Positions 1 to 60,306 of a DNA stretch of 60,306 bases are shown here, in pieces (the stretch's first letter is position 1; every line of letters begins with the position of its first letter). The notes below the pieces were generated by a model. The model did not search any database. It was not told where the DNA came from and was given only the letters and a program-made list of their open reading frames with translations. The translations under genes were made by a program, and so were the position numbers. Location: positions 1 to 60,306 of the IMG/VR virus record IMGVR_UViG_3300030406_001449. One strand, 5' to 3'. This DNA comes from a virus (taxonomy: Duplodnaviria; Caudoviricetes).

Positions 1-698
1 CAGGCACACGCACACGCACAAGAGACACAGATTTCTTTAGTATGTTAAAACCAGGCACAGCTGCAGATATAAATATGCCTATTGAAGGACGAAGTATAGC
101 TAATTTCAAAAAAGAAAGAGATAGGTTAAAAGAAGCATTTGGTGTATCTGATGAGTTTTTTGAAGATAGTAGAGCAGAAGCAATTAACCTAGGATTAATA
201 GAGGCAGGGCTTCGTGTCGCAGGAGGCGAATCAGATAATCCATTAGCAAACTTATCTGCAGGGGCATCTCCTGTTATGAAAGCATTTACTGAAGAACAAA
301 GAAGGCTTAGAGGTGCTCAAAGATTAGAAAATCTAGCGGCTATGCAAGCTTATTCTGATGAAGCAAAAGAAATTAGAGGATATCAAGCAGCTTTATTAGA
401 TAGGTTTTATCAAAATGAAGCAGCGAAAGCAGCAAGAAGAGGTGACGACCATGATAAAGCTCACACATTAACAATGAAATATCTTGCTGACAATGTGCCT
501 GGTGGAATACCAACAAATTATCCAGGCAGATACCCAGATGCTACAGACGATTACAGAAGAATATATGAAGTAATGTTAAGTACCGTTAGAACAGGTCTGC
601 CAATAACAAAAGAACAAGCTGAACAAATGATAATAACAGGTGGTACTGGAAAACAACAACAACTCAATAAAGGATTCAGTGATACTAAAAACCCATAG
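1..698 (+). CDS. 3' part of an internal virion/ejection protein; continuation of the ORF starting at 59540 across the window junction
   Basis: The frame of ORF 42..698 is open back to the window start (GGC ACA CGC ACA CGC ACA = GTRTRT), continuing the Gly-Thr repeat at the window end. Lies directly before the giant virion protein. Confidence 0.7.
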   Translation, partial: GTRTRTRDTDFFSMLKPGTAADINMPIEGRSIANFKKERDRLKEAFGVSDEFFEDSRAEAINLGLIEAGLRVAGGESDNPLANLSAGASPVMKAFTEEQRRLRGAQRLENLAAMQAYSDEAKEIRGYQAALLDRFYQNEAAKAARRGDDHDKAHTLTMKYLADNVPGGIPTNYPGRYPDATDDYRRIYEVMLSTVRTGLPITKEQAEQMIITGGTGKQQQLNKGFSDTKNP

Positions 699-706
699 GA
701 GTTAGT

Positions 707-3700
707 ATGCCAAAATATAACATTACAGGCCCAGATGGACAATCCTACACAGTAGATGCTCCTGAAGGAGCTACTGAATCTCAAGCTCAAAATTATATAT
801 TAAATAAATATTATGCTCCTCCTGAAGATGAGGAGACTGCTGGTTTTTTTGAAGGACTTCAAAGTGGTACTAAGCGTTTTTTATCAGGCATTCAGACAGG
901 AGTAGAAGCTCCATTCACTAGCGGTGAAGAAGCTGCTATATCAGGTATTGAAAGAGGAAAAAATATAACTGGAGCTCCTGGCACAAGTCTTAAAAATGTA
1001 ACATCAAGAATAGACAGAGGTGAATATCTTGGTGCTGTAGGTGAAGCGTTATCTCAAGTACCTGGTGCTCTTGGCGAACAAACTCCTGTATTAGCTTCTA
1101 TTTTTGGAGGTACTAAACTAGGCACGGCAATCGCTACAGGCTTTGCAAGGGGTTTAGCTTTACCTTTACCTCCTCATCTTAGAATTGCTGCAGGGCTTAT
1201 CGGAGGTATGGCGGCACCATTTTTCTCTATGGCAGGTAGTAATATGGAGCGAAAAGCAGAGGAGGATATAAAAGCAGGTAGACCCGTAGATGTTGATGAG
1301 TTATCAGCTTATAGCACGGCTTTAGCACAGTCAGCTATAGAGCGAGCGGGTTTAGCGTACTCAGGTATAAGTAAAGTATTAGGTTTTTCTTTAGTAAAAG
1401 GAGGCACTAAAGCTGCTGAAAAACTTGCTAGAGAAAACATAGCTTCTGCTTTAGCAAAAGGTGCAGGTAAATTAGCAGTAGTTGAAGGTGCAACAGAGGC
1501 TACCCAACAACTACTTGAAAGGTATTATGCAGGGCTACCATTAACTGATGAAGATGCTCAAAAAGAATATATGGAATCAGCTTATGCCGCTGCTTTACTA
1601 TTTCCATTAGGCAGTTATCAACGTGCTAGTGAAAGAAGTGGAGCTAAACAAGAAATTAGACAAGAAAATATAAAAAAAGCTAAAGAAAAACTTAAAAAAA
1701 CTCAAGAAGAAGAAGAGCAAAAAGAAAAAGATGCAGATAAATCTATTAGTGAAGAAATAAATGATATTGAAAGACAAGCAAATGCTGAACTTGCAGGAGA
1801 CGTTGACTTAGGAGATATCTTCACTGTAGATGATATGAATAGAGCAAAATTCAGAAGTAGAGATACTGCTCGTAACAATTTATTAAAACTTGACCTTACA
1901 AAAATTACAGAATTACAACAAGCCGATGAAATTCTAACTGAAGCTTTACGAACTTATGATGATGCAAGAGTTAATAAAAAAGTAATCAGAAAACTAAGAA
2001 CTAAAGTTAGAAAAAGAATAAAAGAGTTAGAGACTACTGGAGATGCACCGCCGCCACCTGCAGAAGAAACTGATGTTGTTGTTGTTAGCGAAAAAAAAGA
2101 AGACGAAGAAAAAGAAGTTGTCGAGGAAAAAGACATTGTTGTTGAAAACAAAAAGAAAGATGATGAAAAAATTGTAACTGATGTTGGCGAAGAAATTATT
2201 TCTGCTGACGACGATGTTATAAATATTGTAGACGATAAAGTGGTTGAGGAAACAGCTGTTGAAACAACTGATGTAATTGAAAATGAAGAAGAAGTTTTAA
2301 ATTTTATTGCAAATACGGATAATGTAACTAAAAATAAAATAGTAACTCAACTAAATGTAACTCAAAGTGAAGCTACAAAAATACTTAAAAAAGCTCTTGA
2401 CGATGGAGTAATCAAAGCCGACACTAAAGGAAGAAGCACTATTTATACAGGAGTTCAAGATGATAGAAGAACTGGAAAAAGAGGTAGAGGAGCAGCTCAA
2501 GACGTTGACCAAAGAGGACTTGGAGTTGGCGTTGATCCTTCTGTACAACAAGCCAAGGCTAGCGACGACATTGCCGAAGAGGTTACAAAAAATGACCGAG
2601 ATGCAGTGGCTACTCTTGGATCAGATACTGGACAGCTTACTGGAAGAAAAAAACGAGTCGACACTCCATTAATACCTGCAAAACAAGCAGACGTTTTAAG
2701 AAAAAAACCAGGTGTAAAAACCACTGGAAAAATTCAAAAAAACTTTGTAGGAAAAACTGTAACTCTTGCACAAATAGACCCTGATATTCAAGGTGGATTT
2801 ACATTAAGAACAGGAGAATATATTAATAAAGAGGGCACTCCTGTTTTGCGTACTAGAGATAGAAATTTTAAACCAAAACAAAAACAACAAGGGATTGAAG
2901 AGTCTGCACCAGGATTAGTTTCAGAATTTGTAATTAATGACAATGCAATAATAAATCCTAACTCGCAACAATTTACGAAGTTAAAAAAACTAGCTAAAAC
3001 TGCTAGAGAAAAAAATACAAAAACTAATGTTTTTTTTGAAGGGCAGGTAACAAATTCAAAAGGACTTATTGAATCTTTTCAAAATGAATTAAAACAAATA
3101 AGAGCCATTGAGGCAGGAGATACAACAGGAGGGTTTGTAGATAACGCTTTATCTCCCGTTAGAAATACTGCTCTAAGACGTTTGACTCAACTTAAAGCAA
3201 ATGCTAGGAAAGCTTTAGCAGACCCAGAATTCAAAAAAGACATTAATAAAGAAAGTAATAAATCGCTTAAAAATTTATTATTTTCACGCAGACCTGGTAT
3301 TGAACAAGATAAAGAAGTTATTAAAGGTTTAAAAGGAGTACAAAATTTAGGTGAGGCTTTGACAACTATAGAGAAAAAATTTGGTGATTCGTTATCAACA
3401 GTTCAAAAACAACTTCTACCAATAATTATGGGAACTCCAAGAACAAATCAAACTTCTTTTAAAATTAGTCCTAAAATGGAACAAAAAGAAGGCGGATATG
3501 GTTCTTACGAATTAAAAACAGATACAATTAAAATATCTGACAATGCTGATTTGGAAACTATATTTCACGAAGGCACGCACGCAGCTACTGCAAATGAAGT
3601 TAGTAATCACGTTAATGAAGACGGCGTAGGTATAACTAGAATAGGAAAGCGTTTAGTAGAACTTTATAATGATGCTAAAAGAGCTGATGTTGATAATGAG

Positions 3701-6700
3701 TTTAGTATAGAGTTAGAAAATGTAGATGAATTTGTAACAAATGCCCTTAATAATGGGCAGTTTCAAGAATATTTATCTAGTATACCTGCCAGTGAATCTA
3801 ATTTTAAGGCACCTCCACCCCCTCCTACAGGTCAAGACGCAATACAAGAAGAAAATTCTTATATAAGAGATTTAGAAAGAAAAGGAGCTACTGAACAAGA
3901 GATTATTGGTTTAGTAAGAATTAGACGTGCTGGAAATAATACTGTGTGGTCTAAATTTGTAAACACAATAAAAGACATGTTTCGAGCTAATGATACGCCT
4001 CATAATGTTTTGAATGATGTTTTAGCCATATCTCCTAGTTTGTTTTTTGGTCCTAATGCAGAGCAGCAAATAGGAAGTGATAAAATATTATATAACAAAA
4101 ATGAAAGTTATACTGATGAGGAACTTAAAGAAGTAAACGAACGTTTAAAACAACCATCAGAAGTTGCAGCTGACCAAGAAGATAAAATAAAAAAAGAAAT
4201 CGGTGACAGTGATAGTTTAGTTTCTATCTGGGATAAAATTGCGACCTCTGTATTTTCATTTGACGCAGCTTTAAATAATAAAGTAAGAAGAGAATTAGAA
4301 AAAGATCAAGACACAGATTGGGAAGTAATATCAAAAACTCTTAATGAGATGTCGGTGTCTCAAGTTTTACATGTTGAAAACGTGGTAGAAGAGTTTTTAA
4401 AGTTTGGAAAAATTAAATATAACACTGACACAGATAAATTTGTGGTTGTAGATGAAGGAAATGCTAGTTTTCAAAGAGTTATGGATTCTTTAAAAGAACT
4501 TGCTGCTAAAGCAAATGTGCAATATCAAACAATGCGAGAAGCCGCAGATAAAAATTTTAAAGCAAGACGAGCTCAAGAGCTTATAAATAATAACAATATA
4601 ATAAAAGCTCAAATGAAAGCTTTATTTAAGCAAGGTAAAAAACAACAAGCAAAAGATTTAGGTAAAGCAAATTTAGTCAAAGTTTTGTTAACTCAGGATC
4701 AAATAGATGAGGCCTTAACTTTAAGTAAAACTTACCCTGAATTAAATGATATACACAATATGTGGATAGAAAGTAAAAATGATGCTATACAATTTTTAGT
4801 TGATACAGAAATAATGACTCCAGAACAAGCTAAAGAGTTTTCTATGGTGGTTGACACTGAGGGGGCCCCAGAGCAAATGATTGAAAAAGATGAGAATGGT
4901 AATTTTCTAGATACTTATGTGCCTTTTTATGGAAAAAATACAAAGAAAAAACCTAGTGCTCGTCAAAAAACACGTTTAGGAGATAGAGGAAAGTTTTATA
5001 GATTGAAAGGTACATATGAACCTGTTGATGATGTATTTACAAATATGGAACTTTGGATGCGTAGCTCATTAAAACGAGGTATGCTAAACAAAAAAGCTTT
5101 AGATAAAATAAAAGCAATAGAATCTTTACCTCAACAAGCTCAAGATACCATAATGAAAACAGGAGAGGACGTTGACCGTGCTAGTGCTAATACTGTAGCT
5201 ATGAGTAGAGTAAGAGACGGAGTTCGTAGAGTAGAATATTATCAGTTTTCTGATCCTTTTTTTGCACAAGCTTTTAGTGGAATGGAAAGAGCTCAAATAG
5301 ATGGGCTAGGTTTTATTACTAATATTTCAAACTTTTTAAGAAGTAACGTGGTTTTATATCCGTTATTTTCTTTAGCTCAGTTACCACAAGATTCAGTATC
5401 TGCTATGTTCAGCTCAGGTGTTAAAAATCCTTTTATGATTCCATTAAGAGTCCTAAAAGAATTTCCAAAGACTTTGCTTAATATGAGTCAAACTCACAAA
5501 GACATGAAAAAATATGGAGCAGTAGGATTTGCAGGAACTTACTCACAAGCAGATGTTGATGCTAAAGGTGAGATAATGGATGATGGATTTTATAATAGAT
5601 GGTCTTCTAGTATAAGAGCTAACCCTGTCGGAGATGCAGCTTTAACTTTTTTAAATCGTATAGCCATGGCATCAGACAACGCTGTAAGACAAGCTGTTTA
5701 TGAACAAACTATGAAAGAAACAGGTAATGAAAGATTAGCTATAGAAAGAGCTTTTGAAGTTATAAATTTTAAACGAGCAGGTTCTAACGCAGCTGTAACA
5801 ATGTTGCGTCAAACTGTGCCTTTCTTTGGTGCTTATTTACAAGCAGCTTCTGTACAAGGTAGAGTATTAACAGGTAGGGGTATAACACCAACACAAAGAG
5901 CTCAAGGTATGCAGCAATTACTTTTAACAGGAACACAGTTAGCAATGTTAACTTTGGCTTACACACTTATGGCAGATGACGATGAAGACTCAGAATATGA
6001 AAAACTTGATCCTACAATAAGAGATAGAAGATTTTTATTAGGAAACGGTGCATATATAACTTTAAGACCTGACTTATTTACTTTCTTATTTAAAATAATG
6101 CCAGAGCAAGTTATAAATACTATGAATGAAGAGCAAGATAATAAAAAGACTTTTGATTCTATGAAAAGAAATTTAGGTGAAATTTTTAACGCAAACATAG
6201 TTCCTCAAGCAGTTAGACCTATAGCAAACGTTTTATCTAATCGTGATGCTAGAACAGGAAGACCAATAGTTCCACAATCAATAGCTGATTTAGAAAAAAG
6301 AGACCAGTACACAGCGAACACAAGTGAGTTAGCAAAAATACTTAGCGATATGACTGGAAATGTTAGACCTACTGCAGAGTACGATTACTATTTACGACAG
6401 TATTTAGGGTACACAGGAGGCTTATTAATGATGTTTGCGGATAAAATAATTGATGATTTAGATGTATATGATTATGACAGAGCAACAAAATCTGATAGAG
6501 ATTTACTTGCGAGTATTCCTGGTATGAGTAATTTTATAGCTAGAGAATATGGTAATAGACATACTACCGATTATTACGAAGCAAAAGCTGAAATTAGTAA
6601 AATATATAATTCTTATAAAAATTTAGAGAAAAATGAATTTGACAGAAAAAGAGTGGAGGACTACGCAAAAGATAATTATTCTGTTATTCAAGCAAAAGGA

Positions 6701-6913
6701 GCAATAAATGCGAGAGTCAAAGCATTACAAGGTATAAGAAAAGAAAGAAGAAGATTAATTGAAGCACCTAGGACAATAATATCAGCAGACGGTAAAAAAG
6801 AATTATTAGATGCTTTTTATAAAGAAGAACGAGAAATATTACGAGAGATAAGAGACCTCCGTAAAGTCGTGTTTGGAACAGGCTTTGAAGACCCACCTGA
6901 AACTATACGTTAG
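707..6913 (+). CDS. Large polyvalent internal virion (ejection) protein, 2068 aa, with a zincin-like HExxH domain, a possible winged-HTH segment and an LPD38-like C-terminus
   Basis: RBS AGGAG; FHEGTHAAT...EFV metallopeptidase-like motif; C-terminal NRDARTGRPIVP...TSELAK resembles LPD38; last gene of the virion operon. Confidence 0.7.
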   Translation: MPKYNITGPDGQSYTVDAPEGATESQAQNYILNKYYAPPEDEETAGFFEGLQSGTKRFLSGIQTGVEAPFTSGEEAAISGIERGKNITGAPGTSLKNVTSRIDRGEYLGAVGEALSQVPGALGEQTPVLASIFGGTKLGTAIATGFARGLALPLPPHLRIAAGLIGGMAAPFFSMAGSNMERKAEEDIKAGRPVDVDELSAYSTALAQSAIERAGLAYSGISKVLGFSLVKGGTKAAEKLARENIASALAKGAGKLAVVEGATEATQQLLERYYAGLPLTDEDAQKEYMESAYAAALLFPLGSYQRASERSGAKQEIRQENIKKAKEKLKKTQEEEEQKEKDADKSISEEINDIERQANAELAGDVDLGDIFTVDDMNRAKFRSRDTARNNLLKLDLTKITELQQADEILTEALRTYDDARVNKKVIRKLRTKVRKRIKELETTGDAPPPPAEETDVVVVSEKKEDEEKEVVEEKDIVVENKKKDDEKIVTDVGEEIISADDDVINIVDDKVVEETAVETTDVIENEEEVLNFIANTDNVTKNKIVTQLNVTQSEATKILKKALDDGVIKADTKGRSTIYTGVQDDRRTGKRGRGAAQDVDQRGLGVGVDPSVQQAKASDDIAEEVTKNDRDAVATLGSDTGQLTGRKKRVDTPLIPAKQADVLRKKPGVKTTGKIQKNFVGKTVTLAQIDPDIQGGFTLRTGEYINKEGTPVLRTRDRNFKPKQKQQGIEESAPGLVSEFVINDNAIINPNSQQFTKLKKLAKTAREKNTKTNVFFEGQVTNSKGLIESFQNELKQIRAIEAGDTTGGFVDNALSPVRNTALRRLTQLKANARKALADPEFKKDINKESNKSLKNLLFSRRPGIEQDKEVIKGLKGVQNLGEALTTIEKKFGDSLSTVQKQLLPIIMGTPRTNQTSFKISPKMEQKEGGYGSYELKTDTIKISDNADLETIFHEGTHAATANEVSNHVNEDGVGITRIGKRLVELYNDAKRADVDNEFSIELENVDEFVTNALNNGQFQEYLSSIPASESNFKAPPPPPTGQDAIQEENSYIRDLERKGATEQEIIGLVRIRRAGNNTVWSKFVNTIKDMFRANDTPHNVLNDVLAISPSLFFGPNAEQQIGSDKILYNKNESYTDEELKEVNERLKQPSEVAADQEDKIKKEIGDSDSLVSIWDKIATSVFSFDAALNNKVRRELEKDQDTDWEVISKTLNEMSVSQVLHVENVVEEFLKFGKIKYNTDTDKFVVVDEGNASFQRVMDSLKELAAKANVQYQTMREAADKNFKARRAQELINNNNIIKAQMKALFKQGKKQQAKDLGKANLVKVLLTQDQIDEALTLSKTYPELNDIHNMWIESKNDAIQFLVDTEIMTPEQAKEFSMVVDTEGAPEQMIEKDENGNFLDTYVPFYGKNTKKKPSARQKTRLGDRGKFYRLKGTYEPVDDVFTNMELWMRSSLKRGMLNKKALDKIKAIESLPQQAQDTIMKTGEDVDRASANTVAMSRVRDGVRRVEYYQFSDPFFAQAFSGMERAQIDGLGFITNISNFLRSNVVLYPLFSLAQLPQDSVSAMFSSGVKNPFMIPLRVLKEFPKTLLNMSQTHKDMKKYGAVGFAGTYSQADVDAKGEIMDDGFYNRWSSSIRANPVGDAALTFLNRIAMASDNAVRQAVYEQTMKETGNERLAIERAFEVINFKRAGSNAAVTMLRQTVPFFGAYLQAASVQGRVLTGRGITPTQRAQGMQQLLLTGTQLAMLTLAYTLMADDDEDSEYEKLDPTIRDRRFLLGNGAYITLRPDLFTFLFKIMPEQVINTMNEEQDNKKTFDSMKRNLGEIFNANIVPQAVRPIANVLSNRDARTGRPIVPQSIADLEKRDQYTANTSELAKILSDMTGNVRPTAEYDYYLRQYLGYTGGLLMMFADKIIDDLDVYDYDRATKSDRDLLASIPGMSNFIAREYGNRHTTDYYEAKAEISKIYNSYKNLEKNEFDRKRVEDYAKDNYSVIQAKGAINARVKALQGIRKERRRLIEAPRTIISADGKKELLDAFYKEEREILREIRDLRKVVFGTGFEDPPETIR

Positions 6914-7116
6914 CCTACTCGCCAAGTTCTAACTCCTAAATGATTATCCTTAGAAGTAACAAAAGTCTTGACTCTAACCCCTGCACGTTTAGCACCTGAC
7001 TCTATTGCATATATCATATGCGAAGTTTTAAGAGTAGGCACAAAAAAACTTTCTCCTACTGCCATACCCTCAAACGGGAATATCCACTCTATTTCTTCAT
7101 ACAAGTTCAGGGTCAA
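6910..7116 (-). CDS. Small conserved phage protein (FPFEGMAVGESFFVP motif), possibly DNA-binding
   Basis: Overlaps the primase-helicase stop; the motif recurs in phage replication modules. Confidence 0.6.
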   Translation of the reverse strand: MTLNLYEEIEWIFPFEGMAVGESFFVPTLKTSHMIYAIESGAKRAGVRVKTFVTSKDNHLGVRTWRVG

Positions 7117-9946
7117 TCTCCTTAATAATATCTGGTGGTAGTGTGTCTGTGCTAATTATATAAGCATTAGTATTAAACTCATCTAGGCCAGGCTTCCAAT
7201 TAGCCGCCATCTTTTTACGTTTATCTACAATCTCTATGCCGTGCTGTTGCATTTGATATACAAACTGCTTAGGTGATACGCTGTTTTCCTCTATCAAGAA
7301 CTTCCTAAATACTGACTTAGTAATACACAGTTCTTTCTTATCCGTGTCTAGGCGTACATACAATGAGTTTCTTGGTTCTATAATTACTTTACCATCGTGA
7401 ATCTCTAGTATAGAGTTATTGTGCTGTGATATAAATTCTCCTATGAGAGAAAGGTAGTTAACATTGTTAGCTTTTACTACGTTATCTCTTATGTCTATCA
7501 TCTCTCCAACAATCTTACTGTATACTCGGTCTACATCTATATGCATAATACTAGCTTCATCACATATCTCTCCTGCTACCATAGTAACTGCCACTAAGTT
7601 TTCATAGAATCTAAACGCTGTATCATCACCAAAGTCTTTCTTAAATTTAGCTACCCAACGGTCAATACGAGTGTCAATCTCACTTCTCTCATACCCCATC
7701 AAAGCTTTGATAAACTCAGGTCCTGCCCACCCATGATTAGTCAATAGTGGGTTAAACATCTTACGCCCTTCTGCAGGTTTGTCCTTAAGTAGCTGAGGTT
7801 TGTGTAGATAGAACTCTATTAACCTGGCTATCTCACCGTTAGGGTCTTTCTTAGTGATGGTTAGCTTATCAATTAAAGAGTGGTTAGTAGTAAAGATACC
7901 TACTAATGACGCTGACATCTCATGCTCTCTTTCAGCGTTAATAGAGGCCTGCATACGTATCTTAGCTTTACCTTGTGATATCTTATGCACCATCTGAGAT
8001 AACAGACGACCGTGCATATTACCCACCTCATCTAACCCTAGTGGCAGGTTATGTAGCCCCAAGAATCGCCCTGTGAGGGCATTATCGGTGGTTTCTAACA
8101 CAGACATATCCTTAGGGTGCCCCCACATGCTTAACGCTGCATATAGAGCTCCTGTCTTACCAGCACCTGTATCTCCTGTCAAAGATATACTAACACCAGA
8201 AGTAGAGGTATAGCACATCAAAGCAGAGCTAAGACCTGTTAACGCTACGAAAGCATGTACCTCTAAGCCCTCTTGATTGAGTTTATTAGCTACCTCTTTC
8301 CATTTATCAAAGCTACCTGCTCGTACAATATGCCTAGCTATGTTACGACATAAGGCAGATGTAGGACTGCTGACCTCTTTGCCATTACTCTTGATTTCTA
8401 AATCGCCAATAACAAAAGCGTCTTCTTTGGGTGTCCAACCCATCTGAGTTCTCATTCTTGAAGCTGCCTTATCGGCTTGTAGATAAGAACCCCATGCAAC
8501 TAAATAATCCATAATAAGTTTCCATTGGTTGTTTTTAGGGTTAAATAATACCCCATGACTAGATATTAACTTCCTCAGCTCATTACCATCATAGATTGCA
8601 CTAAATGGCACATAGAACTCTTCAGGCTCATCGTGAGGAGGGTCTACTTTCATTAGCATACAATTACCATCGTGTGCACTAATGACTCTCTTCAAAGAAT
8701 AGAAATCATAAGTAGATACTAGATGTGTCTTTTGCTCTACTAAGTCTCCGTTCTCATCAAATACTGGTTTAGGTTTAAAATATATGCCACCCTCTTGCCC
8801 TCTGTAAAATCCTTCTCTTTCTATTTCTGCGGGTAGTCCTTGTAAGCTAGTGACTACTAAGGGTTTGCCATTCGGTAGTATCTGTACTTCAGTCTTCACA
8901 GGATTCATAGTGGTGGGTGCAGGTACAAACACCTTACCTAATATTAAAGGATTAGTTATCTTACCAAAATGAGGACAGCTTGGACAGACATCAGGGTTTA
9001 AGTTGTTAAACACCGTGCATGACTGTGGTTTATCTTGTGTTTGTGTAGCTTTTCTCTCTGTGCCCTCTTTACTATAACCTGGGTAGTCTTCAGATAATGC
9101 ATGTATAGCTCTGTCCCTGTCTACACAATGTTGAGCAATAGACAGTCCTGCGTACCATAAAGGCTCAGGCAGTGATGCTCTATTTCTAATTATATGTCTT
9201 ATCTGAAGACATCCTTCATTAGATGCCTCATCTAAACTTTTGTCAGCAATCGTACTAAACTTAGAAGAGTAATTACTTAAACCATTCATCTGTTTAGTTA
9301 GCTCAGTCATCTTAGGACTTTTTAATATATCTTCAAATGATTTTGTGATTGTACCTAAAAACTCTTTAAACATATCGAACTTATATATCTTTATGTCCCC
9401 GCTTATTATTTTTGTTGGTGTTGGTGGATTAGATTTAAAGTTAAATGTATTAGGACATCTAAGTATCCTAGATTTATCTGCAGTTACAGCAGGGTCTATT
9501 TGTAACCCATTATCAATACATAGTTGTTTGAATTTGTCTGCATACAGTTTCCACTCTTCTACAGGAACTGCAGTATCCAACATCCAATATGCGTGTATAC
9601 CATTACCACTATCTACGACCACAGGCGGTGGTAGCTGTTGTGATTGTATAAATTTTCCTAAGGCATTAACAGCTTCTTCCTGACTGCTAAACTCCTTAGT
9701 GTCCCCTACATCTAAGTCTACAAAGAAAGACTTCAAAGACTTTGCATTTTTTCTACTGTGTCCATCAAAATTAGCCATACCAATAAACACATGGCTATCA
9801 TGCTTTCTCTCCTCAACTCTATCAACAAGTTCGTCAATAGAATCCACAAAGATATGTCGCATACGCTGTCCTTCACCCGCAGGTAGTACAGCTACACAGT
9901 AAGTACCTTCATCAGGTAATACTTTACTGTAGAATTCTACACTCAT
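7097..9946 (-). CDS. Primase-helicase (RepB/AEP-like primase + Cys cluster + DUF927 + helicase)
   Basis: FFVDLD and SGNGIHAYW primase motifs; CPSCPH cluster; MGWT (DUF927-like); Walker A GDTGAGKT; Walker B LGLDE. Confidence 0.88.
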   Translation of the reverse strand: MSVEFYSKVLPDEGTYCVAVLPAGEGQRMRHIFVDSIDELVDRVEERKHDSHVFIGMANFDGHSRKNAKSLKSFFVDLDVGDTKEFSSQEEAVNALGKFIQSQQLPPPVVVDSGNGIHAYWMLDTAVPVEEWKLYADKFKQLCIDNGLQIDPAVTADKSRILRCPNTFNFKSNPPTPTKIISGDIKIYKFDMFKEFLGTITKSFEDILKSPKMTELTKQMNGLSNYSSKFSTIADKSLDEASNEGCLQIRHIIRNRASLPEPLWYAGLSIAQHCVDRDRAIHALSEDYPGYSKEGTERKATQTQDKPQSCTVFNNLNPDVCPSCPHFGKITNPLILGKVFVPAPTTMNPVKTEVQILPNGKPLVVTSLQGLPAEIEREGFYRGQEGGIYFKPKPVFDENGDLVEQKTHLVSTYDFYSLKRVISAHDGNCMLMKVDPPHDEPEEFYVPFSAIYDGNELRKLISSHGVLFNPKNNQWKLIMDYLVAWGSYLQADKAASRMRTQMGWTPKEDAFVIGDLEIKSNGKEVSSPTSALCRNIARHIVRAGSFDKWKEVANKLNQEGLEVHAFVALTGLSSALMCYTSTSGVSISLTGDTGAGKTGALYAALSMWGHPKDMSVLETTDNALTGRFLGLHNLPLGLDEVGNMHGRLLSQMVHKISQGKAKIRMQASINAEREHEMSASLVGIFTTNHSLIDKLTITKKDPNGEIARLIEFYLHKPQLLKDKPAEGRKMFNPLLTNHGWAGPEFIKALMGYERSEIDTRIDRWVAKFKKDFGDDTAFRFYENLVAVTMVAGEICDEASIMHIDVDRVYSKIVGEMIDIRDNVVKANNVNYLSLIGEFISQHNNSILEIHDGKVIIEPRNSLYVRLDTDKKELCITKSVFRKFLIEENSVSPKQFVYQMQQHGIEIVDKRKKMAANWKPGLDEFNTNAYIISTDTLPPDIIKEIDPELV

Positions 9947-10254
9947 ATCTGTATGCGGCCATCAGATTCTACAAACACTATAGCAGAAGCTATGTCATTA
10001 GCAGGAAGCACTCCATCTGCTAATCCTTGCTCTACTGCGTCCATAAATTTTATTACTTTCTGATGGTTTTGGTGCTTCATAGGTCCACCCCTGAACCATG
10101 AATGCACTGTCATACGAGATGTGCCCACTCCTTGAGCTACATATTTAATTGGTAAGTTTGCTTTTAAACATAATTTAGCTAACTGTATTCCTAGAATACT
10201 ATCATCAGCTTTATCTAATCCTAAAACAAATCTATCACTATATGGTCTTGGCAT
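9943..10254 (-). CDS. HTH (XRE/Cro-like) DNA-binding protein
   Basis: LPIKYVAQGVGTSRMTVHSWFRG helix-turn-helix pattern; start revised to MPRPYS (RBS GGAGG). Confidence 0.75.
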   Translation of the reverse strand: MPRPYSDRFVLGLDKADDSILGIQLAKLCLKANLPIKYVAQGVGTSRMTVHSWFRGGPMKHQNHQKVIKFMDAVEQGLADGVLPANDIASAIVFVESDGRIQI

Positions 10255-11087
10255 TATTTCCTCCATTTATCCATTATTTTATTAACATCGTCAGCCTCTT
10301 GAGCTGTATTCACTTTTACTTGTTCTTTATCTGAAGCCTCAAATGCTTCAAACTTAACAGGCTCTTTATCCTCTTCATCGTCAACTTGATACACAGTTAA
10401 CTTAATAGCATTGTAAGCCGCTTGATTCTCTGCTTGGTCTTTTATAACTTCTAATACCCAATCTTCTGCCGCCTCTACAGGCGAGAATAATGCTCTGGGT
10501 TTAGCTGAGTTGGGGTCGAACTGCATCTTAGTAACAATTCTACCCGCACTCACATTGTTGTTTGCTAACATTTGGATATATGTTTTAAATGGCCACTTAC
10601 CTTGTTCCTCTTTCCCAAAACAAGAGTTAGAAGGAAGAACTAATTCTAAAATATCACCCTCTGGGTCATTAGCTAAAACGATAGCTACTCTCCATGATAG
10701 TCTGCAAGAAGTTCCAACACCACCAAAGCCAGAGCCTCGCACACTGTTAGGACAAGTATGACAAGACTTAGCTTGGGGTTTTCTCACTTCTTCATCTGGT
10801 TTTTTAGAATCATTTGACCAACATATAGGACTTACTCTTTTACCCTCTTCGTATGAATCTTTATAATATACTCTTGATGGATTATGTGCCATCTTGATAA
10901 TTATAATACTCATTACAGCAGAGTCGGCTGTGCTGACTTCCTTGCCCCCAACTATTTTTCTAAACACACCACCTCTTAAAGATATGCGTTTTGTCTGGTT
11001 AGAGAAGCTACTATTAGCAACAGCTATAGTATCTTCATCTAACCCGATATTAGGGTTTCTCTCCAGTATGCCCTTGAGTTTATCCAC
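10254..11087 (-). CDS. Putative Zn-binding ssDNA-binding/annealing protein
   Basis: RISLRGGVFR; PICWS...CHTCP..GSG....SCR; acidic C-terminus ending DKWRK; located in the replication module. Confidence 0.55.
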   Translation of the reverse strand: MDKLKGILERNPNIGLDEDTIAVANSSFSNQTKRISLRGGVFRKIVGGKEVSTADSAVMSIIIIKMAHNPSRVYYKDSYEEGKRVSPICWSNDSKKPDEEVRKPQAKSCHTCPNSVRGSGFGGVGTSCRLSWRVAIVLANDPEGDILELVLPSNSCFGKEEQGKWPFKTYIQMLANNNVSAGRIVTKMQFDPNSAKPRALFSPVEAAEDWVLEVIKDQAENQAAYNAIKLTVYQVDDEEDKEPVKFEAFEASDKEQVKVNTAQEADDVNKIMDKWRK

Positions 11088-11090
11088 CTG

Positions 11091-11762
11091 TTAATCTTTA
11101 GCTCCCCACTTATCTACGATATCAGCAATATCTGTGCTTCCATCATCTTCTGGTTTGCTTTTGACAACTTCTGGTTCAACTACTTTGATATCAGGAACCG
11201 CTGTAGTCTCATTAAAAACTTCTGCTCCCTCATCTTTTTCTTTCTGAACATAGCCTGTGGTTTTTTCAAAACCAAAACGACCTGCACCTTCCGAACCTTC
11301 AACAAGGGCAATAACTTGTACTGCTCTTAGTTTTAAAGATACCCCTGCTCCTATACTAGAAACAAAATACGGATATAATGCTGCGTTTACTCTGATTTCA
11401 GAGCCACCCCATATTTGTGTATCAATCAAAGTCTCTCCGTTTGCATCAAAGATAGCAGGTTTATATGCTGCTTTTGATTTAAACTTAAAGATAACATTCC
11501 CTGTCGGTTTACCATCATCATCTAACTCATCTGCATAAGGTGGGTTAGCTGTCTTAAGGGTTTTCTTTTTTTGTTTTTTCATCTCATCTTTTAGATTCTC
11601 TGAAAAAACTTCATTGATAGTGTCAATGATAGGCTGTGCCTTTTCTTTAGAAAGCACAAGATTAACTTTGTACTCTCCGTCTTTATTGTACTCTGTATCT
11701 GGTTTACTCAACCATGGATATAGAGCTACACCTTGCGGTGTGGTTATGGTTTGTTTTGCCAT
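11091..11762 (-). CDS. ssb: Single-stranded DNA-binding protein (T7 gp2.5/DUF2815-like)
   Basis: TTPQGVALYPWLSKPD..GEYKVNL, IWGGS, GVSLKLRAVQVI; acidic tail. Confidence 0.8.
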   Translation of the reverse strand: MAKQTITTPQGVALYPWLSKPDTEYNKDGEYKVNLVLSKEKAQPIIDTINEVFSENLKDEMKKQKKKTLKTANPPYADELDDDGKPTGNVIFKFKSKAAYKPAIFDANGETLIDTQIWGGSEIRVNAALYPYFVSSIGAGVSLKLRAVQVIALVEGSEGAGRFGFEKTTGYVQKEKDEGAEVFNETTAVPDIKVVEPEVVKSKPEDDGSTDIADIVDKWGAKD

Positions 11763-11774
11763 AATATATACTCC

Positions 11775-12218
11775 TTATTTACTTGGTTTACGAACTACTA
11801 TACTGAACGCCCTCATAGAACTAATTCCTGGAGGCAGTCCTTCTTCTGTACGACTAGATAAAAACTCTTTAAAGTTTGCCTGATGTATACGCTGTTGTAA
11901 TAATTCTGGTGCTTCATTTTCTAAAATAAAGTCCTTAAAATTACTCCAGTCAGAACATACATAGTTCTCTTTAAGAGATTTAATAATCGTACCCCTTGAA
12001 GTTTTAATGCTATCTGCATTTACTTCATTACAAGAGTTAAGCATCACTTGCTCTAACTGCTCAAGGTCATTCTTCAACTCTTGGTCTTTCTTCTGAAACT
12101 CTCTAGCTCGTCTCTCTTTCTCGTTACGAATCGTTATATAAGTGCTTACCACTTCATCTAACGGAATCTTCTCGTGTTCAACAGACTTCTCTAGAACTTC
12201 ACTTACTTCATCACTCAT
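11775..12218 (-). CDS. Conserved phage replication-module protein (coiled coil + beta domain)
   Basis: RBS-preceded ORF coupled to the helicase; YITIRNEK...SIKTSRGT motif. Confidence 0.65.
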   Translation of the reverse strand: MSDEVSEVLEKSVEHEKIPLDEVVSTYITIRNEKERRAREFQKKDQELKNDLEQLEQVMLNSCNEVNADSIKTSRGTIIKSLKENYVCSDWSNFKDFILENEAPELLQQRIHQANFKEFLSSRTEEGLPPGISSMRAFSIVVRKPSK

Positions 12219-13780
12219 AGGTCTAATTCCTCCCTATATAAGTCAACTAATTTAGTATGCTGGTCTACTTTACCTTGTAGCATGGCATACATCCTTTTTT
12301 CAATATCAGAACCCTGCAGATGAACAACTGTCATTTTATTCTTCTGCCCAACCCTATCTATTCTAGCTACACACTGTAAGTAAACCTCTACTGACATTAC
12401 AGGAGACCAAAACACTACTGTGTCTGCCGCGGTCAACGTAACTCCATGAGAGGCTGACTGTGGTTGTATAATTAAAACTTTAGGTTCGTTCTGAGTTTGA
12501 AACTTGTTAATGATGTTTGCTCTACGACTTGGAGTTACATCTCCATTGATAACATCATTACTAATATTTTTTTCTGTTAAATATTCTGCTAAAAATTCTA
12601 TAGTGTGTCTATATGGAACAAACAAAAGAATTTTATGGTCGGTGTCCCCTAAAACTTCCATCAAAGCATTTAACCTAGGTTTGACATCAAACTTAATTGT
12701 TTCATGTTCGTCTGTATAAACTGCACCACCAGAAATTTGTAACAACTTTTGCATGCCCGCAGCTGCGTTTACTGCTGTTACTGACTCACTGGCTGTAGCT
12801 ATAATCATTTGTGTTTTTAGTTGTTTGTAATATTTTTCTACTTGTTTAGTCAAAGGCACAACTCTAGTTTGATAAGTAACTTCTGGTAAATCTAAACATT
12901 GGTCTTTTGCAAATCTTATAGATGGTTGTAATGCTTTAAACACAGAATCTTTTGAGTCAGGTTTAGGTAGCCATTTAAATCTAGATATCTGGTACATTAC
13001 TTTTTCTCTCCATGCGGCTGACAATCTAGGTAATCTATCAGGACATATTAACTTACCAAGACCAAAAGCATCTACAGGAGATTGACACGCAGGTGTTCCT
13101 GTCATCATCCATACTCTAGTGTTAAGACTTAATATTTTATTAAGAGTTTTCCACCTTACTGTAGTATGAGATTTATATGCATTACATTCATCAACTATAA
13201 TTAAATCAAAGTTTTCGTTTTTAATTTCATCTTTAATAATTTTAACTCCATCATAGTTTATGATAGTAAAATCATAATCTCCTTCAATAATTGTCTTTCG
13301 TTTGTGTGATGTACCATAACAAACAACTGAGCTTCTATGCATACAAGTGTTAAATACATCTCCTTGCCATGCAGAATACATAATAGATAGAGGACATATT
13401 ATTAATACCCTTTTAATTTTTCCTTGCTCCATTAAATAATCAGCTGCCCAAAGAGCAGATGATGTTTTCCCTGTACCTGCTTCGTTAAAACAAAAAGCTC
13501 TTCTGTTTATACTTAAAAACTCAGCAGTAGCGGCCTGATGCTTAAACGGTTTATATAATCCTGGATATGAATAGTCTCTTCTCATAGGAGAAGGAAGGTA
13601 AGATTTTAGTCGTATAAGTGTATTGAGTTTAGTCATTTCATCTAAACCCCAATAAACTAGTAAGTCTGAGACTTTATCTTTTTTATTTATAATTTTGCTT
13701 TGTGAAATATGGTCTTTAACTAACTCACCTAATTGATTAGGCAAAGTAAGCTTGACAGCTTTCTCTCCAACTAATTCCAT
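12215..13780 (-). CDS. SNF2-like superfamily 2 helicase
   Basis: NEAGTGKT Walker A, IIVDEC Walker B, MTGTP motif III, HGVTLT and QCVARIDRVGQ motifs V/VI. Confidence 0.92.
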   Translation of the reverse strand: MELVGEKAVKLTLPNQLGELVKDHISQSKIINKKDKVSDLLVYWGLDEMTKLNTLIRLKSYLPSPMRRDYSYPGLYKPFKHQAATAEFLSINRRAFCFNEAGTGKTSSALWAADYLMEQGKIKRVLIICPLSIMYSAWQGDVFNTCMHRSSVVCYGTSHKRKTIIEGDYDFTIINYDGVKIIKDEIKNENFDLIIVDECNAYKSHTTVRWKTLNKILSLNTRVWMMTGTPACQSPVDAFGLGKLICPDRLPRLSAAWREKVMYQISRFKWLPKPDSKDSVFKALQPSIRFAKDQCLDLPEVTYQTRVVPLTKQVEKYYKQLKTQMIIATASESVTAVNAAAGMQKLLQISGGAVYTDEHETIKFDVKPRLNALMEVLGDTDHKILLFVPYRHTIEFLAEYLTEKNISNDVINGDVTPSRRANIINKFQTQNEPKVLIIQPQSASHGVTLTAADTVVFWSPVMSVEVYLQCVARIDRVGQKNKMTVVHLQGSDIEKRMYAMLQGKVDQHTKLVDLYREELDL

Positions 13781-13831
13781 AACTTCCTTACTATATTATT
13801 AACTATGTACTTTTTACTTTACTAAAAAAGC

Positions 13832-13861
13832 ACTATACCATTATTTTTAAAAATAGGTCAA
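13832..13861 (-). promoter_or_regulatory. Sigma70-like promoter for the helicase/SSB/primase operon
   Basis: Minus strand TTGACC-N18-TATAGT with extended TG, upstream of the helicase start. Confidence 0.6.
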
Positions 13862-13995
13862 GTTTTTCTTTTTCTTTTTTTACCTGCTTTTGATAATGCA
13901 ATAGCAACTGCTTGTTTCTGAGGCTTTCCTGCTTTTATTTCTTTTCTAATATTTGATGATATTACTTTTCTAGACTTTCCTTTTTTTAGTGGCAC
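13858..13995 (-). CDS. Small basic protein (DUF6496-like), 45 aa, not in the ORF track
   Basis: GTG start; [45 protein letters not shown] with the KQAVAIALS motif. Confidence 0.75.
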
Positions 13996-14278
13996 GTTTT
14001 TTCCTCTCTCTTGTACTTGTTTCTGATATCAACTTACGACTTGAGTTCCTTTTAAAAGAACGATTTTTAGATTTAGATTGTACTACTAGACCATCAGAGT
14101 TTTTACCGCCTTTGGATAGAGCTTTTTTATGAGATACATCTTTACCCTTTCGATCTATGCCTTTTGCATCTATTTTTCTTCGGGCTCTAGCACGGGCAGC
14201 CCTAGCTTTTTTTTCATTTCTAGCTTTTTGCTGTTGATATTCCTTTTTATAAGGTCTTGGTTTGTTCACATAAGGCAT
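13970..14278 (-). CDS. Basic HNH-like protein
   Basis: RPYKKEY...[14 protein letters not shown]...SKNRS, similar to small phage HNH-type proteins. Confidence 0.65.
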
Positions 14279-14296
14279 AATGCAAATATTATCACA

Positions 14297-14968
14297 TTAA
14301 AATGGTGATGTCTTGGGGCGATTAAATTCACAACTATCCACAGAACACCATCCACATAGGGGTGTAGGGTTAGGTTGCCATTGGTCATAATCATAACTTG
14401 TCTCTAATCTACTCAGAGGAGCTTCAAAAGACTTCCATAATTTATCCATATCGCTTCTATGATACTCTTCATCTAAAAAACTATTCTTCAGTATAAACAA
14501 TAGTCCTGCTTTAATTTTTATTATATCTGGCATTTGTGTGAATAACATAATAGCCATAAGTTTTAACTGTTTTGGATCAGGATATTTATTACTGCCTGTC
14601 TTATAGTCAACAATATATGCTTGTTCGCCATCTATGATAACTAAGTCAGCAATACCTCTAACCCATCTATTTTTATCATGAAAGTCGCAAGGCTCTCTGT
14701 TGTAGTTGAGTGCCATTTCATATTCACAAAATTTCTCACCATCTATGTTTATTAATGAATCAACTACAGGTTTAAATCTTAAATAGTTCTTTGCTAAGGG
14801 TTTACCATCTCGCACATACTCTTCTAATGCTGTATGAACTTCCTTACCATAAAGCATGGCTTGATTTTCTTTTACAGTATAGTTTTTTGCAACACGGATT
14901 TCGTAATATTGCTTGGGGCAGTTTTGATATTGTTTTAAGGAAGAGTAGCTCCACGTAAACTGCGTCAT
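14297..14968 (-). CDS. PD-(D/E)XK (Cas4/RecB-like) exonuclease
   Basis: WSYSSLK..CP, HTALE, RGIADL, IVDYKTG, QL, C-terminal CGWC...C; start revised to MTQFTW after RBS AGGGG. Confidence 0.88.
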   Translation of the reverse strand: MTQFTWSYSSLKQYQNCPKQYYEIRVAKNYTVKENQAMLYGKEVHTALEEYVRDGKPLAKNYLRFKPVVDSLINIDGEKFCEYEMALNYNREPCDFHDKNRWVRGIADLVIIDGEQAYIVDYKTGSNKYPDPKQLKLMAIMLFTQMPDIIKIKAGLLFILKNSFLDEEYHRSDMDKLWKSFEAPLSRLETSYDYDQWQPNPTPLCGWCSVDSCEFNRPKTSPF

Positions 14969-15027
14969 TCTTTCCCCTTGTTTATTATAGTTAAATAATA
15001 TTCCCATAAATTTATTTAGTTTGCAAC

Positions 15028-16893
15028 TCAACAATCTCCATAACTATTTCCATACCCGCCCTCACAAGTGATAGGACAATCCTTTGCCCAGGCTGGAGGC
15101 TTAGACATTTCTGTCATGATATAATTTAAAGCATCATCTTTATCCTTATCTGCAGCGACACACACAACAGCGTCATGCACTGTTAGTGCGGGTCTGTACT
15201 TATCACTTATGTTTACCATTTGTTCTCCAATAACTATTCGAGCTAACGCTTGTACTATATTTTCAACCATGCCTCCACCCCAAATACCTACTCGTCCATG
15301 TCTCCTTTTATACGTGAACTGACTTCTAGTATCAGAAGTGTCCCACTTTAGTTCTGGGTAATAAATATATAAACCATTCGGTAGCTTTATACCCATAGGT
15401 GTAATCATTACACACTCACCCTGACCAATGTAGTACGGTGCTTTACCTTCAGGCCATGACGCTATGTCTGCTAGTGCACTATCACATTCTTGCCACAGCT
15501 CAATTACTTTATTGTTAACTTCTCTGTAAACTCTTACTAACCTTTTACATTCATCTTCACTAAAGTCAACACCCGCACCTAGCTTTAAAACATTCTGTAG
15601 TTTCATAGCACCTGTGCCATAACCTAAACCAAGAATACAAGTCTTACCTACAGCTCGTTCTGTTTTTTCTTTTTTAGTAATTTTCTTGTTATAAACTTTA
15701 CTAGCAAACTCACAGTACACATCTCTTCCCTCACGATACCACTGTAGGACATCTTCTTGACCTGCTAACCAAACTAATATTCTAGCCTCTATCTGTGAAG
15801 AATCTACATTGATACAAACATAACCCTCAGGCGGCACGACGGCTTTCTTTAACGCTTTCTTTTTAGCGTCTCTTGACGGCAAGTTTTGAAAGTTAACTTT
15901 ATCTGCACCACTCCACCTACCTGTATGTGCACCATAATACTTCAAAGGTATAGGGAGTTTGCCTTTGTTTCTTGCTCCTATGTCAATAAAACGTTCTATG
16001 CGAGACTCTTCTATCGTTGACTTTGTACCTAGACGTACTGCACATAAGTCTTGAATTAAAGGGTCTGCATGGTTTTGTAGGGCAATAAATCCCTCGTCTG
16101 TCTTTGCTAAAGCAAACGTTGGTTTGCCTGTGGTAGGACTTTCTTTCATAGGTACAGGAACATTAAGTTCCTCAAGTAATTCTGCAAATTGTTTGTTACT
16201 TGCTAATTTTTTACGAACTTCCTCTGCCGACTCACAGTTTAATTTAGCTTTCAATCCATCTAATAAAAGTTGTTTTTCTTCTTTAACTTCTGCAAGTCTA
16301 TCTATTAACAAAGCGTCATCTACTTTCAACTGTGGTTGTGTAAACATTCTTATGGTTAAATCAATAAGCAGCAGCTCTCCTGGCGGATAGTGTCTCTTCA
16401 AAATATCAAACAGTTTGTAAGTTAGTTCCACATCATTAATACAATATAATCCATATTGATGTAGCTCCTCACCATCAAAATCCTCTAAACGTTTGCCCTT
16501 TGCATCTAAGACTTCTGTGCCTTTCTCTCCTAGCTGATAACGTTCTGCAAGTGCTTTTAAAGAGCCACCAGCATTAGTGCCATGATAAGCACGAGCCATA
16601 GACAAGGTATCAAAATATACTTTAGGAGATATATTAAAAATAAATGATAGGATTGCTCCATCAAACATCATGTTATGACACACTAACGCAGTGCTGGCCC
16701 AGTCAATAGTGTCTAAGACAGCTTGAATTTGTTTGTGTGTCCCTGTATGCCAATGGGTAAGTCCATCATCAATCTTGATACCTACGCCTATAACCTGAAA
16801 ACGTGGGTCTCTTATGTATTCTTCTGTTGTGAGTTTATTAAGACCATAGCCAACATCATAAAAGGTCTCAAAATCAAGTGTTACTAACTGCAT
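15028..16893 (-). CDS. polA: DNA polymerase family A with 3'-5' exonuclease, Leu762 type
   Basis: ExoI LDFET, ExoII HNMMFD, ExoIII YCINDV; HTGRWS; motif A DSSQIEAR; motif B KTCILGLGYG; motif C VHDA. Start revised to MQLVTLDFET. Confidence 0.95.
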   Translation of the reverse strand: MQLVTLDFETFYDVGYGLNKLTTEEYIRDPRFQVIGVGIKIDDGLTHWHTGTHKQIQAVLDTIDWASTALVCHNMMFDGAILSFIFNISPKVYFDTLSMARAYHGTNAGGSLKALAERYQLGEKGTEVLDAKGKRLEDFDGEELHQYGLYCINDVELTYKLFDILKRHYPPGELLLIDLTIRMFTQPQLKVDDALLIDRLAEVKEEKQLLLDGLKAKLNCESAEEVRKKLASNKQFAELLEELNVPVPMKESPTTGKPTFALAKTDEGFIALQNHADPLIQDLCAVRLGTKSTIEESRIERFIDIGARNKGKLPIPLKYYGAHTGRWSGADKVNFQNLPSRDAKKKALKKAVVPPEGYVCINVDSSQIEARILVWLAGQEDVLQWYREGRDVYCEFASKVYNKKITKKEKTERAVGKTCILGLGYGTGAMKLQNVLKLGAGVDFSEDECKRLVRVYREVNNKVIELWQECDSALADIASWPEGKAPYYIGQGECVMITPMGIKLPNGLYIYYPELKWDTSDTRSQFTYKRRHGRVGIWGGGMVENIVQALARIVIGEQMVNISDKYRPALTVHDAVVCVAADKDKDDALNYIMTEMSKPPAWAKDCPITCEGGYGNSYGDC

Positions 16894-17041
16894 AATTTCT
16901 ATCTCTCTTTTCGTGTTTACATTTACCAACTATATTATACGCACCTTTTTTTTGCTCCCATGCACACCACCAAACTCCTCTATCAAGAAACTTAGCTTTT
17001 TCTTTACACTTATTGCAGACATTCTCATTTAATTTTTTCAT
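16874..17041 (-). CDS. Small Cys-rich (Zn-finger-like) protein
   Basis: MKKLNENVCNKC...WWC...KC; probable true start within ORF 16874..17143. Confidence 0.5.
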   Translation of the reverse strand: MKKLNENVCNKCKEKAKFLDRGVWWCAWEQKKGAYNIVGKCKHEKRDRNYAVSNT

Positions 17042-17210
17042 AGTTATCTCTGCAATCTGGACTACACCATCTTCTCTCATCACTAACAGATTGTCCACAT
17101 GATAAACATTTACCTGTAATATTTTTAGGTATAGTGGTATCAATCTTTTTTAATGTAGCTTCTATACTTTTTTGTATTTGTTCGTTAGCTCTATCTACTT
17201 CGTCTACCAT
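17025..17210 (-). CDS. DksA/TraR-like C4 zinc-finger protein
   Basis: N-terminal DEVDRANE helix plus CLSC...CSPDC. Confidence 0.65.
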   Translation of the reverse strand: MVDEVDRANEQIQKSIEATLKKIDTTIPKNITGKCLSCGQSVSDERRWCSPDCRDNYEKIK

Positions 17211-17445
17211 CTAATCTTCCTAGTGATTTAGCCCAGTCTATTCTTTTTCTTTGTTGTTGGCGAGTTATGGGTTTTGGAAGTTTTAGTTTGCCTTGTTTTT
17301 CTAATCGTTTCAATACTGATATGTCAGCTCCAGAATATCTAACAAGACTAGCACGAGTTGCATCAGGGTTTTCTGTTTTGTACTGTTGTACTCTTTCTAC
17401 TATGACATCTAACTGTTCTGGCGTATACATTGACCCTCTAGGCAT
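17191..17445 (-). CDS. Hypothetical protein, possibly DNA-binding
   Basis: Coupled ORF in the operon; basic and helical. Confidence 0.6.
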   Translation of the reverse strand: MPRGSMYTPEQLDVIVERVQQYKTENPDATRASLVRYSGADISVLKRLEKQGKLKLPKPITRQQQRKRIDWAKSLGRLDGRRSR

Positions 17446-17731
17446 TTTTACCTCTGGCTTTTCTCAATGACTCTTTACCTTTCTTAAATATAGAGGCAAC
17501 CTCTGTTTTACCCATAACTTTAGCTCGTTGCTCACCAACTGTTAGAATTTGTATTTTACGAGCATAAGGTTTATTTATCTTTTTAACTTTAGCTACAGTT
17601 TTTCTTGCGTCTGTCGGAGTCGCAAACTTTATTGGCACTGTGTCCTTTGGGTTTTCATCAGTATACAGTCTACGACCACTACCTTTTGGTTTTTTACCTG
17701 TGCCTACTTTTGGGTCTCTTTTCTTTCTCAT
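17438..17731 (-). CDS. Conserved basic phage protein (GRRLYTDENPKDTV motif)
   Basis: Lys/Arg-rich; RBS GAGG; coupled to the next ORF. Confidence 0.7.
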   Translation of the reverse strand: MRKKRDPKVGTGKKPKGSGRRLYTDENPKDTVPIKFATPTDARKTVAKVKKINKPYARKIQILTVGEQRAKVMGKTEVASIFKKGKESLRKARGKNA

Positions 17732-17769
17732 TTGTCCTCACTGTCCAAGTCGCCATTCATAACCAGTTC

Positions 17770-17967
17770 TCAATGCGTTGATGAAAACTTTTTGTCAACT
17801 CTTTCAATTACTTCTATATGATGATGAACGTTTAAATTTTTATTCTCTTGTACATACATCATAAGATACCTAAATCTATCCTCTGTGTTTAAGCTGTTGT
17901 AGACAGAACTATCACGCTTCGGGTTGATAATGTCATTCAAGGTTGTAGGTTTTTTACTATCAGTCAT
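17770..17967 (-). CDS. Hypothetical protein
   Basis: RBS-preceded ORF in the operon. Confidence 0.55.
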   Translation of the reverse strand: MTDSKKPTTLNDIINPKRDSSVYNSLNTEDRFRYLMMYVQENKNLNVHHHIEVIERVDKKFSSTH

Positions 17968-17978
17968 GTTAATCTCTC

Positions 17979-18254
17979 TTACTTAATATTGCTTTCGCCT
18001 GTTTTAATAAATAACTCTAGCATGTCTACGTTCTTTTCGTCAATAACTAATGATTGACCTAGTGAATTTTTTATATCGTTGAGATTTTTTTCTTGAAGTG
18101 CTGTGGGTTTGTTGCCATTGGCTTTACATTCAATACCAATAAATTTCCCACGATAAGAGGCGATGATGTCTGGCACACCACTTGAGCCATAACCACCTGT
18201 TGAGGGCATACAATAATAACAACTAAGTTCTTTGAGTATGTGCTTGACTTTCTG
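17979..18254 (-). CDS. VRR-NUC domain nuclease (Holliday-junction resolvase-like); the start may extend to 18278
   Basis: TPEKKVK, GVPDIIA, FIGIECKA..KPTALQ. Confidence 0.85.
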   Translation of the reverse strand, partial: QKVKHILKELSCYYCMPSTGGYGSSGVPDIIASYRGKFIGIECKANGNKPTALQEKNLNDIKNSLGQSLVIDEKNVDMLELFIKTGESNIK

Positions 18255-18660
18255 CTTGACTTTCTTTTCTGGTGTCAATGCTAATTCCTTTTAGTTCGGA
18301 TAGTTCATCTTCGGACATGATTATAACATATATACTATCAGATACATACCAACCAATATTTTTAAACTCTGGATTATTTTTAGTGTATCTGTAATATGTA
18401 TAACAATCTAATTCATTGAATGCGTCATCATGTTCAAAAGAGTTCCAATCTTCTTTAGGAATAGAATTAATCATAGCTAACTTTGATTGAATAAACTTGG
18501 GTAGTGTTGTCGCCTGGAAAATTCTTTTAGTGTTGTCGCCAACATAAAAATTATATTGTGGTGTATCTCGTCGTGAGCTTACGACGAAATCCATTTGAAG
18601 AAGCACCATATAGTTTTCTTCAAATGGATAGGGACTGTAGATTATTTCATCTGTTCTCAT
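18223..18660 (-). CDS. Hypothetical protein containing one copy of the early-region palindrome
   Basis: 145-aa ORF directly behind its own promoter. Confidence 0.7.
   Translation of the reverse strand: MRTDEIIYSPYPFEENYMVLLQMDFVVSSRRDTPQYNFYVGDNTKRIFQATTLPKFIQSKLAMINSIPKEDWNSFEHDDAFNELDCYTYYRYTKNNPEFKNIGWYVSDSIYVIIMSEDELSELKGISIDTRKESQAESQAHTQRT
18568..18587. repeat. Palindrome TCGTCGT-N6-ACGACGA, copy 1 (intragenic)
   Basis: TCGTCGTGAGCTTACGACGA. Confidence 0.95.
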
Positions 18661-18668
18661 AGAGAACT

Positions 18669-18698
18669 ATCATAACTTTTTCTCTATGAATTTTGCAA
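18669..18698 (-). promoter_or_regulatory. Sigma70-like promoter giving a near-leaderless transcript
   Basis: TTGCAA-N18-TATGAT, 8 nt before the ATG at 18660, with no SD. Confidence 0.6.
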
Positions 18699-18706
18699 GT
18701 GTTAAA

Positions 18707-19441
18707 TTAATACTCGCCCTCACTTACAATCCACTTTCTTAGTTTAGTAATACCTACTTCTTCTTTAGTGGGTCTTTTTTTTGGGTTAGGATTTTTAAGA
18801 CCATTCTCATAAATGTGCACTACCATTTTCATAGTTTCTGGTGGTAAATCTCTTTTTGCTGTATTTGCACCCCATGTACAGAATACAATGTTACTTCTTT
18901 TTCTACCTTTTGTTTTAGTATAACCTTTTTTGGGTACTAATTGGTCGCAAGATACATTTCCAAGAGGTCGTTGATTTCCCATATCATAGTTCCAACGTAT
19001 CCAAGTAAATTCATCACCTGTATAAGGACAGTAGTAACCAAACTCTTTTTTCTGTTTTACCCACAAATTCCAAAAAGTTTTAAAGGTTGGGTGTTCGTGA
19101 GGTAAGTCGTGCTTTTTTGCATTGTTTACTGTGCCTCTCCATAGTTCATAAATGTATAGAGTTTCATCGCCTTGTTCTTTAAGTGCTATTCTTTTTTGTT
19201 TAAGAAGTTCATCATTCGCTTTTGCTGTAGCTGACTGCCTATTCTTTTTTCTAGTCGCTTGTCCTTTGGGACTATTTCTATATGTTTGTCTAGTTTTTTT
19301 TCCCTTAGGACTTTGATTATATTTCTTCGTACTTGCTTTTCCTTTAGGACTTGTGTCATACTTCTTTTGACTAGCTTTACGATTAGCTTTTTTCTGTTTT
19401 TTAGTTAATAAATCTTTTTTCTTTGTATATTGATTTGCCAT
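18707..19441 (-). CDS. His-Me finger (HNH-like) endonuclease with N-terminal basic 11-aa repeats
   Basis: CPYTG...SCDQLVPKKGYT...NIVFC...N..K; repeats YDTSPKGK / YNQSPKGK / YRNSPKGQ. Confidence 0.7.
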   Translation of the reverse strand: MANQYTKKKDLLTKKQKKANRKASQKKYDTSPKGKASTKKYNQSPKGKKTRQTYRNSPKGQATRKKNRQSATAKANDELLKQKRIALKEQGDETLYIYELWRGTVNNAKKHDLPHEHPTFKTFWNLWVKQKKEFGYYCPYTGDEFTWIRWNYDMGNQRPLGNVSCDQLVPKKGYTKTKGRKRSNIVFCTWGANTAKRDLPPETMKMVVHIYENGLKNPNPKKRPTKEEVGITKLRKWIVSEGEY

Positions 19442-19468
19442 AGTTTTTCTCCGAATTTTTCTTCGTTA

Positions 19469-19520
19469 TTTGCGATTTAAGGTACTTAAAAAAACTTTTG
19501 CTTATCTAAGTACCCCCCAA
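19469..19520. repeat. 52-bp direct repeat, copy A (intergenic)
   Basis: 49/52 identical to 21001..21052; internal inverted repeat GGTACTTA...TAAGTACC. Confidence 0.92.
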
Positions 19521-19521
19521 A

Positions 19522-20772
19522 TTATTGTGGTTTAGGCATTAGTAACCAATCTACTAAGAAAGGATTACCTTTTAGTGAATGATGCCTAGAGTTTAGTTGA
19601 TAATAACAACCCAAATCCTCAAACCAATTAGAGCTGTCATTATAACTATGTGTCTTAAAGTATTCTTCAGCAACAGTTGCTCCAGCTCCTTTATTTTCTT
19701 CTGACCATTGTTCCAGCTTAAGTTTTAGCATAGCAAGTGTAGGTTTTATACTATCATAGAAACTTAGTTGTTCTAGGTTACGTACCACCTGTGTATTTTG
19801 CATTATTAAATTACCCAACTTTATATCTAACTGCTCTGCCTTCTCAAATGTGTGTAGGTCGTGAGTTCCTATTTTACCATTAGGTAATTTATAACAAAAC
19901 TGCCTTTGATATCTTCCAGTTGTTACTTCTGGAAAATGCTCAAAAACTTCACCGACTAAAAAGCCACCCATGTTCATTCTACCAATACTAATAAAGCCAT
20001 TTTCAAACTCTTCCTTTAGGTCGCCAATCACTTTCTTAAGATGATTTTTGTCATTATCAAGAGTTTTGATAACGTTCTCATAGTATTCATTGGTTTTATG
20101 AGAAATAGGTTTTTTAGTACCATACAAACTATCTATCAATTCTCCTAGCATTTCTCTGTTGTCGTAAGTTAACTCACTTAACTTTCTATCATAATCTGAT
20201 ATAAGACTTGATATAGTTTTGTTTCCATCAAAATAGCTTGAAACAACATCTTGAGTTTGTATAAGAATAGGTTTCCAAGTTGGTGTAGGAGCTGATGTAT
20301 CAGCAAGAGGCGACCATTCTTTTTTTCTTAATGATTTTAATACTTGTGATACTTTTATAGACTTAATAGTTTTTCTATCCCAACTATCACGACCTCTATC
20401 TTTGATATAATAGTTTGCTTGGAAACAATAATTATCTTCATTATCATAGTATACAACAGCTTGAGGAATACCATCATAAGTCATCACGAATGCCTCATCA
20501 TACCACATAGTTCTACCTTCACTTGCTTGTTTCTTAATCTCCTCATCTAACATAGGGTTATAATTAATATCATTAAATTTATCAAAATCCTCTGCCTCTA
20601 AATAATTTATATGCCATTGAGTGTCATACTTATGCCTCGCTAGAAATAGTCTTTGACTTACACGCATGTCATACCTATGACATAAGTCTTTTACCATAGG
20701 AAAAACTTTACTCTCATTCAAACTTTGTTCCAGCTCTGCTGTGTGCATATTGTCGCTTATATATTTATTCAT
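19522..20772 (-). CDS. Hypothetical early protein, 416 aa
   Basis: Long ORF with the GGAGTAAAAAACTATG start cassette; no recognised motif. Confidence 0.85.
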   Translation of the reverse strand: MNKYISDNMHTAELEQSLNESKVFPMVKDLCHRYDMRVSQRLFLARHKYDTQWHINYLEAEDFDKFNDINYNPMLDEEIKKQASEGRTMWYDEAFVMTYDGIPQAVVYYDNEDNYCFQANYYIKDRGRDSWDRKTIKSIKVSQVLKSLRKKEWSPLADTSAPTPTWKPILIQTQDVVSSYFDGNKTISSLISDYDRKLSELTYDNREMLGELIDSLYGTKKPISHKTNEYYENVIKTLDNDKNHLKKVIGDLKEEFENGFISIGRMNMGGFLVGEVFEHFPEVTTGRYQRQFCYKLPNGKIGTHDLHTFEKAEQLDIKLGNLIMQNTQVVRNLEQLSFYDSIKPTLAMLKLKLEQWSEENKGAGATVAEEYFKTHSYNDSSNWFEDLGCYYQLNSRHHSLKGNPFLVDWLLMPKPQ

Positions 20773-20984
20773 AGTTTTTTACTCCAGTTTTTGTTTTTAG
20801 GATTAATCTCTGTTGGTTTACTTTCATAAATACCAACTGCTAACACTTCAACACTACTTGGCTCTCCCCAAGTGTAATGATTTTGCACTAAACTCTCTGC
20901 CTCTTCACTACTATTAGCCATTACAGAAATCGGCTTATAATGTTGTGTAATGTATACTTCGTACTTTTTCTTCTCTTCATTCAT
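20769..20984 (-). CDS. Small early protein
   Basis: RBS GAGG; V.A.S.EEA motif common in small phage proteins. Confidence 0.7.
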   Translation of the reverse strand: MNEEKKKYEVYITQHYKPISVMANSSEEAESLVQNHYTWGEPSSVEVLAVGIYESKPTEINPKNKNWSKKL

Positions 20985-21000
20985 AATTTTTACCTCGTAG

Positions 21001-21052
21001 TTTGCGATTTAAGGTACTTAAAAAAACTTTCGCTTATCATAGTACCCCCCAA
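21001..21052. repeat. 52-bp direct repeat, copy B (intergenic)
   Basis: Matches 19469..19520; abuts palindrome copy 2. Confidence 0.92.
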
Positions 21053-21054
21053 TT

Positions 21055-21074
21055 TCGTCGTAAGCTCACGACGA
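21055..21074. repeat. Palindrome copy 2 (intergenic)
   Basis: TCGTCGTAAGCTCACGACGA. Confidence 0.95.
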
Positions 21075-21077
21075 CTA

Positions 21078-22016
21078 TCAATTAAACTTAGATAGTATGT
21101 CATCAATACCTTGCTTAACTTCTGCTCTAGTGCTATCACTATCTCTTAGTAAGTCAGTAGATACTCCGCCAATCACTTTTTCCAAGTCATCAACTGCCTC
21201 TTGCAACATATCACTTTGCTCATTGTCTATTGGTTTAAAGTTCTTAATAGTATTTACCAATGCTTTAGCTCGTTGAAATGTAGTATCATAGATAGCTCGT
21301 TTCTTAAAAGTAGGTTGTCCCTCTTTGTCAACACCCTCTATCATTCCACAGCAGTGTGAAATACTCCTCATCACATCAACGATACGATTACATTGGTCAT
21401 TGATTACTGTTCTCACAATATCATCTGCTTGTTGCTGGTACTCTGCTTTCAAGTCATTTGCTGTATCTTGCGACACTTGACATCTGAAATCTTGGCTCGG
21501 TACTTCTGCTACAAACAATCGCATGTTAAACTTGTGTCGTAGTTCTTCAACACTTGGATAGTCGCTTTTGTCAAACATATCACCTTGTTTAAATGCCTCA
21601 TCACTTACAAGAGTTTGATAGTTCTCAAGGAAGTCCTCTACTGCTGTATTAAACTCACTTTCATACTTATCATACTCTGTCTTAAATTTCTCAAGGTCAA
21701 CTGTTGGTAACAAGTGCTGTGAATTGTTCCACCTGTATGTAGAATGTCTAAGCCATTTAAGTATCAACTGTCGTAACTTCACAATCCTATGGTGTTTAGG
21801 ATTTTTAGCAAAGAGATACTTAGTAAACTTACCTGTACCCAACTCTGCTTTTTTCATAGTGGTTACTTCATCTGAAATACCTCTGTCTTGCTTGGTTGCA
21901 GTCCAGACATTCACATCAACTGACACCAACATACTTGATGTTGCCAACGACACAATGTGTTCTGGTTGTTGTAGCTTATAGCTATCGGTGGTTACACCAC
22001 TTTTTTCTAATAACAT
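21078..22016 (-). CDS. DUF3150-like protein
   Basis: SSMLVSVDVNVWTATKQD...FDKSDYPSVEELRHKF; usual neighbour of the MoxR/VWA pair. Confidence 0.6.
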   Translation of the reverse strand: MLLEKSGVTTDSYKLQQPEHIVSLATSSMLVSVDVNVWTATKQDRGISDEVTTMKKAELGTGKFTKYLFAKNPKHHRIVKLRQLILKWLRHSTYRWNNSQHLLPTVDLEKFKTEYDKYESEFNTAVEDFLENYQTLVSDEAFKQGDMFDKSDYPSVEELRHKFNMRLFVAEVPSQDFRCQVSQDTANDLKAEYQQQADDIVRTVINDQCNRIVDVMRSISHCCGMIEGVDKEGQPTFKKRAIYDTTFQRAKALVNTIKNFKPIDNEQSDMLQEAVDDLEKVIGGVSTDLLRDSDSTRAEVKQGIDDILSKFN

Positions 22017-22021
22017 AGTTT

Positions 22022-22252
22022 TTACTCCTGTTGTAGTTTATAATCAATTACTTCAAATTCTTCGTTTAATGCTTTGAGTTCCTCTTCATCTTTTACATAG
22101 AAAAACACATCATCATCATTGATTGGGTCGTGGTATAAATCATTCTCTCTACAATATTTATCCTTACCAAACTTAATGTAATACCCCTCTAGTACTTCTT
22201 GAGTATCTTTCCATTTAATAGTGCAAACTGCACCTACACTTTCTTCTGCCAT
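22022..22252 (-). CDS. Small acidic early protein
   Basis: Start cassette GGAGAAAAACTATG; DDDVFFY motif. Confidence 0.75.
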   Translation of the reverse strand: MAEESVGAVCTIKWKDTQEVLEGYYIKFGKDKYCRENDLYHDPINDDDVFFYVKDEEELKALNEEFEVIDYKLQQE

Positions 22253-22278
22253 AGTTTTTCTCCCATAGTTTAAATTAT

Positions 22279-23457
22279 TTAATCATACTGAACGACAACA
22301 CTTCCAGTCGTTCCCTTAAAGTCTTTCCTGTCTGTTACAACATACAATGTAGGTGTAGACATACTCCATTGAATATCATGCTCAACCCAACCATCAGTAA
22401 ACACAATGATTGCCTCAGCTTTTATTCGTTCCTTTGTGATGTATTCACTCACACAGGATAGTCTAGTGCCACCACCACCTGCCACCTTGAGTAACTTATG
22501 TAGCTCTTGATATTGGTCTGGTCTGAACATCTGTTCACTACATACCTCATAGTCCCACCACAATATGCGTATCAAGTCTGGTGTAACTGTGTTCACGATA
22601 CTCTGCAACTCGGTAGCAAAGATTGTCAGTTCTTCTTGACCAATACTTCCAGATGTATCACATGCAATCACTAGCTCACCTACACTCTCGTTTTCCATAG
22701 AGGGTAGATATAAGTCATTAGGTAACATTCGCTTGTTAAACTTTCGCCAAGTGAACTCATCATTACCCTTACAGGTTGATGATACAAACTCTCTCATCAT
22801 TTCTCGCCAATCAAGTTTTGGCTCAAAGAGTTCGTCAATGGCTCTAGGTATCTTGCCACCAACTTTCCCAGCAAGTATGCTACCCTCTTTGAGTGCGTTC
22901 TCAATCTTCTGTGCCATCTCTTTTTGCTCTTGAGGTGTCATCTCTTGACCACTACCCTCAAAGTCATGCTCATCAAGAGGTTGTAAATTTGATTGACCTT
23001 CGTCGTCGCTTGACGACGATTGTTCTTCCATATCTTTAAGTATCTCGTTGACTGACCAATTATGATACTTCTCTTCATATAAACAACCCTTTGGTAATTG
23101 ACATAAGTCCTTATCTTCCAAGTGATTGATAACATCATTGACTACATAATCAGCACACACATTCATATGGTGTGGATTTTTGTAATACTCTTTCTTAAAT
23201 CTACCGACATGATTAAGTGCCACATGTAAATTCTCATGCAATATCAATGCTCGTAACTCCAAGTCTGATAGTCCCTCAATAAACTTTCTACCATAGTATT
23301 TATTAAAGCCATCAGTCTTAGCAGTTGGACAATCATCAACCACCTCTGACTTACCCAACATCATCACTCCACTATATAGAGCAGTTTCTGGGTGTTTCAT
23401 CAAAGCAATATGAGCTTTCTTAATTCTATCCTCTGGGGATAGCTTGTGTGTTGTCAT
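22279..23457 (-). CDS. DUF2201-type metallopeptidase + VWA domain protein
   Basis: PTAKTDG, HENLH (HExxH), MIDAS DTSGS, GGGGT, FTDG. Confidence 0.9.
   Translation of the reverse strand: MTTHKLSPEDRIKKAHIALMKHPETALYSGVMMLGKSEVVDDCPTAKTDGFNKYYGRKFIEGLSDLELRALILHENLHVALNHVGRFKKEYYKNPHHMNVCADYVVNDVINHLEDKDLCQLPKGCLYEEKYHNWSVNEILKDMEEQSSSSDDEGQSNLQPLDEHDFEGSGQEMTPQEQKEMAQKIENALKEGSILAGKVGGKIPRAIDELFEPKLDWREMMREFVSSTCKGNDEFTWRKFNKRMLPNDLYLPSMENESVGELVIACDTSGSIGQEELTIFATELQSIVNTVTPDLIRILWWDYEVCSEQMFRPDQYQELHKLLKVAGGGGTRLSCVSEYITKERIKAEAIIVFTDGWVEHDIQWSMSTPTLYVVTDRKDFKGTTGSVVVQYD
23000..23019. repeat. Palindrome copy 3 (intragenic, VWA protein linker)
   Basis: TCGTCGTCGCTTGACGACGA, encoding SSSDDE. 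Confidence 0.9.
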
Positions 23458-23627
23458 AGTTTTAACTCCTGTTGTTCATTTACTTCGTATGTTCCGTCAA
23501 ACCTATATCTTCCTTGAACAATATCTTCTATGTTATCCATTAGCCACTTGTGAATATGCGACATAGGTACAGAGAAGTCCTCGCCCTCTTTGAAGTCTGT
23601 AATTATACATCTAGTTTTAAAGTCCAT
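23454..23627 (-). CDS. Small early protein, 57 aa, not in the ORF track
   Basis: MDFKTRCIITDFKEGEDF...QQELKL; start cassette; ATGA overlap with the VWA gene. Confidence 0.7.
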   Translation of the reverse strand: MDFKTRCIITDFKEGEDFSVPMSHIHKWLMDNIEDIVQGRYRFDGTYEVNEQQELKL

Positions 23628-23649
23628 AGTATTTCTCCCATAGTTTAAA

Positions 23650-24708
23650 TTACATAATGTTAAAGTTCTCTACTGCCCAATCTGCTATCTCTTTATTACC
23701 CCTAGCAATCTTGACTGACTTAGTATTTCTCATCATCATAGTAAAGAAAATAGCTTGTATCTCACTACTATTAATCCTATTGATGTACTTCATAAATGCT
23801 GTTAAGTCGCTTTGCTGTTTAATTTTATCAACAGCTTGGAACATCAACATCAGTTGAGCTGAAATACTATCTGGCATATTGGTTGTTTCTGGTTTCTCGA
23901 GTATCTCGGTAAAGGTCGGTAACTCTTTCTCAAGTCGCAAGAATGCTGACATATCCGCACTTGCACTTGCACCAATCGTCCCACTCAATGCCACCATAGT
24001 TGCGTTTTCGCCTAGCTTATCCCTGTTATCCACAATCACACTAGCTTTTTCTAGTGAACGAGGACTGACAAAGGATAGCATTGGTTTCTTAGGATTAAAG
24101 ATGTATGGATTATCTTCCTGTCCGCTATCCCTGTAACTCGCAAGAACTCTAGGAAAGGTATGTACGAATGCTCGTATCAAAGGATTTACTCCATTTTCAG
24201 TCGCCCATACTAGCCAATCCTCTACATTTGGTTTTTCCATTTCTAATATACACACTCTGTTACCAGCATGTGCTAACATAGTGTCGCCCAAGCCATCAGC
24301 TTGATTGTTAGATGTACCAAATACAATACTTCCCTCTGGTAGAGGTGTATCACCTACAGTTCTCTCAAGCATAAGTCTAGTAAAGATAACTTGTAGTAGC
24401 TTTGGTGATTTCATAAACTCATCTAGCAAGATAACTTTAGGTTTATCGTTATCAAGTTTAAACAATGAGCCAACATAGTTCTCTAGTGTTTTAGTTTCAT
24501 GGTTGGGGATAGTCATAGCAATATCTGACATATCCTTGACTGGACAATCTACATAGATGTAATCGTATTTGTCCCCTAGTTTTTTCTCAATCGCTTTGAG
24601 TAGACTAGTCTTACCACACCCAGCTTCACTCTGTATGATTGGTGTTAGAGTTTCTCCTATCGTAGGGATAAGAGTTTCTAACTCTTTTATGGTTACTCTT
24701 TGTTGCAT
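23650..24708 (-). CDS. MoxR-like AAA+ ATPase
   Basis: Walker A SEAGCGKT, Walker B ILLDE, GTSN sensor, NR finger, SPRS; next to the VWA gene. Confidence 0.9.
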   Translation of the reverse strand: MQQRVTIKELETLIPTIGETLTPIIQSEAGCGKTSLLKAIEKKLGDKYDYIYVDCPVKDMSDIAMTIPNHETKTLENYVGSLFKLDNDKPKVILLDEFMKSPKLLQVIFTRLMLERTVGDTPLPEGSIVFGTSNNQADGLGDTMLAHAGNRVCILEMEKPNVEDWLVWATENGVNPLIRAFVHTFPRVLASYRDSGQEDNPYIFNPKKPMLSFVSPRSLEKASVIVDNRDKLGENATMVALSGTIGASASADMSAFLRLEKELPTFTEILEKPETTNMPDSISAQLMLMFQAVDKIKQQSDLTAFMKYINRINSSEIQAIFFTMMMRNTKSVKIARGNKEIADWAVENFNIM

Positions 24709-24713
24709 AGTTT

Positions 24714-24860
24714 TTACTCCTGTGGTTTCCCACTATTTGAGGCATATCTGCCTGTTCTATTTTCTAAGTCTTTCATATCTTGGTGTTGCAGTATCATTAG
24801 TAACCCAATAGCTGTTACTATCAATCCTAACGCAAACCCTATTACAAACATCATTATCAT
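24714..24860 (-). CDS. Small membrane protein, 48 aa, not in the ORF track
   Basis: MIMMFVIGFALGLIVTAIGLLMIL... single TM helix; start cassette GGAGTAAAACTATG. Confidence 0.7.
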   Translation of the reverse strand: MIMMFVIGFALGLIVTAIGLLMILQHQDMKDLENRTGRYASNSGKPQE

Positions 24861-24882
24861 AGTTTTACTCCTGTGGTTGTTG

Positions 24883-24902
24883 TCGTCGTGAGTTCACGAC
24901 GA
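24883..24902. repeat. Palindrome copy 4 (intergenic)
   Basis: TCGTCGTGAGTTCACGACGA. Confidence 0.95.
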
Positions 24903-24904
24903 GG

Positions 24905-25357
24905 TTATTCAATTAATTTATTTTTTTCGTCAAATGCGACATCTATAACATCAATTCTAGGTTTTGTTAGATAAGCCAACTCATAACCCAACTCGCCATA
25001 GTATTCTGAGTTTATATCATCATCATCTTCGCCTACTCGCAGAAAACAAGCCGACATTCCAAACTTAGTGTCATTACAATAATGTGTTGACATACCAAAA
25101 AGATAATTAAAACTAGCTACCCATTTATCGGAGTCATACCACTTGACATCATTAAAACTAACATACAAAGAGCAGTTTTTCATATCAATACCCCCATAAT
25201 CCAGTTGAGTATCTTTTTTTGTAAGTTCTCTCATAGCAATATCACATTTAGGATTAGCTTTGAGTTCAGCGATAAACAAGTGCCAATTCTTAACACTTTC
25301 CTCATCTTCATGGTCGTCCATTTGTATGACCATAACAACTTCACTACGATAACCCAT
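24905..25357 (-). CDS. Conserved early phage protein (MGYRSEV...VKWY...RVGE.DDD)
   Basis: Recurrent phage motif set; RBS GGGGG. Confidence 0.8.
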   Translation of the reverse strand: MGYRSEVVMVIQMDDHEDEESVKNWHLFIAELKANPKCDIAMRELTKKDTQLDYGGIDMKNCSLYVSFNDVKWYDSDKWVASFNYLFGMSTHYCNDTKFGMSACFLRVGEDDDDINSEYYGELGYELAYLTKPRIDVIDVAFDEKNKLIE

Positions 25358-25358
25358 A

Positions 25359-25466
25359 CTAACCCCCTATGCTACGCATGTATACTGTTACAGCACAAGA
25401 TACCACTACTAACAATGGTATGAGTGCTACAATCGTTAATTTAAAATATAGTATCAGCTTATTCAT
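25359..25466 (-). CDS. Small hydrophobic peptide, 35 aa, not in the ORF track
   Basis: MNKLILYFKLTIVALIPLLVVVSCAVTVYMRSIGG; RBS GAGGGGG; fills the gap between ORFs. Confidence 0.5.
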   Translation of the reverse strand: MNKLILYFKLTIVALIPLLVVVSCAVTVYMRSIGG

Positions 25467-25644
25467 TTGACACCCCCTCTCGTTCTTCAGCTTTCTTGTC
25501 TACAAGTTCAAGCATAGCACCATCAATGTCAGTCGTAATATCTACCCCATACTTCTCGCACATGGTACAAAACTCATTGACTGAAAGTTCGCCTAGCTGT
25601 GTGAATATATCTTCTCGTACTTCGTCATTACTCATATTACTCAT
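25459..25644 (-). CDS. Small acidic early protein
   Basis: Coupled ORF; RBS GAGG. Confidence 0.65.
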   Translation of the reverse strand: MSNMSNDEVREDIFTQLGELSVNEFCTMCEKYGVDITTDIDGAMLELVDKKAEEREGVSNE

Positions 25645-25858
25645 TTTTTATTACCTCTCTATATAGTTTATTTACATACTTCTTACGATACATACAGTTA
25701 TTATCAATACAAAACTGTATGAACTTCTTGTTCAATCGTGCCACTTTCATAGTCTTTTTATCTCTAAGTATGGCTCTCATAAACACTTCCTTTGCTATTG
25801 TGTCTTGCTGTTGCATACACATCACAGCATAATTTATATCATCATGTGTTCTTATCAT
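25637..25858 (-). CDS. Small early protein
   Basis: Coupled ORF; RBS GGGG. Confidence 0.65.
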   Translation of the reverse strand: MIRTHDDINYAVMCMQQQDTIAKEVFMRAILRDKKTMKVARLNKKFIQFCIDNNCMYRKKYVNKLYREVIKNE

Positions 25859-26018
25859 CTTTATCCCCCTGCATGTAATCGTGCAATACTTTGATTTGTT
25901 GCTCCCGTGTAAGACTTCTATCTATGTACTTCTTGAGTGCTATCTCGTACTCTTCTTTAGTTACATTAGGTCTATTCATTTCCCACCATAAATATGCAAA
26001 GTCTGTAAAGTTTGTCAT
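25842..26018 (-). CDS. Small early protein, 58 aa, not in the ORF track
   Basis: MTNFTDFAYLWWEMNRP...; ATGA overlap with the upstream ORF stop. Confidence 0.6.
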   Translation of the reverse strand: MTNFTDFAYLWWEMNRPNVTKEEYEIALKKYIDRSLTREQQIKVLHDYMQGDKDDKNT

Positions 26019-26230
26019 CTGTGAAATCCCCCTTTGTTGTTAATGCCTTTCAAGTCTGCTTTGTCGCTGACCACGACATAGTTTGATTTGTGCATTGGTA
26101 CGATTGTGTGCTTTACTTTTCTGGCTTGATGTTCGCCACAGTCAAGGCAAGTGTTGAAACCTGCCTCTAATCGTTTCTTGCTGTAATATGCACCACAGCT
26201 CGAACAGATTGCCTTCATTGATTTAGTCAT
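26015..26230 (-). CDS. C4 zinc-finger early protein (DksA/TraR-finger-like)
   Basis: CSSC...RLEAGFNTCLDC; PMHKSNY motif; start cassette. Confidence 0.75.
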   Translation of the reverse strand: MTKSMKAICSSCGAYYSKKRLEAGFNTCLDCGEHQARKVKHTIVPMHKSNYVVVSDKADLKGINNKGGFHR

Positions 26231-26381
26231 AGTTTTTACTCCCTTGCTTTTCTTTTAGAATGGCTCTAGCTTTATCTATTGTTTCTTGACTAGCACCACC
26301 TAAAAAATAATTCATTGTAGAATTAGTATTGTCAAAAGTTTTGAGCCATTTTCTTAGTTCTTGTATAGTCCAGTTTTCCAT
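26223..26381 (-). CDS. Small early protein, 52 aa, not in the ORF track
   Basis: MENWTIQELRKWLKTF...; start cassette GGAGAAAAAACTATG. Confidence 0.7.
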   Translation of the reverse strand: MENWTIQELRKWLKTFDNTNSTMNYFLGGASQETIDKARAILKEKQGSKNYD

Positions 26382-26395
26382 AGTTTTTTCTCCTG

Positions 26396-26415
26396 TCGTC
26401 GTAAGCTCACGACGA
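26396..26415. repeat. Palindrome copy 5 (overlaps a stop codon)
   Basis: TCGTCGTAAGCTCACGACGA, identical to copy 2. Confidence 0.95.
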
Positions 26416-26769
26416 ACTGTTAGTTAAGAATGCGACTTCTCGTTTTGCTTTGCGTTCCATATACCTCATCAAAGAGCCACATCTTATATACTCTTTCATA
26501 TCATCAGTATATAACCAACACTCAACTGGCTCACTAGGTCTGCATTGTGATTGATGTTTTGATGTTGACATTGAGTATCTACCTTTATTCCCTATCCACA
26601 TTCCAGCTTGTCTATCATAGATATACATTGGGAAGTGGTAGCCATAGCTGTATACGACATATAACCCGTCGTCATCAAATGACACTTTATTTTCTGCAAA
26701 GGTATTGCTACCCTCAAAGACTTTTAGTTCGTCAACATATTGACTTGCGTTTTTGTTTGCTACTTTCAT
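26407..26769 (-). CDS. First gene of the early operon (YSYG.HF...YS.STSKH family)
   Basis: Start revised to MKVANKNAS after GGAGCAAAACTATG; downstream of a strong promoter. Confidence 0.8.
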   Translation of the reverse strand: MKVANKNASQYVDELKVFEGSNTFAENKVSFDDDGLYVVYSYGYHFPMYIYDRQAGMWIGNKGRYSMSTSKHQSQCRPSEPVECWLYTDDMKEYIRCGSLMRYMERKAKREVAFLTNSSS

Positions 26770-26797
26770 AGTTTTGCTCCATAGTTTTATTAGTTGC

Positions 26798-26817
26798 TCG
26801 TCGTGAGATGACGACGA
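26798..26817. repeat. Palindrome copy 6 (5' leader of the early operon)
   Basis: TCGTCGTGAGATGACGACGA. Confidence 0.95.
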
Positions 26818-26869
26818 GAGTACATTAGTGCTAGATACAAAATTTAGATATGTTTCTACCACTATGACT

Positions 26870-26898
26870 ATTATACTATATGTAAAGTAATAGGTAAA
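26870..26898 (-). promoter_or_regulatory. Sigma70-like early promoter
   Basis: TTTACC-N17-TATAAT, with AT-rich sequence upstream. Confidence 0.7.
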
Positions 26899-26899
26899 G

Positions 26900-27955
26900 T
26901 TTGTAATCCATTTATTTACAACTAAATGAATTGAGATAAAACTACCATTACTAACACTACCACCACATCAACTAGAAACATATGACCAAAAATTACACGC
27001 AGTCTACGTTATTTTCACTATCTAAATCTCACTATCGCACGAAAGATAAAGGATATCTGACGACCTGCACTTTAAGTTTTTTATTAGGATATAAACTTCA
27101 TTATCATTTGAAACTTAACTCTCTGCCTAGCGGGACAGCTTTGACTTTTATATCACTATCTAAATCTTACTATCATCTAAAAGTTAACTTCCAGCTCCCT
27201 GTACAGGCACAGAGTATTTTATGGTAGTGTATGACGCACAGCGATAAATACATTGTGATTAGAGTCCCGAGATGCTAAATCATCTTACTGTACATATTAT
27301 GGTATAAACTTTACATATAGAAAAACATAAGTAGCTGAGCTTCGGACAAATAGTGTACTTTTTGAGTTCAAAAAACTGGTTATTCCAAAATGGTAACTTG
27401 TTGTTTTTATTGTAGTTCGTCGTCAGTCGGCGACGGTTCTCGGTTCTAACTGGGTGTAGCTTTACATATAATACTGGAACTGGACTTATTGTTTTATGTA
27501 AAGTAAACCTAAGTGATTGTAATTATAAGAGATACTTAGGTTATTATTATATTATATATTATGTTTTTTACTTATTATTTCTTCAGTTCTTAAGTTCCTA
27601 GTTTTTTGATAGGACGATACCTTTCTGCAACGAATAATTACACCGCAAAAACAAGACGAAAGACCACAGAAAAACGAAAAGTTGCTCACTATCTAAAAAA
27701 AGAGGGAACTATGGAACTGGTTTTACATATCAAATACTTAAGTAGGAACTAAAATAGGAACTGAAGAGAACTTAAAATAAAAAAAATAGGAACTGAACTG
27801 ACTATCAAAGTAAATAGCCGATTTGAAAACTGGTTACACAAAAAAAACTGGCTATTAAATTTAAAAACAACTTGACATAAACTTAAGTTTACATATAGTT
27901 TACTCTCTATGTACTCACTATCTTAGTACATTCGGAACTGGCGACAAAATTTGAG
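26900..27955. other. Long non-coding region rich in short iterated motifs (candidate origin/terminal control region)
   Basis: GGAACT x7, TCACTATC x5, AAAACTGGYTA x3, repeated TTTACATA; AT-rich core near 27.5 kb; no convincing ORF. Confidence 0.55.
27417..27436. repeat. Palindrome copy 7 (2 mismatches)
   Basis: TCGTCGTCAGTCGGCGACGG. Confidence 0.75.
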
Positions 27956-27957
27956 CC

Positions 27958-27990
27958 AAAAAAAGGGCGGTTAGATTTCTCTAACCACCC
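27958..27990 (-). terminator. Rho-independent terminator
   Basis: Minus strand GGGTGGTTAGA-GAAA-TCTAACCGCCC followed by T7, just after the ORF 28016 stop. Confidence 0.88.
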
Positions 27991-28015
27991 TAAAAACGTC
28001 CTTGTCAAGTCCTAA

Positions 28016-28660
28016 CTATTTCATATATTTTTTATTAATCTCAATTGCTTTATTATACATATCTAGCATTTCGATTGCATAGCCCTTATCACAAGCACCT
28101 TTTTTCATAGCATTCGACATTCTCTTATGTTCTCGCATAATATTAATTTCTGTTTGCTGTTCAAAGGTTTTACCCTCGTCGTCAGTTGACGACGGTGCTT
28201 TAGGTTCTACGGCAAGTTTTACCCAAGTCTTAAAACGTCCGCCTATAAACTTGAATAACTCACGACGAACACCCGAAAAACCCACCTCGTCGGACATTAT
28301 AGCCGAGTATATTTCCTCACCATGCGGTTGAGTTTTCCATTTTTTCTCATCCCATAATACCTTAGTAACCGTCAAATCGATTTCAGTATCACCGATTTTC
28401 TGTTTACCGAATTTAGGCATATGTTCGTCTTTATTAGCCCACTCAACGGCTAACAATTTAGTTACATCATTATAAAATGATATGCTTTCCTTGTTACCGC
28501 CTTTAGCTATGGGTTTAGAGTGTTGGTGCAAAGTCTTCTCGTACCATTTTGGCATTAAAGTATTTAGCACACGAACAGCACTTGTAACACTCATATTGAT
28601 TTCATGCTGTTTATTTTCCGCCGATAATATATCGGATATAGCTTTTTTTACTGTAGTCAT
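28016..28660 (-). CDS. Stand-alone earliest gene, hypothetical 214 aa
   Basis: Has its own promoter and terminator; start GGAAAGACTATG. Confidence 0.82.
   Translation of the reverse strand: MTTVKKAISDILSAENKQHEINMSVTSAVRVLNTLMPKWYEKTLHQHSKPIAKGGNKESISFYNDVTKLLAVEWANKDEHMPKFGKQKIGDTEIDLTVTKVLWDEKKWKTQPHGEEIYSAIMSDEVGFSGVRRELFKFIGGRFKTWVKLAVEPKAPSSTDDEGKTFEQQTEINIMREHKRMSNAMKKGACDKGYAIEMLDMYNKAIEINKKYMK
28176..28195. repeat. Palindrome copy 8 (intragenic, 1 mismatch)
   Basis: TCGTCGTCAGTTGACGACGG, encoding PSSTDDE. Confidence 0.88.
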
Positions 28661-28677
28661 AGTCTTTCCTATAGTTG

Positions 28678-28697
28678 TCGTCGTGACCTCACGACGA
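28678..28697. repeat. Palindrome copy 9 (5' leader), plus an extra half-site at 28700..28706
   Basis: TCGTCGTGACCTCACGACGA-GG-ACGACGA. Confidence 0.95.
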
Positions 28698-28775
28698 GGA
28701 CGACGAGGTTAGTATAAGCACATCTATATAAGCATGTGCGGTTTATGGTTATATAATGTTGCTAACCATGCTTAT

Positions 28776-28804
28776 AATATAACAAATATAGATATATATG
28801 TAAA
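28776..28804 (-). promoter_or_regulatory. Sigma70-like promoter of the ORF 28016..28660
   Basis: TTTACA-N17-TATATT with extended TG. Confidence 0.65.
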
Positions 28805-28851
28805 GTTTTAAATACATTTAGTTGTAAGTTATTGATTTTATTAAGAAATTC

Positions 28852-28871
28852 ACGTCGTAGATTGACGACGA
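28852..28871. repeat. Palindrome copy 10 (1 mismatch)
   Basis: ACGTCGTAGATTGACGACGA. Confidence 0.88.
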
Positions 28872-29086
28872 TACCCTAAAAAACTGGTTATTTTTAGCCC
28901 ACCCCGCCCCGATACCCCAAAAATTACACACGCACACACTATCCTATATACATAGTAATTTACTCAAATAATTGGCAAAATATGTAAAGCCAAAGACCTA
29001 CCCTCGTTATATGTAAAGTAGCCCCCTATGAAATAAAAAGGCAAGTGCAAAAAAATTTTCTGCAAAATTTTGAAAAACCACTGGAC

Positions 29087-29112
29087 AAAAAAACCCCCAG
29101 CAAATGTGGGGG
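29087..29112 (-). terminator. Probable rho-independent terminator
   Basis: Minus strand CCCCCA-CATTTGC-TGGGGG followed by T7, downstream of ORF 29181. Confidence 0.6.
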
Positions 29113-29180
29113 AAAAGAAAGTAACGACAATAAATAAATTAAACAACTCGAGGGGAGTATAAATCGCTACTATGTGAAAT

Positions 29181-29441
29181 CTATTCTAATATCTCTACCT
29201 CGTACATATCCACTATACATGATTTAAGTATTAAGTCTAGCCCACCCCAGCCATCATCTGAGGTGTAAGTATTACATAGTTTTACGCATTCTCTATCTTG
29301 ATGCAGTAAATATCCTATACTGTAAGCCAGGATATATTTTTCTTTTGTTATCTCTTCTATACTTTTCCATGAACTATCAGCCGTATGGTCTTTCCAAACT
29401 ATAATATATAATGGATAATTTGGTTTTTTATTCGTTTTCAT
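29181..29441 (-). CDS. Conserved small phage protein (IVWKDH...W...SIGYLL)
   Basis: Motif typical of ORFs near terminase genes; coupled to the upstream ORF. Confidence 0.75.
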   Translation of the reverse strand: MKTNKKPNYPLYIIVWKDHTADSSWKSIEEITKEKYILAYSIGYLLHQDRECVKLCNTYTSDDGWGGLDLILKSCIVDMYEVEILE

Positions 29442-29736
29442 TTTCTACGACAACTTCTCCTGCTAATGTTTGTTTTATCATTCTCAAGTTTTTTAGTATG
29501 TCGTTAGGGTGAACTTCAATATGAGTTATACCATTTAAATCTGTGTGGATAATTTGTGCTTCTGAGTCAGATAATAAGCCTCTGTGATATAAACTATAAT
29601 AAGCATTTTCAAACTTCTTTTTAGCAGGACGAGATAGACCTAAGTAATAATATATAAATTGGTCTTGGTCTTCCTGAGTTTCTACATCAAATAAATCTAG
29701 ATGCAAAATTCCCTCTTTATTTAATTCCATTCTCAT
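29428..29736 (-). CDS. Hypothetical protein
   Basis: RBS GAGG; divergent from terS. Confidence 0.7.
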   Translation of the reverse strand: MRMELNKEGILHLDLFDVETQEDQDQFIYYYLGLSRPAKKKFENAYYSLYHRGLLSDSEAQIIHTDLNGITHIEVHPNDILKNLRMIKQTLAGEVVVENENE

Positions 29737-29758
29737 AATAAATCCTCATAGTATTTTG

Positions 29759-29787
29759 TTGTCAACCCCTACATTATATATTATACT
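29759..29787 (+). promoter_or_regulatory. Sigma70-like promoter of the packaging/structural operon
   Basis: TTGTCA-N17-TATACT. Confidence 0.65.
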
Positions 29788-29840
29788 CAGATTAAGTAAA
29801 GTAAGCTGCAATTAATGTACATAGGTGTAAACAGCGACAC

Positions 29841-30431
29841 ATGCAAGAACATTCTGACCATCCAGTTATTGTGCCTCATATCGAAGAGGACATAGCATTA
29901 CCTAAAAATGCTCGTGAGGCTTTACCCGACATGTCTCCCGAGGAAGAACTTACCATGAGGTCTAACACTGTAAAGCTTATATCTGACTTAGCAGGTGAAA
30001 CTATAAAACCATCTCAAGAAAATATGGAAGAAGCAGAGGAAGTTGCTAAACAAATGATGGAAAAACCAGAGCTCAAACCAGATTTTGGCACTTATCCGAA
30101 TGAAACTATAGCGTATCTTGCTGGAATGGTAGCACAAACTAGCCATATGGTAGCTAAAGACCTTGCAGATATAAAATTATCAGTCTTAAATGGACTGCTG
30201 CAAGAAGCAACTCTTGCAAAATCATCAAGAGAACGCATAGCTGCGTGGAAAGCTATAGGTGAGGTAGATGGAGTTGACGCATTCAAGAAGAAAACTGAGG
30301 TAACACATATCAATAAGTCTGGTGAAGAGTTAGAAAAAGAACTTTTAGCTACGATTAATGAGCTAAAAGGCAAAGTTATCCACACTAAAGAGGTAGTTGA
30401 AGTCCAAGATGTGGAGTTTGAGGATGATTAG
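29841..30431 (+). CDS. terS: Putative terminase small subunit
   Basis: Directly upstream of and overlapping terL; helical, with RIAAWKAIGEVDGVDAF motif. Confidence 0.6.
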   Translation: MQEHSDHPVIVPHIEEDIALPKNAREALPDMSPEEELTMRSNTVKLISDLAGETIKPSQENMEEAEEVAKQMMEKPELKPDFGTYPNETIAYLAGMVAQTSHMVAKDLADIKLSVLNGLLQEATLAKSSRERIAAWKAIGEVDGVDAFKKKTEVTHINKSGEELEKELLATINELKGKVIHTKEVVEVQDVEFEDD

Positions 30432-31947
30432 CCCCAAAGATTTAGAGTTATTAGAACAAGCACTCCCTCAAATGACTGAATCGGAGCGACAACGCAACTT
30501 AAAACTGTTATTAGACTACAAAGCAGAGCTTGTTAAGGAAGCTGGGGGTAAAACTTTCTTAGAATTTATTAAACATGTCTATCCAGACTACAAAGTAGGA
30601 GCACATCATGCAAAACTTGCTAAATTATTTGAAGAAATTGCTGAAGGGAAACGCAAAAGAGTCATTGTTAATATTGCACCACGTCATGGGAAGAGTGAGC
30701 TTATATCTTACCTCGCTCCTGCGTGGTTCTTGGGGAAACACCCAGCTAAGAAGGTCATCATGGCTTCGCACACTGCAGATTTGGCTGTCAACTTTGGTCG
30801 TAGGGTTCGAAATCTGGTTGGTTCGGACTCGTACAAGGATATTTTTCCGAATGTCTCGTTACAGGCGGACTCTAAGTCAGCATCCCGTTGGGGTACGAAC
30901 TTTAATGGCGAGTATTTTGCTATTGGTGTGGGGGGTGCTTTGGCTGGTCGTGGTGCCGACCTATTCATTATTGACGATCCTCACTCGGAGCAAGACGCTA
31001 AGTTAGGAAAACCTGATGTTTTTCTACCAGCATGGGAATGGTTTCAATCAGGACCCCTACAACGTCTAATGCCAGGAGGTGCTATCATTGTGGTGATGAC
31101 TCGTTGGTCGAAACTTGACCTAACAGGGCAGATTGTTAACCAAATGATAAAGAATGATGAGGTTGATGATTGGGAAGTAGTAGAGTTTCCAGCGATACTA
31201 GAGAAAGAAGGAGAAGAAGTAGCTTTGTGGCCTGAGTTCTGGCCATTAGAAGAACTTACAGCTAGACGTGCAGCTTTAGATATAAGATATTGGAACGCAC
31301 AGTATATGCAAAATCCAGTGTCTGAAGAAGGAGCTCTAATAAAAAGAGAGTGGTGGAATATGTGGGAAAAAGAGAACCCACCTAGCTGTGAATTTATTAT
31401 AATGACGCTTGATGCTGCTCAAGAAAAAAACAATCGTGCTGACTATAATGCTCTAACGACATGGGGGGTCTTTATGAATGAAGAGACTAACAATTACAAC
31501 ATTGTGTTACTGGATGCAATCAAACAAAGACTAGAGTTTCCAGAGCTCAAAGAGTTGTGTTTAGATGAATATAAATCATGGGAGCCAGATGCGTTTGTGG
31601 TAGAGAAGAAGTCTAATGGTGCTGCACTTTATCAAGAGTTTAGACGTATGGGGATTCCTGTAGGAGAGTTTACACCAAGCAAAGGACAGGATAAAATTAG
31701 TAGAGTGAACGCTGTATCTGACTTATTTAGTTCAGGTATAGTATGGGCACCAGACAGAAGATGGGCACATGAAGTAATTGAAGAATGTAATGATTTTCCA
31801 TCAGGTGCGAATGATGACCTAGTAGATGCGACAACGCTTGCCTTGATGAGATTCAGGCAGGGCGGATTTATTAGGTTGCCTAGTGACGAAGAAGATGACA
31901 TTCGAAGTTTAAGAAGGTACAATCAGAAACGTCTGTATGTTATTTAA
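30424..31947 (+). CDS. terL: Terminase large subunit
   Basis: Walker A APRHGKS, Walker B FIIDD, VMTRW coupling motif, C-terminal DDLVDA nuclease motif; start revised to MISPKD. Confidence 0.96.
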   Translation: MISPKDLELLEQALPQMTESERQRNLKLLLDYKAELVKEAGGKTFLEFIKHVYPDYKVGAHHAKLAKLFEEIAEGKRKRVIVNIAPRHGKSELISYLAPAWFLGKHPAKKVIMASHTADLAVNFGRRVRNLVGSDSYKDIFPNVSLQADSKSASRWGTNFNGEYFAIGVGGALAGRGADLFIIDDPHSEQDAKLGKPDVFLPAWEWFQSGPLQRLMPGGAIIVVMTRWSKLDLTGQIVNQMIKNDEVDDWEVVEFPAILEKEGEEVALWPEFWPLEELTARRAALDIRYWNAQYMQNPVSEEGALIKREWWNMWEKENPPSCEFIIMTLDAAQEKNNRADYNALTTWGVFMNEETNNYNIVLLDAIKQRLEFPELKELCLDEYKSWEPDAFVVEKKSNGAALYQEFRRMGIPVGEFTPSKGQDKISRVNAVSDLFSSGIVWAPDRRWAHEVIEECNDFPSGANDDLVDATTLALMRFRQGGFIRLPSDEEDDIRSLRRYNQKRLYVI

Positions 31948-31961
31948 CAACGGAGATAATT

Positions 31962-32075
31962 ATGTTATATCAATTTATAAAAGAAAAAGCAGAATGGTTG
32001 ATGGCAAAGCAACAACAACACTGCCGCACAATTAATATTGTGTTATTAGTATTATTAATTATTTGTATATTATAG
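31962..32075 (+). CDS. Small membrane peptide, 37 aa, not in the ORF track
   Basis: RBS GGAG; MLYQFIKEK...INIVLLVLLIICIL. Confidence 0.55.
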   Translation: MLYQFIKEKAEWLMAKQQQHCRTINIVLLVLLIICIL

Positions 32076-32084
32076 GAAAAAATT

Positions 32085-34532
32085 ATGGCAGATGTTGATA
32101 AGGGTTTATATGAAGCTCCAAAAGGTATGGAAGAAAGAGCTCAAGACGAGCCTGATTTAGAGATAGAAATTGTAGACCCAGAAGAAGTTAACATCAGTGT
32201 TGACGGTATGGAGATTAATATTGATCCAGACCGTATGGATGATGATGAGTTTAATCAAAATCTTGCTGAAGAAATTGATGATGATGACTTAGAAAAATTA
32301 GCAAGTGATTTAATTGATGATTACTCAGGTGATGTAAATTCAAGAAAAGATTGGCTTGATACTTATGTAGAGGGGTTAGACCTTTTAGGTTTAAAACTAG
32401 AAGACAGAAGTGAGCCGTGGGAAGGAGCATGTAATGTTTATCACCCACTAATGACAGAAACACTTGTTAAGTTCCAAGCTGAAACTATGACCGAAACATT
32501 TCCAGCAGCGGGTCCAGTAAAAACACAAATTATTGGAAAAGAAACTGAAGAGTGTAAAGATGCAGCGGCTCGTGTTCAAGAGAACATGAACTATCAGTTA
32601 ACAGAGAAGATGACAGAATATAGACCTGAGCATGAGAGAATGTTATGGGGATTAGGTCTTGCAGGTAACGCATTTAAAAAAGTTTATTATGACCCTAGTT
32701 TAGAACGCCAAGTATCTATGTATGTTCCAGCTGAAGACATTGTTGTACCGTATGGTGCTTCGGATTTAGAAACAGCAGAACGTGTAACTCATGTTATGCG
32801 TAAGACAGGAAATGAACTACGTAAGCTACAGGTTGGAGGATTTTATAGAGATATAGATTTAGGTGAGCCTACTTACGACCTAGATGATGTAGAAAAAAAG
32901 ATAGCTGAAAAGATGGGCTTTAGTGCAACTACTGACAGTCGTTTTAAGATATTAGAAATGCATGTTGACCTAGATTTAGAGGGTTATGAAGATAAAGATA
33001 AGGATGGAAAAGTTACAGGAATAGCTTTACCATATGTGGTAACTATAGAGAAAAGCACAAACACAGTTTTATCTATTAGACGTAATTATAGTCAAGACGA
33101 TAAGACTAAGCAGAAACGCCAACACTTTGTGCACTATGGTTATGTCCCTGGTTTTGGTTTTTACCACTTTGGTTTAATACACCTAATAGGTGCGTTTGCT
33201 AAATCAGGTACTATGATATTAAGACAATTAGTTGATGCAGGTACACTATCTAATTTACCAGGCGGGTTTAAGTCTAGAGGACTTAGAATCAAAGGTGATG
33301 ATACTCCTATTTCTCCTGCAGAGTTTAGAGATGTGGATGTGCCATCAGGTAGCATTAGAGATAATATATTACCACTCCCTTATAAAGAACCAAGTCAAGT
33401 ATTAAATTCACTTATGAACCAAATTATTGATGAGGGTAGAAGATTTGCAAGTGCTGCTGATTTAAAAGTATCTGATATGTCAGCTAACTCACCTGTAGGT
33501 ACAACCCTTGCGATATTAGAAAGAACACTTAAGGTGATGTCTGCAGTACAGAGCCGTATTCACTATGCTATGCGACAAGAGTTTAGATTACTCAAAGGCA
33601 TTATTAGAGATTTTACACCACCAGATTATAATTATACCCCTGATGTTGGTTCTAAGATGGCAAAACAAAGTGATTATGACAAGGTAGAAGTAATACCTGT
33701 AAGTGATCCTAATGCTGCAACCATGTCACAAAAGGTAGTGCAATATCAAGCGGTAATGCAACTAGCTCAACAGAATCCAGATATTTATGATTTAGTAGAA
33801 CTTAATCGTCAAATGTTAGATGTTTTAGGTGTTAAAAATGTAAATAAGTTAGTGCCTAATAAAGATGATATAAAACCTATGGACCCTGTTACAGAAAATA
33901 TGAATATTATAAATGGAAAGCCTGTAAAAGCATTTGCTTATCAAGACCATGAGGCACATATTAAAACTCACTTAGCATTTATCAATGACCCCAAAGTTAG
34001 AGAACTTATAGGACAAAGTCCAAACGCTAACAAGATATTTGCAGCCATGGAAGCACATATTGCGGAACATATTGCCTTTGCGTATAGAAATAAAATTGAA
34101 GAAGAACTTGGAGTTCCTTTACCTCCAATAGGTGAACAACTACCTGAGGATGTAGAAGTAGAACTATCTAGACTTGTTGCTAAATCAGCTGACCAGCTGC
34201 TACAGAAAAATACTACTGAAGCTAAACAAGAGCAAATTGCTCAACAACAACAAGACCCATTAATACAGATGCAACAACAAGAGTTACAAATTAAACAAAT
34301 GGAAGCTCAAGCAAAAGCTAAGAAGATGACTGATGATTCAGCTCTTGACCAAGCAAGATTACAGTTAGAGAAGATGAAGATTGAGTCACAAGAAAGAATC
34401 GCTGGTGCCAAGATTGGTGCTGACGCAGTCAACCAACAAAAAGAGTTGGATGCAAAAGAATTTATGGAAGGCACTAAGTTAGGTGCTGAAGCCGTAAAGC
34501 AAGAGAAGGAACGTAATAATACGCAAACTTAA
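32085..34532 (+). CDS. Portal protein with a long C-terminal coiled-coil barrel
   Basis: Follows terL; 815 aa; FKKVYYD, PGFGFY.FGLIH; Gln-rich tail as in P22-like portals. Confidence 0.9.
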   Translation: MADVDKGLYEAPKGMEERAQDEPDLEIEIVDPEEVNISVDGMEINIDPDRMDDDEFNQNLAEEIDDDDLEKLASDLIDDYSGDVNSRKDWLDTYVEGLDLLGLKLEDRSEPWEGACNVYHPLMTETLVKFQAETMTETFPAAGPVKTQIIGKETEECKDAAARVQENMNYQLTEKMTEYRPEHERMLWGLGLAGNAFKKVYYDPSLERQVSMYVPAEDIVVPYGASDLETAERVTHVMRKTGNELRKLQVGGFYRDIDLGEPTYDLDDVEKKIAEKMGFSATTDSRFKILEMHVDLDLEGYEDKDKDGKVTGIALPYVVTIEKSTNTVLSIRRNYSQDDKTKQKRQHFVHYGYVPGFGFYHFGLIHLIGAFAKSGTMILRQLVDAGTLSNLPGGFKSRGLRIKGDDTPISPAEFRDVDVPSGSIRDNILPLPYKEPSQVLNSLMNQIIDEGRRFASAADLKVSDMSANSPVGTTLAILERTLKVMSAVQSRIHYAMRQEFRLLKGIIRDFTPPDYNYTPDVGSKMAKQSDYDKVEVIPVSDPNAATMSQKVVQYQAVMQLAQQNPDIYDLVELNRQMLDVLGVKNVNKLVPNKDDIKPMDPVTENMNIINGKPVKAFAYQDHEAHIKTHLAFINDPKVRELIGQSPNANKIFAAMEAHIAEHIAFAYRNKIEEELGVPLPPIGEQLPEDVEVELSRLVAKSADQLLQKNTTEAKQEQIAQQQQDPLIQMQQQELQIKQMEAQAKAKKMTDDSALDQARLQLEKMKIESQERIAGAKIGADAVNQQKELDAKEFMEGTKLGAEAVKQEKERNNTQT

Positions 34533-34544
34533 AAACAGGAGAGA

Positions 34545-34739
34545 ATGATGGATGAAACGTTAAAAGTTCTCGCTAGTCAATTAGGCGAGGAAGAGCAACG
34601 CATAAAAGATGATATGGCACAAGGTAGAGCTGAAGAGTATGCACAATACATGCACGCATGTGGTATTATCAGAGGCTTTCAAATAGCTCAAGGTCTTATT
34701 GCTTCTATGATGAGAAACATGGAGGAAGACGATGAGTAA
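34545..34739 (+). CDS. Conserved small protein of the head module
   Basis: RBS AGGAG; Y...CG.I.G motif. Confidence 0.75.
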   Translation: MMDETLKVLASQLGEEEQRIKDDMAQGRAEEYAQYMHACGIIRGFQIAQGLIASMMRNMEEDDE

Positions 34740-35154
34740 TATACAAACCCCTAATCAAAAAATAGTATCTACATCTGGTGCACCTATAGGTGTTCCTAAG
34801 CCAGAGGTAGATGAAACTAAACCCACTCAGTTACCTGATGTTCAAGGCTATCGCATATTATGCATGGTCCCGCAGGTAGATGAAGCATATGACAGTGGGT
34901 TAATTAAATCTGATAAAACCAAGACTATTGAAGAACATTCAACTGTGGTTTTATTTGTAATGAAGTTAGGAGATATGGCTTATAAAGATGAACAGCGATT
35001 CCCTACAGGTCCTTGGTGTAAAGAAGGAGACTTTGTTATAACAAGGGCATATTCTGGAACTCGAATCAAGATACATGGACAAGAGTTTCGCATTATTAAT
35101 GACGACACAGTAGAAGCTGTAGTGGATGACCCACGTGGCTACGAACGTGCATAA
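34732..35154 (+). CDS. groES: Co-chaperonin GroES-like protein
   Basis: GYRILC..SGLI...GPWCKEGDFV...YSGT...RIINDD.VEAVV. Confidence 0.88.
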   Translation: MSNIQTPNQKIVSTSGAPIGVPKPEVDETKPTQLPDVQGYRILCMVPQVDEAYDSGLIKSDKTKTIEEHSTVVLFVMKLGDMAYKDEQRFPTGPWCKEGDFVITRAYSGTRIKIHGQEFRIINDDTVEAVVDDPRGYERA

Positions 35155-35168
35155 CATGGAGAGCAAAC

Positions 35169-36218
35169 ATGGCAAAGATAATCAATGAAATCCCTAATGA
35201 ATTAGAAATGGAGGGAGAGGAAGTTGAGGTAAAGGCTAGCAAAGCTGAAAAAGTTGCTTCTGAGGAGAGGACAGGTGAGGTAGAAGTGGCTAAAAAAGAA
35301 GCCGAACCTGTGCAAGGAGAGTTAGATTTTGAAATTGAGATTGAAGATGACACTCCAAAAGCTGACAGAAATAGAGACCCTTTACCTGAGGATATTAAAG
35401 AAGAGCTTGAAGCTGATAATTTAGATGAATATTCAGATAGAGTAAAACAACGTATGGCTCAACTTAAAAAAGCTTATCACGATGAAAGACGTGAAAAAGA
35501 AGCTTCTCAAAGACGTGAAAAAGAAGCTGAAAGAATAGCTGCACTTCAAATGCAAGAAAACAAAAAGCTTAAAGAGACACTTTCAACAGGTGAAGAAGAT
35601 TATCTTAAAACTCTTGAAGCAAGATATCAAAGTGATTTGACTATTGCTCAAAGAGAATATAAAGATGCTTATGATATGGGTGATAGTGAAAAGTTAATGC
35701 AGGCTCAAACTAAAATGAATGACGCTCAATTTAAGTTAGGTCAAACACAAGAAAGAAAACCTTTATATACTAAAGAGACTTTACAAACTGGAGAAAATGC
35801 GGTATCTTCAGGGCAAGATACAGTTAGACCAACAGCTCCACAGCCAGATGCAAAAGCTCTTGCATGGCAAGAGAAAAACAAATGGTTTGGGCAGGATGAA
35901 GAAATGACTTCATTGGCATTAGGACTGCATGAAAAATTAGTCAAAAGTGGGGTAGACCCATCTTCTGACCAATATTATCGTAGTATTGATAGTACTATGC
36001 AAAAACGATTCCCTGAAAATTTTGGGGGAGATGATTCGTTGGAAGAGGCAAAACCTGCCCAACGCAAACCTTCAACTGTAGTTGCTCCAGCAACAAGGTC
36101 AACTGGCCCAAAAAAGGTTAGATTGACAAAAACACAGTTAGCTTTAGCAAAGAAATTCAAGCTAACACCAGAGCAATATGCACGCGAACTAATTAAAACG
36201 GAGAATACAAATGGATAA
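35169..36218 (+). CDS. Putative capsid scaffolding protein
   Basis: Acidic coiled coil; W...N.WFG; C-terminal LTKTQLALAKKFKLTPEQYA; located before the capsid genes. Confidence 0.75.
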   Translation: MAKIINEIPNELEMEGEEVEVKASKAEKVASEERTGEVEVAKKEAEPVQGELDFEIEIEDDTPKADRNRDPLPEDIKEELEADNLDEYSDRVKQRMAQLKKAYHDERREKEASQRREKEAERIAALQMQENKKLKETLSTGEEDYLKTLEARYQSDLTIAQREYKDAYDMGDSEKLMQAQTKMNDAQFKLGQTQERKPLYTKETLQTGENAVSSGQDTVRPTAPQPDAKALAWQEKNKWFGQDEEMTSLALGLHEKLVKSGVDPSSDQYYRSIDSTMQKRFPENFGGDDSLEEAKPAQRKPSTVVAPATRSTGPKKVRLTKTQLALAKKFKLTPEQYARELIKTENTNG

Positions 36219-36666
36219 AGCTAAAAGTCGTACAAGTAGAGAAGCGGTAAAACGTGAAGAAACTGATGTTCGAAATAAAGTGTGGGAACCTCGTTCAACT
36301 TTACCAGAAATCAACCATGAACCTGGTTGGGCGTATCGTTGGGTTAGGACTTCTATAGTTAATGAGGCTGATAATCTAAATGTGTCCTCACGTATGCGTG
36401 AAGGCTGGGAGCCTGTGAAACATTCAGACCACCCAGAAGTAAATTTACCAGCAGACCCTAACTCAAGATTCAAGGACGGTATAGAGGTTGGTGGACTGCT
36501 ATTATGTAAAATGCCACAGGAAATGGTAGACCAGAGAAATGAATATTACAGGGAAAAAGCCAAAGCTCAGGAACAGGCTGTAGATAACAACCTGATGAGA
36601 CAGAATGACCCTAGAATGCCGTTATTCTCTGATAAAAAATCTACTACGTCTAAAGGCAAAAGATAA
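36211..36666 (+). CDS. Conserved head-module protein
   Basis: GWAYRWVR...REGWEPV...VGGLLLCKMP. Confidence 0.75.
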   Translation: MDKAKSRTSREAVKREETDVRNKVWEPRSTLPEINHEPGWAYRWVRTSIVNEADNLNVSSRMREGWEPVKHSDHPEVNLPADPNSRFKDGIEVGGLLLCKMPQEMVDQRNEYYREKAKAQEQAVDNNLMRQNDPRMPLFSDKKSTTSKGKR

Positions 36667-36686
36667 TTTTTTAAGGAGATATTATT

Positions 36687-37289
36687 ATGGCATCAACAGC
36701 CGCACCTTACGGTCTAAAACCCGTAAATTTGATTGGTGGACAGCCTTATGCTGGTTCTACTCGTCAAATTAAAATAGCGTCTGGGTATGACACAAACATC
36801 TTCAACGGGAGCGTTGTATCTATCGTTACAGCAGGAACACTTGAGATAGTAACCACAGTTGGTTCTAACTCTTCAGTTTTCCCTGCAGGAACAATAGGAG
36901 TATTCGTTGGATGTTCGTATACAGACCCAAACTCAAATCAAAAGGTTTTCGCTCAGTATTTTCCAGCAAACACAGTAGCATCTGATGCTGTTGGATATGT
37001 TGTCGATGACCCTGATGTAGTATTTCAAATACAAGCTGATGCATCTATTGCCCAAGCTGGTCTTGGTGCAAATGCTCCATTAGCTGCAGTGCAATCTACA
37101 TCAACTGGTTCAACTGTGACAGGTAACTCTACAACTGCATTGGATGCAACAGTAGCGACTACCACACAGGCTTTCAGAATTGTTGATTTTGTTGACTCAC
37201 CAAATTCTTCAGTAGGCGATGCGTTTACTGACGTGTTAGTGAAGTTCAATATTGCTCAACATTCTTACACTAACGCAACAGGTATTTAA
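36687..37289 (+). CDS. Capsid decoration/cement protein
   Basis: APYGLKPV N-terminus; Ala/Thr-rich; directly before the MCP. Confidence 0.7.
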   Translation: MASTAAPYGLKPVNLIGGQPYAGSTRQIKIASGYDTNIFNGSVVSIVTAGTLEIVTTVGSNSSVFPAGTIGVFVGCSYTDPNSNQKVFAQYFPANTVASDAVGYVVDDPDVVFQIQADASIAQAGLGANAPLAAVQSTSTGSTVTGNSTTALDATVATTTQAFRIVDFVDSPNSSVGDAFTDVLVKFNIAQHSYTNATGI

Positions 37290-37302
37290 AGGAGAATAAA
37301 TC

Positions 37303-38211
37303 ATGGCAATTTCAAGAGCTCAGTTATTAAAAGAGTTGCTCCCAGGCCTTAATGCTTTATTCGGAATGGAATACAGTCGTTATGGAGAAGAGCACGCTGA
37401 AATCTACGAGTCTGAAACATCAGAACGTAGTTTCGAAGAAGAAACAAAACTATCTGGCTTTGGTCAGGCTCCCGTCAAAGACGAGGGTGCTGCTATCGCT
37501 TACGACAATGCTCAAGAAGCGTTCACAGCTAGATATAATCACGAAACCATAGCTTTAGGTTTCTCACTAACAGAAGAGGCTGTAGAGGATAACCTTTACG
37601 ATACTTTATCTGCGAGATACACAAAAGCTTTAGCACGTTCAATGGCTAATACTAAACAAGTAAAAGCTGCTAACGTATTAAACAATGGTTTCTCAGGTGG
37701 TCCTACAGGTGGAGATGGTAAAACATTATTCGCTACAGACCATCCGTTAGTATCAGGTGGTACAAACAACAATACTCAATCAACAGCTGCTGACTTAAAC
37801 GAGTCATCATTAGAAAATGCGGTTATTCAAATAGCTGCTTGGACTGATGAAAGAGGTTTATTGATTGCTGCTAAACCACGTAAACTAATAATCCCACCAG
37901 CGTTACAATTTGTTGCTACACGTCTATTAGATACTGACCAAAGAGTCGGTACATCTGATAACGATATCAACGCATTGAAAAATAACGGTGCGATTCCTGA
38001 AGGATATGCTATCAATCATTACTTAACTGATACTGATGGCTACTTCTTAACAACAGATGTACCAAATGGTATGAAATACTTTGTAAGAACACCATTAACT
38101 ACATCTATGGACGGTGACTTCGACACAGGTAATGTAAGATACAAAGCCCGTGAAAGATATTCATTCGGTTTCTCCGACCCATTAGGAATGTGGGGCTCAC
38201 AAGGTGCTTAA
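37303..38211 (+). CDS. Major capsid protein (Mu gpT-like, HK97 fold)
   Basis: MAISRAQLLKELLPGLNALFG...GGDGKTLFATDHP...DFDTGNVRYKARERYSFG; followed by a terminator. Confidence 0.93.
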   Translation: MAISRAQLLKELLPGLNALFGMEYSRYGEEHAEIYESETSERSFEEETKLSGFGQAPVKDEGAAIAYDNAQEAFTARYNHETIALGFSLTEEAVEDNLYDTLSARYTKALARSMANTKQVKAANVLNNGFSGGPTGGDGKTLFATDHPLVSGGTNNNTQSTAADLNESSLENAVIQIAAWTDERGLLIAAKPRKLIIPPALQFVATRLLDTDQRVGTSDNDINALKNNGAIPEGYAINHYLTDTDGYFLTTDVPNGMKYFVRTPLTTSMDGDFDTGNVRYKARERYSFGFSDPLGMWGSQGA

Positions 38212-38261
38212 TAGGCACACTTGAGAGTGTTCAGTTTTTCATAGTTCTGAACACTTACTCT

Positions 38262-38297
38262 GAAAACCCAGCTAATCTCTCGCTGGGTTTTCTTTTT
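38262..38297 (+). terminator. Rho-independent terminator after the MCP
   Basis: GAAAACCCAGC-9nt-GCTGGGTTTTC plus a T run; preceded by a second hairpin at 38223..38260. Confidence 0.85.
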
Positions 38298-38333
38298 GCT
38301 TTTAATTATTCTCAAAGTAGGTATAATTTACTT

Positions 38334-38410
38334 ATCGGGAAACATAGAACTTATCTAACTGCCCCCGAACAGACGCATACACGATAGATAAGTTTTAACT
38401 TTGTATGGAG
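38334..38410 (+). ncRNA. Structured RNA, probably the Mu-gpT-DE motif
   Basis: Stem 38347-57/38385-95; inner CTG/CAG hairpin; potential pseudoknots TCGGG/CCCGA and CATACA/TGTATG; lies downstream of a gpT-like capsid gene. Confidence 0.65.
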
Positions 38411-38417
38411 ATATAAG

Positions 38418-38957
38418 ATGGCTACATCAACTTTTTCGGGTCCAGTAATATCCAAAAATGGATTTATTAACACAGGACCAGCTAATGTCGTAGATGCTGA
38501 CTCAAGCGTAGCTTTAACAGTCGCTACACACGCAGGCAAAATTGTACACAATGATGCTGCTGGAGCAGTAACTTACACATTACCAGCACTAAATGCAACA
38601 GCAGATGGAGCAAGTTCAGGACCAAGTTCTGATATTGACAACCTAAATAACATTGGTGCTACATTCACAATAGTAAACTCAATAACAAAAACTGGAGACT
38701 TGGTAGTTCAAGTTGCAAACGCAAATGACGTTATGACTGGTTCAGCAACAATCGTTGACACAGATACAAATGATAACATGGAAGGATTTGTAACAGCAGC
38801 TGCATCAGATACTATTACATTAAATGGAAGCACAACAGGTGGTGTAACACACGCTACAATCACATGTACAGCTATTAGTTCAACTAAATGGAGTGTTTCA
38901 GTTATCACAGGTGGTACTGGAGACTTAGCTACACCTTTTAGTGCAGCAGTTAGTTAA
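38418..38957 (+). CDS. Virion structural protein (head fibre-like)
   Basis: MATSTFSGPV start; TYTLPA and DTITLNGSTTGG motifs. Confidence 0.7.
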   Translation: MATSTFSGPVISKNGFINTGPANVVDADSSVALTVATHAGKIVHNDAAGAVTYTLPALNATADGASSGPSSDIDNLNNIGATFTIVNSITKTGDLVVQVANANDVMTGSATIVDTDTNDNMEGFVTAAASDTITLNGSTTGGVTHATITCTAISSTKWSVSVITGGTGDLATPFSAAVS

Positions 38958-38969
38958 TAGGAGAAAAAT

Positions 38970-39575
38970 ATGAGCAGTAATGGAGAAATATGGGCAGTAA
39001 CCCCTTCCACAAGTGCTACATACTATAGAGCTGCAGCATCTATATCAGGTGCTGGGGCTCTGACCCTACTCACCAATGACGCAGGCCCTAACGGGGTTGG
39101 TTATAAAGTTAGATTTACTTCAGCAGGAGACGACAGTGGAGATACCTTTACTATCGTTGGTATTACTGTGGCTGACGCACTAACAGGAAACTCAACTACA
39201 GAAGTCGTTACAGGTGCTGACACTGGGACAGCTGATTCTACTAATTTTTTTACTAAAGTTACAAGTATTACAGCATCAGGTGCTTCAGCAGGGAACGTAA
39301 GTATAGGAACCACTGGGTCCATAGCGTTACCTAGAACTAGACTGAAAGGGTTTTATTATCTAGCTAGTGGTAGTGGAGGTAGTATTAAATTAAATCTAAA
39401 TAGTACTTCAGGTACAGAATTGTTAAATATAGCAACACCAGCTAGTGCAACAGGAACACAAGATATGTTTCTTCCTGGCATGGGTATATTGACAACTTCG
39501 ACTGGTAGTAGTATTAGAGATTTTGCTATAGTTACTATAACTAATGTAACTAACACAGTGTTATTTTGTGGATAG
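38970..39575 (+). CDS. Virion structural protein
   Basis: Ser/Thr/Gly-rich beta protein; RBS AGGAG. Confidence 0.65.
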   Translation: MSSNGEIWAVTPSTSATYYRAAASISGAGALTLLTNDAGPNGVGYKVRFTSAGDDSGDTFTIVGITVADALTGNSTTEVVTGADTGTADSTNFFTKVTSITASGASAGNVSIGTTGSIALPRTRLKGFYYLASGSGGSIKLNLNSTSGTELLNIATPASATGTQDMFLPGMGILTTSTGSSIRDFAIVTITNVTNTVLFCG

Positions 39576-39581
39576 CTAAAT

Positions 39582-39875
39582 ATGGCTACTAGAAAAAAAG
39601 GGATGGGAATAAAGACTTCGGTTAAGTCTGGTAATTTTAGAAAGACTAAAGCTGGAGCGGGGATGACAAAGAAAGGTGTAGCAGCCTATCGTAGAGCCAA
39701 CCCTGGTAGTAAATTACAAACAGCAGTAACTGGAAAAGTTAAAAAAGGTTCTAAAGCTGCTAAGAGACGTAAATCATTTTGTGCACGTAGTGCAGGACAG
39801 ATGAAGAAGTTTCCTAAAGCAGCTAAGAATCCTAACTCAAGGTTACGTCAAGCTCGTAAGAGATGGAAGTGTTAA
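39582..39875 (+). CDS. Basic protein (DUF6321-like)
   Basis: RRKSFCARS.G...PNSRL...RW.C. Confidence 0.8.
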   Translation: MATRKKGMGIKTSVKSGNFRKTKAGAGMTKKGVAAYRRANPGSKLQTAVTGKVKKGSKAAKRRKSFCARSAGQMKKFPKAAKNPNSRLRQARKRWKC

Positions 39876-39876
39876 C

Positions 39877-40104
39877 ATGGAAGATAAAGTGCAACAAACT
39901 ATAGCAGTACATTCGGCAGAGATAGATCATATGAAAAAGGATATAGACCATATCATTGTCAAAGTCGATAAAATGGATAAGTCTGTTGATGACATCAAAG
40001 AAACTCTTGCAGAAATTAGAGGCGGCAAAGCCGTTGCAATATGGTTCTTTGGTATATTTGGAGTGATTTTAGGATCACTTGTAACTTGGTGGATAGGTAA
40101 ATAA
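39877..40104 (+). CDS. Coiled-coil protein with a C-terminal TM helix
   Basis: Heptad repeats followed by AVAIWFFGIFGVILGSLVTWW. Confidence 0.7.
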   Translation: MEDKVQQTIAVHSAEIDHMKKDIDHIIVKVDKMDKSVDDIKETLAEIRGGKAVAIWFFGIFGVILGSLVTWWIGK

Positions 40105-40119
40105 TTTAGGAGATTAGAA

Positions 40120-40719
40120 ATGGATTATGGTAAGAAAAAGATGTACGGTGGTGGTATGACCAAAAAGAAAATGATGGATGGTGGTATGACTAGGAAACAA
40201 ACATACACTGTTGATGGTAAAAAAGTAAGTGCATCAAGCAAACAAGATGCCCTTAAAAAAGCTGCAGCACAGGGTAAAAAATCTCTTGGTCAGCGTAAAG
40301 CTGGTGGTATGATTGAAAAAATGAAAGATGGTGGTATGGCTAGAAAGAAAATGGAAATGCCAACACCAGCAGGTAAAATGAAGCCATCAAAACCAGGTAG
40401 TGGTACAGGTAAAATGAAACCTGTAGATAAAAAGAAAAATCCAGGTCTAGCTAAACTACCAACAGAAGTTCGTAATAGAATGGGCTTTATGAAGAAAGGT
40501 GGTGATGTTAAAAAAGCTGGTAAAGCAGCTATGAAAGGTGGAGAACTAGGTGCTGCTATTGCGAAAGTCAAAAAGAAACAAGGTAAGAAAGCTGGTGGTA
40601 TGGCTAAAAAGAAAATGATGGGTGGCGGTATGACTATGAAATATAAACACGGAGGTAAGACTGGTAAATGTCCTCGTGATGGTATCGCTATGCGTGGTAA
40701 AACAAAAGCGGGGCGTTAA
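40120..40719 (+). CDS. Lys/Met/Gly-rich basic protein with many xxxGG repeats and a C-terminal RDGIAMRG tag
   Basis: Low complexity; MMDGG/MKDGG/MKKGG/YKHGG repeats. Confidence 0.8.
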   Translation: MDYGKKKMYGGGMTKKKMMDGGMTRKQTYTVDGKKVSASSKQDALKKAAAQGKKSLGQRKAGGMIEKMKDGGMARKKMEMPTPAGKMKPSKPGSGTGKMKPVDKKKNPGLAKLPTEVRNRMGFMKKGGDVKKAGKAAMKGGELGAAIAKVKKKQGKKAGGMAKKKMMGGGMTMKYKHGGKTGKCPRDGIAMRGKTKAGR

Positions 40720-40721
40720 TT

Positions 40722-41147
40722 ATGATGAAATCTAGAGGTATGAGTAGGATAATGAAACCCATAGCTTTAAGAGATGGTGGTCGAACTAAAAAGCCTAAAG
40801 TAAGAGATTTACTTCAAAGAGGAAAACCTAAACCACCACAAAAACCTAAGCTTCCAAAGATGGGTGATAAACCTAAATACACTCCTGCTATGAAAAAAGG
40901 TGGTCAAGCTAAAAAGACAGTCGGTAAAGTTGTGAAAGCATTAAAAAAAGCTTCTAAATCTCATGCAGGCCAAGCAAAAACTTTATCTGCTCTAAAACTT
41001 AAAAAAGGTGGTAGTACCAAAGATGCGTGCTACCATAAAGTTAAGGCTAGATATAGAGTTTTTCCTAGTGCGTATGCTTCAGGTGCCATAGCTAAATGCC
41101 GTAAGGTTGGTGCTGCTAACTACGGTAAAGGTGGGAAGAAAAAATAA
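40722..41147 (+). CDS. Basic protein with a C-terminal DACY..VK...PSAYASG..KCRK domain
   Basis: Recurrent marine phage motif (DUF5872-like). Confidence 0.75.
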   Translation: MMKSRGMSRIMKPIALRDGGRTKKPKVRDLLQRGKPKPPQKPKLPKMGDKPKYTPAMKKGGQAKKTVGKVVKALKKASKSHAGQAKTLSALKLKKGGSTKDACYHKVKARYRVFPSAYASGAIAKCRKVGAANYGKGGKKK

Positions 41148-41431
41148 TGGCTGTCCGTAAGACTAAAAAAGGTCTTGCTTTAAAAAGATGGTTTAAGGAA
41201 GACTGGAAAGATGTAAGAACAGGCAAAGCCTGTGGTCGTCAAAAAGGTGAGAAACGTGGTACACCTTATTGCAGACCTAGTAAACGAGTGTCAAGTAAAA
41301 CTCCTAAGACATCAGGAGAAATGACGGCAGCTCAAAAAAGGAAGCGTATTGCTCAAAAGAAAAGACTTGGGCAACCAGCTGGTAAGCCACGTAGAGTACA
41401 GGCAGTTAGAAGGAAGAAGAGGAAAACATAA
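41147..41431 (+). CDS. Basic protein (LKRWFKEDW...PYCRP, DUF5872-like)
   Basis: TAATG coupling; conserved motif. Confidence 0.75.
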   Translation: MAVRKTKKGLALKRWFKEDWKDVRTGKACGRQKGEKRGTPYCRPSKRVSSKTPKTSGEMTAAQKRKRIAQKKRLGQPAGKPRRVQAVRRKKRKT

Positions 41432-41958
41432 TGAGAAAGAAAATTAAAAAAGCCGTTGGTGGAACTGTAGAAAGCAAAAATTACTATTCAGGTTTTAGGT
41501 TGCAAGATGGTAAACCAGTCATTTTTTCTCGAGAGGGTATGATTAGCGATATACAAGCTGATGAAATAGCTGACTTAGAATTATACAAAAAAGCAATGAT
41601 TAAGCGACATAATGATACAAACTATGAAAATCAATTAACAAAAGCAATCGGTGAAGCAAATTTAAAAGAAAGGTTAAAAAGATTAGATAGAGAAATTGAT
41701 GCTAAAAAAGCAGGTATGACAGCTACATCTATATACCCATTTGAAAACCCTATTCCAACTTTACAAGGTACTGTACAAGACAAAAAAACTAAGAAAGAAA
41801 CAGATAAATATTTAAGGAAACAAAAAAATATTAGAGCATTAAAATCATTAGGTAAAAATACTACTAAAAAGAAAGCAGGTGGTAGGGTTAAAAAAGTCAA
41901 AGCCCATCGTGGTGATGGGATTGCTAAACGTGGTAGAACAAGAGGAAGGATAGTATAA
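41431..41958 (+). CDS. Basic protein with the shared 30-aa C-terminal tail
   Basis: Ends KKKAGGRVKKVKAHRGDGIAKRGRTRGRIV. Confidence 0.8.
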   Translation: MRKKIKKAVGGTVESKNYYSGFRLQDGKPVIFSREGMISDIQADEIADLELYKKAMIKRHNDTNYENQLTKAIGEANLKERLKRLDREIDAKKAGMTATSIYPFENPIPTLQGTVQDKKTKKETDKYLRKQKNIRALKSLGKNTTKKKAGGRVKKVKAHRGDGIAKRGRTRGRIV

Positions 41959-41963
41959 TGGCA
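41865..41963 (+). repeat. 99-bp direct repeat, copy A
   Basis: 97/99 identical to 42197..42295; includes the stop and the next start (TAATGGCA). Confidence 0.95.
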
Positions 41964-42290
41964 TCATTAAAAAGTAGAGAAAAAGAAAATAAAAAGAAAG
42001 CTTTAAAAAAATTTGAAGAAATAGACCCAACTACTGGGAGAATGAGAGGGTATGATATGCAACGAGATGCATTTGGTCCTGGTTCATTAGTAGAATCAGA
42101 AACAAAACTTCCTAAATTTTTTAAGTTTATTCCAGATGCTTTTCAAGTAGAGAAATTTTTACAAGAAAAAGTTAAACCAAAAATTAAAAAGAAAATTAAA
42201 AAGAAAGCAGGTGGTAGGGTTAAAAAAGTAAAAGCCCATCGTGGTGATGGAATTGCTAAACGTGGTAGAACAAGAGGAAGGATAGTATAA
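41958..42290 (+). CDS. Basic protein with the identical 30-aa C-terminal tail
   Basis: Unrelated N-terminus, same tail as the upstream ORF. Confidence 0.8.
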   Translation: MASLKSREKENKKKALKKFEEIDPTTGRMRGYDMQRDAFGPGSLVESETKLPKFFKFIPDAFQVEKFLQEKVKPKIKKKIKKKAGGRVKKVKAHRGDGIAKRGRTRGRIV

Positions 42291-42295
42291 TGGCA
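42197..42295 (+). repeat. 99-bp direct repeat, copy B
   Basis: Differs from copy A only at two synonymous third positions. Confidence 0.95.
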
Positions 42296-42970
42296 GTATC
42301 AGGAACAACAACGTTTGATTTAGATTTAAATAATATTGTAGAGGAAGCATTTGAAAGATGTGGTTCTGAGTTGCGTACAGGATATGACCTACGTACAGCT
42401 CGTAGAAGTCTAAATCTACTTACTGCAGAGTGGGCTAATCGTGGTGTTAATCTTTGGACTATTGAAGAGGCTAATGTATCTTTAACTGAAGGTACTATAA
42501 CTTATAATCTTCCAGCTGATACTATTGATTTACTTGAACAAGTAATTAGAACAGGCACAGGCACAAATCAACAAGACCTTACTATTAACAGAATATCAGC
42601 AAGCACTTATGCAAGTATACCTAGTAAAAATCTTACAGGTAGACCTAATCAAGTATGGATAAATAGACAAGCAGCACAACCGAATATAAATGTATGGCCA
42701 ACTCCAGAGGATGATAGTTATACATTTGTGTATTGGGCACTTAAAAGAATTGATGATGCGGGTAATGGTGTGAACACACAAGATATACCGTTTAGATTTT
42801 TACCATGTTTGATAGCAGGACTTGCTTATTATTTAAGTTTAAAAATACCTCAAGCAGGTGATAGGATTCAGTTTTTAAAAGGAGAGTATGAAGAACAGTG
42901 GGCATTAGCCTCTACTGAAGATAGAGAAAAAGCTGACCTTAGAATAGTTCCACGTAGACAACACATATAG
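42290..42970 (+). CDS. Head-tail adaptor / tail tubular A-like protein
   Basis: IVEEAFERCG...ARRSLNLL..EWANRG; WPTP; P.RFLPC..AGLAYY. Confidence 0.75.
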   Translation: MAVSGTTTFDLDLNNIVEEAFERCGSELRTGYDLRTARRSLNLLTAEWANRGVNLWTIEEANVSLTEGTITYNLPADTIDLLEQVIRTGTGTNQQDLTINRISASTYASIPSKNLTGRPNQVWINRQAAQPNINVWPTPEDDSYTFVYWALKRIDDAGNGVNTQDIPFRFLPCLIAGLAYYLSLKIPQAGDRIQFLKGEYEEQWALASTEDREKADLRIVPRRQHI

Positions 42971-42980
42971 GAGATAAGAT

Positions 42981-43148
42981 ATGAAGAAAAAAACTAAAGC
43001 TGAGGCTAATTTTAAACCACACATGATGTATGATAAAAAGTCAGGTAAAGGTGTAAGAGCAGGGACTTTTAAGAGACATTTGGACTTGAAAAAGAAAGGT
43101 TATGGTCATACTAAACCTAAGAAAAAAACTGTTAAAAAGAGGAAATAA
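42981..43148 (+). CDS. Small basic protein, 55 aa, not in the ORF track
   Basis: RBS AGGAG; FKPHMMYD...HLDLKKKGYGH. Confidence 0.75.
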   Translation: MKKKTKAEANFKPHMMYDKKSGKGVRAGTFKRHLDLKKKGYGHTKPKKKTVKKRK

Positions 43149-43499
43149 ATGAGTAAGTACGCTTCAGCAAAATATACTATTGCCGAGTGCGACAGATGTG
43201 GCTTTCGTTATAAGTTAAACGAACTAAAAGACTTATTTATAAGAACCACAGAAACCAATATAAAAGTTTGTAAAGAGTGTTGGGAACCAGACCATCCACA
43301 GAACATGCAAGGTATGTACCCTGTAGATGACCCACAAGCAGTAAAAGACCCAAGACCTGATAGAAACCTAGAAGAACAAAGGAATTATCAATATGGGTTT
43401 GATCCAGTAGGATTAAATAATCCTTTAAATTTAGAGGGATTAGTAGATAATTTAGAAAGTAATGGCCAAATAGGGTCAGTAACTATTACAACAACTTAG
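43149..43499 (+). CDS. Zn-ribbon protein of the virion module
   Basis: CDRCGF...CKECWEPDHPQ...DPQAVKDPRPD. Confidence 0.78.
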   Translation: MSKYASAKYTIAECDRCGFRYKLNELKDLFIRTTETNIKVCKECWEPDHPQNMQGMYPVDDPQAVKDPRPDRNLEEQRNYQYGFDPVGLNNPLNLEGLVDNLESNGQIGSVTITTT

Positions 43500-43505
43500 G
43501 AGTAA

Positions 43506-43676
43506 ATGATGAACAAAGATAGAAAAGGTGTAAAACCAACCTATAAACAACCAGAAAATGTACCTGTGCCTAATACAGGTGGTTATCCTGAAAAGGATGT
43601 AAAGACTGAAGGTGTGGTTACTCGTGGTAACGGAGCAGCTACAAAAGGAACTAAAGCTAGAGGACCAATGGCATAA
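43506..43676 (+). CDS. Small protein, 56 aa, with a C-terminal RGNGAATKG tag; not in the ORF track
   Basis: RBS AGGAG; TAATG overlap with the next gene. Confidence 0.75.
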   Translation: MMNKDRKGVKPTYKQPENVPVPNTGGYPEKDVKTEGVVTRGNGAATKGTKARGPMA

Positions 43677-44317
43677 TGACATATACCGAGTTAGTAGCAG
43701 CAATAAAATCATACACAGAGAATGATTATACAACCACAGATGTTAATACGTTTATTAAGAATGCTGAACAACGTATATTTAATACTGTGCAGTTACCTGA
43801 CTTACGTAAGAATGTAACAGGCACAATGACATCAGGTAACAAATATTTTTCCCTACCTAGTGATTGGTTAGCTACTTTTAGTATTGCTGTTATAAATACT
43901 GATAACGAATACACTTATCTTTTAAACAAAGATGTTAATTTTATTAGGGAAGCTTTTCCTGATACTGATTCGGGATTCTTTGGGAAACCTGAATATTATG
44001 GTATATTTGATGATGAAACAATGATTTTAGGACCAACACCTAATGCTAATTACAGTTCTGAGTTACACTATTACTATTATCCACAAAGTATTGTTACTGC
44101 TGGTAATACTTGGTTGGGCGACAATTTCGATACTGCATTGTTCTATGGTGCATTATTGGAAGCAGCTGCGTTTATGAAAGAAGAACCAGATGTGGTCACA
44201 CAGTACACAGCAAGGTATAATGAAGTTATGCAGTTATTACAAAATTTAAGTGATGGTAAGAATAGACGTGATTCTTACAGAAGCGGACAAGAGAGGATAT
44301 CAGTAAAGAATGGATAA
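43676..44317 (+). CDS. Second head-tail adaptor-like protein
   Basis: MTYTELV.AI..Y.E; FI..AE.RI; LGPTP; LFYGALLEA. Confidence 0.75.
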   Translation: MTYTELVAAIKSYTENDYTTTDVNTFIKNAEQRIFNTVQLPDLRKNVTGTMTSGNKYFSLPSDWLATFSIAVINTDNEYTYLLNKDVNFIREAFPDTDSGFFGKPEYYGIFDDETMILGPTPNANYSSELHYYYYPQSIVTAGNTWLGDNFDTALFYGALLEAAAFMKEEPDVVTQYTARYNEVMQLLQNLSDGKNRRDSYRSGQERISVKNG

Positions 44318-44597
44318 TAGAGCAGAGATAAAACAGGGTGTTGACTATGATGTACAAACCACATCATTTGGTGGTATGACACCAGAACAAGTAGCAGAGT
44401 TAGCTCTTGCTAAAATAATTTATGTGGGTCAAGATGCTAACCCTTTATTGAAAGAACAAGCACTAGCCTACAAAGACAACATTAGGCAAGTTCTAGTGTA
44501 TTATATGAAACAGGCTATAAAGTCTAATCATACAACCATAGCGGATAAACTGCATAAGGCAGGGCATTCAGAATTAACTAAACTTTTGGAGATATAA
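44310..44597 (+). CDS. Conserved virion-module protein
   Basis: V.TT..GG.TPEQ.AE...KII motif. Confidence 0.7.
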   Translation: MDNRAEIKQGVDYDVQTTSFGGMTPEQVAELALAKIIYVGQDANPLLKEQALAYKDNIRQVLVYYMKQAIKSNHTTIADKLHKAGHSELTKLLEI

Positions 44598-44598
44598 A

Positions 44599-45045
44599 AT
44601 GGCAATTTCACAAGCGATGTGTACTTCATTTAAAGTTGAGTTGTTGAATGGTATTCATGCGTTTAGCACAACAGTAGCTCGTGGTGACACATCTGCTGAT
44701 AGTTTTAAATTAGCATTATATACTTCATCAGCTTCTTTAGGTGCTGGTACCACAGCATATACAACTTCTAACGAAGTTTCAGGGACAGGATATACAGCAG
44801 CAGGTGCAGCACTTACTGCAGTGGCTCCTACATCTTCTGGAACTACAGCGATTTTAGATTTTAATGATTTGACGTTTTCAACGGCTACAATTACAGCTCG
44901 TGGTGCGTTAATTTATAACGACACACAAAGTGACAAGGCAGTTGCGGTGTTAGATTTTGGTGGTGATAAAACATCTACAGCGGGAGACTTTACCATAGTA
45001 TTCCCTACAGCTGATGCCTCTAATGCGATCATACGTATAGCTTAG
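44599..45045 (+). CDS. Tail structural protein
   Basis: CTSFK.ELL.G.H, FKLALYT, ARGALIYN, DFGGDK. Confidence 0.75.
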   Translation: MAISQAMCTSFKVELLNGIHAFSTTVARGDTSADSFKLALYTSSASLGAGTTAYTTSNEVSGTGYTAAGAALTAVAPTSSGTTAILDFNDLTFSTATITARGALIYNDTQSDKAVAVLDFGGDKTSTAGDFTIVFPTADASNAIIRIA

Positions 45046-45057
45046 AAGAGGTGTTGA

Positions 45058-45570
45058 ATGGCACTTGTTGTAAACGACAGAGTCAAAGAGACTACTACAA
45101 CCACAGGGACAGGGACAGTCACTTTAGCTGGTGCTGTATCTGGATTTGAAACTTTTGCTGCTGGTATAGGAAACAGTAATACTACATATTATTGTATTCA
45201 ACTAGGGTCAGAGTTTGAGGTAGGATTAGGTACATTATCAAGTGACAGTTCAACTCTAGCTCGTACTACAGTTATATCAAGTTCTAACAGTGATAGTGCT
45301 GTTAACTTTTCTGCAGGAGCCAAATTTGTATTCTGTACGTTACCTGCTAGTAAAACTCCTATATTAGACGCAAGCGGAGATGTTACACTTTCTGGAACCT
45401 TATCGGCTAGAGAATTAGAATCCTCTAATGGTATAATTGCAAACAATGAAACAGTTAGTGCTAATTATACTTTTCCTACAAACTATAATGCTATGAGTGT
45501 AGGACCAATAACAATAGCAAGTGGAGTAACAGTAACCGTCCCTAGTGGACAAAGATGGGTGATATTATGA
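45058..45570 (+). CDS. Tail fibre base/adaptor protein
   Basis: DRVKETTTTTGTG N-terminus; C-terminal NAMSVGPITI..GVTVTVP. Confidence 0.7.
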   Translation: MALVVNDRVKETTTTTGTGTVTLAGAVSGFETFAAGIGNSNTTYYCIQLGSEFEVGLGTLSSDSSTLARTTVISSSNSDSAVNFSAGAKFVFCTLPASKTPILDASGDVTLSGTLSARELESSNGIIANNETVSANYTFPTNYNAMSVGPITIASGVTVTVPSGQRWVIL

Positions 45571-46265
45571 CATGTAAAATTAATGCAGATACAAGTGATG
45601 GACTAAAATTAGAATCAGATACAAGTGGGTCTATAGATATACAATCAGGGGGTAATACTGATATATCTTTTTCTGCAAACGCTTTAAATATTAAATCTGG
45701 CACCACTTTAACTATTGATTCAGGTGCAACTATCACTAATAGTGGTACAGCGAATGGATTTGTAGGTAAAGTAAAACAAGTGGTACATGCTTCAGATGCA
45801 ACTTTATATGCGATTAGTGTAACAAATGCAACATCAGACCACGCAGGTAGTATTGCCTATTCAATAACACCAACATCTTCATCGAATGATATAATGATAC
45901 ATTTTACTATACCTCAAGTTAAACAAACACAACATGCAGGATTAAGGGTAAGATTGTATAGACAAATTGGTGGCGGTGGATATTCACATGTAACAGGTTT
46001 ATCTGGCACAGCTTCAAGTAATAAACAAGCTGCATTATTTGGTAACTATGATACTAATGGAGATGGCAATAGGTCAGCAACAACTATAACTGGAACAGTG
46101 GTAGATAGTCCTAGCACAACTTCACAAGTGGATTATAAATTTTATTTTGGTACTGGAGACGGTTCTTCTGCAGGACCTATTTATGTAAATCGTACACAAA
46201 ATGATACTGACCTTAGTTATACCAATAGAACAAGAACACATGTAGCTTTAGTGGAGATTGAATAA
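45555..46265 (+). CDS. Tail fibre tip / receptor-binding protein 1
   Basis: GKVKQVV..., ITPTSSS, DSPSTTSQVDYK and terminal LVEI, typical of marine phage fibre tips. Confidence 0.7.
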   Translation: MGDIMTCKINADTSDGLKLESDTSGSIDIQSGGNTDISFSANALNIKSGTTLTIDSGATITNSGTANGFVGKVKQVVHASDATLYAISVTNATSDHAGSIAYSITPTSSSNDIMIHFTIPQVKQTQHAGLRVRLYRQIGGGGYSHVTGLSGTASSNKQAALFGNYDTNGDGNRSATTITGTVVDSPSTTSQVDYKFYFGTGDGSSAGPIYVNRTQNDTDLSYTNRTRTHVALVEIE

Positions 46266-46573
46266 TGACAGTCAACGTAGAACCAGGAAAAGATATATTA
46301 TCAGCTATACTAGCCATAGATGCTAATGCAGTATGCACTGTAAAAAATGAAGATATTGATGACATTGAGTGGACAACTACTCCTATAGCTAAAGCTGATA
46401 TTCAAGCAAAGATAGCAGAGCTATCGACTGCTTATGATAATCTTGAGTATGCAAGAAAACGTAAAGTTGAATATCCAGCTATAGAAGAACAGCTAGATAA
46501 AATTTATAATGATGGTATTGACGCTTGGAAAGCAGACATCAAAGCAATCAAAGACAAGTATCCAAAGGAGTAG
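46265..46573 (+). CDS. Tail fibre assembly chaperone-like protein
   Basis: YARKRKVEYP.IEEQLD.IY...IK.KYPK. Confidence 0.7.
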   Translation: MTVNVEPGKDILSAILAIDANAVCTVKNEDIDDIEWTTTPIAKADIQAKIAELSTAYDNLEYARKRKVEYPAIEEQLDKIYNDGIDAWKADIKAIKDKYPKE

Positions 46574-46576
46574 ATT

Positions 46577-47692
46577 ATGGCACTAACATTACATGGCACA
46601 GTAGCAGATAACACCGTAGTTTTAGATAGACAAAATTCTAAGCCTATTATCATCAATGGTGGTATGACTGTAGCTCAAAGAGGGACATCACATACTGGAC
46701 ATACTGGCTCTGATTATACCTTAGATAGAATGTATGTCAGAATGAGTAGTGCAGGTACTTGGACTATCACACAAGATACAGATGTTCCCACAGGATATGG
46801 TTTTACAAATTCTTTAAAAATGGATTGTACAACTGCGAATTCAAGTTTAGATGCTGGAGATTTTATATTTTTGAATATTCGTTTTGAAAAACAAGACATG
46901 CGTATATTTAATAAAGGAACATCTGATGCTAAAAAAATTACTGTTGCTGCATGGGTAAAATCACCAACAACTGGCACTCATGTTGTAGGACTTTATGATG
47001 CAAATAGTTCAACCAATCGTTATTGTATGCAAACTTACACAATTAGTTCAGCCAACACTTGGACAAAAGCCATAGTTACTTTTCCTGCTGATACAGGAGG
47101 TGATGAAATGGGTACAGATAATACTCATGGCATGAATTTACAATTTTGGTTTGCTGCTGGGTCAAATTATTCTAGTGGAAGTGCCGCAACTGCATGGGAA
47201 AATTATACAGCAGCTAATCAAGCTGTTGGTCAAGTAAATTGTAGCAGTAGCACAGATAACAATATATTGATTACTGGTATACAAATGGAAGTAGGCGAGT
47301 TTGATGCGGACAGCATACCACCTTTTCAACATGAGTTGTTTGGTGATAGTTTGTTTAGATGTCAAAGGTATTATTGGCAAGAATTAAATGACACAGGTGG
47401 TGATAAATATTCGTCTATTGGTTTAGCTCAAGGTTCAGGCAGAGCTTATGCAGTTTGGCAAATTAATGAAATGAGAACAGCTCCAACTGTAACAGTATCT
47501 GCTGTAGGTGGTTTTAAACCTTTGAATGGTGCTGGTGCACCTCAAGCAGCTTTTACGAGTATATTTTCAGCAACATCTACAAAAACAACGGCATTTTTAG
47601 ACATACAAGGTTCATCAGGATTGACTTCTGGACAAGCTTGTCCTGTTGGTATGACTGATGGCAATTCATTGAGGGCATCAGCAGAATTATGA
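46577..47692 (+). CDS. Tail fibre / carbohydrate-binding receptor-binding protein 2
   Basis: IINGGM.VAQRGT, ITGIQMEVG, CQRYY, MRTAPT, terminal AEL. Confidence 0.78.
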   Translation: MALTLHGTVADNTVVLDRQNSKPIIINGGMTVAQRGTSHTGHTGSDYTLDRMYVRMSSAGTWTITQDTDVPTGYGFTNSLKMDCTTANSSLDAGDFIFLNIRFEKQDMRIFNKGTSDAKKITVAAWVKSPTTGTHVVGLYDANSSTNRYCMQTYTISSANTWTKAIVTFPADTGGDEMGTDNTHGMNLQFWFAAGSNYSSGSAATAWENYTAANQAVGQVNCSSSTDNNILITGIQMEVGEFDADSIPPFQHELFGDSLFRCQRYYWQELNDTGGDKYSSIGLAQGSGRAYAVWQINEMRTAPTVTVSAVGGFKPLNGAGAPQAAFTSIFSATSTKTTAFLDIQGSSGLTSGQACPVGMTDGNSLRASAEL

Positions 47693-47874
47693 TTGATATA
47701 ACTAACATAAAAACAGTAAAAAAAATTCTAACCTTGAGTGGTGATGAAGCTAATTTAGAAGTTACTCTTAAAGACGATACAAAAGCGTATGTACCTAAAG
47801 TAACAGATAATACAGACTACCAAGCAATACTAGAATGGGTAGCAGACGGTAACACGATAGCGGAGGCAGACTAA
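47689..47874 (+). CDS. Small tail fibre chaperone-like protein
   Basis: VP....NTDYQAILEWVADGNT. Confidence 0.7.
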   Translation: MIDITNIKTVKKILTLSGDEANLEVTLKDDTKAYVPKVTDNTDYQAILEWVADGNTIAEAD

Positions 47875-48437
47875 TGCCATTAGTAATTAAAGGAAGTAGT
47901 TCAGGACAAGTAACAGTTGATGTACCAGCAGCTGCAGGTACTAATACTTTAACTGTTCCAGCGGAAACAGGAACGGTGGTTACAAAAGATTCAAACGGCA
48001 TTATGGTAAATGCAACACAACCAGCGTTTAGCGTTACACCATCTTCAGACCAAGACAATGCTACGGGTGGAGGCACAGCTGCTACAGTAGTATTTGGTAC
48101 AGAAATTTTTGATAAAAATGGTGATTTTGCTAGCAATACTTTTACTGCTCCTGTAACTGGAACATATTTTTTAAATGCTATTGTTAAATGTCATGACCAC
48201 ACAACAGGTATGACCACAGGGCGTATGACTATTGTAACAAGTAATCGTTCATATTTACATGAGTTTGACCCAGCAGAAAATATATCTGGTTCTGGAGAAG
48301 GCACTTTTGCAGTAACAGCAGTTGCAGACATGGACGCTGCAGATACAGCAACAGTAGTGTTCCAAATATATGATGCTACAGATGTGGTTGATATTGCAGC
48401 GGCAAATACAACCTTTCAAGGATTTTTATTAGGGTAA
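47874..48437 (+). CDS. C1q-like receptor-binding protein 3
   Basis: QPAFSV...FD....F..NTFTAPVTGTYF...FQGFLLG, the C1q signature. Confidence 0.78.
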   Translation: MPLVIKGSSSGQVTVDVPAAAGTNTLTVPAETGTVVTKDSNGIMVNATQPAFSVTPSSDQDNATGGGTAATVVFGTEIFDKNGDFASNTFTAPVTGTYFLNAIVKCHDHTTGMTTGRMTIVTSNRSYLHEFDPAENISGSGEGTFAVTAVADMDAADTATVVFQIYDATDVVDIAAANTTFQGFLLG

Positions 48438-48441
48438 AATT

Positions 48442-48705
48442 ATGGCAATAACGTTAACAGATAAACAAACTAAAGTATTACGACATGTAGTTATAGATGC
48501 AGAAAGCTGGGTACAACACGCTGAAGCTAAGTTTGGAACAGAGATTGCAACTACTATGCTAGAACAAAAAGTAGCAAGACATGAAGCTGACTACGATGCT
48601 AAAGTTGCAGCAGGTAGTTACAAAGATAGATTAGATAGAGAGATAGACGCAGAAAATATCAGTAGCGAGAAAACTAAACTACAAGCAATAAAAGATGCGA
48701 GGTAA
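48442..48705 (+). CDS. Small helical protein, probable partner/chaperone of the C1q protein
   Basis: Position after the RBP; RBS-preceded. Confidence 0.6.
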   Translation: MAITLTDKQTKVLRHVVIDAESWVQHAEAKFGTEIATTMLEQKVARHEADYDAKVAAGSYKDRLDREIDAENISSEKTKLQAIKDAR

Positions 48706-48708
48706 TTT

Positions 48709-49215
48709 ATGCAATTTAGACATGCTTTTTTAATATTATTCACAGCGTGGCTACTTTTGTATGTTACTGATAGTTTTGGAGCAGATACAACCATACGTTA
48801 TAAAGACCAACCACCGCCTTCAGCTATAGCACCATCGTTATCTATCGGTAGTGGTAGTGATGTTTGTATAGTGGTGAGAACAGGAGCGATTGGTACAGGA
48901 ATATTCTCTGGTTCTTTTGCAACTCATGTGATTGATAAAAACTGTGAAAGAATTAAATTAAGCAGAAGTCTTGCTCAACTTGGACTTAAGGTATCAGCTA
49001 CAAGTATCTTATGCCAAGACGATAGAGTTTTTACAGCCATGCTTGCTGCAGGAAGCCCGTGTCCTATAGATGGATTAGTGGGTAAAGAAGCGAAAGCTAA
49101 ATATTTAGAACTAGGGATTATAGATGAGAACAATAATATTGTGGGCTCTCGTGATGCTCTTCGCATCAACATTAGCCAGCCACGCAGACACGACTACGGA
49201 CAACCTACTCAATAA
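48709..49215 (+). CDS. Secreted/membrane Cys-rich protein
   Basis: Signal-peptide-like N-terminus; PPSAIAP, NCERIKLS, LCQD.RV, PCP motifs. Confidence 0.75.
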   Translation: MQFRHAFLILFTAWLLLYVTDSFGADTTIRYKDQPPPSAIAPSLSIGSGSDVCIVVRTGAIGTGIFSGSFATHVIDKNCERIKLSRSLAQLGLKVSATSILCQDDRVFTAMLAAGSPCPIDGLVGKEAKAKYLELGIIDENNNIVGSRDALRINISQPRRHDYGQPTQ

Positions 49216-50638
49216 CCCAAATTTTACTACTGATACCAGTGGTTGGGAGTTGTCGGATAACAACCAAAACAAGGTTAAAAGAGACCCAATGACTTATTCT
49301 GGTTCTGCGTCTAAGAGTGTAAGATTTAGATATCAAGGTGGTAATATTAGTCAAGATGTAGACATATCAGGTGTATCTGAAAACCATTTAATAAAAGAAA
49401 TTAACATGAATTTTGACTCTATCGGTTGTGGTAATACAGGAGGTCAATGGTGCACTGCTGGTGCAGATGACACAGTTGTGTCAACCATCACTCTCGAAAA
49501 TGCAACTGAAATAGAGGTGATATCAGAATCTGTGGCTGTGCCATATGAAAATAGGTGGGAGAACTATTCTTTTACTAAAGATGTAACAGGGGATTTTAAT
49601 ACAGACGATACCTCATTAAATTTAACCATTACAGGTAATGACACAGGTAACTCTAGTAATTGGTGGGGTCCTATCATTGATAATCTAAGTTTATCTTTGA
49701 CCATAGAAGAGTATGTGGCTCCTGTAGTAGTTGAACCCGTAGTAGTTGAACCTATAGTTGAAGCTGTTATAGAACCTATTGTGGTTATTGAGGAAACTCT
49801 TATTGAAGGTCTAAGTTTAGACACAGAGATTGTTAATGATGTAATATTACAACCTGTAGCTATTGAAGTGCCTACATTACCTGACTTACCAGATTTACCA
49901 GAGGTTAGTGAAATAACTCCTGAGGTGCCTGAGATATCTGTAAATATTGAGGTACCAGAGATTTCTGTAGATATTGATATTCCTGAAATATCCATAGAGG
50001 TTCCTGAGATTGAGGTGGTTGAGGAGATTCAAGAGATTGAGGTTGTAAATGAGCCTGTGGTTGAGGAGATTGCTGAGGTTGAGTTGGAGGTTCCTGAAGA
50101 ATTAAAAGAGCAAAATATGGAAGAAGATATGAAGGAGAATCAAAATGAATCAGAACAAACGGCAGAGGCAGAGGTTGAAACAGATGTTGACAGCGAGTTA
50201 TCAGAATCTGACACATCAGAAAACACAGACAGTGAACCCACTGCAACCGCCAAAAATGATAAAAGTGATAGCAAAGATAATAAAAAAGAAAAAAAATCTA
50301 AAAAGAAAGTAAAAAAACAAGTGGTTAAAAAATCAACAGACAATAAATCTGTTGCAAAAGTAGATAAAAAATCTGTTAAAAAAACTAACAAACCTAGTTC
50401 AAATGCTAGTTCTTTAGGACAAATAGACATCACAACTATGGTTTATTTGCAAGTAATACCGCAAACAATTACAATACAAGAAACAGTGTCATTGACACAG
50501 GAGATGATATATGAGCAAGACATTGGTGCTCTCGCCAGCAGTGCTACTTACGATAATCTTATCGGTGGTGCCAGCCGCAGGTGGGTTCGTATGGTGGATG
50601 TCAGACCTAAGCACACGTTTGGTGGCTATGGAAGGTAA
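49124..50638 (+). CDS. Secreted protein with a carbohydrate-binding-like domain, a Glu/Val/Pro-rich stalk and a Lys-rich segment
   Basis: Signal peptide ending ASHA; NLLNNPNF...W; GPIIDN; PEIS repeats. Confidence 0.72.
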   Translation: MRTIILWALVMLFASTLASHADTTTDNLLNNPNFTTDTSGWELSDNNQNKVKRDPMTYSGSASKSVRFRYQGGNISQDVDISGVSENHLIKEINMNFDSIGCGNTGGQWCTAGADDTVVSTITLENATEIEVISESVAVPYENRWENYSFTKDVTGDFNTDDTSLNLTITGNDTGNSSNWWGPIIDNLSLSLTIEEYVAPVVVEPVVVEPIVEAVIEPIVVIEETLIEGLSLDTEIVNDVILQPVAIEVPTLPDLPDLPEVSEITPEVPEISVNIEVPEISVDIDIPEISIEVPEIEVVEEIQEIEVVNEPVVEEIAEVELEVPEELKEQNMEEDMKENQNESEQTAEAEVETDVDSELSESDTSENTDSEPTATAKNDKSDSKDNKKEKKSKKKVKKQVVKKSTDNKSVAKVDKKSVKKTNKPSSNASSLGQIDITTMVYLQVIPQTITIQETVSLTQEMIYEQDIGALASSATYDNLIGGASRRWVRMVDVRPKHTFGGYGR

Positions 50639-50852
50639 AATAGCTGATAGTGATACAGGACAACTTAATGATAGATTAACCTCAGTTGAAGAGCGAGTGC
50701 AGTTTAACAATAAATCAACAGCAGAGCTGTATGAGGGACTTGAAAAACTTGATGTTGAGATGAAAGACATGGAAGATAAGTTAGCTGGTTGGGTGGAAAG
50801 AGAGTTAGCTAAAGTTTACGATATTATTAATGACAACCCACTAGGAAACTAA
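50511..50852 (+). CDS. Membrane-anchored coiled-coil protein
   Basis: N-terminal TM ..AGGFVWW; coiled coil; terminal DNPL.N. Confidence 0.7.
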   Translation: MSKTLVLSPAVLLTIILSVVPAAGGFVWWMSDLSTRLVAMEGKIADSDTGQLNDRLTSVEERVQFNNKSTAELYEGLEKLDVEMKDMEDKLAGWVERELAKVYDIINDNPLGN

Positions 50853-50853
50853 T

Positions 50854-51687
50854 ATGCCATTTGGTATTACCACCTTTGCCGAAGATTCTTTTTCTGCCTT
50901 AGGTAGCACAAGTGTTGACGTATCGGTTACAGGTGTAGTTGGAACAACTGCTTTGGGATCAGAAACAGCCGCAGCTGGTGCTGATGTATCAGTCACAGGA
51001 GTGGCTGCTACAAGTGCTCTAGGTTCAGTTACTACAGTTGCAAAAGCTAATATAGCTGTTACAGGTGTAGTTGGTACAAGTGCTGTAGGGTCAGAGTCAG
51101 TAACAGCTGATGCAAATTTTGCAGTCACGGGTGTAGCTGGAACAACGGCTCTAGGGTCAGAATCAGTCACAGCTGATGCAGATGTATCAGTTACAGGAGT
51201 GGCTGGTACAAGTACTTTAGGCTCAGTAACCACAGTTGCAAAAGCAAACGTAGCAGTTACAGGTGTAGCTGGTACAAGTGCTCTGGGTTCAGAATCAGTA
51301 ACAGCAGATGCTAATGTGGCAGTCACAGGTGTAGCTGGAACAACAGCTTTAGGGTCAGAGTCAGTCACAGCTGATGCAAATGTAGCAGTTACAGGTGTAG
51401 CTGGTACAAGTGCGTTAGGAACAGTCACTCTCATAACAGTAAATAATATATTTGTTACAGGAGTAGCTGCCACAGGAGCTGTAGGTTCAGTCACTACAGT
51501 AGCAAAAGCTAATGTAGCTGTTACAGGTGTTAGTGGCACTTGTGAAACAAACGTGTTTACATTGGTATGGGGTAATATAGATACTTCACAAACACCAGGA
51601 TATTCAAACGTAACCACATCACAAACACCTAATTGGACTGACGTAGATACTTCACAAACAGCAGATTATGAGGATATAGCAGCATGA
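50854..51687 (+). CDS. Virion fibre protein with about ten 22-aa repeats
   Basis: Units ANVAVTGVAGTSALGSESVTAD (66 bp); C-terminal TSQTP repeats. Confidence 0.8.
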   Translation: MPFGITTFAEDSFSALGSTSVDVSVTGVVGTTALGSETAAAGADVSVTGVAATSALGSVTTVAKANIAVTGVVGTSAVGSESVTADANFAVTGVAGTTALGSESVTADADVSVTGVAGTSTLGSVTTVAKANVAVTGVAGTSALGSESVTADANVAVTGVAGTTALGSESVTADANVAVTGVAGTSALGTVTLITVNNIFVTGVAATGAVGSVTTVAKANVAVTGVSGTCETNVFTLVWGNIDTSQTPGYSNVTTSQTPNWTDVDTSQTADYEDIAA

Positions 51688-51887
51688 TAATAGAGGCAAA
51701 AAAATTAGATGATGGTACAATACAGTGTAAGTATGAAGTAAACTTAGAGTGTGTTCACTGTGGGATGAAAGTCGATGCAGAGGAATACGAATCAGGGACT
51801 TGCTCAAATTGTGGTGCCGCGTGGAATCAAAAGAAACACACTAAGATTCACGTAACAAGTGTTCCATTAGCAGGTGAATCAGGCTAA
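51684..51887 (+). CDS. Small Zn-ribbon protein
   Basis: CVHC...CSNC. Confidence 0.72.
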   Translation: MIIEAKKLDDGTIQCKYEVNLECVHCGMKVDAEEYESGTCSNCGAAWNQKKHTKIHVTSVPLAGESG

Positions 51888-51899
51888 TAGGAGGAGAAA

Positions 51900-53243
51900 A
51901 TGGCTAGTTCATATTCAGATTTAAAAATAGAACTAATTGGTACTGGGGAACAATCAGGTAGTTGGGGTACAACTACTAATACTAATTTAGGTACAGCGTT
52001 AGAAGAGGCGATTGCAGAGTCAGTCGATGTATCTTTTTCAAGTGGCACAGTAACCCTTAGTTTAACAAATTCAAACGGGACACAACCAGCCCGTCATTTA
52101 AGACTTAACTTGACAGGCACGTCAGGTGGAGCACAAAACTTAGTAGTGCCAACCATAGAAAAGCCATACTTAGTTAATAATGGTTGTGCTGATGCAATCA
52201 CGGTAAAAACTTCTGGAGGTTCAGGTATTGCTGTTCCTGCAGGTAAAACTATGTGGGTTTACGTTGATGGCACTAATGTCGTAGACGCAGTTACTGCTTT
52301 ATCATCTCTAAAAGCAGATGGTGGAGTGACAGTAGATAATATAACTATTGATGGCACAGAGATTGATTTAAGTTCAGGTGATTTGACGCTAGATGTAGCA
52401 GGAGATATTGTCTTAGATGCTGCTGGTGATGAAGTTATTTTTAAAGATGGTAGTACGAATGTCGGTCATGTAAGCATGGATAGCGATAACCTAACCATAA
52501 AATCTTTGGTTAGCGACAAGGATGTCATCTTTCAAGGAAACGATGGTGGTAGTGGTATTACAGCTTTGACACTCGATATGTCAGATGCAGGAGCTGCTTC
52601 ATTTAATGGAGCTGTAACGGCAAATGCTGGTATAAATTCATCAGGAACTGTAACCTCATCAGGTACACTAGCTGTCACTGGAAACTTAACAGTAGACGGT
52701 GCTTCAGGTACATCTGGACAAGTGTTAACATCAGCTGGTAGTGGGTCAACTCCTACATGGGCTAATGCTGTACCATCAGGTGCAATTATGTTGTGGTCAG
52801 GTGCTACTGATGCTATTCCTTCTGGATATGTAATATGTGATGGAAACAATTCAACACCTGATTTAAGAGATAGATTTGTGGTTGGAGCTGGTTCAAGTTA
52901 TTCTGTAAATGCTACAGGTGGTTCAGCTACAGTAACTCCATCAGGAACTAATTCAGGAACAGCTCTTACAGAAGCACAAATGCCAAAACATTATCACTTA
53001 ATGCTTGGGCCAAATAATGTTACATCGCCTCAAGGTAGTGGTAGTTCTTCAGGAGTGTATGGAGGTGGTACTCCAGATGATAATACACAAGCTTATGGCA
53101 CTTATTCTACAGGTGGAAGTGCGGCTTCTGGTTCACAAAGCACAGGGACTTCAAATGGAGATACACATACGCACACTTTTACTGGTAACTCACAAACTAA
53201 CTTACCACCATATTATGCATTAGCATATATAATGAAGACATAA
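51900..53243 (+). CDS. Tail fibre with a tail-collar domain
   Basis: GEQSGSWGTTTNTN N-terminus; PSGAIMLWSG..IPSGY.ICDG...PDLRDRFVVGAG; MPKHYH; LPPYYALAYIMK. Confidence 0.88.
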   Translation: MASSYSDLKIELIGTGEQSGSWGTTTNTNLGTALEEAIAESVDVSFSSGTVTLSLTNSNGTQPARHLRLNLTGTSGGAQNLVVPTIEKPYLVNNGCADAITVKTSGGSGIAVPAGKTMWVYVDGTNVVDAVTALSSLKADGGVTVDNITIDGTEIDLSSGDLTLDVAGDIVLDAAGDEVIFKDGSTNVGHVSMDSDNLTIKSLVSDKDVIFQGNDGGSGITALTLDMSDAGAASFNGAVTANAGINSSGTVTSSGTLAVTGNLTVDGASGTSGQVLTSAGSGSTPTWANAVPSGAIMLWSGATDAIPSGYVICDGNNSTPDLRDRFVVGAGSSYSVNATGGSATVTPSGTNSGTALTEAQMPKHYHLMLGPNNVTSPQGSGSSSGVYGGGTPDDNTQAYGTYSTGGSAASGSQSTGTSNGDTHTHTFTGNSQTNLPPYYALAYIMKT

Positions 53244-53253
53244 AGGAGAAAGT

Positions 53254-53631
53254 ATGATTGGACTAATAGTAAATGGATTAAGTAAAGCGGTTGGAGGGTA
53301 CTTTGAGCACTCTGCTAAAAAGTCTAAAGCTAAATCTGATTTAAAAATAGCTGAAATTGAAGCTAAGACTGCTGTCAAAAAGAAAATAGCAGAAGGTAAA
53401 GTTGAGTGGGAAAACACTATGGCTGACGCTACAAAAGATAGTTGGAAAGATGAAGCCTGGACTTTATGTTTTATCGTCCTTATCATTGTGAGTTTTATAC
53501 CATCATTACAACCTTACGTAAGCCAGGGGATCACGTTCTTAGCTACCTTCCCAGAATGGCTACAATGGTCAATTCTTGCGTCAATCGGAGCGTCCTTCGG
53601 TCTTAAATCAATAGGGAAGTTTACAAAATAA
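53254..53631 (+). CDS. Putative holin
   Basis: SWKDE motif plus TM segments; immediately upstream of the endolysin. Confidence 0.65.
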   Translation: MIGLIVNGLSKAVGGYFEHSAKKSKAKSDLKIAEIEAKTAVKKKIAEGKVEWENTMADATKDSWKDEAWTLCFIVLIIVSFIPSLQPYVSQGITFLATFPEWLQWSILASIGASFGLKSIGKFTK

Positions 53632-54005
53632 TGTTTAAGTTATCTAAAAAATCACAGGCAAAACTTGAAGGTGTACATCCAGATTTACAAAAGTTAGTTA
53701 GAGATGCGATTGGCTTGTCAACCATTGACTTTGGTATTAGTGAAGGATTACGTAGTAGAGAAAGACAAAAAGAATTGTTTGATGATGGTAAAAGTCAAAC
53801 TATGAACTCAAGACATCTTACAGGTCATGCAGTAGATGTGTATGCTTGGAAAGATGGTGCAGTATCTTGGGAGTTTGAGGATTATGAAACAATTAATATT
53901 GCTTTTAGTCAAGCATCAAAACTTACAAACATAGATTATGTGTGGGGTGGTTCGTGGAAATCTTTTAAAGATGGACCACATTTTGAATTAAAAAGAGAGG
54001 GCTAA
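53631..54005 (+). CDS. Endolysin, M15 family L-Ala-D-Glu peptidase (T5-like)
   Basis: EGLRS..RQ, SRHLTGHAVD, WGG.W..F.DGPHFEL. Confidence 0.93.
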   Translation: MFKLSKKSQAKLEGVHPDLQKLVRDAIGLSTIDFGISEGLRSRERQKELFDDGKSQTMNSRHLTGHAVDVYAWKDGAVSWEFEDYETINIAFSQASKLTNIDYVWGGSWKSFKDGPHFELKREG

Positions 54006-54006
54006 C

Positions 54007-56169
54007 GTGCTAAAGAAACTTGTATTTCAACCAGGAATTAACAGAGATAGAAGTAGTTACTCTTCCGAAGGAAGTTGGTACAACTGTGATAAAATAAGAT
54101 TTAGACAAGGTTACCCTGAAAAAATAGGCGGTTGGAAACCAATCAACCTTACTGCATATGTTGGCACAGCAAGTAGCATGATACAGTATGGGACTTCAGA
54201 TGGTAACCAGATAATTAGTGTGGCTACTAACGAGAAGAATTATATCATTAAGGGAACCGCCCTTACTGATGTGACTCCTCTAAGAGATACTTATACTACA
54301 TCCACGACTCCGTCAACAGACAACTGTTTTGCGACTACAGATGAGTCAACTACGGTTGTGGTGACGATTACAGGTCATGGTGCTTCAGAGGGTGACTATG
54401 TAACCTTTAGTGGCTCTGCTGCTGTTGGTGGTGTATCTGCTGCTAACTTAAATACAGAGTTTAAAATAGCCAATGTTACAAGTAACACTTTTGAGATTAC
54501 GGTTGCAGCTGCAGCTACATCTACAGTTTCTTCAGGTGGTGGCACAGGTATATCAGCAGCTTTTCAGTTTCCCGTAGGTAACGCTAATGTTGAATATGGT
54601 TATGGTTGGGGTGCAGGTGCATGGAATAGAAATACTTGGGGTTCTGCTAGTGATACACCCGTAGATTTACCACCAAGAATAACATTTCAAGACAAGATTA
54701 ATAATGATGTAATTTATAATATTGAGGATAGTGACATATTTTTCTTTGATTATGACTCCTCAATATCAAATCGAGTTGTAAAACTAAATACATTAGTTGG
54801 CTCAAGAGCAGTACCAGAACAAGTAGGTAAAGTTATGTTTGCCGCAAGTGGACACTTATTATGTTTACGTGCTACTTCTTATGCTCGTGCTCTTACTGCA
54901 GGACAGTCTATATCTAGTATTACTAGGTCTGGAACCACAGCTACAGTAACTACAGGTTCAGGGCATGGCTTGGCAGTTAGAGATTGGGTTCAGTTTGATG
55001 GACAAGCACCACAAGCATATCAAGGAGAGTTTCAAGTAGTCACCGTGCCTTCTGGCACAACTTTTACTATTACATTACCTTATGACCCAGGCGGAAGTGC
55101 AAGTCCAGTAGGGACTTATCAAAAGATAGATTACTCTGGGACTTTTGACCCAATGCTTATTAGGTGGGCTAACGTAGACCCCGACATAGGACCTCAACCT
55201 GAAGAGTGGAAACCACAGATTACTAATACTGCTGGGTTTATACGAGTAAAACAAGGTTCACAGATTATCACTGGATTTAGAACTAGACAAGAGGTGCTTA
55301 TCTTTACTGATATTGCGTTGTCAACATTACAGTTTTTAGGGACAGAAGAAGTATTTGCTATTCAAGAGATTAGTGACAGTATAAATATTATAGCTCCTAA
55401 AGTAGTAGCAGAGGCAAACAATGTTGTTTATTGGATGGGAGTAGATAAATTCTTTATGTATGATGGTAGAGTTAATACTTTGCCATGCACTGTAAAGCAG
55501 TATGTATTTGAAGATATGAACAAAGATAGTGGGTTCTTAAACTTTGCAGGTATTAACAGTGAGTTTAACGAAGTCATTTGGTTCTATTGTTCAGGTGGTT
55601 CTAATAGCATAGATAGGTATGTAATTTACAACTATGAAGAAAAGATTTGGTATTTTGGTAATTTAACTAGAACAGCATGGGCAAATGCTGGGACTATCAA
55701 GTTCCCATTAGCTACTTTCAATGGTTATGTATATAGACATGAGGATGGTAAAGATAATGTGGCTGTGCCAGGTGCAACTCCAACTGCTATATCATCATTT
55801 ATTGAATCTGGAGATATGGGTATTGATGATGGTGACCAATTTATATTAACTAAAAGAGTTATACCTGATGTAAACTTTACTAACTCTGATACTGCAACCG
55901 CACAAGGAGCAGCATTAACCCCAGAAGTACAAGTAACAGTAGGGGTTAGGAACTTCCCTGGTGCTGCTACTAGCACAACTGATGTTGTTAGTAATACCTT
56001 ATCTAGAGATGTTATAACTACGGCTACTGTTGATGAATATACTAATCAAGTTTATGTTAGAGCACGAGGTAGACAAATGAACTTTAAGATAGCTAGTGAA
56101 GATATTGGGGTGCAGTGGCAACTTGGTACAACTAGAGTAGATTTTAGACCAGACGGTAGGAGAGGATAA
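54007..56169 (+). CDS. Tail tubular B / P22 gp10-like nozzle protein with inserted beta domains
   Basis: PGINR...RFRQG.PEKIGGW; IRW; YWMG..FF.YDG.V..LPC; terminal PDGRR. Confidence 0.8.
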   Translation: MLKKLVFQPGINRDRSSYSSEGSWYNCDKIRFRQGYPEKIGGWKPINLTAYVGTASSMIQYGTSDGNQIISVATNEKNYIIKGTALTDVTPLRDTYTTSTTPSTDNCFATTDESTTVVVTITGHGASEGDYVTFSGSAAVGGVSAANLNTEFKIANVTSNTFEITVAAAATSTVSSGGGTGISAAFQFPVGNANVEYGYGWGAGAWNRNTWGSASDTPVDLPPRITFQDKINNDVIYNIEDSDIFFFDYDSSISNRVVKLNTLVGSRAVPEQVGKVMFAASGHLLCLRATSYARALTAGQSISSITRSGTTATVTTGSGHGLAVRDWVQFDGQAPQAYQGEFQVVTVPSGTTFTITLPYDPGGSASPVGTYQKIDYSGTFDPMLIRWANVDPDIGPQPEEWKPQITNTAGFIRVKQGSQIITGFRTRQEVLIFTDIALSTLQFLGTEEVFAIQEISDSINIIAPKVVAEANNVVYWMGVDKFFMYDGRVNTLPCTVKQYVFEDMNKDSGFLNFAGINSEFNEVIWFYCSGGSNSIDRYVIYNYEEKIWYFGNLTRTAWANAGTIKFPLATFNGYVYRHEDGKDNVAVPGATPTAISSFIESGDMGIDDGDQFILTKRVIPDVNFTNSDTATAQGAALTPEVQVTVGVRNFPGAATSTTDVVSNTLSRDVITTATVDEYTNQVYVRARGRQMNFKIASEDIGVQWQLGTTRVDFRPDGRRG

Positions 56170-56354
56170 TGTCAAATATACCATCAACTAAAGGACCTAA
56201 TTTAACTAACCCACCACAAGAGTATAATGAAGGGCAGCAGTTACAGTTAGTAAATCAGTTGCGTCTATACTTTAACCAAGTGGACGGAAACAATAACGAA
56301 GTAAAAGCTAGGATAGATGCATTAGCCACATTAAATTGGCTAGGAGATAATTAG
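56169..56354 (+). CDS. Small tail protein
   Basis: PPQEY...LRLYFNQVD; TAATG coupling. Confidence 0.7.
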   Translation: MSNIPSTKGPNLTNPPQEYNEGQQLQLVNQLRLYFNQVDGNNNEVKARIDALATLNWLGDN

Positions 56355-56692
56355 TGGCATTTCAAAAGATTACACCAGCTAGATTAGCACAGGCAGCAAG
56401 TACTACAGCTTTTTTAGCTATCTATACTTGTCCGTCTAATACTCGTACTTATGTAAAAGATATCACAGTATGCAACACTACAAGTGGAGCAGTAACTTTA
56501 TTTGTAAGTTTAGTGCCTGACCAAGGCACAGCAGGAACAGCGAATGCATTATTTAGTGGAGAAAGTATAGCTGCAAATACTACTTTTCAATGGAAGGGCA
56601 CACAGATTTTAAATGCAGCAGAAACTATACAGTTTAAAGGTGGTGCAACAGGACTAACAATTCACGTATCAGGGGCAGAAGCCGTTGATTAA
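56354..56692 (+). CDS. Virion structural protein
   Basis: YTCP...V.N; terminal SGAE motif. Confidence 0.7.
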   Translation: MAFQKITPARLAQAASTTAFLAIYTCPSNTRTYVKDITVCNTTSGAVTLFVSLVPDQGTAGTANALFSGESIAANTTFQWKGTQILNAAETIQFKGGATGLTIHVSGAEAVD

Positions 56693-56712
56693 GGACATAA
56701 AAAGGTTATAAT
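56685..56712 (+). promoter_or_regulatory. Sigma70-like promoter of the ejection-protein operon (leaderless)
   Basis: TTGATT-N16-TATAAT, 6 nt before the ATG at 56719. Confidence 0.55.
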
Positions 56713-56718
56713 GACACT

Positions 56719-57843
56719 ATGAGTTTTGGAAATTTTTTATCAGGTTTAGCCCCAGTAGCCGCAGGATTCTTAGCAGGTCCTGGAGCAACTGCATTATTAG
56801 CAGGGGCTGCCACAGGTGCAGGTATAGCATCACTAAGAGGTGAAGACCCATTAATGGGTGCTGTTACAGGTGGTCTTGGAGGATATGGTGGTGGTCAACT
56901 TGGTGGAGCTGCTATGGGTTCAGCACCAGCTACTGCTGGAGCGGGTGGTGCAACTTCAACTACATCTGGAATAAATGCATTAGCACCTACTAAGGGAACT
57001 ATAATGGGTGGTGCAACTCCAAGTGCAACAGTAGGTCCTTTAGGTGCTGCTCAAAGCACAGCCACTCCAACATACTCAGCAACTACAGCAGCTAAAAATT
57101 TATTTACCAGTCCAGGTAATGTTATAAGTAATTTAGGTGGCGGAGACATGACCACAGGTGCTCTAAAAGCAGGAGCTATTGGCTTACCTGCAATAGGTGG
57201 AGCAATGGTACCAGACATGACTACAGCTGATATGAACAAAGAAAAGTATGACCCTACTAAACGATTAAATTTAAATAGAAACACAGGATTAAGACTTTTA
57301 GCACAAGGTGGTTACATTGAAGATAGACACCCTACTCTTTCACGTACGCCTCCTGGTGAGCTTACTGAAGAAGAAATAAATTATTTTTATGACCTTGATG
57401 AAGATGAAGTTTCTGACCGTATGTATTTAAATAGATTACATAGAGAAAAGATGCAAAAATATATTGATGAGTATGATATGTCTCCTAGAGGTCAGTTGGA
57501 AACAATTATAGAAAATTTAAAAAAGCCTCCTCGGGGAATTGAAAAATTGTTTGATTCTATGACAAAAGATAAAGAAGGTATGCGAGAAGGTGGTTACTTA
57601 GAAACAGGCATGGGTGATGGAGTATCTGATGAAATACCAGCTAGTATTGATGGTGAGCAAGATGTGTTACTATCGGAAAATGAATTTGTTATACCTGCAG
57701 ATGTGGTTAGTGGGTTAGGTAATGGCTCTTCAGATGCAGGTGCAGAAAAACTTTTTAATATGATGGATAGAGTTAGAAAAGCCAGAACAGGCACTAAAAA
57801 AATGGGCAAAGAGATAAACGCAGAGAGGTTAATGCCAGCTTGA
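56719..57843 (+). CDS. Internal virion protein
   Basis: Gly/Ala-rich hydrophobic N-terminus; GDGVSDEIPA...LSENEFVIPADVVS.LGNGSSDAGA domain. Confidence 0.72.
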   Translation: MSFGNFLSGLAPVAAGFLAGPGATALLAGAATGAGIASLRGEDPLMGAVTGGLGGYGGGQLGGAAMGSAPATAGAGGATSTTSGINALAPTKGTIMGGATPSATVGPLGAAQSTATPTYSATTAAKNLFTSPGNVISNLGGGDMTTGALKAGAIGLPAIGGAMVPDMTTADMNKEKYDPTKRLNLNRNTGLRLLAQGGYIEDRHPTLSRTPPGELTEEEINYFYDLDEDEVSDRMYLNRLHREKMQKYIDEYDMSPRGQLETIIENLKKPPRGIEKLFDSMTKDKEGMREGGYLETGMGDGVSDEIPASIDGEQDVLLSENEFVIPADVVSGLGNGSSDAGAEKLFNMMDRVRKARTGTKKMGKEINAERLMPA

Positions 57844-58262
57844 AGAAAGCAACGATTGTTCCAAAAGAACATATCGCAGATGTTTGGGAAGATATAGAAG
57901 AGTATGTAAGAAACTGTGCTAAATATACATACGGTAGATTTACCGAACAAGATATACTGAGAGATGTGTTATTAAAAGACCAACAACTATGGGTATCTTT
58001 TGATACTGAAACTAAAAAGATTGTGGGTTTTTTAATAACAGAGGTAATACAGTATCCTCAAATAAAAATGTTAGTTATGCATTTTACAGGAGGAGAAGAC
58101 TTTAAAAGTTGGATACCTGATGGTCTACCAAAGATACAAAAGTTTGCAAGAGACAACGGATGTATTAAAATAGAGTCACATGGTAGACCAGGTTGGGAAA
58201 AGATGTGGAAAGAATATGGCTATAAAAAACGGTTCGTATTCTATGAATTACCAGTGGAGTAG
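57840..58262 (+). CDS. GNAT-fold acetyltransferase-like protein
   Basis: QLW..., FARDNGC..IE..GRPGW......GY; position among ejection genes as for T7 gp13-like proteins. Confidence 0.65.
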   Translation: MKKATIVPKEHIADVWEDIEEYVRNCAKYTYGRFTEQDILRDVLLKDQQLWVSFDTETKKIVGFLITEVIQYPQIKMLVMHFTGGEDFKSWIPDGLPKIQKFARDNGCIKIESHGRPGWEKMWKEYGYKKRFVFYELPVE

Positions 58263-58265
58263 TGG

Positions 58266-59537
58266 ATGTTGTTAAAGTTAGTACCAAATAAATTAAAAGT
58301 ATGGTTAATTAAATTACTATACAAAGACCTTGCGTCTAAAGGACGTATGGGTGATACCCGTCTAGCTCACATTAATGATTACGAAGCAGACTTATTAAAG
58401 TCAGTAGGTGGCTCAGGTACAATCAATCCCGCTACAGGACTGTTTGAGTATGGCGGTGGTGGTGGCAGTAGACAAACCACTTCAACTACAACAAATTTAC
58501 CTGAATATGCTAGACCTTTTTATGAAGAATTATTGACACAAACAGGTAAACAAACATATACCACAGACGCAGAAGGTAATGTGACTGGTGTTCAAGAATA
58601 TGTACCTTTTGAGGGTGATAGAATAGTAGGATTTACTCCAGAGCAACTAGCTGTGCAACAAGGTGTTATGAGTTTACAAACTCCTGAGCAATTTAGTACA
58701 GCTACGCAAACATTAGATGATGCTGGTACGATAGCGACAGCAGCAGGAGCACAAGGTATAACAGGAGCGTTGGGTTTTAATCCTGGTGCAGTAGAAAGTT
58801 TATCTATGGAAACTCCTGGTATGTTTGATGCTGCTGCTAGAGACCAATATATGAGTCCATTTAGTGAAGCAGTTACAGATAGAGCTATATTAGAAGCTCA
58901 AAGACAAAGAGATATAGCTAAAAGTCAAGCAGCTATGCAATCTATTGGCAGAGGCACATTTGGTAGTGGACGAGAGGCGTTATTGACTGCAGAAGCTGAT
59001 GCTCAAACTAGAGCATTAATAGCAGATTTGAGAGCTAAAGGACAACAAGATGCTTTCTTAAATGCTCAACAACAATTTGAAAAAGATAGAGCCGCTCGTA
59101 TGCGAGCTGATGAACAAACTCTTGCTGCTGAGAGAGAAAGAAGACAAATGGAGCAAGCAGGTGGTCAATTTGGTGCTAGACTACAAGCAGATTTAGGTCT
59201 TGGAGGATTAGGTGCTGGAATACAAGCAGGTACAGCTCAAAGTGGATTAGGGCGAGATACACAACTTGCTAATTTAGAAAGACTCAAAGCTCAGGCAACT
59301 ACTGCTGCTCAACAACAAGCATTAGACCAAGAGATTGCAAACTTAGAGTTTCAAAAATTTAAGGAAGAACAAGATTATCAAAGAAAATTATTGGAGTTTC
59401 AATCTAATATACTTCGTGGTCAAGCAGGTGCATTAGGCTCAACTGAAGTACAATATGCCCCTCGTCCTAGTTTAGCTAGTCAAGTAGGAGGATTAGGTAT
59501 TGCGGGTCTTGGATTATATAGAGAATTAGGTAGATAG
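58266..59537 (+). CDS. Internal virion/DNA pilot protein
   Basis: GRMGDTRLAHIN...GSGTINPATGL.EY; YMSPF; GTFGSGR; Gln/Ala-rich helices. Confidence 0.72.
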   Translation: MLLKLVPNKLKVWLIKLLYKDLASKGRMGDTRLAHINDYEADLLKSVGGSGTINPATGLFEYGGGGGSRQTTSTTTNLPEYARPFYEELLTQTGKQTYTTDAEGNVTGVQEYVPFEGDRIVGFTPEQLAVQQGVMSLQTPEQFSTATQTLDDAGTIATAAGAQGITGALGFNPGAVESLSMETPGMFDAAARDQYMSPFSEAVTDRAILEAQRQRDIAKSQAAMQSIGRGTFGSGREALLTAEADAQTRALIADLRAKGQQDAFLNAQQQFEKDRAARMRADEQTLAAERERRQMEQAGGQFGARLQADLGLGGLGAGIQAGTAQSGLGRDTQLANLERLKAQATTAAQQQALDQEIANLEFQKFKEEQDYQRKLLEFQSNILRGQAGALGSTEVQYAPRPSLASQVGGLGIAGLGLYRELGR

Positions 59538-59539
59538 TT

Positions 59540-60306
59540 ATGAATATTATACAGCTACAGGATAGACTAAAAACAGTACCAGATCAGGCTTTAGTTAATT
59601 ATGTTGAAAATCCTGTAGGAGAGGTGCCTATTTATTTAGCACTAGGAGAATTACAAAGACGTAGAGAAATGAAAAAAAGATTTCAAGCGTCTAAAAAAGG
59701 TTTACCTAGTGTAGCAGAACAACTTTTAGATGAAGTAAAACCAAAACCTGCTCCTTTAGGTATCGCATCAGTGGCTCCTGAAAATATGGCTCTTCCAGAG
59801 CAAGGTATAGGCACTCCACCAGAGACACCAGAAATAGACCCAAGACAAATGGCAGCGAGTGGTATAGCTGCTAACCCACAGTCAGCTGTAGGTGGTCCAG
59901 CTATGATGAAGGAAGGTGGGATTGTAGGGTATCAAACAGGTGGTAATATTGGGGATATAGACATGAGTGATTTTGAATACAGATATGGGAAATTAGGTGA
60001 TGCATTAGGTTCTCTTCGACCTAGAACGTATGGAAACGACCAATTTATACGATTTGGAGACCCTAGAACAGACCCTTTGTATTCTGCATATAGTGTAAAA
60101 AAAGCAACAGAAGAAGATAAAAAAGCTGGTGAAATGATAGATAGATTAACAGGTGTAAGTATTCCTCCAGTACCTGAAAATATAGCAGCCAAACGTGACG
60201 AATTAGCTGGAAAAACAGATGGTACAGGCGATGGCACACAAGCTGGTACAGGTACAGGTACAGGTACAGGTACAGGTACAGGTACAGGTACAGGTACAGG
60301 TACAGG
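59540..60306 (+). CDS. 5' part of an internal virion protein; runs off the window end and continues at position 1
   Basis: ATG at 59540, open to the end: MNIIQLQDRLK...MMKEGGIVGYQTGG...GTGTGT. Confidence 0.8.
   Translation, partial: MNIIQLQDRLKTVPDQALVNYVENPVGEVPIYLALGELQRRREMKKRFQASKKGLPSVAEQLLDEVKPKPAPLGIASVAPENMALPEQGIGTPPETPEIDPRQMAASGIAANPQSAVGGPAMMKEGGIVGYQTGGNIGDIDMSDFEYRYGKLGDALGSLRPRTYGNDQFIRFGDPRTDPLYSAYSVKKATEEDKKAGEMIDRLTGVSIPPVPENIAAKRDELAGKTDGTGDGTQAGTGTGTGTGTGTGTGTGTGT
60245..60306 (+). repeat. (GGTACA)n hexamer microsatellite encoding (Gly-Thr)n
   Basis: 10 perfect units plus GG at the window end. Confidence 0.95.

What the first reader, a model, noticed from the sequence alone, without database searches (positions are those of the whole stretch)
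18568..28871. Ten copies of a fixed-spacer palindrome TCGTCGT-N6-ACGACGA mark only the early region
Seen: perfect copies at 18568, 21055, 23000, 24883, 26396, 26798 and 28678; near-perfect copies at 28176 and 28852 (1 mismatch) and 27417 (2 mismatches). I found none in the other ~50 kb. The arms are CpG-rich in an AT-rich genome; my rough estimate of chance expectation is far below 0.001 per genome. The arms are invariant, the spacer is always 6 bp but varies in sequence, and the same asymmetric site occurs in both orientations (18568 vs 21055/26396). This fits a dimeric dsDNA-binding protein better than an RNA hairpin. Sites fall in leaders, at gene junctions, in non-coding DNA and inside ORFs, so they do not behave as ordinary promoter operators. 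Inference: a cis-marking system on the probably first-injected ~10 kb, such as landing pads for an ejected or earliest protein (protection, stepwise DNA entry, localisation, or region-wide early shut-off), or decoys for a host defence factor. I do not recognise a described system matching this.
Basis: partly seen in the sequence, partly recalled or inferred. Interest (0 to 1): 0.9.

Follow-up and report, generated by a model that had tools for sequence, protein, structure and literature searches.

The report
Phage-specific palindromes marking early genes
This marine phage and its many relatives each carry about ten copies of their own private 16-20 bp palindrome in front of their early genes, probably docking sites for a fast-evolving early phage protein, and two lab-grown phages have the same system so it can be tested.

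Summary
There are 7 perfect and 3 near copies of TCGTCGT-N6-ACGACGA, all within 18568-28871, none elsewhere in the 60.3-kb record, and about 0 expected by chance.

It is a family trait. 50 of 80 related loci carry their own multi-copy inverted repeat (17 different arms) at orthologous places. Analogous sets occur in the cultured Planktothrix phage Pag-Yong1 and Rhizobium phage RHph_TM3_14A.

The sites lie on the sense side of leftward early/middle genes. Most sit between a stop codon and the next Shine-Dalgarno; some are in frame inside ORFs. Spacer length is fixed within each genome (168 of 174).

The third, ORF 28016..28660, is the first sizeable early gene. It is hypervariable, bracketed by sites, co-varies with the arms and models as a symmetric homodimer.

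Best reading (about 0.4): operator-like dsDNA sites for this early protein, acting as a phage-specific switch on the early/middle block. An RNA-hairpin role (about 0.27) and a promoter role (about 0.13) are not excluded.

"First-injected DNA" is unsupported. This is a new variant of a known kind.

The parts
18568..18587 (.). Palindrome copy (perfect), in frame in the 5' part of ORF 18223..18660. On the sense (minus) strand it is followed after 12 nt by TATAAT.
   Evidence: The orthologous copy, with other arms, is present in L121, L122, L123 and L126.
21055..21074 (.). Palindrome copy (perfect) after the stop of the 312-aa gene. On the sense strand it is followed after 13 nt by TATGAT.
23000..23019 (.). 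Palindrome copy (perfect), in frame inside the DUF2201 metallopeptidase/VWA gene 22279..23457 (encodes SSSSDDE).
   Evidence: There is an orthologous in-frame copy with genome-specific arms in L122, L126, L176 and L173.
24883..24902 (.). Palindrome copy (perfect), 22 nt upstream of the ATG of the small ORF 24714..24860 that precedes the MoxR-like ATPase.
26396..26415 (.). Palindrome copy (perfect), 14 nt upstream of the ATG of ORF 26223..26381.
26798..26817 (.). Palindrome copy (perfect) in the 5' leader, about 46 nt downstream of the start expected from the sigma70-like promoter at 26898..26870 and 15 nt before an ATG.
27417..27436 (.). Degenerate copy (2 mismatches) in the non-coding, repeat-rich stretch at about 26.9-28.0 kb.
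28176..28195 (.). Near copy (1 mismatch), in frame inside ORF 28016..28660 (encodes PSSTDDE, in a low-confidence linker of the model).
28678..28697 (.). Palindrome copy (perfect) in the 5' leader of ORF 28016..28660, 17 nt before its ATG. An extra half-site CTCGTCGTCC sits just upstream.
28852..28871 (.). Near copy (1 mismatch), 47 nt upstream of the -35 of the promoter at 28804..28776 and just downstream of a G-rich tract.
28016..28660 (-). Candidate reader ('first220'): a 214-aa basic protein, the first sizeable early gene. It is hypervariable between relatives and bracketed by palindrome copies.
   Evidence: No family in PHROGs, Pfam or NCBIfam. Only 4 library hits. pI 9.1. Co-varies with the arms. 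Homodimer model scores 0.62 against a best control of 0.00.
28776..28804 (-). Sigma70-like promoter TTTACA-17-TATATT (with TG) in front of ORF 28016..28660.
   Evidence: a consensus match only.
26870..26898 (-). Sigma70-like promoter TTTACC-17-TATAAT in front of the next early unit.
   Evidence: a consensus match only.
27964..27991 (-). Intrinsic-terminator-like hairpin plus T-run that closes the ORF 28016..28660 unit.
18550..18555 (-). TATAAT hexamer 22 bp downstream of the dyad centre of copy 18568. There is no -35 match, so this may be a palindrome-dependent promoter for the replication genes.
   Evidence: The same 22-bp spacing occurs in L121, L122 and L123 despite different arms.
18591..18627 (-). 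Conserved 12-bp-stem hairpin immediately upstream of copy 18568. There is a compensatory G-C to C-G change between the window and L122/L123.
   Evidence: the 131-nt region folds with z = -5.3.

Best explanation
The palindromes are cis sites of a phage-private regulatory code. Each genome of this podovirus group carries about 8-11 copies (26 in a Rhizobium phage) of one 16-20 bp dyad-symmetric sequence along its early/middle transcription block.

I propose they are read as double-stranded DNA by a homodimer of the first sizeable early gene product (here ORF 28016..28660, 214 aa). This protein evolves very fast, and its sites co-evolve with it.

Inferred mechanism:
- The protein is made at once from a strong host-type promoter.
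- It binds copies around its own gene (autoregulation).
- It binds copies at gene junctions and inside long genes of the early/middle block, damping or blocking host RNA polymerase there, as stoperators do.
- At two conserved copies that replace a -35 box 22 bp upstream of a -10 hexamer (the 18568 and 21055 types), it turns on transcription of the downstream genes.

Shown: the sites, their family-wide allelic series, orthologous placement, fixed spacing, and co-variation with this gene.

Inferred: binding, the dsDNA form of the target, and the direction of the regulatory effect.
For: 1. Non-random and region-restricted.
- The window has 10 copies against 0.02 expected.
- G001 and G004 each have 8 copies within about 10.2 kb of about 59 kb.

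2. Family-wide private alleles.
- 50 of 80 related loci have at least 3 copies of their own inverted repeat. One of these (L156) looks like an ordinary terminator. There are 17 distinct arm sequences.
- Copies sit at orthologous places even where the flanking coding sequence is 80-96% identical.

3. Fixed geometry. The spacer length is constant within each genome: 168 of 174 arm pairs over 24 loci, not de-duplicated. In several lineages the symmetry runs through the centre, giving 16-bp perfect palindromes such as those of L146 and L176. That would leave a 2-nt loop in a hairpin.

4. Both orientations of asymmetric variants occur in one genome (window; L172, 3 against 3).

5. Copies are not tied to translation starts.
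- There are in-frame copies at conserved places in the DUF2201 gene and the 145-aa gene.
- In RHph_TM3_14A, by my reading of the annotation, 10 of 26 copies lie well inside long ORFs including PolA and a helicase.
- Gaps between copies are rarely above about 2.5 kb.

6. Reader candidate. At ATPase identity 85-94%, different-arm pairs have 19-22% identity in the first-220 protein. Same-arm pairs at ATPase 84-93% have 42-92%.
- The 416-aa protein does not discriminate.
- The HTH protein and the giant protein's wHTH are excluded.
- L212, which carries a window-type first-220 gene, has the same arms at the three orthologous places.

7. The candidate gene is bracketed by copies in every genome examined. 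In L172 a copy overlaps the -35 of its promoter. In RHph a copy starts 3-4 nt after a TTGACA-17-TATATA promoter.

8. The homodimer model scores ipSAE 0.62 against a best control of 0.00, with runs agreeing in at least 97% of contacts and pLDDT at least 84. The calibration was 20 of 30 true homo-pairs against 1 of 23 single chains reaching the mark, and it holds only roughly because my own alignment was used.

9. 13 of 18 family members have pI of 9.1 or more.

10. A -10-like hexamer lies 22-24 bp downstream of the dyad centre at 18 of 189 sites, against 4 in the mirrored control. It is robust at two orthologous places.

11. Precedent: Cluster A stoperators (20-30 sites per genome, motif distance tracking repressor distance; passages of PMC6550527).
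Against: - No DNA-binding domain is recognisable in the candidate. Pfam, PHROGs and NCBIfam gave nothing. The AF2 model is only pLDDT 68 and has no match in PDB or BFVD.
- Co-variation could be mere linkage, because the gene sits at the head of the marked block. It is also not clean: L136 and L148 share arms at 42% identity, while L138 and L166 differ in arms at 48%.
- 120 of 190 non-redundant perfect sites have an SD-like motif plus ATG within 45 nt downstream. An RNA role explains this more directly, although intergenic space is the only free space available.
- The spacers of L123 (7 of 7 CATA) and L126 (8 of 8 of one polarity) are asymmetric and always in one orientation relative to transcription.
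- In imperfect copies, mismatches are A:C on the sense strand 39 times against G:T 13 times (roughly 2:1 by independent events). This hints at a strand-specific single-stranded form.
- L122 and L125 keep a copy with a 9-nt spacer.
- The peak of -10 hexamers is partly produced by TATxATG start contexts.
- No binding, transcript-end or expression data exist. The one RNA run found holds only contigs of relatives.
Confidence: 0.4

Rival explanations
1. The element acts as an RNA hairpin in the early/middle mRNAs. It would be an 8-bp stem with a tetraloop placed between the stop codon and the next Shine-Dalgarno, read by a co-evolving phage RNA-binding protein or nuclease. Possible roles are translational control, segmenting or stabilising the polycistronic mRNA, timed destruction of early mRNA, or N/boxB-like antitermination.
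For: - 120 of 190 sites have an SD-like motif plus ATG within 45 nt downstream, with a mode of 14-23 nt.
- In Pag-Yong1 the unit is typically TGA-TCC-palindrome, about 20 nt, GGAG, ATG.
- The RNA folds at -10 to -12 kcal/mol and leaves the SD free.
- The marked block shares a distinctive leader, aaacyAcaGGAGtAAAAACTATG, that is absent from replication and structural genes.
- Spacer polarity is constant relative to transcription in L123 and L126.
- A 9-nt-spacer variant is conserved in L122 and L125.
- The arrangement 'first early gene, hypervariable, with its own hairpin in its leader' mirrors lambda N and nutL (recalled, not from a call).
Against: - Arms are invariant within a genome and spacing is fixed, so structure alone is not what is selected.
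- Perfect 16-bp palindromes would leave 2-nt loops.
- In-frame copies inside ORFs, and 10 of 26 ORF-internal copies in RHph (by my reading), have no translational logic.
- Copies lie upstream of, or over, early promoters.
- Imperfect copies more often break pairing on the sense RNA (A:C 39) than keep it (G:U 13).
- Only two intrinsic terminators were found in the block, so antitermination seems unnecessary.
- No Rfam family matched.
Confidence: 0.27
2. The palindromes are promoters or polymerase-loading sites for phage-directed transcription. Either they are hairpins extruded on the template strand, as at N4 early promoters, or they are a T7-class-II-like set of near-identical promoters, with the hypervariable early protein as specificity factor.
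For: - The distribution resembles a phage promoter set: many near-identical copies, a few inside genes, gaps of about 2.5 kb or less, and private to each phage.
- The sequence just 3' of the element is also conserved within a genome (L123 CTAACT..., L172 ACTAAC..., L194 TCACTAAAC). Transcripts starting there would have 12-20-nt leaders containing the SD.
- Mismatches keep G:T pairing on the template strand.
- The MoxR-like ATPase's best isolate hits are N4-like phages at 25% identity.
- N4 promoters are 5-7-bp hairpins read on the template strand (passages of PMC4496689).
- Two orthologous copies sit 22 bp upstream of a -10 hexamer with no -35.
Against: - No RNA polymerase is detectable. PF00940 found nothing, though the control genomes were silent too. 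Phmmer and a profile of the 2068-aa protein against PDB, which should hold the solved N4 and crAss-like virion polymerases (recalled; the call listed none), gave nothing above E = 0.1.
- The conserved core of the 2068-aa protein is an HExxH motif with LPD38.
- The 416-aa protein has a confident model (pLDDT 84.8) but no PDB match.
- Host-type promoters already precede the first units.
- Most SD-proximal copies leave no room for a -10 box.
Confidence: 0.13
3. The sites act through DNA structure or DNA transactions rather than gene expression. They could be cruciform or bridging sites for genome organisation, recombination-dependent replication, or a self-marking signal that halts a nuclease or other factor.
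For: - Copies keep a maximum spacing (about 2.5 kb or less) even by sitting in frame inside long genes.
- In RHph copies also occur in the structural module.
- The window encodes Hjc-like and endonuclease VII-like nucleases next to the block.
- An AT-rich repeat-laden non-coding stretch, and in L126 three DnaA-box-like repeats (consensus recalled), lie beside the first copies.
Against: - In the marine family the copies are confined to one transcription block and hug gene starts. A genome-wide DNA-handling role does not predict this.
- Stems of 6-9 bp are short for spontaneous cruciforms.
- No partition, nickase or recombinase partner was identified.
Confidence: 0.1
4. The copies are selfish or neutral repeats (REP/MITE-like) spread by a mobile mechanism, without a function for the phage.
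For: The sequence is identical within a genome and differs between genomes. A gene is bracketed by copies, as RAYT genes are by REPs (recalled).
Against: - Copies occupy orthologous positions in genomes with different arms.
- Copies lie in frame inside conserved genes.
- No transposase was found, and the bracketed protein is helical rather than HUH-like.
- The pattern persists from AT-rich marine phages to GC-rich Rhizobium phages.
Confidence: 0.03

Closest known systems
Stoperators and operators of Cluster A mycobacteriophages (L5, Bxb1)
   Same: There are many copies (20-30) of one short site per genome, mostly at gene junctions and not at promoters. They are read by one phage protein that also binds true operators. 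Site motifs differ between lineages and track the divergence of the protein (passages of PMC6550527; abstract start of PMC9283540 in the listing).
   Different: Stoperators are 13-bp asymmetric sites bound by a monomeric HTH immunity repressor of temperate phages, oriented with transcription and spread genome-wide. Here the sites are dyad-symmetric and occur in both orientations. In the marine family they are confined to one 10-kb block. The candidate reader has no recognisable HTH, and none of the window ORFs I scanned matched an integrase family.
17-bp palindrome 5'-TGTTCGGNNNCCGAACA of Cluster O mycobacteriophages
   Same: It has invariant 7-bp inverted repeats with a fixed, sequence-variable spacer. 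There are 34 copies, lying between ORFs or near 5' ends, with no meaningful orientation and unknown function (passages of PMC4351075).
   Different: It is one motif shared by five near-identical phages, so no allelic series and no co-varying protein were reported in the passages I read. The host and phage lineage are unrelated.
Start-associated sequences and extended SAS (ESAS) of Cluster K mycobacteriophages
   Same: A conserved SD-containing leader occurs on a subset of non-structural genes. About half are preceded by inverted repeats whose consensus differs between subclusters. Placement is conserved by gene family and the function is unknown (passages of PMC3203893). The window likewise has a block-specific leader, with palindromes in front of some genes.
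   Different: ESAS arms are 17 bp and imperfect, with a variable 4-13 bp spacer. Here the arms are 6-9 bp and exact with a fixed spacer, and copies also sit inside ORFs and near promoters.
Hairpin promoters of coliphage N4 virion RNA polymerase
   Same: They are short hairpins (5-7 bp stem) with sequence-specific stem contacts in the early region, on a podovirus that shares the MoxR-like ATPase (passages of PMC4496689).
   Different: N4 has three promoters with a 3-nt loop, and they need a T7-like virion polymerase. No polymerase was found here, there are 8-11 copies, the loops are 2-8 nt, and host-type promoters are present.
phi29 p4-type early/late switch proteins
   Same: It is an early phage protein that represses early promoters and activates a weak later promoter (mentioned in the introduction of PMC4496689). 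This matches the inferred dual use of the copies.
   Different: No sequence or fold relation was shown, and phi29 has few sites rather than a dispersed set.

Membership tests
Cluster A stoperator/repressor system | Many copies of one short site per genome, mostly at gene junctions | tested here: met
   10 copies in the window; 7-11 in relatives; 26 in RHph_TM3_14A.
Cluster A stoperator/repressor system | Asymmetric 13-bp site oriented with transcription | tested here: not met
   The sites are dyad-symmetric, and asymmetric spacer variants occur in both orientations.
Cluster A stoperator/repressor system | Site motif co-varies with the binding protein | tested here: met
   First-220 protein identity is 19-22% for different-arm pairs and 42-92% for same-arm pairs at comparable backbone identity. 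Binding itself was not shown.
Cluster A stoperator/repressor system | Reader is an HTH immunity repressor of a temperate phage | tested here: not met
   ORF 28016..28660 has no HTH or repressor family. None of the window ORFs that I scanned matched an integrase family; not every ORF was scanned.
N4-type hairpin promoter | A T7-like virion RNA polymerase is encoded | tested here: inconclusive
   PF00940 gave no match, but the control genomes were silent too. Phmmer and a profile of the 2068-aa protein against PDB gave nothing better than E = 0.13. Its conserved core is HExxH plus LPD38.
N4-type hairpin promoter | 5-7 bp stem, 3-nt loop, conserved -17..+1, three copies at one genome end | tested here: not met
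   Stems are 6-9 bp, spacers 2-8 nt, and there are 8-11 copies over 10 kb. The record's ends are not physical ends.
Intrinsic (Rho-independent) terminator | GC-rich hairpin followed by a T/U run | tested here: not met
   No T-run follows any of the 10 copies on either strand. The genuine terminator-like sites are elsewhere, at 27991-27964 and 29112-29094.
REP/RAYT-type mobile palindromes | Extragenic copies spread by an HUH tyrosine transposase that they flank | tested here: not met
   Copies lie in frame inside ORFs and at orthologous places. No transposase family was found, and the flanked protein is modelled as helical. The defining features are recalled, not from a call.
Cluster O / Cluster K (ESAS) repeat classes (descriptive, function unknown) | Invariant short inverted repeats with a spacer, many copies near gene starts in the non-structural part | tested here: met
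   Searches compared with passages. This is a likeness of pattern only; there is no sequence or lineage relation.
Known RNA families (Rfam 15) | Match at the gathering score | tested here: not met
   0 matches in the whole window on either strand.

The most novel reading that the evidence does not exclude
The palindrome and reader pair is a private 'address code' that diversifies under conflict between co-infecting relatives. Each lineage's hypervariable early protein would recognise only its own roughly ten marks (17 alleles seen among 80 loci) and use them to run its own early-to-middle switch. A competitor's genome carrying other marks would be left unserved or shut down. This would be a form of heteroimmunity in virulent marine phages. 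In its boldest version the marks are read as extruded template-strand hairpins by a transcription machinery not yet recognisable by sequence.
Probability: 0.18. Interest if true: 0.85.

Novelty: new variant of a known kind. Interest (0 to 1): 0.66.

Why it matters
Dispersed, genome-private palindromes have been noted in a few actinobacteriophage clusters, but their function is still open (Cluster O and Cluster K ESAS; passages).

What this group offers that those lacked:
- A natural allelic series: 17 arm variants among close relatives whose flanking genes are 80-96% identical.
- Copies kept in frame inside conserved genes.
- A single co-varying gene.
- Cultured members (Rhizobium phage RHph_TM3_14A and Planktothrix phage Pag-Yong1).

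Together these turn "what are these repeats for?" into a directly testable question: bind, swap, and map transcripts.

It would also give a handle on how virulent marine phages time their genes without their own polymerase. For annotation, the marks delimit the early/middle block in an abundant uncultured family: 253 relatives were found in IMG/VR.

Tried and rejected
Searches that gave nothing useful
- Megablast of the block against isolate phages: no match.
- No Rfam family.

Candidates and roles considered
- Intrinsic-terminator reading: rejected, no T-runs.
- The 416-aa ORF 19522..20772 as reader: its model is confident (pLDDT 84.8) but has no PDB match. Its divergence does not separate same-arm from different-arm pairs, so it is not favoured.
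- HTH 9943..10266 and the wHTH of the 2068-aa protein: rejected as readers.
- 2068-aa protein as a virion RNA polymerase: no support.
- Fold of the 214-aa protein: pLDDT 68, no match in PDB or BFVD. The ESM Atlas gave only unnamed viral clusters.
- P0002 (39% identical to the 214-aa protein) could not be placed on any viral or metagenome contig, so that co-variation test failed.
- DnaA boxes in the window are not enriched: 26 against 20.2 expected.

Isolates without the repeats
- KPP25 (44 of 64 kb scanned).
- Pelagiphages HTVC027P and HTVC023P (first 30 and 24 kb).
- Phage 023Pt_psg01 (50 of 59.8 kb).
- Pag-Yong1 was scanned over only 33 of 65 kb.

Inconclusive analyses
- RNA evidence: one metatranscriptome run with a 0.07 share of words. 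When laid at 85% likeness it holds only contigs of relatives, which can show neither ends nor strand. No conclusion was drawn.
- Stop-to-palindrome distance with naive ORFs was too noisy to use.
- The mismatch-type test and the -10 spacing test are suggestive but confounded, as stated above.

Literature
- Searches found no description of this family's repeats and no paper naming Pag-Yong1. The library is limited and supplements were not opened. Supplementary figures of PMC3203893 and PMC6550527 may hold details on ESAS and stoperator motifs that I did not see.
- Features of T7 class II promoters, lambda N/boxB, REP/RAYT, P1 Lpa and T4 RegB are recalled, not from calls.

Full report
**What is there.** The pattern TCGTCGT-N6-ACGACGA occurs 7 times exactly and 10 times with up to 2 mismatches. 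All copies lie between 18568 and 28871. Shuffles give 0.00 and 0.02 expected. The window is a whole 60306-base IMG/VR virus record with GC of 0.33-0.41.

**Setting.**
- Genes from 29736 down to 7097 run on the minus strand. First come small ORFs of unknown function. Then come a MoxR-like AAA ATPase (23650..24708), a DUF2201 metallopeptidase/VWA protein (22279..23457), a DUF3150-like protein (21078..22016) and a 416-aa unknown.
- Next are nucleases, PolA, an exonuclease, a helicase, a gp2.5-like SSB and a primase-helicase.
- Structural genes run rightwards from 29841. After the record's artificial end they finish with a 2068-aa protein (707..6913) carrying LPD38 and a conserved HExxH core.
- Sigma70-like promoters (29800, 28804, 26898) and two intrinsic-terminator-like sites (29112-29094, 27991-27964) lie on the minus strand at the head of the block.
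- Read on the sense strand, five copies end 14-22 nt before an ATG, with a Shine-Dalgarno-like purine run between at most of them. Three are in frame inside ORFs, one is in a non-coding stretch, and one is upstream of a promoter. None is followed by a T-run.

**It is a family trait with private alleles.**
- The ATPase has 253 relatives in IMG/VR, and the best 80 loci were kept. None carries the window's arms.
- However, 50 of the 80 have at least 3 copies of another inverted repeat with 6-bp arms and one fixed spacer. One of these, L156, looks like an ordinary terminator.
- I count 17 arm sequences, among them TGTAGTG, TGTATCG, TTCCCGT, TGTCGA, CCTGACA, CGTGGGA, TTCGACA, AGTCTACA and AATCGGGA.
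- Copies sit at orthologous places: before the same genes, inside the DUF2201 gene just upstream of the conserved LDEHDF stretch, and in the 5' part of the 145-aa gene.
- The closest relatives have backbone proteins 80-100% identical to the window's, yet different arms. The window's TCGTCGTGA differs from G001's TTGTAGTGA at two positions per arm, changed on both sides in all copies.
- In the two records rated complete, all 8 copies fall within about 10.2 kb.
- Analogous sets exist in cultured phages that share the ATPase and DUF2201 genes:
  - Planktothrix phage Pag-Yong1 has GGTTCA-N3-TGAACC, 16-19 copies in the 33 kb scanned.
  - Rhizobium phage RHph_TM3_14A has TTACC-N6-GGTAA, 26 copies genome-wide against 0.055 in shuffles.
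- KPP25, two pelagiphages and 023Pt_psg01 lack them in the parts scanned.

**Anatomy that bears on mechanism.**
- (a) Spacer length is constant within each genome: 168 of 174 arm pairs over 24 loci.
- (b) In several lineages the symmetry runs through the centre, giving 16-bp perfect palindromes.
- (c) Of 190 non-redundant perfect sites, 120 have an SD-like motif plus ATG within 45 nt. The marked block has its own leader consensus.
- (d) Copies are nevertheless not tied to starts. Where a junction copy is missing, an in-frame copy sits nearby. In RHph, by my reading of the annotation, 10 of 26 lie deep inside long genes. Gaps rarely exceed about 2.5 kb.
- (e) Asymmetric variants occur in both orientations. 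But L123 and L126 keep one polarity.
- (f) Imperfect copies show A:C on the sense strand more often than G:T: 39 against 13, roughly 2:1 by events.
- (g) Two orthologous copies (the 18568 and 21055 types) lie 22-23 bp upstream of a TATAAT/TATGAT hexamer with no -35 match. The spacing is the same in relatives with other arms.
- (h) As RNA the copies fold into 8-bp stems with tetraloops at -10 to -12 kcal/mol.

**Who reads it.**
- The HTH protein 9943..10266 is 100% identical in G001.
- The wHTH of the giant protein is nearly identical in G003 and G004 and absent in G001. Both are therefore excluded as the determinant of arm specificity.
- The 416-aa protein is simply fast-evolving.
- ORF 28016..28660 stands out. 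It has no BLAST match in the four close relatives, yet every genome has a 209-260-aa gene at the same place: right after the first one or two copies, behind a strong promoter and closed by a terminator.
- These proteins form a remote-homology network and are mostly basic.
- At comparable backbone identity, they are 19-22% identical between different-arm genomes and 42-92% between same-arm genomes.
- The protein has only 4 hits among 1.84 billion representatives. A contig with a window-type gene has the window's arms.
- Its model is helical with pLDDT 68 and no structural match.
- A homodimer model scores 0.62 against 0.00 for the best of three controls. This supports pairing but does not show it.
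- RHph has the same layout (G-rich tract, palindromes, a 242-aa helical gene, a terminator, an AT-rich repeat region) without sequence similarity.

**Reading.** I favour, at about 0.4, operator-like dsDNA sites for a dimer of this early protein. It would autoregulate, damp or block transcription through the early/middle block, and activate the two -35-less promoters. That is a switch in the manner of stoperator repressors or phi29 p4. An RNA-hairpin function (0.27) explains the hugging of Shine-Dalgarno sites better. It does not explain the ORF-internal and promoter-proximal copies or the fixed spacing. A promoter function for an unrecognised polymerase (0.13) fits the distribution and the template-strand bias but lacks a polymerase. 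DNA-structural or self-marking roles (0.1) and selfish repeats (0.03) are less likely. The general claim, a functional cis element read by a co-evolving phage factor, I hold at about 0.8.

**Comparison and novelty.** The nearest known kinds are:
- Cluster A stoperators: dispersed and co-varying with the repressor, but asymmetric, HTH-read and in temperate phages.
- The Cluster O 17-bp palindrome and the Cluster K SAS/ESAS, both of unknown function.
- N4 hairpin promoters.

None is a family match (see the membership rows). My searches found no description of this group's repeats. I rate it a new variant of a known kind. Its value lies in the allelic series, the in-frame copies, the single co-varying gene and the cultured members.

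**Limits.**
- There are no binding or transcript-end data.
- Co-variation may be linkage.
- Counts across loci are not phylogenetically independent.
- 30 of 80 loci showed no set, perhaps because they are short or their arms are less exact.
Supplements were not opened.

Noticed in passing
window 26900-28000 (minus strand): This is a non-coding, repeat-laden stretch after the terminator of ORF 28016..28660. AACCAGTTTT-type words lie at 27372, 27826, 27844 and 28880, and TAGATAGTGA-type and CAGTTCC-type words recur. RHph_TM3_14A has an AT-rich repeat region at the same relative place. It may be an origin or a regulatory region.
   Followed up: partly
window 28897-28918 (minus strand): A G-rich tract (GGGG..GGGGCGGGGTGGG) followed by an ACCAGTT word lies immediately upstream of the first palindrome copy. 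The same G-tract-then-palindrome order occurs in most relatives shown (clearly in L136, L148, L137, L173 and L166) and in RHph_TM3_14A.
   Followed up: partly
window 18700-28700, starts of minus-strand genes: Genes of the marked block share a leader consensus, aaacyAcaGGAGtAAAAACTATG. It is absent from the replication genes (7-17 kb) and the structural genes. This resembles the start-associated sequences of Cluster K mycobacteriophages.
   Followed up: partly
window 18591-18627 (minus strand): A 12-bp-stem hairpin lies directly upstream of copy 18568, with a compensatory G-C to C-G change in L122 and L123 and a different hairpin at the same place in L126. Together with the palindrome and a third small hairpin, the 131-nt region folds with z = -5.3.
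   Followed up: partly
L126 about 2700-2740: Three tandem TGTGGATAA words (DnaA-box-like; the consensus is recalled) follow the first palindrome copy of this relative. The window itself has no such cluster.
   Followed up: partly
window 707-6913 (+): The 2068-aa protein sits at the end of the structural operon. It has a hypervariable N-terminal 800 aa (35-40% identity to relatives whose other virion proteins are 80-100% identical), a weak wHTH at about residues 520-585 (ArsR/FtsK-gamma-like, E 0.02-0.4), a conserved HEGTH core around residue 954, and LPD38 at 1761-1917. It is likely an ejected polyvalent protein.
   Followed up: partly
window 20985-21041 (minus strand): After copy 21055 there is a 16-codon mini-ORF or leader (ATGATAAGCGAAAG...). 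Its DNA is conserved in L122 and L123, but L123 lacks the ATG. It therefore looks like a transcribed leader behind a TATGAT -10 rather than a gene.
   Followed up: partly
window 21078-24708 (minus strand): The trio of MoxR-like ATPase, DUF2201 metallopeptidase/VWA and a DUF3150-like protein is conserved through the family. The ATPase and DUF2201 genes are shared with RHph_TM3_14A and all three with Pag-Yong1. The ATPase's best isolate hits are N4-like phages at 25% identity.
   Followed up: partly
window 1-698 and 59540-60304: ORFs run off both ends of the record, and the 'terminal repeat' of relative G004 splits its terminase gene. These records are circular or permuted assemblies, so their ends are not the virion DNA ends.
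   Followed up: yes
window 16000-30500 versus run X1: A marine metatranscriptome library holds many contigs that are 85-99% like this block: 183 pieces laid, of which 8 are at 99% or more. One carries indels exactly at the 23000 copy, meaning a relative with another palindrome there. Because these are contigs, neither transcription nor RNA ends can be claimed.
   Followed up: no
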